A stretch of DNA of 64,000 nucleotides from an uncultured Phycisphaerales bacterium (GTDB lineage Bacteria > Planctomycetota > Phycisphaerae > Tepidisphaerales > Tepidisphaeraceae): positions 800,001-864,000 of the forward strand of contig CAWJPJ010000008.1 in the NCBI GenBank assembly GCA_963844715.1, read 5' to 3'. Under the pieces are notes generated by a model, which had not been told where the DNA came from, ran no database searches, and worked only from the letters and a program-made list of their open reading frames with translations. Each line of letters starts with the position of its first letter. Positions within the stretch are counted from its first letter, which is position 1. This document shows positions 1 to 64,000 of the stretch, in pieces. The translations under genes were made by a program, and so were the position numbers.

Positions 1-579
1 GGTTTGCAGATCCTGCTGGGTGACGCCGCCGGTGGCGAGGAGGCCTTTGTATCGAATGTAGGTGGCGTTCATGAGGTCGGCGTTTTGATTCGCGGAGACG
101 AGATTCGCCTTGGCCTGTTCGAGGGAGGCTTTGGCTTGTTCGAGTTGGGCGTCGACGTCGGGGGCGTCGATTTTGGCGAGGAGTTCGCCGGCGGCGACGT
201 GGGTTCCGACTTCATGGGTCCATTGGGCGAGGTAACCGCTGATGCGGGCGTAGAGCGCGGTGACCTGCCAGGGGTGGAGATCGCCGGGGAGTCTGAATTC
301 TTCGTATTGGCCGGTCGGCTGGGGACGAACGACGGTGACGAGGACGGGGGCGTCGGCTTCGGCGATGGTTTCGGCGGCGAGCGCGTGTTCCTCATGGGCG
401 TGGACGATGAAGCGAGCGACGAAGGCGACGACAATAATTCCGGCGAAGATTCCGCCGAGGAGGATCATCCAGAAGGGGCTGAGGCGGGGGAGATCGTGGG
501 GGACTTCAGCCTTGTCGGCCTCGTGCGGCTGCTGGGGCCCGGGCTGATCGGACTGCGGTTTTTCTTCGTGGCTTTCCAC
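1..579 (-). CDS. Efflux RND transporter periplasmic adaptor (MFP), runs off window start
   Basis: Manual translation from GTG at 579 (overlaps permease stop): N-terminal TM, then LPGDLHPWQVTALYARISGYL...GELLAKIDAPDVDAQLEQAKA lipoyl/hairpin pattern. Confidence 0.85.
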   Translation of the reverse strand, partial: MESHEEKPQSDQPGPQQPHEADKAEVPHDLPRLSPFWMILLGGIFAGIIVVAFVARFIVHAHEEHALAAETIAEADAPVLVTVVRPQPTGQYEEFRLPGDLHPWQVTALYARISGYLAQWTHEVGTHVAAGELLAKIDAPDVDAQLEQAKASLEQAKANLVSANQNADLMNATYIRYKGLLATGGVTQQDLQT

Positions 580-3500
580 TATCGCAACTCCTCTTCAACT
601 TGGGTGATGGGCGGCTTGTGCCGCAGAGCGCTGTAGACGACGGGGACGAAAAAGAGTGTGGCGAAAGTCGCCAGCATGAGGCCGCCGATGACGGCGCGGC
701 CGAGCGGGGCGTTTTCCTCCCCGCCCTCACCGAGGCCGAGGGACATGGGGAGCATTCCGATGATCATCGCCAGGGCGGTCATGATGACGGGGCGGAGGCG
801 GGTCATTCCGGCGACGAGAGCGGCGTCGTGGGAGTCGAGGCCGTGCTTTCGCTGATCGTTGGCGAAGGTGATCATGAGGATGCTGTTGGAGGTGGCGACG
901 CCGATGCTCATGATTGCGCCCATGAGGGAGGGGACACTAATCGTAGTGCCGGTGAGGAAGAGCATCCAGAGAATTCCCGAGAGGGCGCCGGGGAGAGCCA
1001 TCAAGATGATCAGGGGATCAAGCCAGGATTGGAAGTTGATGGCCATGAGGAGGTAAACGAGGATGACGGCGAAGATCAATCCGAAGGAGAGGCCGGTGAA
1101 AGACGCTTTCATGCTCTGGACCTGGCCGCGGACGGCGATGGTGGTTCCGCGCGGGAGGTCTTTTTTGACGCCGGCGACGATTCGATCGACGCCGTCGGCG
1201 ACGGAATTAAGATCGGTGCCGCGGACGTCCGCCAGGACATCGTAGGTGGGCAATTCCTGGTAGTGGGTGATGTTGGTGGGGGAGCGGCCGCGATCGATCG
1301 TGGAGAGATTTCCGAGCAGTTGGGTGGGGAGCGCGCCTTCGGGGAGAGTCATGGCGGCGGTGGCGACGGGGGAAGTCTGGAGATCGTTGATGTTTTCATA
1401 CCGATAGGGCGGGGTCTGGACGAGGACGCTGTATTGGCGTCCGCTGCGGGGATCGACCCAGAAATTGGGGGAGGCCTGGGCGGTGCCGCTGAGGGAGATG
1501 AGCATGTCGCTGGCGACGTTTTGCTGGGTGACGCCGATTTGATCGGCCAGGACGCGATCGACGTTGAGGCGAAGATCGGGAGTGTCGGTCACCTGCTGGA
1601 GGCGCAAATCCACCGCGCCGGGGACTTGGCCGAGCTGGGCGAGAATATTATTGGCGATGGAGAAATCCTTGTCGGCATTGGGCTGTGGGCCGGCGATTTG
1701 AATGTCGATGGGGGCGGAGATGCCGAAATTCAGAACCTGGGTGACGATATCGGCGGGGAGGAAGAAGAAGGTCTGGTCGGGAAATTGTTTGGGGAGGTCC
1801 TTGGCGAGGCGATCGATGTATCCCTCGGTGGGGGCGTGATTGTCGTTCAGGGCGACGAGGATTTCGCCGTCGGCGGGGGACATCATGGTGCCGTCGCTGA
1901 GGGAAAGATTGATGGAGCTGTTGGGAATTCCCATGTTGTCGGTGATGGTTTCGACTTCAGATGGGGGAATTTCCCTGCGCATGTAGTTTTCGACGGCGCC
2001 GAAGATTCGCTCGGTTTGTTCGATGCGCGTGCCGGGCGGGTTGCGGACGTGGAGGCGGATTTGTCCGGCGTCGACGGTTGGGAAGAAATCGCGGCCGATG
2101 AAGAAAAAGAGGGAACAGGAGAGAAGCACCAGTATGGTGAAGGCGGCGGTGAAAGTGGGGCGATGCTTGAGGCGCCAGGGAGAGGAGGCTGCCGTAATAT
2201 TGGCGGAGTTGCTCGAAGTAGTGCTCGAATTTGTCGTGGAAGCGCCAGAGCCAGTTGCGGTGGCGATCGAGGTGGGCCTTCTTTTCGTCGACGTGGGGAT
2301 CGTTGGGGTCGATTTTTCCGCCGTACATTTCGACTTCGTTGGCCAGGAGATAGTGGACCATGGTGGGGACGAGGGTTCGGCTGAGGAGATAGCTGGTGAG
2401 CATGGCGAAGACAACGGCCATGGCCAGGGGCGTGAAGAGAAACTTCGCCGGGCCGCTGATGAAGACGACGGGGACGAAGACGATGCAGATGCACAGGGTC
2501 GAGACGAAAGCGGGGACCGCGATTTGGGAGGCGCCATCGAGAATGGCCTGGACGAGGCGTTTTCTCTGGTGGAGATTGCGGTGGATGTTTTCGATTTCGA
2601 CGGTGGCGTCATCGACGAGAATGCCGACGGCCAGGGCCATTCCGCCGAGGGTCATGACGTTAAGGGTCTGGCCGAGCCAGTGGAGGACGATGACAGAGAC
2701 CATGATGGAGAGGGGAATGGAGATGACGACGATGAGGGTGCTGCGCCAGCTTCCCAGGAAGATGAGGATCATGAGGCCGGTGAGTCCGGCGGCGATGGCG
2801 GCTTCGCGCATGACGCCGTTGACGCTGGCGCGGACGAAGATGGATTGATCGAAGAGGGGGGTGATTTTCATTCCGCCGTTGGGGACCTGTGCGGAGATTC
2901 CCGGGAGGGCGGCTTTGACGCGATCGACGACGTCGGTGGTGGAGGCGTTTCCGGCCTTGAGGACGACCATGAGGACGCCGCGTTTTCCGTTGGTGTGGAC
3001 GATACTGGTCTGGACCTGGAAGCCGTCGCGGACGTAGCCGATGTCCTTCATCTGAACGGTTGCGCCGTTGACGGTTTTGATGGGCATCTGATTGATGGCG
3101 TTAACCAGCGGGGGGCTGCTGTTGAGAATGACGGGGTATTCCTGCTTGCCGATCTTGGTGGTGCCGGAGGGGATGACGAGATTCTGGGCGGCGATGGCGT
3201 CGGAGACCTGGCTGGGGGAGATTCCCCAGGCGTAGAGTTTTTCGGGATCTAGATCGACCATGATCTGGCGGACTTTGCCGCCGTAGGGCCAGGGCAATTG
3301 CGCGCCCTGGACGACGGCGAGACCGGGGCGGATGTATTGATTGCCGTAATCGAAGAGTTGCTGCTCGGTGAGGGTGTCGCTGCTGAGGCTGAGCTGCAGG
3401 ACGGGGACGTTGGAGGCGTTGTATTGAATGATCAGCGGCGGCTGAGTTCCCGGCGGCATCGAACGAATCGCGGTTTGGGCGATGGCGGTGACCTGTGAGA

Positions 3501-3816
3501 GGGAATTGGCGAGGTTGGCGTCGGGTTGGAAATAGACTTTGATGACGGAGACGCCGTTGAGGGATTGGCTGTCGACGTGCTCGATGTCGTTGACGGTGGT
3601 GGTGAGCGCGCCTTCGAAGTTGGTGACGATGCGCTGTTCCATGTCGCCGGGGGTCATGCCGCTGTAGTTGAAGGCGACGGCGACGACGGGGATGTTAATG
3701 TTGGGGAAGATGTCGATGGGCATGGAGGCGACGGTGACGACGAAAAGAATGACCACCATCATGGCCATGACGACGAACGTATATGGCCGGCGGAGGGCGA
3801 GACGAACAATCCACAT
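579..3816 (-). CDS. RND efflux permease (AcrB/CzcA family), one apparent frameshift near 2170
   Basis: ORFs 1957..3816 and 579..2612 join; MWIVRLALRRPYTF, DIFPNINIPVV, GILVDDATVEIENI, TRLRPVIMTALAMIIGMLPM motifs. Confidence 0.93.
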
Positions 3817-4051
3817 ATATCAGGAGTTCCTAAAATTGCGGGGCGACAACTCGGTGCGCCAAGGACGCACTGCCAACCCTGTCGGGAATGATACCGCAAT
3901 AGCGTCGATCCGGGAATGGGCGAACACGGCGTGGGGGGAATTCATGGATAAAGGTTGATTTCGGTGCGAAAACGGGGATTGGAAGCGCGGTCCCGATGCG
4001 GGAGGGAGCCGGCAGTTTGCCGCGCTGGCGCCGGGGCGCGGGCGCGCTAGC

Positions 4052-4291
4052 ATGTGGTTCATGTCGGAACCGCCGAAAGCGTTTGATTCATACGCGGAAC
4101 AGCCCAAAAAGCCCTCGCAGACCACGGAAAAGGAGAAGCTCAAAGTCGGCGTGACGGCGGGAGCGACGGGGCTGGGGTGTCTGGGAGTGGCGACGCTTCC
4201 GTTTAGTGTTCTGGCGATCATCGCGATTTTCTTTGCGATCGTGGCGTATATTCATCACGTTATCTATCTGCATCACCATTTGTTGAAATGA
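4052..4291 (+). CDS. Small hypothetical membrane protein
   Basis: 79-aa ORF with one hydrophobic C-terminal segment; no family recognised. Confidence 0.45.
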   Translation: MWFMSEPPKAFDSYAEQPKKPSQTTEKEKLKVGVTAGATGLGCLGVATLPFSVLAIIAIFFAIVAYIHHVIYLHHHLLK

Positions 4292-4424
4292 GATGCCGCG
4301 CCCCCGGGGCTGAGCGGGATGGCCGCGTGGAGAGGGGCTTTCGCGGGGTTTTATAGGCGATCTGTCTGAAGTGGGGCTGGCTCTGGCTTATGGGGGGCGG
4401 GTGGTCTAGAATGTAATTATAGAT

Positions 4425-4498
<74 letters not shown>

Positions 4499-4509
4499 TT
4501 CCAGATGAC

Positions 4510-4545
4510 AAAGGGACTTGCAGCGATGCGAGTCCCTTTTTCTTT
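4510..4545 (+). terminator. Rho-independent terminator after tRNA
   Basis: aaagggacttgca-gcga-tgcgagtcccttt followed by T tract. Confidence 0.75.
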
Positions 4546-4562
4546 GGCCAAAAATGGGCCTG

Positions 4563-4584
4563 CTGCCCCATAAACTGCCCCATA
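4563..4584 (+). repeat. Tandem 10-bp direct repeat ctgccccata, candidate integrase arm-type sites
   Basis: ctgccccata at 4563-4572 and 4575-4584, between tRNA and integrase. Confidence 0.55.
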
Positions 4585-4597
4585 CGGCCTGGGAAAC

Positions 4598-5851
4598 ATG
4601 GTACTCGCCAAGGAGTGTTCAACACTTGTTCCTTGGAGGTGGCCAGTGGCCTATTTGTTCAAGCGCGGAAGCGTCTATTACGTGAAGTTCTACGTCGCCG
4701 GAAAGCAGAAGGAGAAATCCCTCGGCACCGGCGTCTACCAGATCGCCAAAGAGAAGCAGCGGTTGTTCGAGTCGGCGCGGGCCAGAGGTGAAAGCCTTCC
4801 GATGCCGACGCGCACGCCCATCGCGGAGATCGTGACCGCTTACGTCGCGGCCATCCGCACCGCCAAGACGGCCAAGAGCGCTCAGACCGACATCTATTAT
4901 CTCCGCGATGTGTTCGGCCCGATTTGCGACGCTCTGAAAATCACGAGCCGCAAGGCGTCGGAGAAAACCCGCAAGCGCCAATTGAAAGATGACGTGGACC
5001 GCCGGCACAAGGCACCGGTGATCGAAGCCGACTGCTTCGAGGCCATCACGACGGCGCAGATCGTCGAATTCGTTTCGGGCCAGGTCGCTCGCCGTGGCCT
5101 CGCGCCCAAGACTGCCAACCGCTATCGTGAAATCCTCACCCGCCTTTTCAATTGGGCCGTGGAGCAAAAAGGCGTGCGGCTGCCGGGCGACCGCAATCCC
5201 GCCTCCAAAGTGGAACGCTATCGCGAGTCGGCGCCGAACATCCGCTTCCTGACGCTCAAGCAAATCGACGAGCAACTTGGCGCGCTGGCCGACAATCTCA
5301 AGCTCCAGGCAATGGTGGCCACGCTGATCTTCGCCGGTTTGCGGCGCGAGGAGTTGTTATGGCTCACGCACGACGACTTGGATTTGGACACCGGGAAACA
5401 CGGCCTTATCCGAGTTCGGGCAAAGGAAATTCATGGCGAGTCTTGGGAGCCGAAGACGAAGAAGAATCGCGCCGTGCCGGTGAGCTCGCGGCTTCGCCAT
5501 TACCTCGACAAGTGGCAACTGAAAATGGAAAAGAGCAAAGGGGCGTGGATTTTCCCAAGCCCCGAAGGGAAGAGATGGGACCCCGACAACTTCTCCCAGG
5601 ACTTGCGCGCAACAAACGAAAACGCGAAATTATCCTGGGGTTGTCTGGATTTCCGCCATACGTTCGGCAGCCAACTCGCGATGAAGGGTGAGAGCCTTTA
5701 CAAAATCAGTAAGCTCATGGGAAACTCGCCGGAAATTTGTAGTCGGCATTACGCGGCTCTGATTCCTGAGGAAATGGGGGATTCCGTCGAATTCGGCGCA
5801 ATAAAAGATTCGATGATATCGCCTTCCCATGGGACAGCCATGCGAGCATAG
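4598..5851 (+). CDS. int: Tyrosine recombinase/integrase (true start possibly GTG near 4646)
   Basis: AGLRREEL (R), KTKKNR (K), DFRHTFGSQL, LMGNS, HY catalytic motifs; N-terminal arm-binding-like segment. Confidence 0.93.
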   Translation: MVLAKECSTLVPWRWPVAYLFKRGSVYYVKFYVAGKQKEKSLGTGVYQIAKEKQRLFESARARGESLPMPTRTPIAEIVTAYVAAIRTAKTAKSAQTDIYYLRDVFGPICDALKITSRKASEKTRKRQLKDDVDRRHKAPVIEADCFEAITTAQIVEFVSGQVARRGLAPKTANRYREILTRLFNWAVEQKGVRLPGDRNPASKVERYRESAPNIRFLTLKQIDEQLGALADNLKLQAMVATLIFAGLRREELLWLTHDDLDLDTGKHGLIRVRAKEIHGESWEPKTKKNRAVPVSSRLRHYLDKWQLKMEKSKGAWIFPSPEGKRWDPDNFSQDLRATNENAKLSWGCLDFRHTFGSQLAMKGESLYKISKLMGNSPEICSRHYAALIPEEMGDSVEFGAIKDSMISPSHGTAMRA

Positions 5852-5931
5852 ACCCGTTCCCGGCGTGCAAGCCAACATTGCTTGTGAACAGGCCGGAAGC
5901 TATTCTCCGTACATTTACCGAACACGCGGAT

Positions 5932-7272
5932 ATGGCAAAGCGGCTTACAAACTCACAATTACTCGGCCAGCAAGGCATGGACTTAGTCTCGACTCGAGTT
6001 CATGAAATGGGTTTCGCCTGGCATCCAACGAACGCCTCCCTCGATGCGGGCATCGACGGTTACATCGAACTCCGCGATCCAAATTCGGGTGAGGCCAAAA
6101 ATGCGATCTTGCTGGTACAAAGCAAGGCGAGATCCACTCTTGAACGGGAAACTGACGAAACCTTTGAATTTACATGTACACCCGAAGATTTGAGCTACTG
6201 GCTTCAAGGAACAGCACCCGTCTTGCTCATCGTGTCCAAGCCGAAAGAACAGCGCGCGTGGTGGGTATCGGTTAAGGATTACTTCCGTTCCCCTGACGCC
6301 AACAAGAGCCGACGGGTTCGCTTTGTCAAGCATGACCAGGCTTTCGACAAATCGGCGGCCACGTCACTGATAGCATTAGCGGCCACTTCGGGCAGCGGCG
6401 CATATTTCCCGCCGATCCCACGGCAGGAAAAATTGCTGTCGAATCTGTTAGCCGTCACTCGGTCACCCACCCGAATCTACTGGGCGCAAACGCAATTCAC
6501 TGATCGCAACGAGGTTTGGGACGAGCTAAAGAAACGCGTCGAATGGCCTGACCGCGAATGGTTCCTTTACGAACAGAAGATTTATTCGATCCACGACCTT
6601 CACGACGATCCATGGGCGAAGGTTTGTGACATCGGAACCATCGAGACAGCCGACGGAAGGGAATGGAGCCGCTCCCGCGACCGCGACATTCAGCGCATGT
6701 TCGTCCGCTTCCTTAACGAGTGCTTGCACTCGCGCGTGAGCCCGATGGGATTGCGCTTTACCGGCGCGTCAGAATGTTTCTACTTCAAAGCCACGAAGGA
6801 CCTGACAACCCGGCGAAAATCGTATCGAAGTCTGAGGGTCAAAGCGTCGCGGGACGTTTTCAAAGCTTATCCATCAAAAGCTGACCCAACGCGCATTGCG
6901 TATTACCGTCATGTTGCCTTCGAGCGTCGTTTTCGCAACTACGACGGTAAGTGGTTCTTGGAGATTAACCCGACTTATGTCTTCACGTCCGATGGGCATG
7001 AACTCCACCCATTTCGGGAAGAACTGTTGTCGAAGATAAAGACGATAGAGGGAAACGCCGCAGTTCTTGGGCTTGTTGTCATGTTCGCTGACCTGCTTCA
7101 TGACGATGAGGGATTATTTACCCGGGCGTATCCCCACCTGGGCTTCGGATGGCTCGAAACCGTGGAATTGCCAGTTGGCATCGACGACAAGGCGTGGCTC
7201 AATCGCGACGAGCTAAAGCTGCCCGAGTCTGACGAGGAAGACTTCACCCAAACTTTATTTGACCGATGTTAG
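5932..7272 (+). CDS. DUF4365 (DREN, PD-(D/E)xK nuclease)-APAZ effector of a short Argonaute system
   Basis: N-terminal DAGIDGYIEL...LVQSK motif typical of DUF4365; C-terminal ...WFLEINPTYVFTSDG APAZ-like region; overlaps pAgo start. Confidence 0.8.
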   Translation: MAKRLTNSQLLGQQGMDLVSTRVHEMGFAWHPTNASLDAGIDGYIELRDPNSGEAKNAILLVQSKARSTLERETDETFEFTCTPEDLSYWLQGTAPVLLIVSKPKEQRAWWVSVKDYFRSPDANKSRRVRFVKHDQAFDKSAATSLIALAATSGSGAYFPPIPRQEKLLSNLLAVTRSPTRIYWAQTQFTDRNEVWDELKKRVEWPDREWFLYEQKIYSIHDLHDDPWAKVCDIGTIETADGREWSRSRDRDIQRMFVRFLNECLHSRVSPMGLRFTGASECFYFKATKDLTTRRKSYRSLRVKASRDVFKAYPSKADPTRIAYYRHVAFERRFRNYDGKWFLEINPTYVFTSDGHELHPFREELLSKIKTIEGNAAVLGLVVMFADLLHDDEGLFTRAYPHLGFGWLETVELPVGIDDKAWLNRDELKLPESDEEDFTQTLFDRC

Positions 7273-8810
7273 CATTTTTTCTTGAAGAACCCGAGTTGGA
7301 GTTTGCCCGAGGCGGGCGCCACATCGACATCCGATTCGGCCTCAGCACGCTCGGGCCGCTGGATCGGACAGGTGAACTGGCGCCGCGAGCGATCCGCGTC
7401 GGCGTGGTGGGTGACGCGGAGAGCGTGGACGGTTTTCAGCAATGGATTACCAAATGCCGCGGCGGCATCGAGGCCAAGCCGTCGCCTCTCTCAACGCTTT
7501 TTCCATCATTCCCAGGTTTTGGCACGACCGGAGCCTTCTGCGATTTTGTCTGCACCCCACAATTGACTTCCAGTATTTCACGCAGCGATCTAGATGAACT
7601 TGCGGCCATAGAACCAGCGCCTTTACTTATCGAGCAATCCGTCACCCGCTATTTGAATGAAGCCGCTAGCTTGATCGAGAACACCAACGCGGACGTCATT
7701 GTCTGTATTCTGTCACCGACCTTGCTTAAAAAGATCGACGTTCAAAGCGAGCATCGTCGCGGCCCGCGCTCGCGGAAAATTGCCTCAACCGCGACGACCG
7801 CCGACAAAGTCGTATGGCACGATTTGCTGAAGGCTCGGGCGATGAAACTTCGCAAACCGATCCAGGTCACTCGGCCCGGAACATTCGGGGGGCGTGTGCA
7901 GCGGTATAAGCAGGACGGAACGAGTAGTCTTGAACTTCAGGATGAAGCAACCCGCGCCTGGAACTTTTTCAGCGCGCTCTATTATAAGGCAGGCGGAATC
8001 CCATGGCGGCTTGTGAGACAGACAAGCGACCTGGCAACGTGTTACGTTGGTATAAGCTTCTTTGAATCCAAGGATCACGATGCGTTGCAGACGAGCGTAG
8101 CCCAAGTATTTAACGAACGGGGTGAAGGCGTGATTGTCAGAGGCGGTCCGGCGACAATCGACAAAGATGATCGCACGCCCCATGTTCGGGATGAAGACGC
8201 CGAACAATTGCTGTCTCGTGCATTGGAACTTTACCGTACCGTTCATCGCACCATGCCGGCCAGGCTTGTGTGCCATAAGAGTTCTTATTTCACCGCTGGT
8301 GAAAAAGCCGGCTGTCGAGCTGCGGCAAAGGCAGCGCGCATCGATGGCGCTGACCTCATTTCAATCCGCAAGAGTATGACCCGGTTATACCGGAAAGGTT
8401 CGTATCCCCCGCTTCGCGGCACGGCTGTCAACGTATCGGACATGGAAACATTGCTGTACACGCAGGGGAGCATCGACTTTTATCGGTGTTATCCGGGCCT
8501 TTACGTCCCACGGGCATTTTCCGTGCAATGGGACGATGTGGAACAGAGCCAACGAAAATTGCTTGAGGAAATTCTCGCGCTTACGAAAATGAATTGGAAC
8601 AGCACGCAATTCGTAAACTCTGAGCCGATCACACTGGCGGCCTCGCGCAATGTTGGTGACATTCTTCGGTATTTGGGAAAGGACGACCCGATCGAAGCAC
8701 GCTACTCGTACTATATGTACGCGCCCGCACCTCATATCGTTAGCGGCATTCATCAAAATGCGAGCGACCGTTCCGGCGGACTTGCATTTCCGGAACGGTC
8801 GCTGCGATAA
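7266..8810 (+). CDS. ago: Short prokaryotic Argonaute (MID-PIWI, catalytically inactive); real stop probably near 8720
   Basis: EEPELEF start, WHDLLK/IQV/ALYYKAG MID residues, CYVGISFF (no catalytic D), YPPLRGT, LTKMNWN, PIT, YSYYM end. Confidence 0.92.
   Translation: MLAFFLEEPELEFARGGRHIDIRFGLSTLGPLDRTGELAPRAIRVGVVGDAESVDGFQQWITKCRGGIEAKPSPLSTLFPSFPGFGTTGAFCDFVCTPQLTSSISRSDLDELAAIEPAPLLIEQSVTRYLNEAASLIENTNADVIVCILSPTLLKKIDVQSEHRRGPRSRKIASTATTADKVVWHDLLKARAMKLRKPIQVTRPGTFGGRVQRYKQDGTSSLELQDEATRAWNFFSALYYKAGGIPWRLVRQTSDLATCYVGISFFESKDHDALQTSVAQVFNERGEGVIVRGGPATIDKDDRTPHVRDEDAEQLLSRALELYRTVHRTMPARLVCHKSSYFTAGEKAGCRAAAKAARIDGADLISIRKSMTRLYRKGSYPPLRGTAVNVSDMETLLYTQGSIDFYRCYPGLYVPRAFSVQWDDVEQSQRKLLEEILALTKMNWNSTQFVNSEPITLAASRNVGDILRYLGKDDPIEARYSYYMYAPAPHIVSGIHQNASDRSGGLAFPERSLR
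8763..8803. terminator. 14-bp perfect hairpin between convergent pAgo and xis genes
   Basis: agcgaccgttccgg (8763-8776) / ccggaacggtcgct (8790-8803). Confidence 0.6.
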
Positions 8811-8835
8811 AAACGCTCGTGGCGGGCATGATGGT

Positions 8836-9045
8836 TCATCCCTGCCGTTTGGTCTCGAATTCTTCCACCTCCTTTCGGTTGTACCGCACAATTCCGTTGC
8901 GCCCTTCGCCAAGACAAAGCCGAGTCAGGCCAGCGCGCCGGGCGATTCGGTCAACGCTTGAACGCGAGCAGCGCCACCGCTCCTGAAGCTCTTTGGGCGA
9001 CAAATATGGCGAAACTGCCGGAGCGTTCACTTCAATCGTCGTCAT
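8836..9045 (-). CDS. Excisionase-like / AlpA-type HTH DNA-binding protein
   Basis: 69 aa, YLSPKELQERWRCSRSSVDRIAR...VRYNRKEVEEF winged-HTH pattern; near integrase. Confidence 0.75.
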   Translation of the reverse strand: MTTIEVNAPAVSPYLSPKELQERWRCSRSSVDRIARRAGLTRLCLGEGRNGIVRYNRKEVEEFETKRQG

Positions 9046-9083
9046 GGCGTCACCGAATCTCACGACCAGCCGCACTTCGCGTC

Positions 9084-9121
9084 TGTTCGGTAGATGTTAG
9101 CATCACGCTCTGTAAAGTCAA
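9084..9121 (-). promoter_or_regulatory. Sigma70-like promoter for xis overlapped by TAAC-N7-GAAC operator
   Basis: Minus strand TTGACT-N16-TAACAT; ctaacatctaccgaaca. Confidence 0.55.
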
Positions 9122-9160
9122 TGGTATTATCCATACCAATCGTGATTCATGATTGGGGCG

Positions 9161-9867
9161 ATTACGAGCGATTTGTTTCAGCAGGCCAGCGGCCGATGAT
9201 TTTGCCAATGCGGCACGATGTCTGCCGGGTCTAAGTAATGGCATTGCCCATCAGGCGTCACAACGGCGGCTTGGGGCGAAGCCAGTTGGACCCGACCGTA
9301 TAAGCCTCGCGCCTCCCACCCATTCCAGCAGTAGACCGCCGCAGGCCCCTCGCGGAATTCCCAGGGTGGTATGTTGCGGAACACGATGGATTGGCCGACC
9401 CCTTCAACTTCCAGCGCGTAAATGTCGTAACCCTTCCCGAAGCGCGCGGGCAGATGCCGTCCCCATTCTTCTTGCCAATCCTCATCAGTTTCGGCTTGGC
9501 CCGTGGACTTGATGCGACCGAGGAGAGGCGTGCCACGATCTTCCGGGCGGGTTTCTTTCGGAATCCAGTAAGCAGGATCGTTCTCCTGCGACGGAAGCGC
9601 ACGGCTCCGAACTTCGGGATCGAAAACGTGTGTATCCTCGATCCAGTCGATAGCGCCGTCGTTAAGCTGTTCCAGCTTGCGCAGCGACACGCGAAGCGCA
9701 CCAGCGAGCAGTCGCCGCTCCGAGCGGTTCATAATGTTCAGCGTGTGATGCATCTGCACGTCGTCGAGCGTTTGCAGCGACACGCCGTACAACTCTGCCA
9801 GATTCTTCCAGTTTTCCAATCCCACCACTTCCCTGCGATGGTCGAGCCATTGAATAAGCCTCGACAT
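9161..9867 (-). CDS. CI/LexA-like repressor with degenerate S24 domain (frameshift near C-terminus)
   Basis: HTH-like N-terminus; PLLGRIKS...YALEVEG; repaired end reads DIVRIGKIIGRW, typical of the S24 fold C-terminus. Confidence 0.55.
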
Positions 9868-9888
9868 CGTTTTTCCTTGTTGGAGAAA

Positions 9889-10573
9889 TCATTTCGTCAA
9901 AGTCAGCACTCCTACACAACGGGCGACTCGCGCAATCTCGCGCCGATGAACCGCACGGTCCGGGAACCGTGCCACGGTCCGGGTTCAGCTTTTTCAGCAC
10001 CAGCAAGTCGCGGTCATCATCGCTTTCAAACACCCGGCTGAAATAACATTCATCGTTGGTAAACCAGGTGATGTAATCCTTGCCGTAAACAACTTCTTGA
10101 CCTTCGACGTTCTCGAATCGCGCCGTCGCCGCATTTGGGTAGGTCGGCATCATTGATTCGCCGTCCACCCGCACGCAGAAATCGCACAAGCCTTGGGGCA
10201 CTTTCACGCCTCCGACTTCGATTGCTAAGCGCTCGCTGCGGACGCCGGCGCTGATGCTGTGGAATCCCGGCACTTCGGCCAACTCCTGGAACGGTCCGGA
10301 CACGCCGCACAGAGATTTCGATTCCTCCATGCTGCCCACGACATTCGGCGCGATCCGCCGTTGCAGATCGGCGGGCGTCACCTTCAAGACTTCGGCCATC
10401 TTGCGGAAGTTGTCGGCAAACATGCCGTGTACGCCTGGGCGCATCAGCCGAAAAACGCCCGACCGCTTCATGCCGGCGGCTTGCGCGAAGGTTTCCTTGG
10501 ACATCATGCTGCCGCGCCAAACCTCCGCGAGACGCTCGCCCGAAACCTTCACCGTGCGCGATTCCTTATGCAT
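9889..10573 (-). CDS. XRE-HTH + S24 (LexA/CI-type) repressor (frameshift near C-terminus)
   Basis: SKETFAQAAGMKRSGVFRL HTH, ISAG cleavage-site motif, VRVDGESMMP Ser motif, LKKLNP. Confidence 0.8.
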
Positions 10574-10646
10574 TTTGGATTCAAACCTCCATGAGAGTCT
10601 GTTTACTGCCCTTCAAATCCAAAATGAGGGCAAAATGGAATAGTTC

Positions 10647-10678
10647 TTGACTCCGTCCATATCGTTAGGGTAATGTTC
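10647..10678 (+). promoter_or_regulatory. Promoter for DUF2840-traF overlapped by GTTA-N7-GTTC operator
   Basis: TTGACT-N18-TAATGT; gtta-gggtaat-gttc at 10664-10678. Confidence 0.5.
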
Positions 10679-10719
10679 GGATAACCAAAAGGCAAGCAGA
10701 AAAAAGAAGGAGGCGGCGC

Positions 10720-11193
10720 GTGCGATCAGAGCATCATTTAACACGATTTATTGCCGAGCGCGTCGCCGGATCAAGGGCCGACTGCCTTTGTTTCGGCGAT
10801 GCGGTTCGTCGGCGGATCGGTCGTAATGGCCGCATCAGTCATTACTTTCAGCCCGGTCAATTGTTTTCTGTGGTCTGGCGGCGGCAATACTCGCCCGACC
10901 GCGAACATCGCACCTTCGCAGTGGTTGAATCGCTACCGGCTCGCAAGATCGGTCAGATTCTTCCAGGCATTCATCCCGGAGTTGCGATTCACGCGCTTGT
11001 TCGCCAGCATGGACCGGCGGGACAGGACGAGGCCGTAGATCGCCTGCTCGATCTGATTGAGGAGTTGAAATACCAAGGACGCAATCCCGCAGAAATGTCC
11101 GCTGCCTTCTGGACGGAAGCAGCGCAAAGACTACTTCTCTGCGATGAGCCGTTGGAATCATTTGGGATTGAGAGCTTGGCATGTCTCATGTGA
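10720..11193 (+). CDS. DUF2840 family protein (ICE backbone)
   Basis: FG...FQPGQLFSVVW...LPGIHPG...VDRLLDLIEEL...NPAEMSAAFW pattern; directly before traF as in Tn4371-like ICEs. Confidence 0.7.
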   Translation: MRSEHHLTRFIAERVAGSRADCLCFGDAVRRRIGRNGRISHYFQPGQLFSVVWRRQYSPDREHRTFAVVESLPARKIGQILPGIHPGVAIHALVRQHGPAGQDEAVDRLLDLIEELKYQGRNPAEMSAAFWTEAAQRLLLCDEPLESFGIESLACLM

Positions 11194-11734
11194 CGTTCTT
11201 CGGCTGGCGTCGTTCGACGCACGGTAATCGCGCTCGTCGCGTTCTGTTACGCCTTGCGCGAAATCCTTGTGGCACTCGCGATTCTGCCGGAACTGGGCAC
11301 GCGCCGAGTTCTCGTCATCAACACATCGCCGAGCGTGGCGCCCGGCCTGTACTTACGTTCTTCGGACGAACCTGCCGTCGGGAAACTGGTGGATTTCTGC
11401 ATTCCTCCCGCCGCTCGTGATTATGTGCGCGGACGCACCGGGAACAGCGGCGAAAATTGGTACATTCTCAAACCGATTACGGCCGGTCCGGGCGACCTCG
11501 TTGACACGACCGGTGCGTGGCTGGCGATCAATGGGCATTCCGTTGCACCCATGCCACCGGCGGTAGATACGCGCCGGGCGTTCGCTGCCTCTCTGGCGCG
11601 ATCGCCGCGTGCTCAATGCTGATGAATTCTTTGTGTTCTCCGGGCGGATTCCCAACAGCTTCGACAGCCGTTGCTACGGTCCAATCAAGAGAAGCCAAAT
11701 CGATTCCGTCCGCGAGGCATTGCTGACCTGGTAA
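11181..11734 (+). CDS. traF: S26 family conjugative signal peptidase TraF (frameshifted)
   Basis: INTSPSVAPGLY, ILKPITAGPGD, NSFDSRCYGPI motifs across frames. Confidence 0.8.
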
Positions 11735-11858
11735 ATGCTGCAAAAAACGCAGACGAAAGTCATCGACAACCTTCGCAGATTGCGGAAGCGCGTGCGATCC
11801 TTGATCGGTGCGGGCGCAATTCCTTTGTTCATTCCGTGCGTTTATGATCCCCGGCAGG

Positions 11859-14800
11859 ATGTCCAACCCCTTTTTTGAAAAACCGATCCTCAGCTCTCCC
11901 TACTCGTGCCCAACACGGCATTGGGAGCTAGACATCCACGGTCAGCCAACCCAAAAGATTCTCGAAAAGCGGCGGCGGGCGGAGTTCATCACGCCCATTC
12001 CTAAGCCGCGAAAACGCAAGGATTCAGCCAACCAGCAACAGATTATTTTCGACGAGGGAAAAGGGCTTTCGACAAAAGAACAGCAATACGATCCCACGTC
12101 AATCATCAATCAGCTTCGTCAGCAAGTTGACCAATGGCGGACTTTAACTAACCCCAATGATTGGCAAGTCACGCCCGAGACTGCGCGTTTGATCCAGCAC
12201 TGGCGGCATCATAAATTCAACGGTATCCGGCCTTTCTTCTGCCAAGTGGAGGCCGTTGAGACGGCCATTTGGATTACCGAAGTAGCGCCTCACGCGGGGA
12301 AGTCGGGCAAGGCAATAGTTGAGCACTTGGCAAACGCCAACAACGACGCCAATCCAGGACTCATGCGCCTCGCCTTAAAGCTGGCGACTGGTGCCGGCAA
12401 GACCACTGTAATGGCGATGCTCATAGCGTGGCAAACGATCAATGCAGTGCGCCGACCGGCAGGCAAACACTTCACGCGCGGTTTTCTGGTCTGCGCACCC
12501 GGCTTGACGATCAAAGACCGCTTGCGTGTTCTCCAGCCCAACGACCCCGACAGCTACTACGCCAGCCGTGAACTCGTTCCTGGCGACATGCTCGACGACG
12601 TAAACCGGGCCAAGATCGTTATCACCAACTACCACGCATTCAGGCTGCGCGAGCGTATCGAACTTTCCGCCGGCGGCCGCGCATTGCTTCAAGGCCGCGG
12701 CGGCGATGAACTCAACACGCAGGAGACTGAAGGCCAGATGCTCCAGCGCGTGATGCCCGACCTGATGGGAATGAAAAACATTCTGGTCATCAACGATGAA
12801 GCGCACCATTGCTACCGGGAAAAACCAAAAGCCACCGACGAAGAGGATTTGAAAGGCGACGAACGGAAGGAGGCCGAGAAGAACAACGAGGCCGCCCGCC
12901 TTTGGATTTCCGGTCTGGAAGCCGTGAACCGCAAGCTCGGTCTCAGCCGCGTTATTGATTTGTCCGCGACACCATTCTTCCTCCGCGGCTCCGGCTACGC
13001 CGAAGGCACTTTGTTCCCTTGGACGATGAGCGACTTTTCCCTTATGGATGCCATCGAATGCGGCATCGTCAAACTGCCGCGCGTCCCCGTCGCTGAAAAC
13101 ATCCCTGGCGACGAGATGCCGATGTTCCGCGACCTTTGGGAAAACATCCGCAAAGACATGCCCAAGAAGGGGCGCGGCCAAGGCGAGGAGCTCGACCCAC
13201 TGAAACTTCCCACGCGCTTGCAGACGGCGCTGCAAGCACTTTATGGCCATTACGAGAAGACATTTAAGCTTTGGCAGGATACGGGCATCGCGGTTCCGCC
13301 GTGCTTTATCATCGTTTGCCAGAACACCGCAATCTCGAAACTCGTTTATGACTTCATCTCCGGCTTTCATCGCAAGAACGATGACGGCACCACTACCCTT
13401 GAAAACGGACGCCTCGCGCTATTCCGCAATTTCGATGAAACCACCGGCAACCCGTTCCCGCGCCCGAATACGCTCCTAATCGACAGCGAGCAACTAGAAG
13501 CTGGCGATGCGCTCGATGACAACTTCCGCGGTATGGCAGCCGACGAAATTGAACGCTTTCGACGCGAGATCGTGGAGCGCACCGGCGACGCCCGCGCCGG
13601 CGACAACATCACCGACCAGGAATTGCTCCGCGAAGTCATGAATACCGTCGGCAAGCCCGGACAGCTTGGCGGTGCGATCCGCTGCGTCGTGTCTGTGTCG
13701 ATGCTGACCGAAGGATGGGATGCCAATACTGTCACGCACGTACTCGGCATTCGCGCGTTCGGCACTCAACTCCTGTGCGAGCAGGTAATTGGTCGCGCTT
13801 GCGTCGCCAATCTTATGAGTTGAATGAAGAAGGGCTGTTCAATGTGGAATACGCCGATGTCTTCGGGATTCCGTTCGACTTTACCGCCAAACCTGTCATC
13901 GCGCCGCCGCAGCCACCGCGCGAAACAGTTCAGGTGAAGGCCGTGCGCCCTGATCGCGATGCACTGGAAATCCGATTCCCGCGTGTCGAGGGCTATCGCG
14001 TGGAACTTCCCGAGGAACGCCTAACGGCCGATTTCAACGGCGACTCCATCTTGGAATTGAGCCCGGACCTCGTTGGTCCATCCATCACGCGCAACTCCGG
14101 GATCATCGGCGAAGGCGTTGATCTTGGCCTCAAACATTTGGGAGACATCCGGCCATCAACGCTGGTTTTCAACCTCACTCAACGGTTGCTCTACACAAAA
14201 TGGCGCGACCCCGGTGAAGAGCCGAAGCTCCATCTTTTCGGCCAGCTTAAGCGCATCACCAAGCAATGGCTCGACACCTGCCTCGTGTGCAAAGGCGACA
14301 CCTACCCGGCGCTGCTCATGTACCAGGAGTTAGCAGACACGGCATGTAACCGCATCACAGCAGCCATCACTCGTCAATTTCAGGGCACACGCCCGATTAA
14401 GGCGCTGCTCGATCCATACAATCCCGCCGGCTCGACGAGCCACGTTCGGTTCAATACGTCAAGGCCCGACCGTTGGGAAACGAGTTCAAAATCCTGCCAT
14501 ATCAATTGGGTTGTTTTGGATAGCGATTGGGAGGGGGAGTTTTGCCGCGTGGCGGAATCTCATCCGAAAGTCCGGGCCTATGTGAAGAACCACAATCTCG
14601 GGCTGGAAGTGCCGTATCGCTACGGTTCGGAAACACGGAAGTATTTGCCTGACTTTATTGTGCTGGTTGATGATGGTCACGCGGCGCGGTCCGACGGAAA
14701 ACCCGACTTGCTCCACCTTGTCGTGGAGATCAAGGGCTACCGACGCGAAGACGCGAAAGAAAAGAAGTCCACGGTGGAAACCTATTGGGTGCCTGGCGTG

Positions 14801-14947
14801 AACCACCTGGGCGCATATGGCCGGTGGGCCTTCGCCGAGTTCACAGACGTTTACCAGATCCACGCCGACTTTGCTGCCAAGATCGCGAGCGAGTTCGATA
14901 AAATGATTAAAGCGGCTACCGAAACACCCACGACCGAGAGCAAATAA
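11859..14947 (+). CDS. Type III-like restriction endonuclease Res subunit (frameshift near 13795)
   Basis: LATGAGKT Walker A, NDEAHH, LSATP, MLTEGWDA, EQVIGR; C-terminal YLPDFIV...VEIKG nuclease. Confidence 0.88.
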
Positions 14948-14948
14948 C

Positions 14949-17762
14949 ATGGCGAAGAAATCGGCAGCCTCCAAAACCGTAGAATCTCTCAAGCACGGCG
15001 CCGATAAGCGGAAGAATATTCCAACCGCGGAGTTTCAATCCGTTTTGAGGCAAGAGGCACAGCACCCCATCCGTCTCGCCTATGAGCGCCGCAATCGCGA
15101 CCTCGATCCGCAACTCGTATGGCGCGGAAAGGACGAGCAGGATTGGAGCAATCTGATTGTTCACGCTCCGCCACTTTACATCCAAGAGAAGGTCCACCCT
15201 AAAGTCCTCATCGAAGACTTGCTGCGTCAAACCAGAGATATCCGAGCGCAGGAGCCTGGCCATCAGATCGACCTCTTCGCCGATTTCAACGGCATCGCAA
15301 ACGACGCCGACAAGACCGAGTTCTATCAGCACGACCAGAATTGGAGCAACCGCATGATCCTGGGCGACTCGCTCCAGGCGATGGCAAGTCTCGCCGAGCG
15401 CGAAGGCCTGCGCGGTCAGGTGCAATGTATCTATCTCGACCCACCTTACGGCATCAAGTTCAACAGCAACTTCCAATGGTCCACCACGAGCCGTGACGTC
15501 AAGGATGGCAATGCGGGCCACATCACCCGCGAACCGGAGCAGGTGAAAGCGTTCCGCGACACTTGGCGGGACGGCATCCACAGTTATCTCACCTATCTGC
15601 GCGACCGCCTCACGGTCGCTCGCGATCTTCTCACCGATTCCGGATCGATCTTCGTTCAAATTGGACAGGATAATTGTCACCTCATCCGTTCTTTATTGGA
15701 TGAAGTTTTTGGTGCCGAGAATTTTATTTCGCAGATCGTGTTCTCGAAGACCGCGAGCGCGACATCGGAATATCTCGCTGGCACATACGATGTCCTCGTT
15801 TTATACGCAAAATCGCACGAGAAATTGAAATATCATCAACCCCTGACGCTGAAGCAACTTGGGGGGTTGGGTGGCAGTGCATATAAAAGAGTCCGGCTTC
15901 CAAATCTCTCGGAACGAGCGCTCACCCCCGAGGAGCTTGCCGGCCAGCAGGAGCTTCCTGCGGATTCGCGTGTGTTTCGTATCGACAACCTCACGAGTCA
16001 AAGCGTTGGGCGCGACAAGGGTGAAGGAGCAGCTTCGTGGTTCCCCGTGGAGTTCGAGGGGCAAACGCTTCGCCCCTCTGACAAGGTGCGATGGAAAACC
16101 AACGAACAAGGAATGAGTCGTTTGAAAATGGCGTCTCGCCTTAGTTCGACGGGCAAGGGCTTATATTATGTGCGCTACTTTCAAGATTTCGCCGCATTTC
16201 ACGAGGACAATGTCTGGGCCGATACCGGGATAGCGGGCTTCGCCTCTGAGAAGCGATATGTTGTCGAAACCTCTGAGAAAGTCGTTCAGCGCTGCCTCCT
16301 CATGACGACAGACCCCGGCGATCTCGTTCTCGATCCAACTTGCGGCTCCGGCACGACCGCCGCCGTCGCCGAACAATGGGGCCGCCGTTGGATTACCATC
16401 GACACTTCCGCGTCGCATTGGCACTTGCTCGCGCCCGCATAATGGGTGCGCGATATCCATTTTACTTTTTGGCCGATTCTCGCGAAGGACAGCTTAAGGA
16501 AGCCGAAGTCGCGCGGCACGTCGCCAAGTTCGCAACCAACACGCGGGAATATCCGTCATGGCTTTGTCTACGAACGTGTGCCGCACATCATGCTAAGTTC
16601 TATTTCCAGCAATGCGGAAATTGATGTTATATGGAGCAAATGGCAGGCCATCTTAGACCCGTTGCGCAAGAAACTGAGCGCCGCGCTCAGGACACAATTG
16701 CATGATTGGGAGATTCCGCATGAAGCGGACGCGAAGTGGCCGGAATCAGTGAGGGCACTGCATGGCAACTGGTGGCAGGCGCGCATTGCACAGCAGACGG
16801 AAATCGACAAGTCGATCGCTGCCAAGGCGACGTTTGATTACCTCTACGACAAGCCGTACGCCGACAAGAAAACGGTAAGGGTATCTGGCCCCTTCACCGT
16901 CGAAAGTCTGAGTCCCCACCGAGTGTTGGGCGTGGATGAAAACGATGACTTGATTGATCCTCTAAAGACGCACAATCCCGACTTCGGCGCAAAGCAATCC
17001 TTTGCTCAGATGATCATCGAGAATCTCAAGACGGCTGGTGTCCAACAGGCTCACAAGGAGGATAAAATCACCTTCATCGCCCTCGCTCCTTGGCCGGGCG
17101 AACTGGTCTGCGCCGAAGGGCGCTATATGGAACGCGAGACCGAGAAGCGTGCCGCCATTTTCATCGGCCCGGAATTCGGCACTGTTCAACGTGCCGATCT
17201 AGTCGCCGCGGCCCGCGAGGCCGGCGATGCCGATTTCGATGTGCTGATTGCCTGCGCCTTCAACTACGAGGCCCACACTACGGAGTTCAATAAGCTAGGC
17301 CGTATCCCCGTGCTCAAGGCCCGTATGAATGCGGACCTCCACATGTCGGACGACCTCAAAAACACCGGCCAAGGCAACCTCTTTGTCATTTTCGGCGAGC
17401 CGGACATAACTCTTCTCAACGAGAAGGATGGCAAACTTCGTGTGAAGGTAAATGGCGTGGACGTATTCAAACCTCAAACGGGCGAAGTTATTAGCGACAA
17501 TTCCGATGGCATCGCCTGCTGGTTCATCGACACCGACTATAACGAAGAGAGTTTTTTCGTCCGCCACGCGTACTTCCTTGGGGCCAACGATCCTTACAAC
17601 AATCTAAAGACGACTCTCAAAGCCGAAATCAACGCTGACGCTTGGGCTACGCTGAACAGTGACACTTCACGACCTTTTGAAAGACCCAAGAGCGGCCGCG
17701 TAGCCGTGAAGGTAATCAATCACCTTGGCGATGAAGTCATGAAGGTATTCAAGGTAACGTGA
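14949..17762 (+). CDS. Site-specific adenine DNA methyltransferase (Mod, beta class), frameshift near 16410-16520
   Basis: YLDPPYG catalytic motif before DPTCGSGTT SAM motif; C-terminus VAVKVINHLGDEVMKV. Confidence 0.88.
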
Positions 17763-19832
17763 TGGAATTCCGCATTGCCGACACTTTCACGGACAGCCTT
17801 GCTCGGCTAACCGGCGACGAACAGAAAGCCGTCAAGATGACGGCTTTCGATTTGCAGATTGATTCGTCCGGCGCAGGAATGAGCTTCCACAAGCTCGACA
17901 AAGCAAAAGACAAGAAATTCTGGTCGGTGCGCGTCAGCAGCGACATTCGGCTGATCGTCCATAAAAGTGAATCCAGTCTCTTGCTTTGTTACGTGGACCA
18001 TCACGACAAGGCATATCAATGGGCGGAACGGCGCAAGTTGGAGACGCATCCAAAGACCGGTGCCGCGCAATTGGTGGAGATTCGCGAGACCGTCAAGGAA
18101 ATCGTGGTTCCTACATACGTGCAGGCGGAACTCCCTGTGGCGGCCAAGCCCCTGCTGTTTGCGACGCTCGGTGACAATCAGTTGCTTGGTTATGGAGTGC
18201 CGCCGGAATGGCTGGCGGATGTACGAAAAGCCGATGAAGACACGTTATTCGCGCTGGCCGACCATTTACCAACGGAGGCCGCCGAAGCATTGTTGGAGTT
18301 TGCGACCGGTGGTAAACCGCAGGCGGTCGCACCGGCCGTCAGTGGAACCGATCCCTTCGCTCATCCCGATGCTCAACGCCGATTCCGCACGATGAAGGGC
18401 GTTGAGGAGTTGCAGCGCGCGCTAGAATATCCCTGGGATAAATGGACGGTCTTCCTGCACCCCGAACAGCGGCAGTGGATCGAACGGGACTACAGCGGCC
18501 CCGCGAGAGTTTCCGGGTCTGCGGGCACTGGAAAAACCATCGTGGCCCTTCACCGCGCTGTCCATTCGCGCGCACAATCCAGATGCGCGAGTTGTGCTAA
18601 CCACTTTTTCGGGCATTCTGGCCAATGCGTTACGAACCAAACTTAAGCGACTCATCAGCAATGAGCCGCGATTGGCCGAACGACTGGAAGTGTATTCCAT
18701 CGACGCCATCGGCCTTCGGCTTTTCAAATCCCACATCGGCCAGCCGCAGATCGTATCGCAGGACAAGATGCGCGAGATCGTGGAGAAGTCGGCCGCGGAG
18801 GTGGGAGGCCACAAGTTCGGCCTTCCATTTTTGCTTTCCGAATGGGAACACGTCGTCGATGCGTGGCAATTGCACAGTTGGGAGGCGTATCGCGACGTGA
18901 GGCGGCTGGGCAGGAAAACCCGTCTTGCCGAGCCGCAACGCGCCGTGCTTTGGTCGATCTTTGAGCGTGTCGGCGCTCGGTTGGCGGCTGACAATTTAAT
19001 TACCTATTCCGGCTTATTCAGCAAACTTGCAACCATCATCGCCGCGAGTAAGCATCCGCCGTTCGACTTTGCCGTGGTGGATGAGGCACAGGATATCAGC
19101 ATCGCTCATCTGCGTTTCTTCGCGGCGGTTGGTGGTAATCGCCCAAACGGCCTTTTCTTTGCGGGCGACCTTGGGCAACGTATCTTCCAGCAGCCGTTTT
19201 CATGGAAGGCGTTGGGGATCGATATCCGTGGTCGCGCGCGTACCCTTCATGTGAACTACCGGACCTCACACCAAATCCGAATGCAAACCGACCGCCTATT
19301 GGGCCCGGAAGTGTCCGATGCCGATGGCAACACGGAGGAACGAGACAGCACCGTTTCGGTATTCAATGGACCGCCGCCCACTATTCAGGTCGTCAAAAGC
19401 CAACAGGAGGAAATCAAGGCGGTCAGTCAATGGATCTCAGCTCGCCATAAAGAGGGCGTGTTGCCTCACGAGCTGGGAGTATTTGTGCGATCTGTGGCGG
19501 AGTTGGATCGGGCGCGAGCAGCGGTCAAAGATGCTGGGCTGTCGTTCAAAATACTTGACGACCAGGTTGAAACGGTGAGCGGCCAAGTGGCAATCAGTAC
19601 GATGCATCTTGCCAAGGGTTTAGAATTTCGCGCCGTCGTGGTGATGGCCTGTGATGACGAGATTATTCCGTTGCAGGAACGAATCGAGACGGTGGCCGAA
19701 GACGCAGATTTGGAAGAAATCTATAATACGGAACGCCATTTACTTTACGTCGCGTGTACTCGCGCACGGGATCATCTTCTCGTTACGAGCGTCGATCCGG
19801 CATCAGAATTTCTCGACGACATGGGGACGTGA
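17759..19832 (+). CDS. UvrD/SF1 helicase with N-terminal RelE-like domain (frameshift near 18570)
   Basis: N-terminus FHKLDKAKDKKFWSVRVSSDIRLIV...YVDHHDKAY; GSAGTGKT, VDEAQD, GDLGQRI, NYRT, TMHLAKGLEF, LYVACTRAR. Confidence 0.85.
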
Positions 19833-20102
19833 CGCAAGACATCGGATTCTCGACAGTGGGTAGATCGTGTGTGCGGCACTCGCACCGCGCAGATACCCAT
19901 TGCCATACGATCACGATGTTTCCTTATTGCTGGCGTGACGGCAGGATTAATTTGCATCCCACCGGAACCAAAGCATAATCAACTACGGATCGGCGGTATT
20001 CCCCGAAGAAGGTTCCCCCCTCCTTCTTCAACCGCCGATCTTTTTTTGCGCCATACTTTCCATCGCGAAATCCGTCATTGAACAAACCTAAATGGCGCGG
20101 GA

Positions 20103-20147
20103 TTGACGAAACCCGGCTTAGATCGTTACCCTAACATATAGCGAACA
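20103..20147 (+). promoter_or_regulatory. imuABC promoter with TAAC-N7-GAAC operator
   Basis: TTGACG-N18-TACCCT; ctaacatatagcgaaca at 20131-20147. Confidence 0.6.
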
Positions 20148-20164
20148 ATGGGAAGAGGTTTGTC

Positions 20165-20874
20165 GTGCAGATAACGACTGATAAGGATGAGCTGCGCCGC
20201 GCCCTTGCTGAAAAGCAAGTCTCGCACGTTCGTTGCCGCAGCTTTCGCACGGGCTTGGAGGCATTCGATGAAATTGCACCGAACGGCGCGTTTCAGGGTG
20301 GCGCAGTGCATGAATTGCTCTGGGCACGGCAATCGACCCATCCCAAATCGCTCGCATTACTGCTGGCAAAGGCGGCGCAGAAAAACGGTGGCGCGATTGC
20401 TTGGAGTGATCCAGAGCGCGAGCTTCACCTGCCCGCCTTGTCGGCGGCAGGAATCAACCTTCGGAATCTGGTTCTGCTGCGCTGCGCGAATCGCGCGGAC
20501 CAGCTTTGGGCGCTGGCCGAATGCTTGCGCTGTCGTGGGGTCGGCGCGACCGTCGCGTTCATTCAACGTCTAAGCCAGATCGAGGCGCGGCGGTTGCAAC
20601 TTGCCGCCGAGCGTGGGGGCGGCGTGGGCCTTTTCATGCGCCCTTATGCGCCGGGGATAAGCAACTCTTACGCAGCCGCCACGCGCTGGCTTATCCAGCC
20701 CGCGCCCGGCAGCGACCAAGTGCAACGATGGAGCGTGGAACTTCTTCACGGCCACGGAGGACAGGTCGGAAAAGTCCTTCTACTGGAGGTGGACCGTGAG
20801 ACACGTGCTTTGCGCATATCTGCGCCACTGGCCGATCGACCGGCTGCGCCGGCACGGCCCGAGCTACGGCGTAA
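20165..20874 (+). CDS. imuA: ImuA (RecA-like) translesion accessory protein
   Basis: TGLEAFD..GAVHEL, LWALAECLRC, ARRLQLAAERG, AATRW; restoring one base near 20853 gives a stop at 20872-20874. Confidence 0.85.
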
Positions 20875-22291
20875 ACCGCTGGTCCTGATCGAAACCAGCG
20901 GCAACCGGCAGACCATCGTTCACGTCAGCCCGGAAACGCCGGCCGATATTTATCCGGCAATGCCGCTGGCAGCGGCAAGAGCACGTCATGCAGCGATGTT
21001 GGATTTTCCGGCGACGCCGGCCGCGGACCTGCGCTCCCTCGAAGCGATGGGACACTGGCTGTTGCGATTCAGCCCAGGCGTGTGCGTTTATCCCCCGTCA
21101 TCCCTTTTTCTCGATGCTACAGGTCTCGAGCGCCTGTACGGTGGCCTTGAGAACTTTCGCCGTCGAGTTGCCCAAGCATCGCTTCGCTGCGCATGACCGC
21201 TGCCGTGACGATTGCGCCAACGCCGGGTACGGCGTGGGCGCTGGCCGCGTTTGGAAGGAACGGATCGCACATCGTCACAAATGAACACGTACTTCCCGCG
21301 CTCTCGCCACTTCCGCCAGAGGCGTTGCGGCTGGACAGCAAGACGGTTGGCGTCTTATCAGCTTTGGGCGTGCGGACGATTGACTCGCTGCTTCAACTTT
21401 CTCGCAACGATCTCGCTGTTCGCTTCGGACCGGCGATCCTGATGCGGATCGACCAGGCGACCGGCACTGCGCCCGAACCTCTGACATACTTGGTTCATCG
21501 CTCGCCCATTCGGGCGACCCTCGAATTTGAAGGCGCTATTGAATCGCTCGACGCGATTCATTTCGCGGTGCAGGAGCTTACAAGGCAAATTGCCGCGCAG
21601 CTTGCCGCGCGTGGTCAGGGAGGCGCGGGAGCTACGCCTGACGTTCCGCCAGCCGTATGCATCGCCTGTCGAAAAAGTTATCCGGTTGGTGCGCCCGTGT
21701 CGCAACGAATCGGCACTGTTAAAGCTGATTTGTTGCGCGATTGAAAATCTGGAAGCCAGCGAGGGTTTTGTGGCCGCGACGTTGGCCGTCACTGTCGCTG
21801 AACGGTTGGGCGACGAGCAGGCCGCATTGATCGGAGGCGAGGAAGAACGCGATGCCGCCGAATTGGATCATTTGGTCGAGCGGCTGCGCGCACGGCTGGA
21901 TCGCGGCGTGGATTGGGGAGAATTGCTCGAATCCAATCTCCCTGAAAACGCCAGTCGATGCCGAGACACTGCCGGTAAGGCGGATGCGCCCGGCGCGCAC
22001 GGCGCGGTTGATCTTCTTCGCCCGCTCCGGCTGCTGCGTCAGCCGCGTTCGATCAAGACAATCGTTCGACCCTCGGAGAGCCGCGATGGCGAGCCCGTAT
22101 CTTTCACTGACTACGGCGAAGTTCATAGGCTCGACCACATCCGGGGACCGGAGCGAATCACCGGCCAATGGTGGAACGGGCGGTGGAAGACCCGTGACTA
22201 CTTCGATGTTCTGGATACCGCCGGCGATCGGTATTGGATCTTCCGCGTCCCGCAATCGGGACGATGGTTTTTGCACGGGATATTCGAGTGA
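20796..22291 (+). CDS. imuB: ImuB Y-family polymerase-like protein (several frameshifts)
   Basis: GTG start MRHVLCAYLRHWPIDRLRR; LFLDATGLERLYGG; C-terminus GPERITGQWW..TRDYF..YWIFR..WFLHGIF. Confidence 0.87.
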
Positions 22292-22307
22292 TGGCGGAAA
22301 CTCATCT

Positions 22308-25300
22308 ATGCCCGAAGCGGCCAATCCCAAACATCGTCCCGTCGTTCCGCCGCCAACATCGGCGCACGGCACATCGTCCTATCCTTACGCGGAATTGGAC
22401 GTCACAACAAACTTTTCATTCCTGCGCGGCGCGTCGCATCCCGATGAATTGGTCTATCGCGCCGCCGAGCTTGGATATACCGCCATTGCCGTCACAGATA
22501 TAAACAGCGTTGCCGGCGTCGTCCGCGCCCACCAGGCCGCGAAGGATGCCAGGATCAAACTTTGTGTCGGAGCGCGCCTGCGCTTCGTCGATGCGCCCGA
22601 TGTTCTGGTGTGGGTTGAGAATCGCGCAGGCTACGCCAGCCTGTGCCGTCTGCTGACTACGGGCAAACGCAGGACTGAAAAAGGTTCCTGCATTCTTCGT
22701 CTTCAAGATTTGCTTTCGGTCCCAAAGGGCCTTTTAGCGGCGCTGGTGTGCCGGTCCATCGATCCACAAGTCGGCGAACCCGATCCAGCCGCGATCGACA
22801 CCGCAGCAGGAGCGTTGCGGGATGCCTTCGGTCGAGGATTGTCTATCGCGGCGTCGCGCGTCTTGGACCCTTGGACCGAATGATGCTGCGCCACGTCGAA
22901 TCCGTCAGCCGTACTTACGGCGTTCCGCTTCTGGCCACCAATCAGGTCCACTATCACGATGAGCATCGACAAACGCTCCAGGATGTGCTCACTTGCGTTC
23001 GCCACGGCTGTACGATTCAGGACGCGGGATTCCGTCTCTTTCCGAACGGCGAGCGATTCATCAAGCCGCCGGAAGACATGCACCGCTTGTTCAGCGACCT
23101 TCCGGCCGCGCTGCGAAGGACGGTCGAGATCGCGGAACGCTGCACTTTTCGCTCGATGAGCTGCGCTACGAATACCCGGATGAGATCGTGCCGGCAGGCA
23201 AAACGCCGGCATCCTATCTGGCGGAACTGTCCTGGGCCGGCGCCGCCGGTCGCTATCCGCAGGGCATTCCTGAAAAGGTCCGCCAGCAGATCGGTTATGA
23301 GTTGACGCTGATCGCGGAACTCAAGATCGAGCCGTATTTCCTGACGGTTTACGATCTTGTCCGCTTCGCCCGCTCGCGCGGGATTCTCTGTCAGGGCGCG
23401 GCTCCGCCGCGAATTCCGCCGTCTGCTATTGCCTGGGAGTCACGTCCGTTGATCCCAATCGGATTGACGTGCTCTTTGAGCGATTCGTCAGCGCCGCCCG
23501 CGACGAACCGCCTGACATCGATGTTGATTTCGAGCACGAGCGCCGCGAAGAAGTGATCCAATATCTTTATGACAAATACGGCCGCGAGCGCGCGGGCATG
23601 ACAGCGGAAGTCATCAGCTATCGCGGTCGATCCGCCGTAAGGGACGTAGGTAAGGCAATGGGATTGGGCCTTGACGCGGTGGATGCACTGGCCAAACGCC
23701 TTGAGGGCTGGTCCAGCGGCGCACCGCTGGATGAACAGGTTCGAGAAGCGGGATTGGACCCCACCGACCGCACCGTGCGGATGGTCGTCGCGCTGACGCG
23801 CGAACTGCTCGGATTTCCGAGGCATTTATCGCAGCACGTTGGCGGAATGGTTATGACACGCGGGCCGTTGTGCGAGTTGGTTCCCATCGAAAACGCCAGC
23901 ATGGCGGATCGCACAGTGATCGAGTGGGACAAGGACGACATCGACGCCATCGGCATTCTCAAAGTGGACGTGCTGGCGCTAGGAATGCTTACGGCGCTGG
24001 CCAAGGGGATGAAGCTCATTAACGACACGCATCCGACGCAGCCGCCGATCGAGCTTCACACGATTCCGCCCGAAGACCCCGGCGTGTACGTGATGGTCAG
24101 CGACGCCGACACCATCGGTGTCTTTCAGATCGAATCGCGGGCGCAGATGTCGATGTTGCCGCGACTGCGCCCTAACAAGTTTTATGACTTGGTGATTGAG
24201 GTCGCGATTGTGCGGCCCGGTCCAATCCAGGGCGATATGGTGCATCCCTATCTGCGCCGCCGCGACGGGATTGAGCCGGTGAGTTTTCCCAAGCCCGAAT
24301 TGGAGGCGGTGCTTGGCAAGACGCTCGGTGTTCCATTATTTCAGGAACAAGCGATGAAGATGGCGATGGTCGCGGCGGGATTCACCGCCGGAGAAGCCGA
24401 CCAGTTGCGCCGCGCGATGGCTGCATGGCGACACGCGGGGAGCATCGAAAAGTTCCAGCAAAAGATGATTGATGGAATGCTCGCCAACGGCTACGAACGA
24501 GAATTCGCCGAGCGCTGCTTCAACCAGATCAAGGGGTTTGGCGAATACGGCTTTCCCGAAAGCCACGCCGCTTCTTTCGCGCTGCTTGTCTATGCCAGCG
24601 CGTGGATCAAACGGTATTACCCGGCGGCCTTCTGCTGTGCGCTGCTCAACAGCCAGCCGATGGGATTTTATGCGCAGCACAGATCGTGCGAGACGCGCGA
24701 GAACATGGCGTGGAAGTGCGAGCGATCGAGGTGAATCGGAGCGATTGGGATTGCACTTTGGAGAGTGCCGTCGATTCGCCGGCGTCTGTGCCCACGGCGG
24801 ACAAGCGGACTTGGGGAATCGGTGGTCCCGCCATGCGGCTTGGCTTCCGCTTGATAAAGGGACTACAAGCCGCCCACGCGCAGCAAATTGTCGAGTGCCG
24901 AGGTCAGCACGGCCCGTTCCGCTCAATCGACGATTTCCATGCGGCGACGGAGCTTCCGGTTTCCGCCGTTGCAAAACTATCTGAGGCCGACGCCTTCGCG
25001 TCCCTACCCAGATCGCGCCGGGTCGCATTGTGGGAAACGCTGGCGCTGCCAGAGGAGCGAGGTCCACTGGCCATGCCGCCAGCGCGAAAGTGCCGCGCCC
25101 GCACTTTCGCCGATGACCGTGGGCCAGGAGATTCATGCCGACTACGGAACGACCGGCCTATCGCTCAAAGGACATCCGGTTCAGCTCATCCGAACGGAAT
25201 TGACCCGCCGCAATGTGATTCCCGCCGCCGAGGTGTGGAATCGCCCGCATGGAAGGTGGGTGAGCGTGGCCGGCGTCGTCATTATTCGCCAGCGCCCCGG

Positions 25301-25535
25301 CACCGCCAAAGGAATCGTGTTTGAAACGCTGGAGGATGAGACAGGCATCGTGAATTTGATTATCCGGCCCGACGTTTACGACCGTTGCCGGAATGCCGCG
25401 AGGAGTGCTTCCGTGCTTCAAGCCGATGGTTATGTCGAACGCCAGGGCCAGGTGCAGCACGTCATGGCCGTGCGATTGCATGACCTTACCGAGTTGGTTT
25501 CCAACTGCTCCTTGCGCTCGCGTGATTTTCATTAG
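22308..25535 (+). CDS. dnaE2: Error-prone DNA polymerase DnaE2/ImuC (several frameshifts)
   Basis: [60 protein letters not shown]-terminal SRDFH signature. Confidence 0.93.
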
Positions 25536-25568
25536 CCGAGCGTCGTGGCATGGTCGCACCTCGACCGA

Positions 25569-26340
25569 CTGCGATGTTGACCGCTACATCCTGCTGGCCG
25601 CTGCTGCAAAACGTCGATCCATTGGCCAGCCAGTCGGCGAACCGCCAACCCTCAGCAATCCGCCGACCGCGCGAGCTTCCGTGCCAGCCTTTGCGTGATA
25701 TCGCGCGGATTCCAGCACATGACGTAGAGCGACCGCCCTCGATTCGTTCACCCAGGCGGCAAGCCGCCGATTCGCCCCCGCGCCGGGCATGAGTGGATTC
25801 CCGCCTTTCGCCAAAACTCCGCCGGTTCTCCGCTGCGCTCTGGTCGCTCCTATGCGACGCTCACGCCACGCCGATCGCTCGATTGCATCGCCGCTGCGCG
25901 GACCGCGATCCGCGTGTCATTCACTGTCGCTTTGGCCTTTGGCCCGTCGCTTCCGGCGCTCCACTGCGCCCCGGCGGCCAGCTCCTTCAAGGGTTCGTTT
26001 GTCCGTCAATCGCCTTGCGAACGGAACAACCAAACCCTTTTTAAGAGAGGAGCTTTTTATGGCGAAGCAGAAATCCACCAACAAGCCCGTCGAGGAAGTT
26101 CGGATCGGCAGCGTCAAAGCCGCCATCTGGAAGAACGAAACCGAAGGCGGGCCGCGTTTCAATGTCACGTTCCAGCGGATCTACCGCGATGACGAGAAAG
26201 GCTGGCGGAGCACCGACAGCTTCGGCCGCGACGACTTGCTGGTGCTGGCGAAAGTCGCCGACCAGGCCCACGGCCGGATCGTCGCACTCAGCCAGCAGCA
26301 GCGGCCGCAGGAAGCATCAAAGTAGCGGTCAACATCGCAG
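25569..26340. repeat. 19-bp perfect inverted repeat enclosing a structured leader and small gene
   Basis: ctgcgatgttgaccgctac (25569-25587) / gtagcggtcaacatcgcag (26322-26340). Confidence 0.8.
26059..26325 (+). CDS. Small conserved hypothetical protein, probable ssDNA-binding (PC4/whirly-like) fold
   Basis: RBS gaggag; KPVEEVRIGSVKAAIWKNE...NVTFQRIYRD..WRSTDSFGRDDLLVLAKV. Confidence 0.7.
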   Translation: MAKQKSTNKPVEEVRIGSVKAAIWKNETEGGPRFNVTFQRIYRDDEKGWRSTDSFGRDDLLVLAKVADQAHGRIVALSQQQRPQEASK

Positions 26341-26376
26341 GTCCGGTCGGGCATCCGTTCCCCGACCGGACCTTTC
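26340..26376 (+). terminator. Hairpin terminator between convergent genes
   Basis: ggtccggtcggg / cccgaccggacc followed by ttt. Confidence 0.55.
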
Positions 26377-26519
26377 CAAATCTCGGAAGACATCTCACGA
26401 CAAAAACGCGACATGGGACGTTGGCAAACCGACATCCAATCGGTCTGCGTAATGGGTGGGAAGTCTCCCTTTGTGAAGGTCAATTCCACTGTGTGGTCGC
26501 GCAACGCACCCGACTAGCT

Positions 26520-27200
26520 TCACTTTGGCGCTTGCTCTGGAGCATCAACCAGAATTTTTGCTGCTGCGGCCATGCCCAGCGAGACTACCTCACGGCGAGG
26601 AATCCGAATCTTAACCGCCTCCGCCGCCGAGTCTCGCTTGCCGACGGTAACAATTGAGCCAGGTTTCAGACCGCTTCGCTCGATAAATCGTAAGAATTCC
26701 GGCTCTTGATCCACCACTCTAACGATTTGTTGAGCAATGCCCACGGGGCAGTCGGCGAGGCTCATCAACTGGCGTTCGTGCAGATGCCCCTTGGGAGTCG
26801 GGATCGGGTCGCCGTGCGGATCGGCCGTCGGATGCCCCAGCAAAGCATCCATCCGCTCCAGCACTGCGGTCGGATATTGCGTGTTCCAGGCTGTCGGCCT
26901 CGTCATGCACGGCCGACCAATCCAAGCCCAGCATATTGACCAGAAACAACTCCACGAGCCGATGCCGCCGCAGGACGTGCAGGGCCAATTGTTCGCCGCG
27001 GCGGGTCAGTTTCACTCCGCCTCTCGGCTCGTAATCGACCAGTCCTGAATCCGACAAGGCCTTGACCATGGAGGTGGCGGTCCCCGGCACGACCCCCATG
27101 CGGCCGCCAGACGGCCCATCGACACCAACGTTCCCCCTTCGGCGGCGCGCTGCTCCAAATAAAGTTGCTTCAAGTAGTTCTCAACCGTGCTTGTCGCCAT
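26520..27200 (-). CDS. mntR: DtxR/MntR metal-dependent repressor with FeoA domain (frameshifts)
   Basis: STVENYLKQLY, LRRHRLVELFL, HDEADSLEH, DPHGDPIP, C-terminal FeoA-like domain. Confidence 0.88.
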
Positions 27201-27247
27201 GAGCGCCGTCCTTTTGCAACGTAAAAGATTATCTGCCGATCAACCGA

Positions 27248-27295
27248 TTGACAAATGATATGGTATTCGATATTTTTATTTTGAGTAATCAAAAT
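27248..27295 (+). promoter_or_regulatory. mntH promoter and palindromic DtxR/MntR-type operator
   Basis: TTGACA-N17-TATTTT, then ATTTTGA-gtaa-TCAAAAT (27278-27295) between divergent mntR and mntH. Confidence 0.7.
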
Positions 27296-27330
27296 TCGGT
27301 GATGGAGCGACCGAATAGGATTGAAGGCAT

Positions 27331-28760
27331 ATGATGCAAAGCCGAAAGACTGGACCACTGAATTATGAGACGATTCCGCCAGCAGTTAGCCACGCTGGGC
27401 ATGTTTCGCTGGAAGGAATGCACGGCACGGTGGCGGTTCCCCACCACGAGGCCGCCTTCTGGAAGCAATGGCGCGCCTATGTCGGGCCGGCGCTGCTGAT
27501 CAGCATCGGTTACATGGACCCCGGCAACTGGGGCACCGATCTTTCCGGCGGCGCTTCGTTCAAATACGACCTGCTCTGGGTGGTCGCCGTCGCCAGCCTG
27601 ATGGCCATCTTTCTTCAAGTCATCTCCGCCCGGCTCGGGGTGGTCACCGGCAAGGATCTGGCCCAGTGCTGCCGCGACTGGTATCCCAAGTGGACGCGCT
27701 GGCCCAACTGGCTGCTCTGCGAACTGGCGATCGGGGCCTGCGATCTGGCCGAAGTGCTCGGCAGCGCCGTCGCGATCAACCTGCTCACCCACAACCACAT
27801 TCCCATTTTCTGGGCGGTCATCATCACCGCCGGCGACGTGCTGCTGCTGCTGGCCCTGCAACGATACGGCATGCGGAAAATCGAGGCGGTGGTGCTGGTG
27901 CTGATCTCGACGATCGCCCTCTGCTACTTCATCGAGATTTTCGTCATCCCGCAGACCAAGCCAAGCTTTCTGGAGATGGGGCATGCCCTCTTCACTCCGG
28001 GTTTCCGGCACGCGGGGATGCTGTACGTGGCGATCGGGATCATCGGCGCGACGGTGATGCCGCACAATCTCTATCTGCATTCGGCATTGGTGCAGAGCCG
28101 CAAGCTTCAGAAGGACGAGCGCGCGATCCGCACGGCCATCCGGTTCAACACGATCGACTCGGCCGTGGCGCTTGTCCTCGCGTTCTTCGTGAACGCGGCC
28201 ATTCTGGTGCTGGCGGCCATGGTGTTCTACGGAAAGACCAGCGTCACCGTGGCCGGCGGGCAGTCGTCCCATTCAACGACGATACCGACTGGATTCGGGT
28301 CGCGTACTTGACCCTCGCGCCGCTGCTGGGCGTTGCCGCCGCCAGCCCGCTGTTCGCGATCGCGCTGCTGGCCAGCGGCCAGGCCAGCACCATCACCGGC
28401 ACGCTGGCCGGCCAGGTGGTGATGGAAGGCTTCATGCACTGGAGGCTCTCGCCCTGGGTCCGCCGAATCATCACCCGGCTGCTGGCCATTATCCCCGCGG
28501 TCCTGATCATCGGCATCCGCGGCAATGGCAGCGTCAACGACCTGTTGAACCTGAGCCAGGTGGTGCTGGCCCTGCAATTGCCCCTGGCGATGTTCCCGCT
28601 GCTCCATTTCACCAGTTCCCGCAAGCGGATGGGCAAGTGGAAGAGCGGCTGGTTCCTGCTGATCGCCGGCTGGGGCAGCGCGATCCTGATCACCGCACTG
28701 GACATCTACGGCTTGCCGGATGCGTTCAAACAGGCTTGGCAGGTCATCGTCGGAGGATAA
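27331..28760 (+). CDS. mntH: Nramp divalent metal (Mn2+) transporter MntH (frameshift near 28262)
   Basis: GYMDPGNW, GATVMPHNLYLHS, GTLAGQVVMEGF, LSQVVLALQLP. Confidence 0.93.
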
Positions 28761-28805
28761 ACGCGCAAGGCATCGACCTGCGGATCATAGACGGCAAGGA
28801 ATATC

Positions 28806-29218
28806 ATGTATCAAACCATTTTAATAACGCTCGATGCCACGCCAACGGATCGCGCGATCATCAAGCATATCAAGGCACTGGCGGCGATCATGAAGAGCCG
28901 CATCGTGCTGCTTCATGTGGCCGACGGCTGGGCGGCGCACCTTGGACCGGATGCGGTCAGTCCGGAGATCACCGAAGACAAGGCCTATCTGGAGCAGGTC
29001 CGAGAGGAATTTGAATCGGCCGGCATTCCGGCGGATGCCTTTCTCGCCTACGGCGAGCCAGTGAAGGAGATCGTCCGCTGGGTCCATGAGAAACACTGTG
29101 ATCTGGTCGCGATGAGCACCCACGGACATCGCTTCCTGGCCGATTTTTTTTGGGCGCAACGGCCAGCCGTGTGCAGCACAGCATCGACGTCCCCGTACTT
29201 TTAATCCGAGCTAGATAG
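28806..29218 (+). CDS. Universal stress protein (frameshift near end)
   Basis: MYQTILITLD, LLHVADG, GEPVKEI, DLVAMSTHGH, VPVLLIR. Confidence 0.85.
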
Positions 29219-29227
29219 GAACCCATC

Positions 29228-30187
29228 ATGCCCAGTTTTGGGAGCGCTAGGAGCCAATCCGCGTTATTGACGTCGGTAACAATCGCGATCTTGCTCATTG
29301 CATGCAGTCGCGCGGCGCTCGCCGACGATTCAACTCCAACAACCACGGCGACGACCGAGCCATCGAATACGGCGTCAACGGAGTCTAACAAGTGGCAACA
29401 CACTCTGTTCAATCCGACACCAACCGATCAGCTTCGCGGAATGGACACCGATCGACCCAACGTGACCAACACTCCGCACACCATCGACGCTGGGCATTTG
29501 CAGATCGAGACTGGAGTAATTGATTACTCCTATTTCCGCGATCATTCTTCTGGAAATAACGTTCGCGAAGATGATCTCGACTTCGGACAATTCAACTTCC
29601 GGCTCGGCGTGTTGAACAATCTGGAAATCAATGCGGTCGTCGATAGCTATGACCATGTGCAACTCCATGACTACGGTGCCGGTAATTCACTTCATGCCGG
29701 CAGCTTTGGCGATACGGTACTCGGCGGAAAGCTGAATCTCTGGGGGGATGAGAGCGGTGACAACGTGTGGGAAACGGCGATGGCGATTCAGCCCCAGTTC
29801 AAGATTCCCACGGCCCGAAGTGATATTGGGAATGGTCGCTTTGAATTCTCCGTTGCTGCTCCTTTCTTAATGAATTTGCCCGCCGGGTTTCATTTGGGGC
29901 TTCAGCCTGGTGTTTCTTACGAGCGTAACTCTGATAACACCGGATATGTGACCGGATTCCCAACGTCAATTTCGCTCGACCGCGTTGTGATCGGCAAACT
30001 TGATGTCTATCTCGAATACGCGTGCGACCCAACGACGGAAAGGCACGTTAAAACCGAGCAGACCGTCGATGTGGGTGGCACCTATCCGCTCACCGACAAC
30101 ATCGTGCTCGACGCAGGAGTCAACTTTGGACTCAATAGAGCTTCAAACAATATTGAGGTATTGGCCGGAATCAGCTTTCGCTTTTAG
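29228..30187 (+). CDS. Outer-membrane beta-barrel transporter (MetA-pathway/phenol degradation-like)
   Basis: Signal peptide; TDRPNVTNTPHTIDAGHLQIETG; C-terminal aromatic GISFRF. Confidence 0.75.
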   Translation: MPSFGSARSQSALLTSVTIAILLIACSRAALADDSTPTTTATTEPSNTASTESNKWQHTLFNPTPTDQLRGMDTDRPNVTNTPHTIDAGHLQIETGVIDYSYFRDHSSGNNVREDDLDFGQFNFRLGVLNNLEINAVVDSYDHVQLHDYGAGNSLHAGSFGDTVLGGKLNLWGDESGDNVWETAMAIQPQFKIPTARSDIGNGRFEFSVAAPFLMNLPAGFHLGLQPGVSYERNSDNTGYVTGFPTSISLDRVVIGKLDVYLEYACDPTTERHVKTEQTVDVGGTYPLTDNIVLDAGVNFGLNRASNNIEVLAGISFRF

Positions 30188-30358
30188 CAGAGGATTTGTC
30201 CGAGGCTTAGCGCCGTGTTTTCCGGAAAACTCTCTGCCGGCGATCGGGTGATCTTTAGCGTGACCAGGCACGGCACGCACCAACCGGGAGATTCTTCTTC
30301 CCGGCGACGTCAACTAAGAAGGTGGTCGCAAGATCTGGAATGCTATCATCACTGAGCA

Positions 30359-30636
30359 ATGTGCGCTCGCTACCGTCTGTAACTTTCGCTCGACACATCG
30401 CGGAGCTGCTCGGTCTCAGTGTGACCGATCTATTCGAGGAGTTTTCGGAGCGGCCACGGCTGAACATCACGATCTCGCAGCCAGTGCCCATTGTGACGCT
30501 CGATGACAGCAGGCGAAACTTTGCCGTGGCCGAATGGGGATTTCTTGCGCCCTGGGACAAGTCAAAACGAGTTTTCAACGCCGCGGGCGAAACCGTTGCC
30601 GTCAACCCGACGTTTCGCGAATCCTTCAAAGATTAA
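30359..30636 (+). pseudogene. SRAP (SOS response-associated peptidase, YedK/HMCES-like) N-terminal fragment
   Basis: MCARY start, PRLNITISQPVPIV, WGFLAPW, FNAAGETVAVNPTFRESF; ends after about 90 codons with no C-terminal half visible. Confidence 0.7.
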
Positions 30637-30825
30637 CTCGCTCGGCCGCCGCTTCCTGATCCGTGACAAATGAAGCTCTTGCCGGGTCACGCGCTCGTCT
30701 TTCTCGCAGCATATAGCTCCACCAAACTCCGAAGCGAATGAGTGGGACTCCTTTCCAAATTCCATTCAATGCGAATGCAGAGAAGAGGACCTCCGGGGCC
30801 GGTCCTCTCCTGATACCGTTCCCGA

Positions 30826-31165
30826 CGTTATCCATGATGCTGCGCAGCGGCCCTACGGACGCCAGGGCGCAGCAGCATTGTGGATAACTCGGCGGAAAAA
30901 GCTGGATCAATTGTGCACAAACTGTCGCGTGCGCCAGATGCCGACAGTGTGCCCATTACGGTAACGGCGGCCGAGCATATCGCGCCGCTGTCGGCTGGGT
31001 TGCGGTTACGGTCCGTCCTCTCTATGCGCGAGACGTTCTTGCGGAGATCACCGGGCCGCGACACGGCGCCTGTTCAGAAGTCTGAGAGAACATCGTCCCA
31101 GCGGAAGCTTCACTTCCGCACCGAGGACTCCGTATCAGGTCGATTGGCAACAGGCTGCTGGCCGC
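30826..31165 (+). ncRNA. Predicted IS110 bridge RNA (boundaries approximate)
   Basis: 5' hairpin gttatcca/tggataac; target-loop guide gtcctctc (31015-31022); donor-loop guides gagagaacatc (31084-31094) and gtatcag (31132-31138) inside stem gcctgtt/aacaggc. Confidence 0.78.
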
Positions 31166-31195
31166 AAGCGCTCCCGCTCGCCAGGAGATTGTCTT

Positions 31196-32469
31196 ATGGA
31201 ATCCTCTGAACTTCCTTTTTCGGAACTGCTTCACTTTGGCGGCTTCGATTACGCAGGTCAGAAGCATTATGTCGTCGTTGTTGATCGGGCAGGCTCGAAA
31301 GTGCTGAGCATGGAGTTCGATAACACCGCCGACGGTTGGCGCAGATTCCTGGACGCGATCAAGCCCTTTCCGAAGATCGCCTTCACGATCGAGACCAGTT
31401 GCGGCGCAGACGTCGAGCGCCTGCTGGACGCCGGTCTGCCGGTCTATCCGATTAATCCCAAATCCGCGCAGCGCTACCGGGACCGCAAGTCAGTGGCCGG
31501 CTGCAAGAGTGATGAGCTGGACGCTTTCTGCATGGCCGACGCGCTGCGCACGGACGGCGCGGCCTGGAGGCGGTTGTTGCCAATGGACCCGACAACACAC
31601 GAACTGCGTGTGCTGTGCCGGGATGAGATTCACCTTATCGAGCTGCGCACTTCCTTGATCAATCAGCTTCGTGCTACTCTCCATCAATATTATCCAGTGG
31701 CATTGGAGGCCTTCACGGATTGGGTGTCGCCAAGCGCATGGGATTTTGTCATCACGTTCCCGACTCCCGCGGAGTTGGTCAGCGCGGGGAAACGAAAATG
31801 GCAGAAGTTTCTATTCGCGCATCACATGACCAGCCAGGAAAAACTCGATGAGCGAACGGCACTGTTCGCCAAGGCCAATGAGTTCACCAATCCGGTTGCA
31901 GCGGTAATCTCAGGCAAAAGCCTGCTGGCGACGACGCTGGCAAAACAACTGCGCGTTGGAGGCGCAGCTTTGCGTATACCGGTCCCGCATCACGGCACTG
32001 TTCCGCCAGCATCCAGACTATGCGTGCTTTGGCTCGCTACCCGGTGCGGTGAAAGCTCGCGCCACGGTTGCTTGCGGAACTGGGTACTTGCCGTGAGGTC
32101 TTTGCATCAGCCGAGGCGTTGCAGGCGTATGCAGGTACCGCGCCGGTCACGAAGAAGTCTGGGAAGTCGGACATCGTACATTTTCGACGGGCTTGCAATT
32201 GTTACTTGCGAGCCACCGTTCACCTCTGGGTGGATCTCAGCCGCCACTATTGCGTTTGGGCCGAAGCCTATTACCAGCAGAAGCGCAAGCAAGGCATGGG
32301 GCATGCAGCTGCGCTCCGATGCCTCGGCCAGCGCTGGCTCAATATTCTATGGAGCATCTGGCAAAAAAATGTGGCGTATGACGAAGCGAGCCATACGCGC
32401 AATCAAGTAAAGCACGGCTCCTGGGTCGTTCGCTTATTACCAAAATCTGAAACGGGTGCCGCGAACTGA
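31196..32469 (+). CDS. IS110 family recombinase/transposase (frameshifts near 31955-32060)
   Basis: GFDYAGQKH (D), IETS (E), KSDELDA (DD) DEDD domain; YAGTAPVTKKSGKS Tnp serine region. Confidence 0.9.
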
Positions 32470-32937
32470 TCCATGTGAACAACATGGCGCGAAAAAACCG
32501 AATCTGCTCATTGACGGCAGAGAGAACATCTCCCGCACCTCCTCTCCTTGGCCCTAAATCCGGTGTGTGGTGCTGTCGGAAACAATAAGGATGCGCCGGG
32601 AACATTCGGGGAAGGTAGGCCCGCTGTTGTTGAAAGGCCGCACGCGGCCAGGGGGCAGCGGGCCTACGGCATGTTGGTTCGACTCCGCTATCGAAACGCC
32701 ACCAGCCGAGTACGGCCTTGCCATGCTCGCCTCCTCGGGGAAATCCGACTGTGAGGTTGAGCAGGTGAAGGGCCGGATTTCCCCTGCGGGCCTGCGCGTT
32801 TATGTTGAGTTCCGAATTATTTTTGAGTTCGGCGGAAAATCCCTGCATTTCGGGGGTTCTGAGCAGAATGGCGAAGCGGTTTGCTTCACATAATCCTGAT
32901 GTCTTTCTTATGCCCATGTGGCGGAAAGGAAGGCGTC

Positions 32938-34200
32938 ATGTCTCACGATCTGTTTCTTCGATGTGTTCGCAGGCGGATCAGCGGCAATCCACAGGAACCG
33001 CTGTTGGAGCGATTCCTGATTTATCTCACCCAGCGTGGTTACGCTCCGGGAACGTGGTATCGGCTTCTGCGCATTGCCGATCACTTCGGGCGATGGCTTG
33101 GCCCTGGACCTTTGACGTACAAGGCGGCGCAGGGCTTCCTCAAACGCCATTTGCCGAGGTGCCGATGCACAACGCATTCGCTGCGCAGCCTGCAATGCAA
33201 TCGCGAAGCGCTGCGGCTTTTGCTTGAGATGGCCGCAATCACGCCGACTCCGTCGCCAGCCCCCATGCATTTTGCGGATCGGCTGCTGGAACAATATGGA
33301 CAGCACCTGATACAGGCGAGAGGACTCGCGCCGGTGACTGTCCATCATCGGTTGGATCTGGCCAGGCGAATGCTTCGACAGTTCCGAGTGCGTCAATCAT
33401 CACAGTTCCGCGCCTGGACGGCCGCTCAGATCCAGCAATACATCGCGCGAATGGTGCGTCCTTACCAGACGTCCACCGGCCGCGCCATGACTTCAGCGAC
33501 TCGCTCGTTCCTATGCTATTTACTGCAAAATCGCTTGATTCGGCGGGATTTGGCCGCGGCGGTTCCCGCATTGGCCCATTGGCGATTAGCGCCCTTGCCC
33601 AACACTCTGACAATCAAGGAGATTGAACGGCTCCTCAGGGCTGTCCGGCAATGCACCCCGCTCAATCTTCGCGACCGCGCCATTCTCCTGTGCATGGTCG
33701 AACTGGGTCTCCGGCGCCCCGACGTGACGGGACTGGAAGTCATCGGGGTGGATCTGGCCCATCGAGTGTTGCGCCTTCAACATCACAAGGAACGGGAGGC
33801 GGCGGCAACGCCCATGACCAGCCGACTGGCAGAGGCGATTGAAGCGTATCTCCGCAAAGGCCGTCCTGCCTGCCAGTCACCGTTCCTGTTCGTCTCGCAT
33901 CGCGCCCCGGTTGGCAAGCCCTTGTCCACTGCCGGCCTTGGACACATCGTGCTCAGGATTGCTGGTCGCGCGAGATTGCAGGGCCGCGTCAGGGGCACCC
34001 ATATATTTAGGCATAGTCTCGCCAGCCGACTGCTCGCTTCGGGAGCGCACCTTAAACAAATCGCCGACGTGCTGGGTCATCAGTCGATTGAGACAACGAT
34101 GATTTATACCAAAGTCGATCTGCGCGCGCTGATGCAGGTGGCGTTGCCTTGGCCCGGGGGCGCCAAAGACAAAACCTCCGCCGGGGAGGTGCGGCCATGA
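32938..34200 (+). CDS. ritA: RIT tyrosine recombinase A
   Basis: LGLRRPDV, THIFRHSLASRL, LGHQSIETTMIY; ATGA overlap with next gene. Confidence 0.88.
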   Translation: MSHDLFLRCVRRRISGNPQEPLLERFLIYLTQRGYAPGTWYRLLRIADHFGRWLGPGPLTYKAAQGFLKRHLPRCRCTTHSLRSLQCNREALRLLLEMAAITPTPSPAPMHFADRLLEQYGQHLIQARGLAPVTVHHRLDLARRMLRQFRVRQSSQFRAWTAAQIQQYIARMVRPYQTSTGRAMTSATRSFLCYLLQNRLIRRDLAAAVPALAHWRLAPLPNTLTIKEIERLLRAVRQCTPLNLRDRAILLCMVELGLRRPDVTGLEVIGVDLAHRVLRLQHHKEREAAATPMTSRLAEAIEAYLRKGRPACQSPFLFVSHRAPVGKPLSTAGLGHIVLRIAGRARLQGRVRGTHIFRHSLASRLLASGAHLKQIADVLGHQSIETTMIYTKVDLRALMQVALPWPGGAKDKTSAGEVRP

Positions 34201-35153
34201 CACACCAACTGACGATGGTTCGCCACGCCAGAGCCTACCTTGAATACCGCCGCTCCCTGGGCTTTGCACTGCGCGGTCATGGCAGATTGGCGATGCAATT
34301 CGCTCGTTTCCTCGATCGCCGCCGTCACGAGCTTCCAACGATCGGCCTGATGCTGCGCTGGGTCAATGGAAAGGGAACGCATTCCCAAAGCTATCGCGCC
34401 AGTCGTTTAACGGCGGTTCGCAGTTTTGCACGCTATCTGGCGGCAAGGGATGAACGAATCCCCATCCCGCCCGCCCGACTCTTATCCGTGAGGATTCGGC
34501 GCTGTCGGCCTCACATTTACAGCCCGCTGCAACTTGAGCAGCTGCTGTCCGCTGCCGGGCGGCTGCATCCTCACTTTGCGCTTCGCCCTTTGACCTATCA
34601 GACGCTTCTGGGACTGATCGCCGCCACAGGCTTGCGCATCTCTGAAGCCATCAGGCTCCAGCGCGGACAGATCGATTTGAAGCGTGGTCTGCTGGAGATT
34701 ACGCAGACCAAATTCAAAAAGTCACGCCTTGTGCCGATGCACCCGACCACAACGCGGGCCTTGCGCCATTACCGCGATAAGCGCGATCAGCAATGGGGAA
34801 CACGACAGGAAGCACCATTCTTTCTCAACGCCGCAGGCCGATATTTGCCATCGGAAACGGTACAGGCTGTATTCCGTCGGCTTTGCGAAGGTCTCGGCTG
34901 GCATCGGGGCAACGGCGAATTACCCAAACCACGCCTCCATGACCTGCGCCACAGCTTCGCCTGCCGCCGCCTATTGATCTGGCATCGCAATGGCGACGAC
35001 ATCGGGAACCGCATCGCCGCGCTGGCGACGTACCTGGGCCATGGCAGGGTCCGGGACACCTATTGGTATCTCACCGGCACCTCGGAACTGCTTGCCATTG
35101 CGGGAGACCGCTTCGGACGATTCGCCGATTCGGCAGAAGGGAGCAACCCATGA
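34197..35153 (+). CDS. ritB: RIT tyrosine recombinase B
   Basis: TGLRISEA, TKFKKSRLVP, RLHDLRHSFA, YLGH...TYWYL. Confidence 0.9.
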   Translation: MTHQLTMVRHARAYLEYRRSLGFALRGHGRLAMQFARFLDRRRHELPTIGLMLRWVNGKGTHSQSYRASRLTAVRSFARYLAARDERIPIPPARLLSVRIRRCRPHIYSPLQLEQLLSAAGRLHPHFALRPLTYQTLLGLIAATGLRISEAIRLQRGQIDLKRGLLEITQTKFKKSRLVPMHPTTTRALRHYRDKRDQQWGTRQEAPFFLNAAGRYLPSETVQAVFRRLCEGLGWHRGNGELPKPRLHDLRHSFACRRLLIWHRNGDDIGNRIAALATYLGHGRVRDTYWYLTGTSELLAIAGDRFGRFADSAEGSNP

Positions 35154-36163
35154 AAGCCAAGGAACTTATCCCCACGCTTCCACTGGCGCCGTTACTCCAG
35201 AACTATTTTTGTTCTCATTTGATCGGCCAGCGCGACCTGAGCCGGCGGACGATCCATGCCTATCGCGACACATTCCGGCTGCTGCTGAAGTTCCTGGCTC
35301 ACCGCTTCAAGTTGATGCCCGAAGCATTGCGCGTGAGTGATCTGGACCCGCCAAGAGTCCTTGCCTTCCTTGATGACCTGGAACAATCCCGTGGCAACGG
35401 CGTTCGCACCCGCAACGCCCGGTTGGTGGCGATCCATTCCTTCATGCGCTACATCGCATCCGTCGAGCCGTCGTTGTTGAATGTGGCCCAGCGCATTCTT
35501 GCGATTCCCGCCAAGCGATTCGATCGCCCATCCATCGGCCATCTTACGCGCCAGCAGATGCAAGCCATTCTGGACGCGCCTAATGCCGCGACGCGCGGCG
35601 GACAGCGCGACCGTCTTCTGTTGATGATGCTGTACAACACCGGCGCGCGAGTGTCGGAGGTGGCGGCTCTTCACGTACACGATGTGCGCCTGGATTCCCA
35701 AGCCACGGTGCAGTTGCACGGGAAAGGACGGAAGAATCGCGCCGTACCGCTGTGGCGTTCGACAACGCGATTGCTGCGGCAGTGGCTCAAGGACACTGGC
35801 GCCGCGCCTGAATCCCCGCTGTTTCCCAATGCACGAGGCGAGCCGATGAGCCGGCATGGCATCGCCCAGCGCTTGGCAACGGCCGTGGCTCGCGCCTCGA
35901 AGAAGTTGCCGGGTTTGGGGAACATCCGCGTGACTCCACACAAAATCCGGCACTCCACGGCCATGCACCTGCTGCAATCGGGCGTGGATCTTTCAGTCAT
36001 TGCGATGTGGCTGGGCCACGAACACATCGAAACAACACATCAATACCTGGACGCCGATCTGGAATCGAAGAAACAGGCGTTGGCATGCTTGGATTCACCC
36101 CGTCTGCACCGGTATCGCCGCTCTGCGCCCAAACCGCTCCTTCAGTTCCTGGAAGGCCTGTGA
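35150..36163 (+). CDS. ritC: RIT tyrosine recombinase C
   Basis: TRNARLVAI, YNTGARVSE, GKGRKNR, TPHKIRHSTAMHLL, WLGH..TTHQY. Confidence 0.9.
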   Translation: MKAKELIPTLPLAPLLQNYFCSHLIGQRDLSRRTIHAYRDTFRLLLKFLAHRFKLMPEALRVSDLDPPRVLAFLDDLEQSRGNGVRTRNARLVAIHSFMRYIASVEPSLLNVAQRILAIPAKRFDRPSIGHLTRQQMQAILDAPNAATRGGQRDRLLLMMLYNTGARVSEVAALHVHDVRLDSQATVQLHGKGRKNRAVPLWRSTTRLLRQWLKDTGAAPESPLFPNARGEPMSRHGIAQRLATAVARASKKLPGLGNIRVTPHKIRHSTAMHLLQSGVDLSVIAMWLGHEHIETTHQYLDADLESKKQALACLDSPRLHRYRRSAPKPLLQFLEGL

Positions 36164-36450
36164 TTATGTTGAGCCATCATGCACGAGAACCCCCGAAATG
36201 CAGGGATTTTCCGCCGAACTCAAAAATAATTCGGAACTCAACATAAACGCGCAGAGGTTGAGAGTTGCATATGTGCGTGGCATGGCGTTCGTCCGCTGCG
36301 CTCGACGTTCCCGTCGCCAGCAGGAAGGATTTCTCTTTTTTAGACCTCCCGGCCGCTTCTTTCGAAGCCGGGAGGTCAAAAAATTGCTTGGGCCTTTGTG
36401 GGCCTAAGCCATCCCGGTTTGGAGTTTTCTTCCTTTTCGGGAGGTGCTTT

Positions 36451-37459
36451 GTGGCACACGAGATCGACCAGACAACGGGACGAGCGGCAGTATTCGTGAC
36501 CGGCGAACCAGCTTGGCATCGCTTGGGCACGGTGATCGAGCAGGCGACCACCAGCGCCGAGGCTATCGGCCTCGCGGGATTGGATTGGCGCGTCGAGCAA
36601 TGGCCGGTCCGGGCTTTCGACCCGGACAACAACACGACAGAGGCGGGAATCCCCGACACGGTGGCGAATGTCCGCACCGATACCAAAGCGGTGTTGGGCG
36701 TGGTTGGGCGGCGCTATCGGGTGTTCCAGAACCATGAAGCTTTCGACTTCATGGATGGATTGGTTGGCGACAAGCTGGCCATGTACGAGACGGCGGGCAG
36801 TCTGCACGGCGGCAAGCGCGTGTGGATGATGGCCAGCATTCCCAAAGAGTATCGGGCCGGACCGGACGACCTGATTAAGCCTTACGTTCTCTTGACCAAC
36901 ACGCACGACGGAAGCCAGGCGCTTCGGATGATTCCGACGACCGTGCGCGTGGTTTGCCAGAACACGTTGAATCTGGCCCTGCGGGAATCGGGCGTTGAAG
37001 GATTGACCATTTCCCATCATCCCCGGTTGGAGAGCCGGATTGCCGAGGCGCGGGCGAAGCTCGGCATCATCGCGGCACGGTTCGACAAGTTTGATGATGA
37101 ACTGCACGCCATGCTTGCCAAGGAACTGACCGTCACCGAGGCGGGCGGTTACTTCCGGGGATTGACCGGGGCGGACCTTCCCCACGGCACGGATCGGCAG
37201 AAGAAAACCCGCGAGAAGGTGTTCGGGCAGATGCTCGACAACTTCGATAACGAGCGGAACACGCTTGCCCGGCGTGAAGCACACCGCATGGGGCGCATAC
37301 AACGCGGTGAGCGAATGGGCCGACCATCAGCGGAAGTACCGCGGCGCGTCACCCGCCGACAAGCTGGACCGGCAATTGGATTCGGTTTGGTTCGGCCAAT
37401 CCCATCAACTCAAACAGGCCGCGTATCGCGGAGCGCTTGAACTGGCGGGCGTTCTGTAG
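36451..37459 (+). CDS. DUF932 domain protein (phage/plasmid-like), frameshift near 37270
   Basis: MAHEI...PAWHRLG, YETAGSLHGGKRVW, LTNTHDGS, RVVCQNTL, TAWGAYNAVSEWADH. Confidence 0.82.
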
Positions 37460-37572
37460 GCGACCCCTCCCCGAACCCGCCCCGGTGCAGAAAGAGCCGG
37501 GGCGGGCTGGGGAGCGGTTGTCAACGTGACGCCGCATTCACAAGTGGCCATTTCAACGAAAGGAGATTCATC

Positions 37573-38040
37573 ATGGCCAGCTACAACAAAGTGATCCTCA
37601 TGGGACACCTGACCCGCGATCCGGAGTTAAAGACGCTGCCCAACTCGGATACGCAAGTGTGCGATTTCGCGCTGGCGGTCAATCGCCGATGGAAAGACGC
37701 CAGCGGCGACGACCGCGAGGAAGTCTTGTTCATCGACTGCGCCGCGTTCGGCAAGACCGGACAGACCATCGGCGAGAGCTTGACCAAGGGCCGACCGATC
37801 CACATCGAAGGCCGTCTCAAATTCGAGCAGTGGGAGCAGGAGGACGGCCAGCGGCGCAGCAAGATTCGTGCGGTTGTCGAGCAATTCCGGTTTGTGGACC
37901 GCAAGCCGACCACCGGACAGCCAGCCGAACGCAACGGACGCGGCAAACGCCGCACGAATGCCAAGAACAGCCGCCCGGCGCGGCAACCCGAAGGTGAGCC
38001 GGTGGGCGCGGGTGTGGGCAAGGAGGATGTTCCTTTCTAA
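37573..38040 (+). CDS. ssb: Single-stranded DNA-binding protein
   Basis: YNKVILMGHLTRDPE, IEGRL, acidic DVPF C-terminus. Confidence 0.95.
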   Translation: MASYNKVILMGHLTRDPELKTLPNSDTQVCDFALAVNRRWKDASGDDREEVLFIDCAAFGKTGQTIGESLTKGRPIHIEGRLKFEQWEQEDGQRRSKIRAVVEQFRFVDRKPTTGQPAERNGRGKRRTNAKNSRPARQPEGEPVGAGVGKEDVPF

Positions 38041-38052
38041 CCGAGGTGTCCC

Positions 38053-38406
38053 ATGCGCGAGCAATTGATCGATCCAGACGGATCGGGTGTACAGCATCCA
38101 GCGCACAGCGCAGGGCGTGGTTTGCACTGTCAACGGCAGACCACTTTCCTTGCGGCTGGACCTGTGGAATCACAGCCCGACCGGATTTGAATTCGGCTAT
38201 GGCGGGAGCGGACCAGCGCAGTTGCGCTGGCCATTCTCGCCGACTGCTGCGGGGACGAACTGGCGGTGACGTATCACCAGCCGTTCAAGTGGGCAGTCAT
38301 CGCCCGCTTTCCCGCCGACGGCGGAAGTCTGACCGGGACGTTCGTGCGCGACGTGCTGGCCGGGCTTCAAGCCAAGCGGGAATCGCAGCAGTACCGCAAC
38401 AACTGA
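38053..38406 (+). CDS. DUF6166-like protein (frameshifted)
   Basis: NHSPTGFEFGYGGSGPAQL(ALAILAD) motif. Confidence 0.65.
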
Positions 38407-39039
38407 ATGCGTCGGGGCCGTGTGGCCCCGATGTCGATCAAAGAGAATTTCAAACAACAACAGAGGTATGTTATGAATCGCAATCTATCTCAATTTCATG
38501 ATGTTCAGATTTCCGTTCCGCTGTCCAAGCTGATTCCGAACAAACGGAATCCCCGGCGCGTCAAGCCGGAGCGGGACGCTCACCGGCAAAAGGTGGCATC
38601 CATCCGGGCGTTTGGCCTGATTGCACCGCTGGTGGTCCGGGCGGATGATAAAGCAGCCGGAGGCTATCCGCGTGATCGCCGGCAATCGCCGTCTGGCGGC
38701 ACTGCGCGACGTGTACAAGGATTCAGCCAGACCGCCAAAGGTTCCATGCGTTCTGCGTTCCGTGGACGACGACACCGCCGACGCATTGGCGCTTGGCCGA
38801 AAACTTCGTCCGCGAGCCGATGCACCCGCTGGACGAGGCCGAAGCCTTCGCCAAGCTGGCGCAGGAGGAAGCCAAGGGCGTTGAATCCATCGCCGCCGAG
38901 TTTGGCGTCAGCCAGCCATATGTACGATTATGTGGTGGACAACATAAGCGCACTTATGTGTTGAGTATATTTATGTTGTCAGATCACACCAACCAGTGGC
39001 TTCCCTGGACGCGATAGGCTGTTGTGACCACATAATTTT

Positions 39040-40053
39040 TTACAATGCCTGCAAGAACTCCATCAGTTTTGGATTGGCTTTCCATGATTTGCGTTTGGAC
39101 GACCTTGGCCCAGTGAGCTCGCATGTGGCGAGCATTTTTGCTTTGGTTTCCAAGTCGATCTCGGCGTACACGTTGGTCGTATTGATTGACACGTGACCGA
39201 GCCAGGCGCGAATGGTGTTGATGTCCACGCCAGCGCGCAGTAGATGTGTTGCGGTGGTGTGGCGGATCGTGTGCGGCCCGACTCGCTTCCTGGCCAGCGT
39301 TGCGACTTTCCTGCTGGCCGCGTCGACGTGCCGCGACACCAACGCATGAACGCCGAAACGTGTGAGCGGCTCGCCGCGTTGGTTTAAGAACAGTTTTTCG
39401 CCTTGGGCGCGGTTGTCAGCCAGTTCCTTGAGCTTGTCGATCGTCGTGGGCCAGAGCGGACAAAATCGAGTTTTGTTCCCCTTGCCAACCAAGCGCACCG
39501 ATCCGGCGCCATCGGCGCGGCGTTCGATATCAGCCAGCGTCACCGCAACTGCCTCGCTCACGCGGGCGCCGGTGTTGTACAAAAACAGCAGCAGTGCATG
39601 ATCGCGGCGACCAATCTGGCGCGCAACATCCGGCGCGGCGATCAGAGCGTCAATCTCCGGCTTATCGAGATAGCACAGCGCCGGTCGATGGAACCGCTTC
39701 GATGGAATAACCCGGATTGCCGAGCACCAGGCGATGTGTTCGGGTGCATGGTCGGCGACAAAGCGAGCGAAGGCGTGGATGGCGGCAAGCCGCTGGTTGC
39801 GAGTACGTATGGTGCATTTGCGCTCTGATTCCAGGTGTGACAAAAAGCTTCGCAACCGATCAGGCGAGAGCGCATCGACTGTCAGGCGATCCACCGCCGC
39901 ACCTGTCTTCTTGGAGACGAAAGGCATCAACTGAGCGAAGGCATCGCGATAACTGCGCTGTGTGTTGCGCGATAAATTGCGTTCGGCAACCAGATGTTCC
40001 AGAAGGAAACGGCGAATCCACGTACCCAGTAAAACGCTTTTTTGTGTCATCAT
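39040..40053 (-). CDS. ritC: RIT tyrosine recombinase C
   Basis: TRNQRLAAI, YNTGARVSE, GKGNKTR, PHTIRHTTATHLL, WLGH..TTNVY. Confidence 0.88.
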   Translation of the reverse strand: MMTQKSVLLGTWIRRFLLEHLVAERNLSRNTQRSYRDAFAQLMPFVSKKTGAAVDRLTVDALSPDRLRSFLSHLESERKCTIRTRNQRLAAIHAFARFVADHAPEHIAWCSAIRVIPSKRFHRPALCYLDKPEIDALIAAPDVARQIGRRDHALLLFLYNTGARVSEAVAVTLADIERRADGAGSVRLVGKGNKTRFCPLWPTTIDKLKELADNRAQGEKLFLNQRGEPLTRFGVHALVSRHVDAASRKVATLARKRVGPHTIRHTTATHLLRAGVDINTIRAWLGHVSINTTNVYAEIDLETKAKMLATCELTGPRSSKRKSWKANPKLMEFLQAL

Positions 40054-40980
40054 CCTGCCATCGGTAAGGCGTAGTTGCGGAAGAGAGAGCTTGCCTCCTG
40101 GGCCAGTTCGCTGGTCAGTTGCAGATAAACCTGCGTCTCGCGAACGCTGCAATGGCCCAGATACGTCGCCAAGCGTGGTAGTAATTGCTGAACGTTCTTG
40201 CCCGCGGTACCAGCTAATCAGCCGGTTCACAGCGAAGGTATGCCGCAGATCATGCAACCTCGGCTGAAAGAAAAAGCTGGTTGGTCGGCGGATTCCAATC
40301 TGTTCGCGCAGGAGCTTGTAGCTGTGTTGCGCGGTCTGCTTGGCAATCCGCCGTCCCGTGCGATCGGTTAGAAACGGCTTGTCATTGCCGGCGTCGCCGG
40401 CGCGATGCTTGCCTTGGTAGGCGATCAGCAGACTGCGCAGGTCAGCGCCGATCGGCACCAGCCGGCTTTTGTAGAACTTGGTCTGGCGGATGGTAAGGAT
40501 GCTCGCCCGCAGGTCCACGTCTTCCACATTCAGCGCCAACGCTTCGCTGATGCGAAGCCCGCTGCCATATAGCAGCAACAGAATCGTTCTCATGGTGGCT
40601 GGGCTGAGTAACCAACAGTTGCGATACCGCTGACTGGTCGCTTCCAAGAGCGACTTCATCTCCGCGACCGAATAAATGTAGGGAATGAACGACCACTGCC
40701 GACGAGGCTTGTCCCGCGGCAACGGAGACGCCGATGCGTACTTGCGGCTGATCGCAAACCGATAAAAACCGGCCAGGGCATGATACTTGGAGAGCCAATA
40801 GTTGGTGACGGGGCCATCTCCATCGAGATAGCGGCGCACTGTTTGAGGAGTCACGCGCCGCAGCTCGACATCGCCAACGGCTCGGGCAAAGGCGTGGAGC
40901 AGGCCTTTTTCTCTGCAAAAACCAATGCCCAGTGATTGGCGGTACTCCACGTAACTGTTAACACAGGCCGAGACCTTCAT
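40050..40980 (-). CDS. ritB: RIT tyrosine recombinase B (frameshift near 40200)
   Basis: SGLRISEAL, TKFYKSRLVP, RLHDLRHTFA. Confidence 0.85.
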
Positions 40981-40990
40981 TCCTGCTCCT

Positions 40991-42391
40991 TCAGGCTACA
41001 TAACCACACAGTTGCCGCCGAGCGCATCGCGTCGCGCAAAACCGGTCGGGATGCCGAGAGTGTCGGCGCTCGCAGGCGGCGTTGAACTCGATCAGTTCGC
41101 CCAAATCGACGTCGCCCACCGTCATCAAGCTCGTCATATCCACCTTGGCGTAAATCTCAGTGGACTGAACGATGGAGTGCCCAAGATGATCGCCGATCTG
41201 TTTGAGGCTGAATCCCTCCGACAACAAATGGGTTGCACAAGCATGACGCAAGCCGTGCGGTCCGTAACGCTTGAGCTTTTGGCCCAGCGACTTCTGGCGG
41301 TCGCAGACGACCGTGGCAGCCGACATCAACGGGCGATAAGGCTGAAGCATGGAAATGAAGACCTCTCTGTGCCGGCAGATGGGCCGGATCTTCAGATAGG
41401 CGACGATGGCATCACCCACGGTGGAAATGAGCGGATAGGTTCCGACACGATGCAGCTTCGGCCGTGGCGGACGAATGACCCCATTCTCCCAGTCGATATC
41501 TTCCAGGCGCAGGCCGCAAACTTCGCCTGAGCGAAAACCATAAACGGCCATCAACAGCATCATCGCGCGATCGCGAACGTCGACAGGATCGTTGGTATCG
41601 GCTGAATCAAGCAGTTCACGGACTTGTGCCCATGTCGGCCCCTGGGGGTAGCGTTCGTGGCGATAGAGCCGCGGCGCATGGATGCAGTCCCACAGGGTTG
41701 GTTCGCAACCGCGCCGACCGCCGAGCCAGCGCAAGAACACGCGCACGTGACAGATATGGCTGGCGATGGAGCACCGCGACCATCGCGTGAACTGTGGTTC
41801 CTGTAGATAGCCCGTCAACATTCGCGCGTCGAGCTTCCGCAAATCGCCGCCCGGATGTTTGGCCGCCCAGGCTAGAAACAGGCCAACGTCGCGGCGGTAA
41901 ATGCCGACGGTACAGGGCGACCATCCATGTTCGGCGCGCTTGAACTCGATAAAACCCTGCATCAGATCATCGAAAGGCCCGCGGATGAACGAACGTTCCA
42001 TGCGTCCGCAAAATGCCAGCCAATGTCTTATCCGGCCCAGGAATTTATGGATGGTGGCGGCCGATGGCTTCCTACGATGCAAGCCGCCGCGAAAGTTGCC
42101 GTCACGCCATTTAGGACCCAACGTGCGCAACTGTTCCTCGTTAACAACCTGTCCAGGCTTGAGGTCCAGCAATATGGCAGCATGGAGGGTATATCCAGCA
42201 GCATGTTTGAACGTCTCCAGCGCGCGGCCATCTTCGACCAGATGCCGCAGGTAACGTTCCCGTTCCTCGCGCATCGGGCTTTCGCGGTGCAACTGCAAAT
42301 GCTTTCGACGGGTGACAAACTGCTCAAACATCGCGGAACAAATCGAGATCGGCTTTGCCCGCTGCTTCGGCAATGAGGCGTGGACGATCAA
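40991..42391 (-). CDS. ritA: RIT tyrosine recombinase A
   Basis: YGFRSGEV, PHGLRHACATHLL, LGHSIVQSTEIYAKVD. Confidence 0.85.
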   Translation of the reverse strand: MIVHASLPKQRAKPISICSAMFEQFVTRRKHLQLHRESPMREERERYLRHLVEDGRALETFKHAAGYTLHAAILLDLKPGQVVNEEQLRTLGPKWRDGNFRGGLHRRKPSAATIHKFLGRIRHWLAFCGRMERSFIRGPFDDLMQGFIEFKRAEHGWSPCTVGIYRRDVGLFLAWAAKHPGGDLRKLDARMLTGYLQEPQFTRWSRCSIASHICHVRVFLRWLGGRRGCEPTLWDCIHAPRLYRHERYPQGPTWAQVRELLDSADTNDPVDVRDRAMMLLMAVYGFRSGEVCGLRLEDIDWENGVIRPPRPKLHRVGTYPLISTVGDAIVAYLKIRPICRHREVFISMLQPYRPLMSAATVVCDRQKSLGQKLKRYGPHGLRHACATHLLSEGFSLKQIGDHLGHSIVQSTEIYAKVDMTSLMTVGDVDLGELIEFNAACERRHSRHPDRFCATRCARRQLCGYVA

Positions 42392-44090
42392 TTAGTTATG
42401 TTGCGAGTATCGGCGTGGGAGTGGAACAGCATTAGCTGATCGAATGATGGCGCACACGGGATGAATCCAACGAAAATAATGCTCTTGCCGTAACAGATCA
42501 GAAGCGAGAAGGCCCACAGACCACAGGAACATCTCTTACGGCCGAGCACATAACTAAACTCAACACATAAGTTCGCCAGCGCATGAAGCTGGCGACTCTG
42601 GCCGAGCCGGTGAAGGCCGCATATCGCCAGGGCGGAATCGACACCGCGACCGCTGAGGCGTTCGCATCCGTTCCGGCAGATCGGCAATTGGAAGTCTGGC
42701 AGGAAGTCGGCGGCAACCCACAGCATGCGCAGCACGTCCGTAACGTGATCGCCCATGCGTGGATCGACGCCAAATCCGCCACGTTCGACGTGTCAAAGCT
42801 GTCGGAATCCGCCGTCAGCAAAGACCTGTTTGCCGAGCGCGTTTTGATCGAACGTAAAGCGTTTATGGAGGCGCAGGCCGAAGCGCTTTTGGCCGAGCGG
42901 CAAAGGCTGATCGAGGAAGGTTGGGGCGATGTCGTGGTCGGACCGCAGGCCGACGTTCAGGATCGGCTTTATGCAATGTCCGATGCTCCGCAGGAGTACG
43001 ACCAGCAGACTACCGCCAAGCTCGAAAAACTGGCGGAGAAGCGGAGCAAGCTGGAAGCGAGGATCGAAGAACTTGAAGCCGGACCGGGCGAGTTCAGCGA
43101 GTCGGAGCAAAAGGCGTATCAGGACGTTCAGGTGAAGTTGGAAGCGCTGGACGACGACGAACAAGCCTTGACCAAGGAAGCCGATGTTCACTATGCCGAG
43201 GCGACCAAGGCCGTCGGCACGGCATTCCTGCTATTCGACCCGGACGGTCGGGTTCGGCGTGAATACCGTATCCCGCGTAACCGTCGCAACGCATCGGGCA
43301 ACGGTGTTCATGGGGGCAACGGACACGCCGGCAACGGTCAGACGGAGGCACCGAAGCCGCCGACTTCGGACGATCTTAAAGAGCCGCAACTTGCCGCGAC
43401 GTTCACGCATCAGGCGTTGGCGGTGCGCGAACTGCTGCTCAAAGACGACCGAGCTCGCAGGCGTGTCTTGGCCCTGATCCTGCATGACAAGGTGCGCAGC
43501 GAGGCGCTTTCCATCCGGCATGATGCCAACGGGACGACGGTCCACGCCGACCGTGCCGAAGGCTTCGCGTCAACCGCACTCGATACGCTCCGCAAACGCC
43601 GAGCCGAGTTGGACCCGCTGCATGACCAGCACTACGTTGAAGATCATGCTGCGTATGAAGCCGTGAAGCGTTTATCCGAGAAGAAGCTGGATGCGCTGAT
43701 CGACCTGCTGACGGTAGAGTGCATTACTGCCCACCTGCAACGCCGCACCGAATTGGTCTGGCGTCTGGCCGTCGAATTGGGCGTTGAGCTGCGCCGTTAC
43801 TGGCGTCCCGATGAGCGTTGGCTGTCGGGATACCAGAAGATTCAACTGGCGCACCTGATCGGCGAGTTGCGTGGTCCGGTGTACGCCAAAGCCGCCGAGT
43901 TGAAGAAGAAGTCAGAGTTGGTTGCTGACTTGGCCAAGCTGTTCACCGAGGCAGCCGAAGGCCGCATGGAGGATGCCAAGGTTGCCGCCAAGTTCAACGC
44001 TTGGCTGCCGTCCAATCTGCGGGAAGCGCCGCAGACGGACAGCAACGAGCAGGCGTCGGCGGCATAGTTCACAGCAACCACTGACAAGCG

Positions 44091-44128
44091 AAGAAGCCGG
44101 ATCGGGCATCCTGATCCGGCTTCTTTGT
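44091..44128 (+). terminator. Rho-independent terminator after parB
   Basis: aagaagccggatcggg-cat-cctgatccggcttctt + ttgtt. Confidence 0.75.
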
Positions 44129-44150
44129 TGCCTTGTCTGGACCTCGATTG

Positions 44151-44483
44151 TCATTCCCAAGGGTGAGGCGTGCGCACCACAGGATAGCGCACGACCTGCG
44201 AGAACCATTCCGCCAGCGCTCGCCACTTACCTCCCCGTTGCGCAAGCCGCAGCCAGGTGAATTGCCAAAGGGCGACTTGAACGGCGACAAGAAACGTCGC
44301 CCCGGTCGGCAGCAGCAAGAACAAATAGCTGTCGTGTTTCCGGCATTCAAAGAAGCCCACTGGCCAGAGCGTGAGCACGCCGAAGACTTCGACAATGCAG
44401 AATAGCACCACGGCCAAACGTGCCAATTGCAGCAACGCCAGCCAGTACAGGAACCTCAAGCTGTCGCCAATCCACCGCAGCAT
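44151..44483 (-). CDS. Hypothetical membrane protein
   Basis: 110-aa hydrophobic ORF; no family recognised. Confidence 0.3.
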   Translation of the reverse strand: MLRWIGDSLRFLYWLALLQLARLAVVLFCIVEVFGVLTLWPVGFFECRKHDSYLFLLLPTGATFLVAVQVALWQFTWLRLAQRGGKWRALAEWFSQVVRYPVVRTPHPWE

Positions 44484-44624
44484 ATCGGGCTGTCTCCTTT
44501 GCGAATGTGCATCTGCCAGAGCTTCGCTCTGCCATCTGATGACACACGCTCCATTATATCGTTGGCAACAATCACGTCTCTAAATCTCTTCGATCTTGGC
44601 CACTTTTTCTGAATTCGTTTGAGT

Positions 44625-44702
44625 CCAGCCCGACAGATTTCTGTCTGGCCGACCTTAAATCTGTCTGGCCAGATTTGACGTTCGGCATCTGTTTGGTATA
44701 AT
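44625..44702 (+). promoter_or_regulatory. Repeat cluster and promoter upstream of relaxase; candidate oriT region
   Basis: tctgtctggcc twice, aaatctg/cagattt inverted pair, TTGACG-N16-TATAAT at 44675-44702. Confidence 0.45.
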
Positions 44703-44901
44703 CGGTTTAGTTCAATTCATTGGGTTGAACTATTTTTTTGTAATTAAGAAGGGAAGGCAAGGTAAAAGCGAGCCAGTGGGTGTTTTTGTAAGTCTCAGGC
44801 CCACGAAGGGTTGGCGCAACCTATGCCAGTTTGATGACAGTGGGTTTCCAATGGGTCGTTTTTCAGAGCTTTGGATGCTCGAAAGAAGCTCGGAGGTACG
44901 T

Positions 44902-46886
44902 ATGCCGCGGAGATTCAGAAGGCAGCCGGATGGTGTTGATTCGGATCAGATCGGCCGAATGGGCGCACGACGACCGCGGGAGCGGAGCGTCAACAGCGAG
45001 CTCGCCCGGCGCCTGCGCGGTTTCAAAGGGCGCACGCGAAAGTACCTGCCGGGCGGTTCCGCCGGCCGGGGTATGCGGCAGCGGGTTGTCGTCAAGGCGC
45101 ACGTCAGCCGACACAAGCCGGGCAAGGCGCGGGGGAGTTTGGCGCGCCATGTGTCATACCTGGGACGGGAAAGCGCCAGCGCCGACGGCAAGCATGGCGT
45201 GTTCTATGACGCCATGCGCGAGGGGGTGAACGCCAGGCAGGAGGCCGTCCAATGGGCGCAGGACCGGCACCATTTCCGGCTGATCGTATCCCCGGAGCGC
45301 GGCGGCGACATCCCCGACATGACGGCTTACGTGCGCGAAGTCATGCGCCGGGTGGAGCGGGATCTGGACACCAAGCTCACGTGGATCGCCGTCAATCACC
45401 ACAATACGGACAACCCCCATGCGCACATTCTGCTGCGCGGGAAGCAGGCGGACGGGGCCGATCTGGTCATTCCCCGACAATATATATCGTATGGAATCCG
45501 GGACCGGGCATCGGAGGTGGCGACCGAACTGCTGGGAGAACGGACGCCCCAGGAAGTCCAGTTGGCCAAATCCAAGGAGGTCGAAGCGGAGCGATTTACC
45601 TCACTGGACCGGATGATCGAGCGAGCGTTGGACAACGGCAAGATCGACGTTTCACCGTCGAAGCATATCGGCTTTGGCGCGGATGATCGGCGGTTGGTCG
45701 TGGGCCGCTTGCAGTTCCTTGAACAGATGGATTTGGCGCACAAGGGCGCGGAACGACCTGGCATGTTGAGGGGGATTTCAAGCAGGCTCTGCGCGAACTC
45801 GGGAACCGCAACGACATCATTCACCAGCTCTACAGCCAGTTGGGCAACGAATCGGGACGAGTTGTGCCGATGGCTGGCGGCAATCGAACCCTCACCGGCG
45901 GTCGCCGGCGTGGTCATTGCCAAGGGCAGCATCGATGAGCTGGGGGAAGATCGGTTTGTCGTAGTTCGTGACGGGAGCGGGCAGGCGCACTACGGCCGGG
46001 TCAGAGACAGCGCGCCTTACCGGGACCTGGAGATCGGGTCGGTCGCCGAACTGGGCGCGGTGCGCAGCGTCGGCGGGAGGTGATCGAGCAGGTCGTGGCG
46101 GTCGCCAACGCCAATGACGGAATCTATTCGCCGCAGTTGCACGAAGCTTATTTGCGCGGGACCGGACCAGACTCGACCGATCGGGAGATTGCATCAAGCG
46201 TGCGCTCGGCAGCATGGCGATTGGGCTTTGTTGCCGGCTTCGAGGGGTCCGGGGTGCGCGCATTGGGGAACGGTGAGTACGCCATCGATGCCAATTCCTT
46301 TGCGCAATTCAGTCAGCGGGGAAGCCAGCGAACCGACGTTCGGGTGATCGCCGAGCACTCGCTGGCAAAGCAAGTTGAGGCACACGCGGCGACGTGGCTG
46401 GACCGTCAGACGTTCGGACGGCAACGGGATGCCCGCACCGACAACAATCCGATCGTTCAGGAAGCGGCGCAGCACCGGCAGGAATGGCTCGTGCTAAACG
46501 GGTATGCCGAGCGATCCGCCGGCGACACCGGAACGGTTCAACTGCTTCCCGGCGCATGGGAGCAACTTGCGGCCGAGGAACGTGCCGAAGTGGCCGAACG
46601 GCTGGCCGGCAAGTACGGCCTGCCAGTCAACGAACTGCCCCAGGGCGGCACGGTCAGTGGCGAGTACCACGGCACGGAACACCTCCACTCGGGCAAGGTG
46701 GCTGTGGTCGTGGCGGAGGAGAGCGTGTTTGTCTCACCCGTCAGCCGCGATCCCGACGTTGGCATAGGCAATGAAGTCAGTCTGCAGCGCACATCGGCGA
46801 GGGATGCGACGGTTGAACTGGCGGCGGGACAAACGCTTGACTTGGATGCCGGACTGTCTCGGGACGGACCGGGAGGTGACGAATGA
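44902..46886 (+). CDS. VirD2-like (MOBP, RlxS/DUF3363-type) relaxase, frameshifted
   Basis: QRVVVKAH, RHVSYLGRE (Tyr), HHFRLIVSPE, AVNHHNTDNPHAHILLRG HUH motif, ERFTSLDR, ATWLDR. Confidence 0.88.
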
Positions 46887-48739
46887 ACGCGCGACGACTC
46901 TTCATTGCATACCTGATCGTATTGGTGGCCGGATTGGTGACAGCCACCCAATGGGTTGCATTCCGGTTGAATTACCATCCTGCCCTGGGAGGCGTGCGCA
47001 TCGGCGGGCACATGGTCTACGCGCCCTGGGCAATGTTCATCTGGGCCCGCGACTTCGGTGACAACATCCCCAAAACGCTCACCGAGGGGTATGCGTTCAT
47101 CGGCGGCACTTTCATTCTGGCCACGCTCATGCTGGTTGGAGCGCGCCAATTGCGCCGCCACATCCCCGTCCGGGAGATCGGCAAGGATCGTTGGGCCAGC
47201 AAACGCGACATGAAGCGCGCTGGTTTACTGACCGGCCAGGGAACCGTTCTTGGACATGCCTTTGGTCAATATCTCACCTACGACGGACCCGAACACCAGC
47301 TTGTTTCCGGTGCAAGCCGGTCCGGCAAAGGCGTGGGACACGTTATTCCCACGCTGCTGAACTGGAACGGCAGCATCTTGGCCTACGACATCAAGAACGA
47401 ACTGTGGGACGCGACCGCGGGGATGCGCGCAAAGCGAGGTTACTGCCTGTTCTTCAATCCGACCCGGCCGGACAGCGCCCGGTTCAACCCGCTCTTTGAG
47501 ATTCGCAAGGGTGCCAACGAAGTGCGCGATGCGCAGAATATCGTCGAGATGTTGGTGAACCCAACCGGCGCAAAGCACACGATGGACATTTGGGACCAGC
47601 AGGCGAGCCAATTTCTGGTGGCGCTGATCCTGCATGTGCTCTACACCGAGCCGGATCAATATAAGAATCTGGCGACGGTGCGGGCGCGATTGCTCGACTT
47701 CAAGCGGACCGCGTTGGCGATGATTCGCACGCCACACCGCTTCAACCCGCAGACCGGTGCGCCGGAGGTTCACCCGGAAGTGGCGCTGGTGGCCAACGAG
47801 CTGCGCCGCCAGCCGGCGAAGTTCCAGTCCAGCGTGTGCGGAACGGCGGCGGCATATCTCACACTTTGGGCGGACGACATCATTGCCCGCAATACAGCTA
47901 CCAGCGATTTTCGGCTGAGTGATCTGGTGTGCGCCGACCGGCCCATGACGCTTTACATCCAGCCGCCACCCTCGGATGCACCCCGTTTGCGCCCTTTGGT
48001 CCGGCTGATGATCAATCAGACATGCCGGGCACTGATGGAATATCTCGACCGCGATAGCGCCGGCCGACCGAAGAACCATCGCCTGTTGTTGTCGCTAGAT
48101 GAGTTCCCGACGCTTGGACGATTGGACTTTTTCACGATGAACCTGCGCCAGATGGCCGGATACGGAATCAAGGCGCACCTGATCGTCCAGTCCTTCAACG
48201 ACATCATCGAGCAATATGGCACGAACAACACGATCCTGGACAACTGCCACATCCTGAGCACCTTTGCCGCTGCCGATACCGTCACCTGCCAGCGTATCAG
48301 CCAAATGGTCGGCACCGTGACCGAGTACCGGGAGAGTTATTCGCAGGCCGCTCGGAACCTTGGGGCGAGAACGATCAGCCACAGCGAACAGGTTCGGCCG
48401 CTTCTGTCTCCCGGAGACATTCGGGAATTGCCGGTGGATGACCAACTCATGTTTGTAACCGGCTTCAAGCCAATGCGCGTGAAGAAGGTGCGATATTTCA
48501 ACGATCCGATCTTTATGAAACGGATTCTGCCAGCGCCGGATCAATCAGCGTATCTGAACGTACCGGCCAAACCCAAAATCGACTGGCTGCACGAGCGGCC
48601 CAAGGGGCCGGAATTGGCGTTGCCCGCACCGAGTCATAACGGCCTATCGGCGAGCGGGAGTCCCGCCGCGGATTCCGACGAGGATACGGAGCAAGACGCG
48701 ACAGACCAGAACCTTCACTCTGAAAGTGAATACACGTGA
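46883..48739 (+). CDS. traG: Type IV coupling protein TraG/VirD4
   Basis: N-terminal TMs, GASRSGKGVGHVIPTLL, RFNPLFEIR, LDEFPTLGRL, AGYGIK. Confidence 0.93.
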   Translation: MNARRLFIAYLIVLVAGLVTATQWVAFRLNYHPALGGVRIGGHMVYAPWAMFIWARDFGDNIPKTLTEGYAFIGGTFILATLMLVGARQLRRHIPVREIGKDRWASKRDMKRAGLLTGQGTVLGHAFGQYLTYDGPEHQLVSGASRSGKGVGHVIPTLLNWNGSILAYDIKNELWDATAGMRAKRGYCLFFNPTRPDSARFNPLFEIRKGANEVRDAQNIVEMLVNPTGAKHTMDIWDQQASQFLVALILHVLYTEPDQYKNLATVRARLLDFKRTALAMIRTPHRFNPQTGAPEVHPEVALVANELRRQPAKFQSSVCGTAAAYLTLWADDIIARNTATSDFRLSDLVCADRPMTLYIQPPPSDAPRLRPLVRLMINQTCRALMEYLDRDSAGRPKNHRLLLSLDEFPTLGRLDFFTMNLRQMAGYGIKAHLIVQSFNDIIEQYGTNNTILDNCHILSTFAAADTVTCQRISQMVGTVTEYRESYSQAARNLGARTISHSEQVRPLLSPGDIRELPVDDQLMFVTGFKPMRVKKVRYFNDPIFMKRILPAPDQSAYLNVPAKPKIDWLHERPKGPELALPAPSHNGLSASGSPAADSDEDTEQDATDQNLHSESEYT

Positions 48740-49329
48740 GCGAACGCAAGACCCAACTTTCGGTCTTTTTAGAGCAACAAGTGCTGCTGGCCGCCAGGCA
48801 GCGCGCAAAAGAAATGAAGCTCTCGATGTCGGCGGTTGTGGCCGAAGCGGCCAAGGAATCGCTGTTGTCCGCTTATCGGAGCGAGCGCGAACAGGAAATC
48901 CTCAAGGCGGTCGAGCGAAACTTTCATGCGCTACGCCGGCTGGACCAGCGGTTGGCGCTGGAGATTCAGATCCTCAAGGAAATGGTCGGGCTGGGGATGC
49001 GCTCGTTTTTCAACCATACCACGCCGATTCCAGACGCGACCAAGGCTGCCGCGATCCTCAGCGGGAAGCAGCGATTTCATGGCTATATCGACATGCTGGC
49101 CAAGAATCTGCGCAAGGGTGAATCGATCCTCAGCGACCTTCCGTTGCCCGAACTTGATCCACCGAAGGAATCAACGCAGCCGCCGCAAAATGTCGAAGAG
49201 GTGGCCCCGACCAATCACGCTCTTAGCGCAGCTAAAGCCAAGGACCGTGCAACAAAACAAACTGTGCCGACCAGCGCGCCGAATGGCGCTCGTGAGTGGG
49301 CGTTGTTCGAGCCAAGCGGAGAGAAGTAA
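48736..49329 (+). CDS. Ribbon-helix-helix/CopG-like protein between traG and trbB
   Basis: N-terminal KTQLSVFLE...MSAVVAEAA RHH-like pattern; position as in Tn4371-like ICEs. Confidence 0.55.
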   Translation: MSERKTQLSVFLEQQVLLAARQRAKEMKLSMSAVVAEAAKESLLSAYRSEREQEILKAVERNFHALRRLDQRLALEIQILKEMVGLGMRSFFNHTTPIPDATKAAAILSGKQRFHGYIDMLAKNLRKGESILSDLPLPELDPPKESTQPPQNVEEVAPTNHALSAAKAKDRATKQTVPTSAPNGAREWALFEPSGEK

Positions 49330-49351
49330 TTCAAAACAAAGGAAATCAATC

Positions 49352-50311
49352 ATGGCGGCTAACGCAAATTCCGTTCATCACCGGCAGCAGGAAAGCCTCT
49401 ATCACGCCTTGGGACCGTTGATCGCCGAGGCGTTGGGGCGTCCCGACGTGGTCGAGATCATGGCCAACCCGGATGGAAGTCTATGGGTGGACCGCGCCGG
49501 CGTTGGACGTGAGAGAGTCGGCCGAATTGAGCAGGCGGCGGCCGAAACCACGATCCGGCTACTGGCGAGCCATATGGGCGAGACGGTTACGCCGGATCGT
49601 CCTGCCGTCGCCGGTGTTTTGCCGCGCAGTGGGGAACGATTCCAAGGACTATTACCGCCTCTGGCCGAACGGCCCGTATTCACCATTCGCAAGCGCGCTT
49701 CGATTGTTTTTACACTCGATGATTACGTTGCAAAGGGAATCCTGCCGGCCGCTAGTGCCGATGTGATTCGCAGCGCCGTCGTCGAGCGGAAAAACATCCT
49801 CGTAGCCGGTGGCACCGGATCGGGTAAGACCACGCTGGTCAATGCGATCCTGGCAGAGCCACCGTTCAAGAGCGATCGCATCGTCCTCATCGAAGACACA
49901 AAGGAGCTTCAATGCCCCGCAGACGATAAGGTTGAACTCCTGACAAAGAATACTGAGCCGCGGGTAACGATGACGGATTTGCTCCGCATGACACTCCGCC
50001 TTCGTCCAGATCGAATCATCATCGGCGAGGTCCGTGGGCCGGAGGCACTGGCCATGCTTAAAGCATGGAACACCGGCCATCCCGGCGGCGTGGCCACTAT
50101 TCACGCGAATTCGGCATCCGATGCACTTCGACGTATCGAAGACCTGGTCGGAGAAGCCTCGCAGATCATTCCGACGCGTTCTATCGCATCCGCGGTGAAC
50201 CTTCTAGTTTTCATCGAGCGCACGAGTGCTTTCCCCGGCCGATTGGTTCGCAGTATTGTCGAAGTCCGAGGTTTCGAGAATGGAGAATACTTACTGCAAG
50301 AAGGCACTTAA
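49352..50311 (+). CDS. trbB: P-type conjugative transfer ATPase TrbB (VirB11)
   Basis: [51 protein letters not shown]. Confidence 0.93.
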
Positions 50312-50319
50312 CCCCGGAA

Positions 50320-50607
50320 TTACCGACACTCTGGAAGGCTGAGAAGATTGTCGGGCTGCACGCCATCATTTTCCGTCTTGAGATATTTGTGGCCGTATGC
50401 GCTGGTGGACACAATCACATTGACGGTGCGGCCCCCACGATGTACGAAGAAAGTCCATTTGCCTTGCTCGATCCCGGCTATGGCATCCCCTTGCGTGAGC
50501 TTCCAGGAAGTTCCGTCCCCATTGCGTCCCCCGATGTGGGTAATCCGTTCATGAGGATTCATTCGGTCACTCTTGTTGATGCACAAGATTTCATGTTGAG
50601 TTGCCAT
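50320..50607 (-). CDS. DUF3892 domain protein
   Basis: RITHIGG...AIAGIEQG...FFV...V.V...G.KYLKT..D....NLLSLPEC pattern. Confidence 0.8.
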   Translation of the reverse strand: MATQHEILCINKSDRMNPHERITHIGGRNGDGTSWKLTQGDAIAGIEQGKWTFFVHRGGRTVNVIVSTSAYGHKYLKTENDGVQPDNLLSLPECR

Positions 50608-50659
50608 GTTGCGTCGTCCTTTCCGGCCGATAAGCCTGTTGGTGTATGCTCTTTCTCAA

Positions 50660-50675
50660 AGCAACATCGATGCCA
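50660..50675 (-). promoter_or_regulatory. Sigma54 (-24/-12) promoter for the DUF3892 gene
   Basis: Minus strand TGGCAT-cgatg-TTGCT, about 50 bp upstream of the start. Confidence 0.8.
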
Positions 50676-50826
50676 GGGCCGCCCCGCATTTTGTTGCCAA
50701 GACGTAGATGCATGTAAATACAACTGTTGCGACGCCTTTGTTCTGCCGATCAGGAGCGAAGGCTTGCAACAGCCTTGCTCTCTCGTACAATTCCGTTTGT
50801 GAAGTCACAAGGGAATTGGTGGTAAC

Positions 50827-52415
50827 ATGGCATCAAGGCGGATTCTCTTTTCTTGGATCGGCCACACGGACTTACGCGCCATGGCGTCCACGCTTCCTGA
50901 GACAGAGCAAGAAGAAGTTCTGGCCAAAATTAAAGCGCCGGTTCTAAAGCGAGGTGAGGCTGGTCCACTCAAGTGCCTTCTCAATCACGAGAAGTTTGAG
51001 GAGGTTCATCTGCTAAGCAATTACCCTTCCGCACTCGGCCAGCGATACGTCAAATGGCTCGGCGACTCGGCAGTGCTGCATCAAGTGAAGCTAAACAACC
51101 CGACTGACTATCCAGAAGTATTCAACGTCGCCGACGCCCAACTTGCAGCGGTGGTTAACATCCCGCGTCCTCACGCAATCGATCTATGCCTGCATCTCAG
51201 CCCGGGCACGCCCACGATGACGGCAATATGGCTACTCCTCGGAAAGAGTAAATATCAGCCCGCGACTTTCTATCAGACCCACGAAAATAAAGCGTGGGTA
51301 ACGACGGTTCCGTTTGATCTCATCATGGAGTTTGTTCCGCAGGTTATTCGAGATGCTGACGCACGGCTCCAGGCTCTGGCTAGCCAAAGTCCGCGCGAGT
51401 TGAAAGGCTTCGAGGGCATTGTGGGTGAATCGAGGAGCCTGCGTGTGGCGGCCGGACTGGCACGCCGCGCCGCAACACGTGATGTGTCGGTGCTGCTTCT
51501 TGGAGAAAGCGGAACAGGTAAAGAGAAGTTCGCCCAAGCCATGCACGACGCCAGTCCACGACGGGAAGAGCCGTTCGTTTCCATCAATTGTGCGGCGATT
51601 TCTCGAGAACTGTTGGAATCCGAGTTATTTGGTCACAAGAAGGCGCTTTTACGGGTGCGGTCGAAGATCGTATTGGCGCGTTCAAAGCCGCTGATCGAGG
51701 AACACTATTTTCGGATGAAATCGGTGAGTGCGACCCGGCAATGCAAGCAAAGCTGCTCAGGGTTCTCCAGCCGCCAGACCACGATCCTTGCCGCCGCACT
51801 TTCTTTCGAGTCGGCGAGTCCAAACCAACGACCAGCGATGTTCGCATCATTTCGGCGACGAACCGCGATTTGACAAATGCCGTTACCCGCAACGAGTTCC
51901 GCGATGACCTCTACTATCGGATTGCGGCGATAACGATCAAGTTGCCCCCGCTCCGAGAACGCCGAGAAGATATTCCTCTGCTTGTTGACCATCTCCTCAA
52001 GCAGATTAACGACAACTTTAAGGACAAAGAACCTGGGTATGTCCACAAAAAGATTTCTGGTTCCGCCATGACGTTTGTGCGGAAGCACCCTTGGCCGGGC
52101 AACGTCAGACAGCTTTATAACACGCTTCTCCAGGCGGCCGTGATGACCGATGCGGAGACCATTGACCGGCAGGATATCGCGGACGCCGTCGCTGAGATTC
52201 CGGGAAAAACGACGTCTGACCTGCTTGGACAGCCGCTCGGCGAAGGCTTTGTCCTGACTGACTTTCTGGAAGAAATCCAGCGTCATTACCTGATCCGAGG
52301 AATGAAGGAGGCAGCAGGCGTGAAGTCGAAGGCCGCCGAGCTTCTCGGGTACAAGAACTACCAGACGTTGGCGGCTCAACTGGATCGGTTGAATGTCGAA
52401 ATACCCGCGACGTGA
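50827..52415 (+). CDS. Sigma54-dependent enhancer-binding protein with RtcR/CARF-like N-terminal domain (frameshift near 51640)
   Basis: [11 protein letters not shown] and HLSPGTP N-domain motifs; [47 protein letters not shown]-terminal Fis-HTH. Confidence 0.87.
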
Positions 52416-52430
52416 CACCGAAAAATTTCG

Positions 52431-52446
52431 TGGCACACGCTTCGCT
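52431..52446 (+). promoter_or_regulatory. Sigma54 (-24/-12) promoter for the downstream defence operon
   Basis: TGGCAC-acgct-TCGCT with GG-N10-GC spacing in the 57-bp gap after the activator. Confidence 0.72.
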
Positions 52447-52472
52447 TTTAGAGCCGTAACACGAAAGGAATT

Positions 52473-54147
52473 GTGATTATGACCGCCGTAATGATTGAAA
52501 ACGCGATCGGTTATCAACTTCAAGTCCCCAAGGAGATTTCGCTCTCGCTTATCGTTCGAGACCCTGAAACCGTTTACGATCTGTGGCGCCGCAATGATGG
52601 TGAGCCGCGCGATAACTTCGCGCTTTCGGCGCTGCGGTTAGGCGTGATGGCTCTTCGTCAGGCTGCTGGCGCCGTGGATGGCGAAACAGTGCGCCGCGAG
52701 GGCGAAAGGCTTGTGTCGTCTGTCCGCGAATTGCTGACGGAGCGCTCGAACCAAATGATGGAGCATGTATCGACGACGCTAAAAGCATATTTCGATCCCT
52801 CCGACGGTCAATTGCCACTACGGCTTGAGCGCTTGCTGAAACGAGACGGAGAACTGGAAATTATTTTGGCCCGTCACGTGGGCGATGACGGCTCAACTCT
52901 CGCACAGACTCTAGCCCGGCATGTTGGCGAATCCAGTCCTCTATTGAAACTGCTGTCGCCCGATCAAGCGGACGGCGTTATCGGGGCGCTGACTGAAACG
53001 ATTCAGAAGGCAATGGATGATCAGCGTAGGCACGTTCTGCAGCAGTTTTCGCTCGACAAAGAGGATTCGGCGCTTTCTCGCCTGATTAAGCAGGTCTCCG
53101 ACGCCAATGGAAAGTTTCGCGGTGAGCTGTCTGAGGACATCAATCGACTCTGTGGTGAGTTCTCCCTGGACAACGAAGAAGGTGCGCTCACGCGGCTCGT
53201 GCGACAGGTTGAACGGGCACAGAGAAGCATCGTCGAGCAGTTCTCAAACGACAATGAGGATTCAGCCCTACGGCGAATGACCAAACTCCTTGAAACGACG
53301 AACAAGTCGATTCAGAACAGTCTGACGCTGGACGACGATAAATCGCCCTTGTCCCGACTGCGTCGGGAATTGATGAATGTGCTTGAGGAGGAGAAAAAGG
53401 CGAATAACTCTTTTCAAACGGAAGTGAGAGCTGTACTCGATGCGATGAAGGCTCGCCGCGAAGAGGCAGATCGTTCGACTCGGCATGGTGGGGAATTCCA
53501 AGATGCCGTTGGGGCACTTCTCCAAACCGATTCACAACGACTTGGGGATGTTTTTGAGGATGTGGGCGATAGCGCCGGCAGAATTTCTCGCTGTAAGGTC
53601 GGTGACCATGTGATCACGTTGAGCGCGGAGAGTGCGGCACCGGGGGCGAGAATTGTTAGTGAGTCAAAGGCCGACAAGTCATACGACCTTCGCCGGGCCC
53701 TTGGCGAAATCCAGCAGGCCAGAGAGAACCGCGATGCGCAAGTCGGGATATTCGTGTTTTCCTCAGCCAACGCTCCTGCGGATCTTGAGCCACTCAAGCG
53801 GTACGGCAACGACGTCGTCGTGGTGTGGAATCAGGATGATCCTTCCACTGATATTTTGCTGAAATGCGCCGTCTCGGTTGCTCGCGCTGGCGGTTCGTGA
53901 GGTTCGTGCGTCGGCAGAGGCGGAAGCGAACTTTGAAGAACTCGAAGCGGCAATTGCGAAGGTAGGTCGTGACGCAGCCGCTTTGACGGAGGTAACAACC
54001 TGGGCAAATACAGTCCAGAGCAGTGGCAAAAAGATTGCGGATCGTGTCGAAAAAGTTCGCGAGGATTTGGAAAAACAGGTTGATCAGCTTCAAGAACATG
54101 TAGCACGGCTCAAGGCCAGCGTATCGGCGGGAACTCATACTGCCTGA
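52473..54147 (+). CDS. Long coiled-coil protein with C-terminal PD-(D/E)xK-like nuclease motif (RmuC/DUF2130-like), frameshift near 53885
   Basis: Internal FSLD.E.SAL.RL repeats; RHGGEFQD...KVGDHVI...IVSESK motif. Confidence 0.6.
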
Positions 54148-54161
54148 TTCTGCCGCTTATT

Positions 54162-57100
54162 ATGAAGTCACTCAACTTCGAATTTCTTTCCTCAAGCTGG
54201 CCGGACTTAGCCGGCCTTGGCAGCTTTGCCGAGCAATACGCAATTCCAGACCCCTCTCACGCCGCAGTAAAGCTCCGCGCCTTCGCCGAACAGATCGTCG
54301 CCTTCATTTTTCACACGCACAAATTACCCCCAATTCCGCGAGCTAATCTAAATGACCTTCTGGAAACTCATTCGTTCCAACAAACCGTTCCGCGTGTCAT
54401 CCTCACGAAGCTGCACGAACTTCGAATAACTGGCAACCATGCCGCTCACGGCGCCGAAGTCAAAAGTCGACAGGTGCTGTATTTGCTCAAGGAAGCATAT
54501 GATTTGGGATGTTGGCTCAGCATGACTTATGCGGGCACAACAAAAGCCCAGCTTCCGTCCTTTACTGATCCGCTAACGACGCCTGGCGCCGACTCCAAGG
54601 AGCAACTCAAACGCGAGAAGAAAGCCGTGCTTGAGAAGCTAGCCGCCGCCGAAGCGCAGATGCAGCAGCTTTTATCCGAATTGGAAGCGACTCGCGGCAG
54701 GGCCACGGCGGCTGAAGCCAGCGCGGCGGAGCTGCAAGCTTCTGTGGAGGCAGGGCACAAGGCCGTTACGCGCTCTTGATTTCGACGAGGCCACTACTCG
54801 CCGTCGCCTGATCGACACGATGTTGCTGACTGCGGGCTGGGATGTCGATCCTGATGGTGGCTCGACTGCACAAGTCGGTCAGGAAATTGCGGTCGATGGT
54901 CAACCCACGGACACGGGAAAGGGTTGCGTTGATTATGTCCTTTGGGAAGATGAAACCGGCAAGCCGTTGGCGGTGATCGAGGCCAAGAAAACCGCCAAAA
55001 ACGCCGAAGAAGGCCGAACGCAAGCGAAGCTGTACGCCGACGCCCTTGAGAAGAAGCACGGCCAGCGTCCGGTCATTTTCTACACTAACGGGTTTGAAAC
55101 GACGCTCTGGAACGATGCCGACGGTGAACCACCGCGCCGGGTATATGGCATCTATGCCAAAGACAGCCTGCGCTATGTGTTCTTCAAGCGTTCTTCCCGG
55201 CAGCCCGCCACCGCTGTGCACGCGGATGCCAACATCACGGACCGAACGTATCAGATCGAAGCGGTAATGAGGGTTATCGAACGCTTTGCCGCCAAGCATC
55301 GCAAGGGGCTTATCGTACAGGCCACTGGCACCGGAAAAACTCGCGTCGCTATCTCATTGGCCGCATCTTTGATTCGGGCCAATTGGGCAAAGCGAGTGCT
55401 ATTCCTATGCGACCGGCGCGAGCTTCGGAAGCAAGCGTCCAACGCGTTCAAAGACTTTTTGCCGAGCGAGCCGCGGACGGTCGTTACGACGGATACAGCT
55501 CAAGACCGCGAATGCCGGATTTACCTGGCAACCTACCCGGCCATGTCGAAAGTCTTTGAGACCTTCGATGTTGGATTCTTTGACCTCATCATCGCCGACG
55601 AATCTCATCGGAGCATTTACAACCGTTACCGAGATATCTTTCTTTACTTCGATGCGTTGGAGGTTGGCCTGACCGCGACCCCGGTCGATTACATCGCCCG
55701 CAACACCTTTACGCTGTTCAATTGCGAGAACCAGGACCCAACATCGAATTTCACCTTCAACGAGGCGATCAATCACGTTCCCCCTTATCTCGTTCCATTC
55801 AAAGTCCAACGAGTCACAACGGCCTTCCAGCGTGACGGTATTCACTACTCCCAAATGAACGACGATCAGCGGAAGCAATTGGAGGAGGACGAGGTCGAAC
55901 CGGATCGAATCGAATTTAATCCGCACCAGGTCGACAGTCAGGTCTTTAACAAGGACACCAACCGGCACATCCTTCGCAACCTCATGGAACGAGGAATCAA
56001 GGTCAAAGACGGCCAGCAGATCGGCAAGTCCATCATCTTCGCCCGCAATCACAATCATGCGGTATTGCTTCAAAACCTCTTTGACGAAATGTATCCGCAG
56101 TACGGAGGCAAGTTTTGCCGCGTCATAGACAACTATGACCCTCGCGCCGAGGAGTTGATCGACGACTTCAAAGGATTGGGAACCAATCCCGACCTGACCA
56201 TTGCGATTTCCGTGGACATGCTCGATACGGGCATTGACGTACCGGAAGTCGTGAACCTTGTTTTCGCCAAGCCCGTCTATTCCTACGTTAAATTCTGGCA
56301 GATGATCGGTCGTGGCACTCGCCTGTGCAAAGACCTGTTGGGTGCCAGCAAGGATAAGACTCACTTCCTCGTCTTCGATCACTGGAATAATTTCAGTTAC
56401 TTCGACGAAAGCTATGAGCCTGCCGAGCCTTCTAACGGCAAGCCATTGCTTCATCGCTTGTTTGACGCCCGGCTGATTTTGGCCGAAACGGCTCTATCCA
56501 AGCCTGACATTTGCGTTTTCGAGTTGGCTGCAGCGTTGATTACCAAAGACATTGCCGATCTTCCCGAAAAGACCGTATCCGTGCGCGAGAAATGGCGGCA
56601 GGTGATTGTGGTAAAGAACCCCGAAGTGATCCGGCAATTTGAGCCGGCCACACTGGTCGCACTTCGGCAAGACATTGCCCCCCTGATGCAATGGCGCGAT
56701 ATCGCCGGCGATGAATCAGCGTATATCTTTGATCTACTGATTTGCCGACTTCAAACCGAGCTATTGCGGCAATCAGCGCGATTCGATGACCTTAAAGCCC
56801 AACTTCTGGCGATTCTCGACGATCTAGTAATGCACCTTTCCCAGGTCAAGGCGAAGGCTGACACGATCGCTTCGCTCCGCACGCAAGCATTTTGGGATCA
56901 GGTAACAGTCGCCTCACTCGAAAATGTGCGAACCGAACTTCGCGGGATTGTTCGCCACCGATCCCAAATCTCCACTCCTCGTGTTCCGCCAAAAGTCATT
57001 GACGTGAAGGAAGACGAATCGCTGATCGAGCGCAGGGACTACAAGCCCAAACTCGAAGGTCTGGACTTGGCCGCGTATCGGAAGCGCGTGGAGCAGGCGC

Positions 57101-57561
57101 TATCAAGCCTCTTTACAAACAATCCGACGCTACAGCGAATCAAGGCTGGTCAGCCGGTTTCTGAGACGGATTTGAAAACACTCGTTTCCTTGGTCCTCAC
57201 TCAGTATCCGGACCTCGACTTGACCGACCTCACCGAATACTTTCCGGAAACCGCCGGCCATCTCGACATGGCCATTCGCACCATCATCGGCTTGGACGCC
57301 CAGACCGTCGATCAGGTGTTTCAAGGTTTCGTCCGCAAGCATCGTCTGAACTCAATGCAAATTCGATTCCTGACCCTGCTTCAGAATCACATTGCTCGCT
57401 ACGGGTCGATAGAATTGGAACGGCTTTACGATGCTCCGTTTACTTCGGTCCATACCGAGGGCCTTGACGGCGTGTTCCCCGAGAACGCCCAGGTGGACGA
57501 ATTGATGTCTCTAATCAAAAAGTTCAGCCCTTCGGGGCCAAAGGATAGCGCCATAGCATGA
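54162..57561 (+). CDS. hsdR: Type I restriction enzyme HsdR with DUF4145-like N-terminus (frameshift near 54770)
   Basis: VDYVL..IEAKK nuclease, [36 protein letters not shown]; EcoEI-like C-terminus. Confidence 0.92.
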
Positions 57562-59093
57562 TTACCGGCACGCTAAAGAACCGTATGGATCAGCTTTGGA
57601 CGGAATTTTGGACGGGTGGCATCACGAACCCACTCACCGTCATCGAGCAAATCTCCTATCTCATGTTCATTCGTATGATGGACATGCGAGAGACTCGACG
57701 CGAGAAAGCCGCTGCGCGCACAGGCAAACCATTTCAGGGCATCTATACCGGCCCAGACGACCCCCGTCGCTGGCACAATCTCGTTCACATGCCCGGCGAC
57801 CAGCTTCTCGAAACAGTTGACCAGAAGGTCTTCAAACAAATCCGCGAATTGGCTGTGAAAGACACGATCTTCGGCCAATACCTGGCCGACGCTCAGCTCA
57901 TGGTTCGCAAGCCTAGCTTGCTCGTCAAAGCCGTCGAAATGATCGAGGCCTTTCCCCTAGCCACGAGCGACACTAAGGGCGACCTGTACGAATATCTTCT
58001 CTCCAAGCTCACAACGGCTGGCATCAACGGCCAGTTCCGCACGCCGCGACACATCATCCGCATGATGGTGGATCTTGTCGAACCGCAGCCCACATGGCGC
58101 ATCGGCGACCCCGCTTGCGGAACCGCCGGCTTCCTTGTCGCTGCCATGGATTATCTCCTTGAGCACAATACATCCCCAAAGGGCATTCTTACGGAGAAGA
58201 TCAACGGCGACACGGTCAAAGTGTTCTCCGGCGATCTGCTGGAGCCTTACCGAAAGCACATCCAGAACGACATGTTCTTCGGCTTCGATTTCGACGTGAC
58301 CATGCTCCGCATCGCCGCAATGAACATGATGCTCCACGGCGTGGAGAATCCCATCATTCGTTACCAGGATACGCTGTCCAACGGATTCCCTGACAACAAA
58401 CAGCACGGCCAGTGCGCCGAGAATTTCTTTGATGCGATTCTCGCCAACCCCCCATTCAAAGGCAGCCTCGATTCCACCGATGTGCACCCTTCCCTCACTG
58501 GCAAGGTCAAAACCCGAAAGACGGAATTACTGTTTTTGGTTCTCATGCTCCGCATGCTCAAGCTGGGCGGCCGCTGCTCGGTAATTGTGCCCGATGGCGT
58601 CCTGTTTGGCTCAAGCTCCGCCCACATCGCATTGCGAAAACTACTGGTCGAAGAAAACCAGTTGCAAGCCGTCATCAAACTTCCCGCTGGCGTGTTCAGG
58701 CCATACGCAGGTGTTTCGACAGCCGTGCTGATGTTCACAAAAGGCGGCCAGACGAACGATGTTTTCTTTTACGACGTGCAAGCCGACGGTTTCTCCCTCG
58801 ACGACAAGCGTGACTCCATAAAGGAAAGCGACCTTCCCGACGTTCGTCTGCAATGGAAGAAGTGGGCCGATGGCAAGGGAAAAAAGCATTTTGCCGACCG
58901 CACCGGTAAGGCGTTCTTCGTGACCGCCAATGACATCCGAGACAATGGATACGATCTTTCGATCAACCGCCACAAGGAAGTCGTGCACGAGGAATTGAAG
59001 CACGATCCACCAAAGGTAATTCTCAAACGCCTTCGCAAATTGGAAGAGGAAATTGCTAAAGACCTGAGCGAACTGGAGGGAATGCTGAAGTGA
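57558..59093 (+). CDS. hsdM: Type I RM methyltransferase HsdM
   Basis: [33 protein letters not shown]. Confidence 0.95.
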
Positions 59094-60301
59094 TAGCGAC
59101 TCCCTCAATAACTTGGGAGGATCGCGCTTTAGGCGAAATCGCCGAGATCGACCGCGATGGCGTTGCACAGAGTCAATCGACGATGGCACGTTTTACGTCG
59201 GCCTAGAGCACATAACTGGCGAAGGTCAAATCGTTGGAGCTCGGCAGGTTGCCACTGGGGACTTGGCGAGCACTAAATTCCGCTTTGGCGACAGTCACAT
59301 CCTTTACGGCAAACTGCGGCCGTATCTATGTAAGATTGCTCGCCCAGGCTTTGCAGGCGTGTGTAGCACCGATATTCTACCGATTCTCCCCGGCCCGAAG
59401 GTTGATCGCGGATATCTATTTCACTTTCTTCGACATCCCCGGATCGTAGCTTGGGCAACCGCGCGATGCGAGGGCGCGAATCTTCCAAGGCTCAGTCCAA
59501 AGAAGCTGGACACGCTGTCTGTTCCATTGCCCCATCCAGGTGATCCAGAGCGGAGTCTAGCCGAGCAGGAGCGAATCGCTGCCGTTTTGGATAGGGCCGA
59601 TGCCATCTGCCGCAAGCGACAAGAGGCGCATCGAAGTGGTTAGAGGTCTAAGCAACAGCTTATTCCAAGACCTGTTCGTCAACTATCTAAGACTACCAAT
59701 TTCCGAAATGCCTCGGCTTGGCAATCCAGAGCTTTCAGATATAGCGTCTGGTGTCACCAAGGGGCGACGCTTCAACGGTCAACCAACAGTCATCGTGCCA
59801 TATATTCGCGTTGCGAATGTCCAGGACGGCTATCTTGACCTCAATGAGATCAAGACAATTGAGGCGCTTCCTTCCGATGTAGAGGCGCTCCGTTTGCAAC
59901 CCGGAGACGTGCTAATGACCGAAGGGGGCGACTTTGACAAGCTGGGCCGCGGCGCACTTTGGGAAGCCGATATTCTGGACTGCATCCACCAGAATCACGT
60001 CTTTCGAGTTCGATGCAACCGAAAGAATCTTCTACCCGTGTACCTGGCTCATTACATCCGCACCGAACTCGCCAAAGGATACTTTCTCCGATGTGCCAAG
60101 AAGACCTCCAACCTAGCCAGCATGAACATGACTCAATTGAAGGCCACTCCGGTTGCTTGTCCGCCAATGGAGTTGCAGAAGCGATTCACTACCGAAGTGA
60201 AAAACATCGACGACCTCAAGCGCCAACAAGGTACCGCTGTCCGTGATTCGGAAGCGCTTTTCAATTCCTTAGTTAATCGAGCCTTTGCAGGGGGACTATA
60301 G
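59090..60301 (+). CDS. hsdS: Type I RM specificity subunit HsdS (frameshifts)
   Basis: Two TRDs ([19 protein letters not shown]) with conserved [10 protein letters not shown] and [15 protein letters not shown] repeats. Confidence 0.88.
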
Positions 60302-60302
60302 C

Positions 60303-61124
60303 TTGGCCGTCCAAACGCAAAATCGAATTGCGGCGTTTTCCGCCCAGCATTTGGAGGCAATCAGCCGCGTGCTGGCAGACACGGAGACCGGGCTGACGGG
60401 TTCGGAGATTGGCCATCTCCTTTCAGATTGCCGAATCAATGATCCTGACCCAGCCATGACGAAATGGAAGCGGCTTTACAATGCATTTGTCGGCTTCCAG
60501 AACAAGAACCATATTGGGAATCACGTAGTCGTGTTTATTGGACGGGCAATGAATCCAGCCAGCTATACTTCCCGCCCGGATGTTTTCCGCCTTCGCCGCG
60601 ACAACCTAAACGCCGTACTCGCATTCTGTGGAATGCATCTTCGAGAAGACGGCAAGGTGCAGCGAACTGATCGGGCCTCCACAATTAACCAGGCATTGGA
60701 GCGGGCCGATCGCCTTCGGGCTGCCTTGACGCTCAGGAACGTACATGCCGACGTCCTCAAATTTTGCACGGCAGAATTACTCGATGAGAATTTCTTCCAC
60801 GCCGTCTTCGAGGCGATGAAAAGCATCACGGCCAAGCTGCGACAAACGAGTGGCCTCACCAATGACGGCGCCGATCTGGTACACGATGCCTTTGGTGACC
60901 GCTATGGCACGCCACTCCTGGCGATCAACTCTTACGACAGCGAAACTCTTGTTATGGAACAGCGTGGATTTGTCAGCCTTTTGAAGGGGCTGTATGGGAC
61001 GATTCGGAACCCGCTAGCCCATGATGCAAGAATCGAATGGGAAATGGATGAGCAAGATGCTCTGGATATTCTGACCATGATATCGCTCGTACACAGGAAG
61101 CTGGATAAAGCCCGTCGGCTATAA
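60303..61124 (+). CDS. TIGR02391 family protein with AbiJ-like N-terminal domain
   Basis: GLTGSEI..TKWKRLYNAF N-domain; FHAVFEAMK, GLTNDGADL, IRNPLAH (RxxxxH HEPN-like). Confidence 0.75.
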   Translation: MAVQTQNRIAAFSAQHLEAISRVLADTETGLTGSEIGHLLSDCRINDPDPAMTKWKRLYNAFVGFQNKNHIGNHVVVFIGRAMNPASYTSRPDVFRLRRDNLNAVLAFCGMHLREDGKVQRTDRASTINQALERADRLRAALTLRNVHADVLKFCTAELLDENFFHAVFEAMKSITAKLRQTSGLTNDGADLVHDAFGDRYGTPLLAINSYDSETLVMEQRGFVSLLKGLYGTIRNPLAHDARIEWEMDEQDALDILTMISLVHRKLDKARRL

Positions 61125-61142
61125 GTATTCGACCTCTAATGC

Positions 61143-62820
61143 GTGAGATTGAACATGATCACTGCAATCGAAATCGAGAACTTCAAAGGCTTTTCCCACC
61201 GGCAACGAATCGAGTTGCGCCCATTGACGTTGCTTTACGGTGCAAACTCTGCCGGCAAGAGCAGCGTCTTTGACGCGATTCACTACGTCCGCGAGGTGAT
61301 CGAACGTAGCAACCTTGATGCCCAACAAGTCATTGGCGGCGGGGACATGGTCGATTTAGGCGGCTTTGACACGATGGTGCACAATCACACGCCGGGCACA
61401 GTAATAAAGCTGCGGATCGACATTGGATTTCTTCCTCCAGGATTCAGCGCGAGCCTCCTCGCAAGCGAAGACGATCCGCAGGTTGTCAGTTGGATCGCAA
61501 ATCGCGCTCGTGATGGTTGGATCGAATTTCACGTCGTTCGCAATGGTCCACCAATCGTGTCGCACTACGAAATGGGTCTCAACGGAAGCCGGCTTCTCGC
61601 ATCTGATACTTCTGCCGATGGTTCTCAAGCCACGCTGACTATGGACGCGGATCATTCCATTTTCCGATTGCCCGATTCCGCTTCCAACGACGTGCCGCCT
61701 TTTATCCAGGAGCTTATTAAGAGATTTGAGGGAAACGAATCATCGATGCCCTCGAACCTGATTCGCCTCTTCTTGACGGCTGAAGACGACATGCCAGCGC
61801 CATTACCTCCCTTGCTTGAAGGTCAGGTATGGACCGTCGCTGGTGATGCATTGCCGCGAACGAACTCGGCTGAGCTAATCCGGTTAAAGCAAGCCATGGC
61901 TGAAATGCCTGAAAACAACTCAGGGCGCGTCGTACTGGGCGCTCGTTTTGAAATTTCTTCAGGAGCCACTTTCGCTGCTCCGACAGGCTCTAAACCGCGT
62001 TGGTTATCTCGGTCCGGTCCGAAAGAAGCCTGGGCGTGGATTCTCGATTGAAAAAATGGTTCCGAACACGGCGCGCGAAGCATGTGGGCTCTCCACCTGG
62101 GATTGGTTGGGGCAAGCGACTGCTGAGGAACTCGCTGAATTCAATCGCTTCATGCACTCAGAAGACCCGCGTTCACTCAAGACCGGCTATGTCATCCAAT
62201 TGAGACAATATAAGGAGCTCGACTTGGCCAGCCGATTGATGGCCGATCTTGCCGCCGGACGGGTGTTTGAAGACGTTGATCTTCGAGACGCGCTTAATTC
62301 CCTTCCCACACGGACGCAGGTGTTACTTAGGGATGAGACATCGGGACAGGGTATGCTCCTGCACCCCGAGGACGTGGGTGAAGGCGTATCCCAACTCGTC
62401 CCCGTGATTGGGATCACCCTTGGCCGACAGCACGACTTACTTATGACCGAGCAGCCCGAACTCCACGTGCACCAGACCATCCAAGCCAATCTCGGCGATG
62501 TTTTCCTTTATCGCGTCGAGCGCAGCATGGATGAATTTAACCGACTGGACGACCTTGCTCCGCTACGATGGCCCGTTCGTCAGCTCGTAGAGACTCACAG
62601 CGAACCGCTTCTTCTTCGAGTAATGCGCCGCATTCGCCAGCAAACGAAAGACAAGAAGGAATCGGCGATCAAACCCGAGGACGTTCGCATTTATTTTTTT
62701 TCAAGGAAGGATGACTCTATTCGGGTGATTCCAATCGATGTGACGCCACAGGGCGATCTCACCCAACCTTGGCCCGATGAGCAGTTCGAGGTCGACTTTG
62801 CTGAGAGGTTCGCCCGATGA
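61143..62820 (+). CDS. ABC-type (AAA_15/AAA_21) ATPase with DUF3696-like C-terminus (frameshift near 61945)
   Basis: IENFKGF, YGANSAGKSS, DVGEGVSQ, EQPELHVH, VETHSE, C-terminal GDLTQPWP. Confidence 0.82.
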
Positions 62821-63787
62821 TTTGCGAGTTTGCTCTGACACCCGAAATCTTTTCGTCTGATGCCCATGCTGATCGTGAGCTGTGGCTGTCGAGCGTTCGC
62901 GATTTCGTTGCGGCCCTGTTTCCGAAGACGAATCAACTACCAGCATGCATATCTAATTTGTACGATGGCGGTTGGGAAAGCGAAGCCGGAAAACTCGCTG
63001 TTGCAAGTGCTCCCGAAATCCGCGGTGATGTGGCCAAACTACTGAGCCGCCTCCAAGACCTGCTCGTAAAGCGCGATCCTGTCGGAGACTGGCCTGGCGA
63101 CGAAGACGCATGGGCCATGGAGGCGTCTTTGTGTTCTGCTCGACAGCTACAAATCAGCCAAATCTGGGCGAGCAACGAGTGTTGTGGACGGTTGGGCGGC
63201 CATAATTTTGCGACTTTACATGATGTTTCATATCCGGCACGTTGGAACGATTTCCGCCCCACCCGCAGAATCCCCTTGACCGTTGGTGACCAACTGGCCG
63301 CCTTGCGCATGCTGACATTTCATTCCAGTTGGTTGGCTTACATCGACCCCTACATCCATGGTTCGACTGCCGATGACGAGCTAGAGCTGGCGTTAGCGTT
63401 TTGACTCAAATGCGGGCTAGGCCTCGCACCACACCTGTGCTTCTCGACATTCACACTGACGACGCGATAAATCCAACAAACGTTCTTGCCAATATCAACC
63501 GGCGACTTCCGGCCGCCGATCCTTCCTTCCAGATTCGCGCGTTCTTTTGGCCGAGAAAGATGCTGGAGCGGTATGTGCTGGCGGGCGAAGTTAATGCTTC
63601 GGCGGCTAACTTGCGGCAGCAACGAGTTCGTTGGGGCGTGGGCATGGGGCATGTGGCCCGAGACAATGCCAATGCTCGAAACGTAACGCCAGTTACTTGG
63701 TCTCTCCTGCCTAGATCGGAAGTTCCAGGGCTGTTTGCCGAATACTACTCCACAACAGCCCCCACGTTGATTCAGCGAATTCGCTGA
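62817..63787 (+). CDS. Hypothetical protein coupled to the ATPase (frameshift near 63400)
   Basis: ATGA overlap with ATPase; IDPYI and LERYVL motifs reminiscent of degenerate PLD/MIT-C-like fold. Confidence 0.55.
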
Positions 63788-64000
63788 ATCACGCGACCAA
63801 CGCGCCTCGACCAGATCTGCTTACTTTCCTGGCGAACGTACCGCGCCGAAAATGGCAGGATTGCCAAGACTTTACATGACGACAGGCGTTCCTCTCGCCG
63901 TCCTCGCTGCGTTTGTAACCATTCATAGTTCCACAGGTTTCCAGACGATGTCCCGACGTGGCAATGACCGACGGACACGAAAGTCTAAGGTCGCCTGCCT

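Follow-up and report, generated by a model that had tools for sequence, protein, structure and literature searches.

The window, by which we mean the whole stretch of 64,000 nucleotides analysed here, is C8:800,001-864,000, part of a contig of an uncultured Phycisphaerales bacterium. Near a tRNA-Met gene, and between an integrase gene and an excisionase-like gene that faces it, lie two overlapping genes which their sequences and structure models identify as a SPARDA operon, that is, a DREN-APAZ effector followed by a short Argonaute (pAgo). The features needed in the discussion below are the following, in window positions:

4424..4499, + strand: tRNA-Met (CAT), integration site of the element (ARAGORN, Rfam RF00005)
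4456..4498, + strand: att core of 43 bp, the 3' part of the tRNA (blastn)
4510..4539, + strand: hairpin resembling a terminator, 3' of the tRNA; its 5' arm contains GGACTTGC
4646..5851, + strand: tyrosine integrase, int (PF00589, E 1e-16)
5932..7272, + strand: DREN(DUF4365)-APAZ effector, 446 aa, with an acidic C-terminal tail (Pfam, PADLOC, structure model, alignment)
7266..8720 in canonical form, + strand: short pAgo (MID-PIWI) of 484 codons, the last being M484, with an HK-type MID pocket
8718..8810, + strand: lost stop (TAC for TAA) and 30-codon read-through tail (ORF comparison, structure model)
8763..8803, no strand: right edge of the cargo slot, marked by a conserved inverted repeat of 14 bp whose loop is CGGACTTGC; the xis stop is about 30 nt away
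8836..9045, - strand: excisionase-like HTH_17 gene, xis, convergent with int (PF12728, E 4e-5, below the Pfam cut-off)
10720..11622, + strand: DUF2840 and TraF-type S26 peptidase genes, conjugative backbone
37573..38040, + strand: single-strand DNA binding protein (SSB) of the element (PF00436)
44725..50311, + strand: DUF3363 (in two pieces), TraG coupling protein and TrbB-type ATPase

The 446-residue ORF has a DUF4365 domain at residues 13-149 (PF14280, E 7e-26; 91 bits against a cut-off of 24), and the PADLOC model Aga_REase-PNTD1-PNTD2 spans its residues 1-436 at E 1.5e-147. The Argonaute ORF starts at 7266, overlapping the DREN-APAZ gene by 7 nt, and is matched by the PADLOC model pAgo_I at E 8e-160. 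Where we take the tetrad motifs to lie, the Argonaute has S264, K338-S339-S340 and A459-S460-R461, with no acidic residue among them, and its PIWI domain is by this reading of the sequence catalytically dead. For both chains the top sequence matches in the PDB are the subunits of the Eae, Xau and Nba SPARDA complexes. The AlphaFold models (mean pLDDT 83 for DREN-APAZ and 88 for the Argonaute) gave the same answer in Foldseek: SPARDA is best for the Argonaute in a whole-chain match (E 3e-46, TM to target 0.89) and best overall for the effector (E 3e-35), and the APAZ part reaches a TM to target of 0.84 and 0.87 against the APAZ-only chains 9QBL_A and 9VX1_B. Since the ranking by modelled fold agrees with that by sequence, APAZ-only chains included, an APAZ fold is predicted for the upstream protein. 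The first-pass annotation had called the pair a SPARDA-type system, made of a DUF4365 nuclease-APAZ gene overlapping a dead MID-PIWI Argonaute, and this description is well supported by the domain and PADLOC matches, the overlap, the missing tetrad residues and the predicted folds of both proteins.

SPARDA is an already known kind of system, and one that PADLOC already matches. The pair shares with NbaSPARDA, XauSPARDA and EaeSPARDA (PDB 9JSB, 9QBQ/9QCC and 9QBP) the order of DREN-APAZ then short pAgo and homology over the full length; by Foldseek the identity is 32-34% for the Argonaute and 26-30% for the effector, with the same folds, the same D/Q/K core in the DREN and a dead PIWI. In the alignment with 9JSB_D and 9QBQ_A, residues D38, D42, Q63 and K65 of the DREN fall on E37, D41, Q62 and K64 of Xau and on D41, Q60 and K62 of Nba, whose catalytic roles are described in PMC12205087, PMC12774872 and bioRxiv 2025.04.08.647717; among 120 DREN-APAZ homologues, D42 is conserved in 118, Q63 in 119 and K65 in 114. 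TmuRE-Ago/TmuSPARDA (PMC10810196) likewise joins a DUF4365-APAZ protein with a Q-x-K active site to a short Ago. SPARTA (TIR-APAZ and short pAgo; PDB 8ISY, 8FEX) has the APAZ and MID-PIWI folds in common with the pair, but its effector is a TIR NADase where the window has a PD-(D/E)XK nuclease, and the identity is only 22-24%. What sets the window apart from the Nba, Xau and Eae systems is an HK-type MID pocket lacking the Asn and Trp by which the guide's 5'-A is recognised, a DREN without Glu16, the location between int and xis of an integrative conjugative element and, as assembled, the 30-aa tail.

A useful partner for comparison is locus L001, found in genome G150 of the same family and another genus, where the same int-SPARDA-xis module is present at 87% DNA identity. 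Between the two loci, synonymous against non-synonymous codon differences number 112:22 in DREN-APAZ and 123:31 in the Argonaute. The third-position GC of the two cargo genes (0.62 and 0.59) is below that of int (0.74), traG (0.74) and a host gene (0.79), and a promoter search 5' of the operon found none. Judged from its sequence, the SPARDA system is probably functional, with an assembly flaw at one stop codon.

This stop codon deserves some attention. The first-pass annotation had ended the system at 8720; codon 8718-8720, however, reads TAC, and the frame continues to 8810, giving an assembled Argonaute ORF of 514 aa that runs through the conserved hairpin. L001 has TAA at the equivalent codon, and an extra A in the window would yield TAACGC, just as in L001. 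The tail, residues 486-514, is predicted to be disordered, with pLDDT below 50. The alignment took in 121 homologues, from the 120 best of 3,594 hits and one cluster member; without exception they end in the M484 column and have their C-terminus free at this conserved position, where the assembled protein has its tail of 30 aa. The other two members of the Argonaute's 90% cluster have 484 aa each, and 48 of the 49 genomic loci with this Argonaute end stop at the M484 position, the exception, L049, being a fragment.

The quality of the assembly was gauged with 146 conserved orthologues drawn from 400 kb of a same-genus genome. Frameshifts numbered 52 in 39 of these 146 genes (160 kb), or about 0.3 per kb, and clean in-frame stops at most two; in a stricter pass there were 24 deletions and 22 insertions, and of these 46 indels 36 lie in runs no longer than two bases. 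The 26 in-frame stops of a first count turned out to be alignment-edge or wrong-frame artefacts, and a comparison of repeat copies, which is confounded by alignment ends and by true IS divergence, was set aside as an error estimate for the orthologue test. The expected number of indels in the 2.8-kb operon is about 0.9, and the stop loss is the sole reading-frame lesion seen there. Neighbouring genes of the window are likewise split in the assembly, and essential-looking genes, presumably ribosomal L2-like and FtsH-like, are frameshifted too. With about 0.3 frameshifts per kb, an error is the likelier explanation, and from the sequence we hold it quite probable that the missing stop is an indel of assembly or sequencing. 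Some observations do speak against an error: the prior for an indel at one given stop codon is only about 0.001, the DREN stop also differs from that of L001 (TGT for TGA, adding one Cys), and the spacer 3' of the Argonaute is 12 nt longer in the window. The changed DREN stop and the longer spacer thus argue for a real change in the region, and a real allele, though unlikely, should be kept in mind. Recoding of stop codons is ruled out, since both changes are sense codons in the DNA.

Were the stop loss real, the system would be disarmed, with the 30-residue tail blocking the free C-terminus that the guide 5'-end pocket requires, much as in the laboratory tag mutant, and such an allele might be selected because SPARDA is auto-toxic amid mobile DNA or because it hinders the element's own transfer. 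The tail is noteworthy in view of XauSPARDA, which loses its toxicity at normal expression when it bears a C-terminal tag of 29 aa (bioRxiv 2025.04.08.647717), and by this analogy the tail as assembled would probably disable the Argonaute. SPARDA is also reported in the Prostova preprint (bioRxiv 2023.06.08.544223) to slow growth without invaders, and IS copies are numerous in the genome, which also contains three att sites in tandem. Further, locus L058, whose integrase is 91% identical, holds in the same slot a TIR-APAZ/Argonaute pair in which a deletion has removed the end of the APAZ and some 300 residues from the start of the Argonaute, a real-looking decay; L058 is, however, one lone contig from a metagenome, and a misassembly is conceivable. 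Nor does the rest fit well: the indel error rate is high across the genome, none of the 121 intact homologues in the set drawn from the best hits has such a tail, and other signs of decay are absent: the window has 14 private residues, where the two nearest orthologues have 7 and 12. We therefore find a disarmed allele rather improbable, and take it as likely that the SPARDA operon is defence cargo in the int-xis slot, that the true Argonaute end is M484 and that the missing stop is an assembly indel. Either way there is a caution for cloning, as the assembled tail resembles a known inactivating tag; if real, it would be a natural self-disarming allele.

The MID pocket of the Argonaute is of the HK type (W184, H185, K189, Q200, R203, K241), as is the pocket of SPARTA, and has the canonical 5'-phosphate motif (HK or RK, Q, K). 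In the same alignment of 121 homologues, drawn from the best hits, H185, K189, Q200, K241 and R203 are invariant and W184 is mostly kept. N181, F182, R183 and W201 of Nba are replaced here by V183, W184, H185 and R203; N181 and W201 are reported to read the guide's first adenine. The Q and N that read U2 are kept as Q225 and N233, together with K241 (Q224, N232 and K240 in Nba). At DREN position 16 the window has M16 and Nba has E16, and none of the 120 clade homologues has E there (V in 88, I in 24, a gap in 5, Q in 2, M in 1). Glu16, a helix-1 position, is among the Nba catalytic-site residues in PMC12774872; we do not take it as family-defining, since two other papers define the DREN site without it. 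The position equivalent to E37 has an acid in 118 of the 120 homologues.

In a quick tree of 52 rows, 14 of them hand-picked, the window falls in an HK branch of 18 rows with an SH-aLRT of 100, apart from the alphaproteobacterial RK branch. The clade is apparently an unstudied, Planctomycetota-centred branch of SPARDA; a literature search by title and abstract start, with poor coverage of subscription papers, found none on HK-type SPARDA. As far as the sequence can tell, its pocket probably reads a 5' guide base other than the 5'-AU of Nba and Xau, a prediction of guide specificity relevant to programmable detection tools. One could go further and regard the clade as non-canonical, with a weak or altered nuclease or another guide chemistry (5'-U, 5'-OH or DNA guides), which would let it tolerate a conjugative host or direct it mainly at competing elements. 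The clade-wide replacements at functional MID and DREN positions (H185, R203 and position 16) and the firm branch of its 18 sampled members lean that way, and guide rules do vary within SPARDA, since TmuSPARDA prefers 5'-OH, 5'-U guides (PMC10810196). We nevertheless give this reading little probability: HK and RK are both canonical 5'-phosphate MID motifs of short pAgos in bioRxiv 366930, and Q225, N233, K241, the D-Q-K nuclease core and the E37-equivalent acid are retained.

We now turn from the SPARDA operon to its carrier. The 43-bp att core recurs at C8:884,389 (~80 kb off) and C8:920,483 (~116 kb downstream), in an arrangement of tandem elements, and integrase paralogues of 66% and 47% identity follow these other two copies. 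The tRNA-Met lies 5' of int in 34 of the 36 loci with a tRNA found, and a motif related to the GGACTTGC hairpin occurs in 38 of 55 loci examined. Besides the transfer genes listed above, VirB3, VirB4/TrbE, TrbL, VirB8, CagX and TrbI lie just beyond the window, at C8 ~864-874 kb and within the att pair; several transfer genes are frameshift-split in this assembly. The relaxase evidence is the two-piece match to DUF3363, which we take to be relaxase-associated, and no oriT was located in the element. Since transfer genes lie between the first two att copies, the SPARDA pair is carried, on the sequence, by an integrative conjugative element of Phycisphaerae of about 80 kb, inserted at tRNA-Met. 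This upholds both the conjugative nature assumed for the element in the first-pass annotation, given TraG, TrbB and the trb genes inside the att pair, and the placement of the pair between integrase and convergent excisionase. With its DUF2840, TraF, relaxase-associated gene, TraG and trb cluster the element presumably resembles the Tn4371-like ICEs. A prophage was dropped because the viral contigs searched gave no close relative of the integrase and the phages searched no match to the Argonaute.

The genes beyond xis in L001 differ from those of the window, and the int-SPARDA-xis module had no match in the two same-genus genomes searched. Conserved genes of one of these two have a median identity of 71% to this genome, against 91% for the integrase of G150. 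The presence of the module in another genus, its lack of a match in the same-genus genomes and the 91% against 71% together point to horizontal movement of the module.

The integrase is carried by 55 of 401 genomes of the class (a count that includes this genome and the unpublished G283). At 70 loci its homologue reaches the C-terminus, and at 43 of these there is a xis-like homologue 3' of int; the other 27 were dropped for a short contig, a longer gap or no xis. The gap is under 140 nt in 16 of the 43 and 411-11,076 nt in 27, or, after merging five near-duplicate pairs, empty in 13 of 38 and loaded in 25. The scan of gap ORFs covered 41/84 with PADLOC and 37/84 with Pfam, and PADLOC gave matches with an E of at most 1e-10 in 15 of the 25 loaded gaps. 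The occupants are:

SPARDA: window, L001
deleted TIR-APAZ/pAgo: L058
Cas9-cas1: L126, L150, L156 (array checked in L150)
type III RM: L143, L157
Lamassu: L155
TIR-TM: L142
candidate systems: PDC-S59, M43, M11, S14, M36
NACHT protein: L154 (weak xis call)
RES-HTH pair: the third element of this genome; L141 alike by eye
histidine kinase: L054/L055, with integrases 96-97% identical to the window's
unknown genes: the remaining loaded gaps

In contigs of three independent runs, the end of int (joints at 5778-5796) is followed after 72-129 letters by 8756-8762. The left edge of the slot is where integrase identity among close elements stops, after the DSVEF motif (~5794), and on the right identity resumes at the base of the inverted repeat, 8763-8803. 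The suggestion in the first-pass annotation that the int-xis gap is a cargo hotspot thus stands, on the 43 loci compared and on contigs joining int to the hairpin-xis side, and the slot is, from these sequences, a real defence hotspot of a known kind. It is like the P4 satellite (psu-int) and P2-like phage hotspots described in PMC9122126 in being a high-turnover slot of 1-10 kb that adjoins an integrase, has two conserved flanking genes and takes defence cargo in either orientation. It differs from them in its carrier, a conjugative element of Phycisphaerae inserted at tRNA-Met, in its place between int and xis, in the covarying hairpin at its border, and in accepting whole Cas9 loci as well. 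SPARDA homologues in general are not bound to it: a search for integrases of five types within 8 kb of 50 such loci found one at L001 only. A widespread element family thus has a defence hotspot absent from the literature searched (by title or abstract start, subscription papers being poorly covered), and its unannotated occupants, for example those of L158 and L153, are candidate new defence genes. Recombination between the conserved end of int and the flank with the hairpin and xis is probably how cargo is exchanged.

The loop motif of the right-edge inverted repeat is found in 24 of the 43 loci. In 21 rows, 10 of 13 pairs have changed on both sides, above 500 of 500 shuffles and all slid controls, a score inflated by kinship and by the selection of the rows by motif. 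Few changes in the stem are one-sided, a pattern in keeping with an inverted repeat in DNA or with a terminator that serves both of the convergent genes; Rfam gave chance-level matches over the hairpin and no family at gathering score. The loop carries the GGACTTGC motif that is also present in the hairpin beside attL, and the cargo ranges from single genes to whole Cas9 loci in either orientation. An integron-like cassette array is ruled out by the count of hairpin motifs per loaded gap, which is one in 18 of 27, none in 9 and never two. It seems to us very improbable that the integrase or excisionase of the element itself drives a site-specific exchange of cargo in the slot; if true, a conjugative element would here have an integron-like device with a single slot in which immune systems are swapped.

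How the system would act can be sketched from its characterised relatives. DREN-APAZ and the Argonaute would form a heterodimer, and the Argonaute would take its guides, short RNAs with a 5' phosphate, from abundant transcripts. Once a guide pairs with exposed single-stranded DNA of an invader, the acidic APAZ tail would be displaced and filaments would assemble. DREN tetramers would then cleave DNA without discrimination and kill the cell, which would protect both the population and the element from plasmids, rival elements and some phages. The first-pass annotation had raised the question of how an element with such a system avoids attacking itself during excision and transfer. There is no support for seeing anything special in this. 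The activation model proposed in the Prostova preprint is a threshold of copy number and transcription with no self mark, and DREN-APAZ homologues occur on 22 plasmid records, 15 of which are predicted conjugative (some being redundant strains). With SPARDA effectors present on conjugative plasmids and activation proposed to depend on a threshold, self-avoidance is not special to this element. Its single integrated copy would probably stay below the activation threshold, and during transfer its single strand would be brief, SSB-coated and present in few cells only.

The motif GGACTTGC stands at both hairpin sites of the window's element, at 4514-4521 in the hairpin adjoining attL, the att site on the tRNA-Met side, and at 8778-8785 in the loop of the hairpin that follows the excisionase-like gene xis. 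Where the integrase is less closely related (identity under about 50%), the attL-side and xis-side hairpin sites mostly have other motifs.

The interval between integrase and xis holds other cargo at loci with related integrases. At one of these (L058:2004-3451, minus strand), a truncated TIR-APAZ gene fused to the final third of a short Argonaute occupies the equivalent slot in the opposite orientation; the pair is a second, independent Argonaute system that has apparently suffered an internal deletion. A SPARTA/SPARSA-like short Argonaute (31% identity) is found in another genome at G301:C6:98,353-99,807 (L143), beyond the slot and about 17 kb downstream of a related integrase. In three genomes (L126, L150 and L156) the slot is filled by Cas9-cas1 loci, with a repeat array of about 85-90 units of period 66 at L150. 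Genes with weak or no annotation also lie within or beside the slot, at L158:1709-3073, L153:1797-3174, L122:1784-3856 and, after the integrase, at L071; these are candidates for undescribed defence systems.

The window's element and the same contig (C8) carry further cargo, insertions and att copies:

Window 11808-19832 and 54820-63787: additional defence cargo of the element
Window 20165-25535: ImuB-like and dnaE2-like error-prone polymerase genes, fragmented into many pieces in the assembly
Window 31196-42391: tyrosine recombinases arranged in tandem in two clusters, together with an IS110 transposase, all inserted in the element
G000:C8:884,389-923,300 (L052, L053): two more copies of the tRNA-Met att site, each followed by an integrase paralogue

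Restriction-modification genes of a type III-like and a type I kind make up part of this defence cargo, alongside an AAA-DUF3696 gene and a RelE-like/UvrD helicase; frameshifts split several of the cargo genes. Conserved genes across this genome (G000) show about 0.3 frameshifts per kb; assembly error should be the first suspicion for split genes in any window of it. The polymerase region has a 90% identical copy at C8:926-930 kb. The tandem recombinase clusters are RIT-like, and near-identical copies of these and of the IS110 transposase occur elsewhere in the genome. Downstream on C8, xis is missing from the second tandem element through loss, and beyond this element come pieces of traG/trbB and a type II secretion cluster. 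In the third element, the slot holds a RES-HTH toxin-antitoxin-like pair.

Follow-up and report, generated by a model that had tools for sequence, protein, structure and literature searches.

A recombinase reading frame that overlaps the bridge RNA and may be completed only across the joined ends of an IS110 clade

A large clade of IS110-group elements carries an apparent recombinase reading frame that overlaps the bridge RNA and is assembled across the junction of the two element ends. The sequence support for this frame is strong, and its translation is what we infer from it. On balance we favour the view that the clade splits its recombinase gene over both ends, that the circle alone makes a long recombinase, and that the arrangement is a translational switch and possibly a directionality switch too. 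The element under study lies at 30810-32531 of the window, that is, of the whole stretch of 64,000 nucleotides analysed, from an uncultured Phycisphaerales bacterium; the annotated parts of the element and its target sites are on its forward (+) strand. It is an IS110-group element with CT cores and an IS621-type bridge RNA. Taken alone, the window locus adds a further bridge recombinase whose guides can be read, a useful addition but no surprise. If the wider reading is true, IS110 ends, treated so far as non-coding, contain coding sequence for a recombinase extension that depends on the circle and overlaps the guide RNA, and the same DNA serves as guide RNA and as coding sequence, with a translational layer on top of the junction promoter.

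Results

A reading frame through the left end and across the junction

A metagenome scan confirmed 580 relatives, and the best 80 of these 580 (53-94% identity) were kept as homologues. In 63 of the 66 homologues with standard ends the entire left end, including both guide loops, is free of stops and in frame with the recombinase, against about 2.5 expected from shuffles; of the two remaining forward frames, one is open in 8 homologues and one in 0. Adding six variant-end loci gives 67 of 72, since 8 of the 80 homologues had no usable left end, and these frame counts overstate independence because the homologues are related. Left-end lengths step by three, and 44 of the 48 distinct lengths keep the frame.

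At the right end, an ATG from which the junction frame stays open up to the core is present in 64 of 70 homologues, compared with 4 and 2 in the other frames. This ATG stands at codon -16 from the core in 46 loci, at -14 in 11 and otherwise at -11, -9 or -20, and a few loci have TTG at codon -15 in its place. A Shine-Dalgarno motif, loosely defined, is found at the right-end start in 47 loci. When the two ends were joined in silico, the right-end start, junction, leader and recombinase formed one frame in 56 of 59 two-end loci; the three exceptions are two breaks deep within the recombinase and one locus without a start. As a control, the distance from the recombinase stop to the core is free of frame (32/19/19). 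The fusion of leader and recombinase is also present in two further proteins.

The predicted extension has 110-185 residues, with many Arg, Ser, Ala and Pro among them and almost no aromatics. Trp accounts for 0.09% (6 codons) and Tyr for 0.06% (4 codons) of the junction frame versus 1.67% and 1.53% in shuffled sequences, a depletion seen in this frame only. The ratio of synonymous to non-synonymous change is approximately 0.5-0.8 in the extension versus 3.6 in the recombinase, so that the peptide is weakly constrained. Eight extension sequences yielded no Pfam match (one was sub-threshold) and no Atlas match. Folding predicts less pairing at the right-end start than at the internal start in 42 of 47 loci. 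A translated frame would also mean that natural guides in the clade must avoid in-frame stops; these occur in 0 of 60 left guides, a sample too small for significance.

Among 23 more distant loci, upstream frames of 91-154 extra codons are found in L004, L092, L095, L005, L006 and L098, and one of 63 codons in L007. A long upstream frame is missing from L008, L094, L096 and L097 and from all 12 plasmid loci, and the long open frame is therefore limited to the clade. The plasmid loci include ISEsa2, ISEc20 and IS116, the nearest named IS110-family transposases in that set (32%, 29% and 25% identical), which have 8-41 extra codons upstream of the transposase. L005 and L006 (27-29% identity to the query) represent a separate IS110 lineage within the same host family and have 108-154 open codons upstream of the recombinase. 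No junction-spanning recombinase frame is reported in the literature searched, a body with few subscription papers and little of the older IS110 work and ISfinder notes.

Loss of the frame in the sub-lineage of the window

The window copy retains the right-end ATG (32484-32486) at codon -16, from which a 16-codon frame enters the junction (32484-32531), and this junction frame ends at a stop after 66 codons. In its leader, a remnant of the frame with a GTG start (30880-31209, 109 codons) is out of frame with the recombinase, the same frame being fused in 67 of 72 homologues. In effect, the ends of the window's own copy are non-coding. The leader of L011 is out of frame as well, the frame is also lost in L069, L087, L071 and L076, and in L012 a stop interrupts the right-end frame while the leader is open in another frame. 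Among sequencing runs the leader shows single-base differences, with single-base indels in the frame-less lineage of the window.

In a quick tree the sub-lineage of the window is nested, on a long branch, within the clade that keeps the frame, which suggests a secondary loss. As part of the split-gene reading we are inclined, with some reserve, to regard the window's lineage as a natural loss mutant of the circle-joined frame. Contigs from the runs still show this lineage at several insertion sites. With the frame broken in six loci (the window, L011, L069, L087, L071 and L076) and these several sites seen for the lineage of the window, the circle-joined frame is dispensable.

Element boundaries and empty site

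A first-pass annotation of the window had claimed CT cores at 30810 and 32530, and they are present at 30810-30811 and 32530-32531. The left core as element boundary (30810-30811) is backed by an empty site on contig C7, by a contig with other flanks (X2) and by a joint that bypasses the element (X15). The empty site had been predicted from the sequence, and it was found on C7, a contig of the same genome, where a paralogous copy of the flanks has no element between them. X2 is a 1,730-nt contig covering 30810-32533 with different flanks, X15 joins 30811 to 32533, and X1 and X11 contain the empty-site ends; all come from contigs of 4 runs, one RNA library among them, 24 runs being listed. The left target (30802-30809) is 8 nt of host DNA, equals the left target guide and is seen in the empty site on C7. 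The right target (32532-32537), also host DNA, has one C more than the other copies (C7, L012, X1 and X11).

The short core and scarless empty site are those of the IS110 family, and CT is found at both ends in 60 homologous loci. The left end of the window element measures 386 nt and the right end 62 nt, the ranges in homologues being 302-509 nt and 34-114 nt. The long, RNA-bearing right end of the IS1111 group is not found here: the right end is the 62-nt one, and the guides lie in the left end. Searches of the source genome with blastn and tblastn gave no further copies, making the element single-copy, and seven additional, weaker PF01548 matches lie elsewhere in that genome. No relatives of the element were found in viral contigs. 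The sequencing runs with the element are from moss, bog and peat; none of the listed runs looks like the source (best share 0.64).

The recombinase gene and its frameshifts

The IS110 recombinase gene (31196-32469; DEDD RuvC-like and Tnp domains) is frameshifted in the assembly. PF01548 matches an open reading frame from 31196 and PF02371 a second frame ending at 32469, two domains that share a single frame in the proteins P0002 and P0003. Indels near 31950, 32047 and 32051 split the gene. Intact 425-aa homologues are 99% and 98% identical to the window recombinase, and X1, X2 and most of X11 are without the three frameshifts and intact there. The catalytic residues D18, E66, D106, D109 and S323 are invariant across 30 aligned proteins and align with IS621. 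An internal Shine-Dalgarno sequence, AGGAG (31183-31187), precedes the short recombinase start, and GGAG-type motifs stand at the same place in homologue leaders.

Is the window copy a dead pseudogene, or is it a live element whose sequence contains assembly errors? It differs from other contigs by about 6 indels in 1.7 kb, while the two RIT copies of the genome (described below) differ by 2 in 3,462 bp, and being single-copy also fits a dead element. Set against this, the indels fall in homopolymer or dinucleotide runs, host DNA at the flanks has a similar missing G, and intact near-identical proteins exist. We regard the pseudogene as possible but doubtful. The frameshifts sit in short repeats and neighbouring genes are split too, which makes assembly error the likely cause of all three. 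These neighbours, at 26719-28760 and 30322-30636, look split or truncated; judging by their translations they include a metal-dependent repressor and an Nramp-type transporter, and there is a partial SRAP gene as well. Their state is consistent with an indel-prone assembly.

Guides and structure of the bridge RNA

The guides are located where the first-pass annotation put them, and the sequence supports its reading of a putative bispecific bridge RNA with an IS110-group recombinase. In the target-binding loop (30999-31062) the left guide GTCCTCTC (31015-31022) matches the left target flank, an inner stem follows at 31025-31037, and the right guide TGCGGAG occupies 31040-31046; position 31023 faces the core C, and a handshake AT is found at 31047-31048. 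The right guide had been read as matching its flank with a one-base gap. Its position stands, and the gap is due to the extra C at 32532: since C7, L012, X1 and X11 are without this C, the guide matches without a gap. The alternative of a missing C in the left target guide was rejected, as the X1 and X11 contigs are gapless there. The arms cggtcc/gggccg, proposed to close this loop, are present, but the conserved closing stem is CGGT/ACCG, paired in 45 of 45 sequences.

The donor-binding loop (31068-31155) contains the left guide (31085-31094), a variable inner hairpin, the right guide GTATCAG (31132-31138) and a handshake GT (31139-31140), and it is closed by gcctgtt/aacaggc as had been annotated. 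The match to the left donor arm, GAGAGAACATC, lies at 31084-31094 as proposed. A donor guide of 11 nt was rejected because the eleventh base fails to covary (position -10 matches in 21 of 62, null 22.3) and is put down to chance, which leaves support for a left donor guide of 10 nt with the core C counted in. The inner hairpin gcggaag/cttccgc is present in the window, and as a general feature it fails, being a variable insertion missing from many homologues. The DNA counterparts of the donor guides are the 9-nt left donor arm with the right CT core (32521-32531), assigned from motif match and donor covariation, and the right donor arm GATAC, which runs into a -10-like TACCGT at 30814-30819 (together 30812-30819). 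From these pairings the bridge element would have a target of 15 bp (8+2+5) and a donor of 16 bp (9+2+5). When the leader was shuffled 20,000 times with dinucleotides preserved, no shuffle contained all four guide matches; singly the frequencies were 0.00005, 0.013, 0.006 and 0.049.

Covariation of guides with flanks, which the annotation had named as a check, was positive. The target guides covary with their flanks over 8 left and 5 right positions among the 80 homologous loci. For the left guide, positions -8 to -1 match in 32, 31, 23, 32, 31, 34, 48 and 52 of 54 loci (permuted 15-38), and for the right guide, positions +1 to +5 match in 55, 49, 51, 46 and 46 of 56 (permuted 14-22), counted with one locus per guide pair and with a permutation that ignores kinship beyond the removal of identical guide pairs. 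Left position -9 and right position +6 do not covary with the flank. Donor guides are near-invariant among homologues, in part because the motif search required those motifs; six loci change guide and left end jointly at +5, and L060 does so at -3. The target-loop handshake tracks the donor (58 AT/AT and 4 TT/TT of 62), and no tracking of the target by the donor-loop handshake was seen among homologues.

Compensatory changes also mark the RNA stems. In 45 sequences, 18 of 28 pairs show double changes and 95.9% of cells are paired versus 28-48% in slid controls, with the structure derived from the same 45-sequence alignment and guide-guide pairs removed. A single-sequence fold of the RNA core was no better than shuffles (z -0.54), and the alignment evidence was therefore used for the structure. 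In an Rfam scan of the window the sole match was a tRNA elsewhere. The left end also folds into a long 5' hairpin (30822-30893).

Candidate junction promoter and search for the circle

As the first-pass annotation stated, the joined ends read TTGACG, 17 nt, TACCGT. The -35-like hexamer TTGACG is at 32511-32516, a TTTACA or TTG-type hexamer stands at equal distance in 53 of 56 homologues, and TACCGT, TACCAT or TACCCT occupies the -10 position in 47 of 56. This candidate promoter keeps its 17-nt spacing throughout the homologues. A promoter scan of the linear element gave no site, as expected for a promoter split between the ends. No circle-junction joint was found in the source genome or in the contigs of 4 of the 24 listed runs, where contigs only do not show absence. 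The junction motif matched viral contigs 21 times, in no case close to an IS110, and these matches are put down to chance.

L085 offers a natural join of a right-end-like sequence to a left end within a linear contig, with a 527-aa open reading frame running across. Its left flank (675-721) is right-end-like, having a 28-nt repeat 89% identical to its own right end, and differs from the target that the guides predict; it may have arisen by insertion into a site resembling the donor, or be what is left of a tandem.

The 5' hairpin holds a DnaA-box-like 9-mer (30879-30887). Similar 9-mers lie at 30828, about 30910 and 32476, and in window and homologues they cluster around the junction at approximately -56, +18, +67 and +100. 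An exact 9-mer is present in 39 of 56 junction regions versus 0.42 in shuffles, and the motif also occurs in L094 and L096, relatives without the open frame. A link of this cluster to replication is possible, and the literature titles searched held nothing specific on it.

Discussion

We consider it probable that these elements move as IS621 does, by bridge RNA, and that the split recombinase gene in the wider clade acts as a translational switch. Excision would take place at the CT cores, as in IS621, and the joined ends would form a sigma-70-type promoter transcribing the left end. Loop 1 of the bridge RNA would pair with the target over 8 nt on the left, the core and 5 nt on the right, and loop 2 with the element's own junction over 9 nt, the core and 5 nt; the DEDD-serine recombinase would then exchange strands, aided by the handshake pairs. 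For the window element, circle, RNA and activity are presumed by homology with IS621. In the wider clade, the right-end ribosome-binding site and ATG and the left-end frame would reach the recombinase only once the ends meet. Transcripts from the junction promoter would begin too far downstream to include the right-end ATG, so that translation of the long frame needs RNA that crosses the junction, and the frame would be read from transcripts circling round or crossing tandem ends. Circles would give high recombinase output from the accessible start, and integrated copies would be left with the internal start alone, which is more structured. The added residues would form a tail, probably disordered judging by its composition, whose sequence matters little, and the sub-lineage of the window, having lost the frame, would depend on the internal start. 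A second, translational switch is the most likely purpose of the frame, and we favour it since the right-end start is predicted to be less paired and a structured leader blocks translation in ISPpu9 (PMC12288879). If true, this gives a concrete and cheap test of how elements curb their activity when integrated and raise it as circles, and screens of orthologs that use only the short open reading frame of a gene-caller may miss the natural circle form.

The main rival to the translational switch holds that the long circle-specific recombinase is a distinct enzyme form. Its tail, basic and disordered, would promote integration, or else cis binding to the RNA or circle it comes from, the short form favouring excision. 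The frame does run without stops into the recombinase with no separate leader peptide, the tail has its peculiar composition (Arg, Ser, Ala and Pro, with aromatics nearly absent), and the internal start is also kept, so two isoforms are possible. A tail that ranges from 113 to 185 residues and is weakly conserved in sequence speaks against a distinct enzyme, as do some loci in which a frameshift within the donor loop is undone further downstream, and the geometry of the complex is said to explain IS621 directionality (PMC13626964). We judge a distinct isoform unlikely. It is quite improbable, in our estimate, that the frame is untranslated, a by-product of high G+C, RNA structure, promoter or binding motifs and ancestry in what would be a plain IS110 group. 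Weak conservation of the amino acids would fit such a by-product, as would losses of the frame in several lineages and the double role of motifs around the ATG as DnaA-box-like and A-rich promoter elements. Yet indels in four independently varying segments are nearly all multiples of three, while the stretch from recombinase stop to core varies freely and single-base indels appear in the window lineage, where the frame is lost. The start moves by whole codons among subgroups, often with a Shine-Dalgarno motif, and Trp and Tyr are purged in the junction frame only.

The frames might instead serve the integrated state, as in IS900 hed, with host translation entering the left end and the right-end ATG restarting the host gene. 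PMC8141618 (citing Doran 1997) describes hed as an IS110-family frame that has no start of its own, relies on host signals and gains a start via recombination. In-frame ATG or GTG codons do occur near a few left flanks. The hed frame is antisense and takes a host start on insertion, whereas the frame of the clade is sense, fused to the recombinase, and has its start in the other element end. Against a role in the integrated state, the flanks have no frame bias on either side: by frame, left flanks are open over 150 nt in 11/10/13 of 40, right flanks in 18/20/14 of 44, and start codons near the element number 15/18/10 of 58. The window's target is moreover non-coding. Fusion to host genes as the reason for the frame was rejected on this absent bias, and we give it hardly any credence.

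The translational switch would be added to a system otherwise close to known ones. IS621 and IS622/ISCro4 (PMC11208160, PMC11208158, 10.1101/2025.05.14.653916) share with the window element the CT core, junction promoter motifs, left-end bridge RNA with 5' hairpin and two guide loops, DEDD and serine residues, and AU and GU handshakes. PMC11208158 gives the guide positions and handshakes of IS621, and PMC11208160 has 8-14 nt of bridge RNA pairing and words the ends as non-coding. The IS621 protein is distant (E 5e-11 to 8WT6; 328 aa versus 425 aa here), and its pairing is 7+2+5 where we find 8+2+5 for the target and 9+2+5 for the donor. While the IS621 papers define the ends as non-coding, those of the present clade are coding-like on sequence criteria. 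The first-pass annotation had suggested a longer leader and possibly a longer donor guide than in IS621. The left end of 302-509 nt does exceed the 177 nt of the RNA in IS621, and guides on the left have 1-2 nt more, lengths that lie within the published range: 10.64898/2026.10.21.760802 reports up to 40 programmable nt and more than 28 paired bases in 19% of 32,190 bridge RNAs, and 10.64898/2026.08.14.744561 has longer guides as well. Longer guides alone are therefore not very novel. Long-guide bridge RNAs (such as cluster 14 of 10.64898/2026.10.21.760802) have an IS621-like structure with more paired bases, 34 in the published example versus about 32-33 here, and the accessible part of that report mentions no reading frame for them. 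Related work compared comprised PMC11187229, 10.1101/2025.10.25.684509 and PMC13604230.

In ISPpu10 (10.64898/2026.03.19.712850) the left target is the 3' arm of a host stem-loop, and so it is in the window, where a hairpin in host DNA (30784-30808; DNA fold -7.0 kcal/mol) has the left target as its 3' arm, and in L011, which has a compensated 11-bp version. Unlike in ISPpu10, the hairpin is not family-wide (13 of 42, with the fold energy of control flanks), and a hairpin target was rejected as a family rule.

Upstream of a DUF932 gene, a conserved non-coding stretch rich in hairpins (30780-30811, 32532-32800 and from 36279 onward) begins with the IS110 target of the window. The genome has further copies of this stretch, and its coverage in the runs is deep. 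About 270 bp downstream of the IS, an element at approximately 32800-36270 has three PF00589 matches; this three-tyrosine-recombinase element is of the RIT type. A 99.9% identical RIT copy occupies the same site in opposite orientation on C7 (G000:C7, 891458-894917), and in L012 the RIT site (about 1984) is empty. The target-bearing stretch resembles a mobile element's leading region into which both the IS110 and the RIT element insert preferentially. Elsewhere, the target CCGCA-CT-CCGGG is common to L025, L026, L034-L036, L043, L044, L050, L053 and L058, and may correspond to a motif conserved in the coding sequence of host genes.

Follow-up and report, generated by a model that had tools for sequence, protein, structure and literature searches.

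Can restriction be placed under the control of a signal-gated transcriptional activator, and is the locus described here such a case? Restriction-modification (R-M) systems are usually regarded as constitutive, and a sigma-54 promoter stays off unless its activator is at work. With a CARF-gated activator placed before hsdR, restriction could therefore be held back and then released by a signal, which would be relevant to the way in which mobile elements keep autoimmunity and cost low. We analysed a locus of this layout at positions 50320–63787 of the window, that is, of the whole 64-kb stretch of DNA examined. In our judgement it is likely to be a self-contained, horizontally mobile defence cassette built around a CARF-AAA+-HTH activator and two sigma-54 promoters that are predicted to be under its control.

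A CARF-AAA+-HTH activator between two sigma-54 boxes

The activator gene (50827–52415, + strand) was identified from PADLOC and Pfam matches, its translations and the fold of its NH2-terminal domain, with Sigma54_activat, AAA_lid_14 and HTH_8 as its Pfam domains. As assembled, it consists of two ORFs (50827–51873 and 51588–52415). Residues 5–272 match positions 2–243 of PADLOC model PDLC01995 (RtcR_PspF2--CARF_AAA_HTH; E = 2.5e-68) and the second ORF matches positions 242–480 of 481 (E = 1.4e-88), the two halves together spanning the full length of this family model. An earlier sequence-only reading of this DNA had described an activator with an intact GAFTGA motif; the letters of the motif are present, but the reading frame is interrupted by a 1-nt deletion at about 51636–51640, one base before GAFTGA. 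Frame 0 reads ...ELFGHKK and then ALLRV..., ending at the stop at 51873, and the GAFTGA segment lies in the -1 frame; one base is therefore missing from the ORF. The missing base falls in a G run, and a 94%-identical relative (P0004) reads HKKGAFTGA without a break. Judged from these comparisons, the frame break is probably an assembly error. The activator also carries G->R and L->S substitutions at two near-invariant columns of the Walker-B region. The genome contains rpoN as a 511-aa open frame.

A structure model of the NH2-terminal domain obtained with AlphaFold (pLDDT 89.9, pTM 0.82) gave 53 Foldseek matches at E ≤ 0.001, all of them to CARF structures. The best match was Csm6 (6tug; E = 7.1e-6, TM 0.63), and other leading matches were ring nuclease 7pq3, SSO1393, Card1 and Can2, the top ones with a probability of 1.00. 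The modeled domain thus has a CARF-like fold, in agreement with the RtcR-like CARF domain proposed from sequence. The protein does not qualify as RtcR proper, given that its halves scored 95.1 and 213.8 bits against a cut-off of 650 for the equivalog model NCBIfam NF038308 and that its neighbours are DUF3892 and defence genes, without an adjoining rtcA or rtcB.

The closest structural matches (Csm6, Can2, Card1 and ring nucleases) bind cOA, and the CARF domain might accordingly sense a cyclic oligonucleotide from a Type III CRISPR or CBASS system rather than RNA ends or a protein partner. An AGS_C (SMODS-associated) gene near the activator of locus L110 and a Cap15-type cyclic-dinucleotide receptor at the end of locus L102 point in the same direction. 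However, the 85%-complete genome yielded neither Cmr2 nor SMODS, and no Cas10/Csm1 match above the cut-off, and a cassette that moves on conjugative elements and plasmids should not need a host-specific synthase. The likeness of the activator to RtcR (Pfam RtcR, 17.1 bits, below the cut-off of 23.1; PADLOC RtcR, E = 3.3e-15) also argues against such a ligand, as does the basic residue after strand 4, which is mostly absent in RtcR-type CARFs according to the passages of Makarova et al. 2014 (PMC4012209) on these domains. We therefore regard a cyclic-oligonucleotide ligand as quite improbable.

The activator gene is flanked by two -24/-12 boxes, both exactly where the sequence-only reading had placed them. 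P1 (TGGCATCGATGTTGCT; 50660–50675, - strand) is aimed at the DUF3892 gene (50320–50607, - strand; 95 aa; Pfam PF13031, E = 6e-22) and lies 53 nt upstream of its ATG. P2 (TGGCACACGCTTCGCT; 52431–52446, + strand), a pattern match conserved in relatives, stands directly ahead of the gene run, starting 16 nt past the activator stop and ending 27–33 nt before the first operon gene. Each box agrees with 10 of 11 consensus positions, has TGGCAC/TTGCW-like elements at GG-N10-GC spacing and lies on the right strand upstream of a gene, with P2 showing TCGC instead of TTGC at -12. The box aligned with P1 in loci L098 and L099 (TGGCACAGTCATTGCT) scores 11/11, and both loci carry an 81%-identical DUF3892 homologue in the same divergent position. 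P1 and P2 are the only matches to TGGCAYNNNNNTYGCW (TGGCAY-N5-TYGCW) on both strands of the window, but this count is weak by itself, with 0.51 matches expected by chance and at least two found in 9 of 100 shuffles. The boxes carry weight because both flank the activator in the correct orientation and are conserved in relatives.

Conservation of both boxes was confirmed in related loci. A box of at least 9/11, starting between -13 and +32 of the activator stop, was present in 11 of 17 loci (8/11 in two more, no box in four), against a background of 0.017 per 120 nt, that is, per locus (95 matches in 687,010 strand-positions), and a divergent, P1-type box was present in 8 of 19 loci and lacking in 11, against 0.048 expected per 350 nt; because the loci are kin, with 15 of the 19 drawn from a single phylum sample, these counts overstate independence. 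The P2-type box stays at the stop codon among activators that are approximately 40% identical, including those on two Pseudomonadota plasmids, and the box-at-stop layout was found on Azotobacter chroococcum pAcX50d and on a Rhodoferax antarcticus plasmid. Gene order is likewise kept: hsdR, or its DUF4145 NH2-terminal part, directly follows the activator in 13 of 17 loci, with BREX in one locus. The divergent gene differs among loci, being DUF3892, DUF2130 or unknown. Since the fold is CARF-like, the boxes are conserved and the gene order is kept, these results do not contradict the circuit drawn in the sequence-only reading.

Two further sites lie upstream of the activator. A consensus scan placed a sigma-70-like promoter (TTGCAA-16-TACAAT) for the activator gene at 50764–50791 (+ strand); the scan is weak by itself, having returned 5 sites against 7.5 expected, and the TACAAT is kept in loci L098, L002 and L003. 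A repeat search and comparison with relatives revealed an inverted repeat at 50788–50818 with a core of TTGT-N6-ACAA (50797–50810), and similar TTGT-N6/7-ACAA palindromes precede the activator gene in the same three loci. This repeat may be an activator binding site, an auto-operator or an mRNA leader hairpin. The position of the palindrome, approximately 130 nt upstream of P1, is a classical enhancer distance, and a search for a similar activator-binding repeat upstream of P2 found none. Together with the departure of P2 from consensus at -12 and the normal need of R-M systems for constant methylase expression, this would fit an activator that serves the divergent DUF3892 gene alone, with P2 unused and the R-M operon constitutive through read-through. 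Such an arrangement is highly improbable, however, in that P2 is better conserved than P1, persists at the stop codon of distant activators and plasmid copies, and is accompanied by a divergent gene that varies. We thus favor the reading in which both boxes belong to the activator.

The defence operon and its frameshifts

The operon downstream of P2 is 11.3 kb long, all on the + strand, and its neighbouring genes overlap or stand no more than 20 nt apart. Its first gene (52473–54147; split into 52473–53900 and 53878–54147) had been read from sequence as a coiled-coil nuclease. The protein has no family match in Pfam (E ≤ 5), PADLOC or NCBIfam, but a model of its C-domain (pLDDT 90.1) matched the PD-(D/E)xK nucleases Bax1, McrC and MspJI, and D378, E397 and K399 are invariant among 40 homologues. 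It contains four FSLDxxxSALSRL repeats, and its 89-aa second ORF aligns with the COOH-terminus of P0125. On the basis of 1125 homologues, typically of about 550 aa, we assign it to an unnamed family whose proteins are about 555 aa long. An hhalign comparison with two DUF2130 (PF09903) proteins of loci L101 and L109 aligned the D...ExK core (probability 22.9%, E = 0.0009), and a precomputed PF09903 match was present in one of 120 listed homologues.

The identities proposed for the remaining genes with known families were borne out, as was that of DUF3892. HsdR (54162–57561; split into 54162–54779 and 54820–57561) has an NH2-terminal DUF4145 domain followed by ResIII and EcoEI_R_C (Pfam); both pieces lie on one PADLOC REase_I model, PDLC03047 (positions 5–172 and 231–1102; E = 1.2e-263), and in L102, L113 and other loci the corresponding parts are joined in one ORF. 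HsdM (57558–59093; 511 aa), whose start overlaps the hsdR stop by 4 nt, matched N6_Mtase (E = 3.2e-59) and HsdM_N in Pfam and MTase_I in PADLOC (E = 7e-175). HsdS (Methylase_S; 59113–60301; split into 59113–59643 and 59600–60301) matched PADLOC Specificity_I PDLC03069 at positions 20–167 and 165–387 (E = 1.6e-46 and 2.9e-55). HsdR, HsdM and HsdS genes thus occur together as in a Type I R-M system, with hsdR and hsdS split in the assembly. The HEPN-like TIGR02391/Hypoth_Ymh protein (60285–61124; Pfam PF09509, E = 5.6e-38) matched PADLOC PD-Lambda-3_B (E = 2e-107) and Aga_HEPN (E = 9.2e-10). A complete PD-Lambda-3 system was rejected, no PADLOC model of the A component being matched at E ≤ 0.001 in the gene run. 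An ABC-type ATPase (AAA_15/AAA_21 plus DUF3696 by Pfam and PADLOC; 61143–62820; split into 61143–62051 and 61948–62820) follows, and its homologues come after hsdS in loci L109, L107, L106, L112 and L114. The last gene encodes a partner protein of about 322 aa (62817–63787; split into 62817–63404 and 63401–63787) with no Pfam family at E ≤ 5, and its ORFs align end to end along the 322-aa P0247 with 57% and 58% identity. The operon ends at 63787 facing convergent Trb/VirB conjugation genes and is cargo of a conjugative element.

Six genes within 13.5 kb (activator, nuclease, DUF4145-hsdR, hsdS, ATPase and partner) are split, a number that could mean that the cassette has decayed into a non-functional remnant and that its frameshifts are real mutations. 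The two substituted activator columns, a relaxase/DUF3363 gene upstream of the cassette that is also split, and a nuclease gene break that is identical in a 95%-identical relative (P0124) are all in keeping with decay. Against this, the essential genes rpoB and rpoC are broken into 4 and 3 frame pieces in the same assembly, so that its indel rate accounts for the breaks. Frame changes aside, the reading frames are open and conserved, and the activator break lies in a homopolymer. Decay is therefore improbable, and the frameshifts most likely arose from errors in a noisy assembly, although the break shared with P0124 suggests that some may be genuine.

Predicted working of the circuit

In the reading that we favor, P1 diverges from the activator toward the small DUF3892 gene and P2, behind the activator stop, heads the operon. 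Judging from RtcR and PspF, we propose that the CARF domain restrains the AAA+ ring at rest and that a small ligand derived from nucleic acid, or a protein partner, frees it. The activator hexamer, possibly bound at the palindrome, would then remodel the closed sigma-54 holoenzyme complex, and the restriction and accessory genes would be transcribed more strongly, so that the operon is predicted to be inducible and to depend on both the ligand and RpoN. If hsdR and hsdM were switched on together after complete silence, the host would be in danger of self-restriction; the model thus requires some expression of the methylase at all times. Because no terminator-like site was found on the + strand between the activator and the operon, we propose that read-through from the sigma-70-type promoter of the activator provides low basal expression, enough for methylation.

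We also considered the more specific and, in our view, rather unlikely possibility that the cassette provides 'restriction on demand' as a portable device, with basal methylase, a CARF infection sensor and a single palindromic enhancer that fires both promoters. In this case, read-through would supply enough methylase for basal protection, and the CARF domain would detect a generic product of infection or RNA damage. This product might be RNA ends generated by the operon's own HEPN-like TIGR02391 protein, which would give positive feedback. The palindrome-bound activator would fire the DUF3892 promoter at approximately 130 nt as well as the operon promoter at a distance of 1.6 kb, and HsdR, together with the coiled-coil nuclease and ATPase module, would be raised only when needed. 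If so, restriction carried on a conjugative element would impose less cost and autoimmunity.

Relation to known systems

The sequence-only reading had put the locus forward as an undescribed system, a claim that does not hold. The idea of CARF/sigma-54-gated R-M has been in print since 2014: in the sections on RtcR-like proteins, Makarova et al. 2014 (PMC4012209) describe an RtcR-like CARF/NtrC-AAA+/HTH family without a link to Rtc, often beside R-M systems, and predict its regulation by sigma-54, and the family has a PADLOC model (PDLC01995). The present locus shares the domain architecture, R-M association and predicted sigma-54 control of these regulators and, as the family is outlined there, shows no difference in kind from them. 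Beyond that outline it adds explicit conserved promoters, a DUF3892 target, a coiled-coil nuclease as first operon gene, a candidate binding palindrome and a location on a conjugative element. It is a real further example of a predicted, widespread layout, not a new principle. The accompanying remark that no experimental description is known agrees with our literature search, which found no experimental test of CARF/sigma-54 control over an R-M operon. The practical value of the locus and its relatives lies in exact promoter coordinates, a candidate binding site and two new candidate regulon members, DUF3892 and the unnamed nuclease family; the layout is also carried by tractable named plasmids, pAcX50d among them, of bacteria that serve as models for sigma-54.

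RtcR-headed defence superoperons, some with Type I R-M, were described by Bell et al. 2024 (PMC11090510). As in the CoCoNuT superoperons of that account, an RtcR homologue lies 5' of a co-directional defence train, whose members may include Type I R-M genes as well as a coiled-coil nuclease, which in Pseudomonas is ShdA. Our operon is not a CoCoNuT superoperon, given that Pfam and PADLOC detected no McrB/McrC-type CnuB/CnuC or CnuH helicase domains in the run, and unlike those trains it stops at 63787 against conjugation genes. No ShdA model matched the nuclease, which is without any PADLOC match.

The RtcR-rtcBA RNA-repair operon of E. coli and Salmonella has in common with our locus a CARF-like N-domain, a sigma-54 AAA+ domain with the GAFTGA letters, which are out of frame in the present assembly, and a COOH-terminal HTH, and there too the activator gene lies beside the sigma-54 promoter that it serves, whereas the cargo here is defence genes. 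In the PspF-pspA system, the activator gene diverges from a sigma-54 promoter, and the site between them overlaps the activator promoter or leader. The layout of our locus is similar, its candidate site lying across the promoter or leader of the activator itself, an overlap that would allow autoregulation. Unlike our activator, which has a CARF domain and a second promoter downstream, PspF has no sensor domain and is under the control of PspA. BrxR/CapW and CapH/CapP are also portable sensor-regulators ahead of varied defence cargo, but they are repressors released by a signal, whereas the regulator here uses ATP to activate a class of promoters that is otherwise silent. DUF3892 genes appear as cargo of CapH/CapP modules as well, as stated in a preprint (bioRxiv 10.1101/2022.04.27.489752).

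Layout and conservation of the two sigma-54 boxes

All the elements named in the sequence-only reading were found in the stretch 50320–63787. On the minus strand, a gene for a 95-amino acid DUF3892 protein (Pfam, E = 6e-22) has the sigma-54 box P1 (TGGCATCGATGTTGCT, 50675–50660, minus strand) 53 nt upstream of its ATG; on the plus strand, the activator gene (50827–52415) is followed by the box P2 (TGGCACACGCTTCGCT, 52431–52446, plus strand), 16 nt past its stop codon. Behind P2, with overlaps or gaps of no more than 20 nt, lie genes for a coiled-coil protein, DUF4145-HsdR, HsdM, HsdS, a TIGR02391/Hypoth_Ymh protein, an ATPase with AAA_15/AAA_21 and DUF3696 domains, and a partner of no recognized family, with the run ending at 63787, where it abuts convergent conjugation genes. 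The pattern TGGCAYNNNNNTYGCW was matched only by P1 and P2 on both strands of the 64-kb window. Given that 0.51 matches were expected by chance and that at least two occurred in 9 of 100 shuffles, this count is weak alone, and the argument rests on position and conservation.

The two ORFs of the partner had no Pfam match at E ≤ 5, and an atlas look-up of its 322-amino acid homologue P0247 returned unnamed clusters only, together with a weak MIT_C lead in 13% of one cluster. The DUF3892 protein had no meaningful match among PDB sequences, and an Rfam scan of 50000–64000 (E ≤ 1) gave none. The stretches preceding the start codons of the activator (50809–50818) and of the first operon gene (52464–52473) have AAGGGAATTG / AAAGGAATTG in common, which could reflect ribosome-binding context or chance.

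We then compared boxes and gene order in 19 related loci, a check that the same reading had proposed, with 15 loci taken from a sample of the phylum, two from metagenome contigs searched with the NH2-terminal domain (N-domain) of the activator, and two from genome contigs. The genome-contig search, performed with the full-length activator alignment, returned mainly generic sigma-54 activators, drawn in by their WPGNVRQL pattern, and the N-domain was also matched in just two of the 80 loci kept (L002 and L003). In the 17 loci containing the 3' end of the activator gene, a box at the stop codon was counted when it had the form GG-N10-GC and matched the consensus at 9 or more of 11 positions. Such a box begins at –13 to +32 of the stop in 11 of these 17, against a background of 0.017 per 120 nt (95 matches in 687,010 strand-positions). 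Eight of the 19 loci have a divergent box in the 350 nt upstream of the activator, versus 0.048 expected per locus. Because the loci are related to one another and were drawn for the most part from a single sample of the phylum, these counts measure conservation rather than independent events. Two more loci have an 8/11 box near the stop, and the remaining four have none in that range, with one of them, L111, showing a 9/11 box approximately 55 nt before the stop. In 13 of these loci the box is followed immediately by hsdR or its DUF4145 NH2-terminal part; hsdM and hsdS usually come next, and an ATPase gene of the AAA_15/21 type often follows as well. The other four have in this position BREX genes (L101), a large methylase–AAA_16 protein (L111), TPR proteins (L104), or nothing recognizable (L003). 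The divergent box faces a DUF3892 gene (81% identical) in L098 and L099, DUF2130 proteins in L101 and L109, and proteins of no recognized family elsewhere. A box at the activator stop was also found on the Azotobacter chroococcum plasmid pAcX50d, where Type I restriction-modification (R-M) genes follow, and on a Rhodoferax antarcticus plasmid (L125), where VWA, PP2C, kinase, and AAA genes follow.

The cargo of this activator family is varied: it heads BrxA, BrxB, BrxC, and PglX-like genes in L101 (11878–19899), an AGS_C (SMODS-associated) gene lies near it in L110 (12181–13749), and the last genes of the operon in L102 encode AbiTii and a Cap15-type cyclic-dinucleotide receptor (17810–19369).

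The activator and its reading frame as assembled

Pfam assigned Sigma54_activat, AAA_lid_14, and HTH_8 domains to the activator, with the RtcR family scoring below threshold on the N-domain (17.1 bits versus a cut-off of 23.1). The PADLOC model RtcR_PspF2--CARF_AAA_HTH covers the full length of both halves of the activator (E = 2.5e-68 and 1.4e-88); we take the name RtcR_PspF2 from this model label only. Because the NCBIfam RtcR equivalog gave the two halves 95 and 214 bits, far under its cut-off of 650, the activator is not RtcR proper. A search of PDB sequences with the N-domain gave no meaningful match, and a fold search was needed. The AlphaFold model of residues 1–190, built with 60 aligned sequences, had a pLDDT of 89.9, and Foldseek returned 53 PDB matches at E ≤ 0.001, with CARF proteins (Csm6, ring nucleases, SSO1393, Card1, Can2, Cami1, and Cad1) at the top. 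The N-domain is therefore CARF-like, as had been guessed from the sequence.

The activator family is large, with several thousand members in the databases. The best 120 database matches are mostly 525–533 amino acids long and share 61–94% identity across the first 272 residues, and the named organisms among them are Planctomycetota. The N-domain was detected in 15 of 400 other genomes sampled from the phylum and in none of those labelled as the same class; this distribution fits horizontal spread.

The GAFTGA motif had been described as intact. Its letters are present, but the activator ORF as assembled is broken and the motif lies in the –1 frame: frame 0 reads ELFGHKK and then ALLRV to a stop at 51873, and the –1 frame runs on to 52415. 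The 94%-identical relative P0004 has an unbroken HKKGAFTGA, and one base is therefore missing in the window. Five further genes of the run are split likewise, namely those for the nuclease (475 + 89 amino acids), DUF4145-HsdR (two ORFs matching one PADLOC model, a single ORF in relatives), HsdS (as judged by PADLOC), the ATPase (Pfam domains and comparison with related loci), and the partner (195 + 128 amino acids versus 322 for P0247). The genome comprises eight contigs with an estimated completeness of 85%, and outside the window (G000:C1:67135–75271) rpoB is broken by frame changes into four pieces and rpoC into three. The indel rate across the assembly is thus roughly one per 1–2 kb, and pseudogene calls in this genome are unsafe. 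Given that essential rpoB and rpoC cannot be so broken, the breaks in the cassette are most likely assembly artefacts. Real decay of the cassette is kept alive as a rival by G-to-R and L-to-S changes at near-invariant columns beside the Walker B motif of the activator, and by the nuclease break at 53878–53900, which is identical in the 95%-identical relative P0124; the state of rpoB and rpoC in the same assembly speaks against it. Both the window nuclease and P0124, which is on another contig, end in SVARAGGS before the last 89 amino acids, and because the break is common to both, the nuclease split may be genuine or may reflect a systematic error at a GC repeat. We also considered programmed frameshifting in the activator, an idea dropped because rpoB and rpoC are broken in the same manner.

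Proposed regulation and published precedents

By analogy with RtcR and other enhancer-binding proteins, whose working is established, the CARF domain would restrain the AAA+ domain until relieved by a ligand or partner, and at P1 and P2 the active hexamer would then open the closed complex formed with sigma-54. The genome has rpoN. Just before the activator start codon, a TTGCAA-16-TACAAT element (50764–50791) is followed by a TTGT-N6-ACAA palindrome (50797–50810), a pattern with only two matches in the window; the TACAAT-plus-palindrome arrangement recurs in L098, L002, and L003. The palindrome is centred approximately 130 nt upstream of P1 and, as a candidate binding site, overlaps the promoter or leader of the activator itself, resembling the layout of PspF, whose enhancer overlaps its own promoter. 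It could equally be a hairpin of the mRNA leader (–15.1 kcal/mol, z = –2.5). No such palindrome was found upstream of P2, and a comparison of the sequence preceding P1 with that preceding P2 gave only short, unconvincing repeat pairs. Since no terminator-like site was found between the activator and the operon, read-through from the activator region might supply the basal level of methylase on which every inducible R-M system would depend. Feedback of DUF3892 on the activator in the manner of PspA was discarded, given that the divergent gene varies among loci and that DUF3892 is also cargo of unrelated regulators.

With regard to the signal, no Cas10/Csm1 over cut-off, Cmr2, or SMODS was found in this incomplete genome, which argues against a cyclic oligonucleotide made by CRISPR or CBASS. 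The feedback idea, in which the CARF domain would sense RNA ends made by the TIGR02391 protein, is speculation by analogy with one put forward for CoCoNuTs in passages of Bell et al. (2024, PMC11090510).

The locus had been proposed as an undescribed system, a claim that does not hold. A family combining RtcR-like CARF, NtrC-like AAA+, and HTH domains, unlinked to Rtc and often found with R-M systems, is described in passages of Makarova et al. (2014, PMC4012209), which predict sigma-54 regulation for it. The relevant passages of Bell et al. report RtcR homologues heading co-directional defence superoperons with Type I R-M and the coiled-coil RmuC-like nuclease ShdA, and propose activation through an upstream activating sequence. 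DUF3892 genes appear as cargo of CapH/CapP regulators in part of a 2022 preprint (10.1101/2022.04.27.489752), which also refers to previous work connecting DUF3892 with defence. The observation itself was confirmed and its interpretation was right as to architecture: the locus is an assembly-damaged example of a known, computationally predicted kind, and the literature searched yielded no experiment testing whether sigma-54 or a CARF protein controls an R-M system. What the locus adds is incremental, namely DUF3892 as a regulon member, a nuclease family without a name, a palindrome that is a candidate enhancer, a location on a conjugative element, and named plasmids fit for testing.

The coiled-coil nuclease and the conjugative element

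The first operon gene had no Pfam, PADLOC, or NCBIfam match even at E ≤ 5. Its 1125 homologues are approximately 550 amino acids long and nearly all labelled hypothetical. The protein contains four FSLDxxxSALSRL-type repeats, a D...ExK motif (D378, E397, K399) invariant across 40 sequences, and a COOH-terminal coiled coil located in the 89-amino acid ORF. The model of residues 320–475 (pLDDT 90.1) matched PD-(D/E)xK nucleases, among them Bax1, McrC, MspJI, HindIII, and Hjc. When its profile was compared with that of the DUF2130 proteins from L101 and L109, the catalytic core aligned, although the match was weak (probability of 22.9%). The gene was present in none of the 19 related loci and is an insertion between promoter and hsdR in this lineage and the contig of P0004 and P0124.

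The cassette is carried as cargo on an integrative conjugative element. Upstream (window 44725–50311) are genes for a split relaxase/DUF3363, a TraG/VirD4 (T4) coupling protein, and a VirB11/TrbB-type ATPase; downstream, on the opposite strand (L115, 985–13156), are those for TrbI, VirB8, TrbL, VirB4/TrbE pieces, and VirB3, with an AbiEi/AbiEii pair beyond VirB3 at the far end and then housekeeping genes.

Elsewhere in the window, 31196–42391 contains an IS110 transposase gene, three consecutive tyrosine recombinase genes (32881–36163), a DUF932 gene, and, on the other strand (39040–42391), two more tyrosine recombinase genes; it looks like a mobile element of the recombinase-trio type lying within or next to the conjugative element. 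Four ORFs at 20165–25535 together encode a DnaE2-type error-prone polymerase with PHP, DNA_pol3_alpha, finger, and OB domains; the two ORFs upstream of them lack annotation and could be the genes that usually accompany such a polymerase. The stretch 4598–19832, with genes for an integrase, DUF4365, a ResIII helicase, an N6_N4 methylase, and a UvrD-like helicase as well as several large ORFs of no family, is a probable second defence or mobile stretch.
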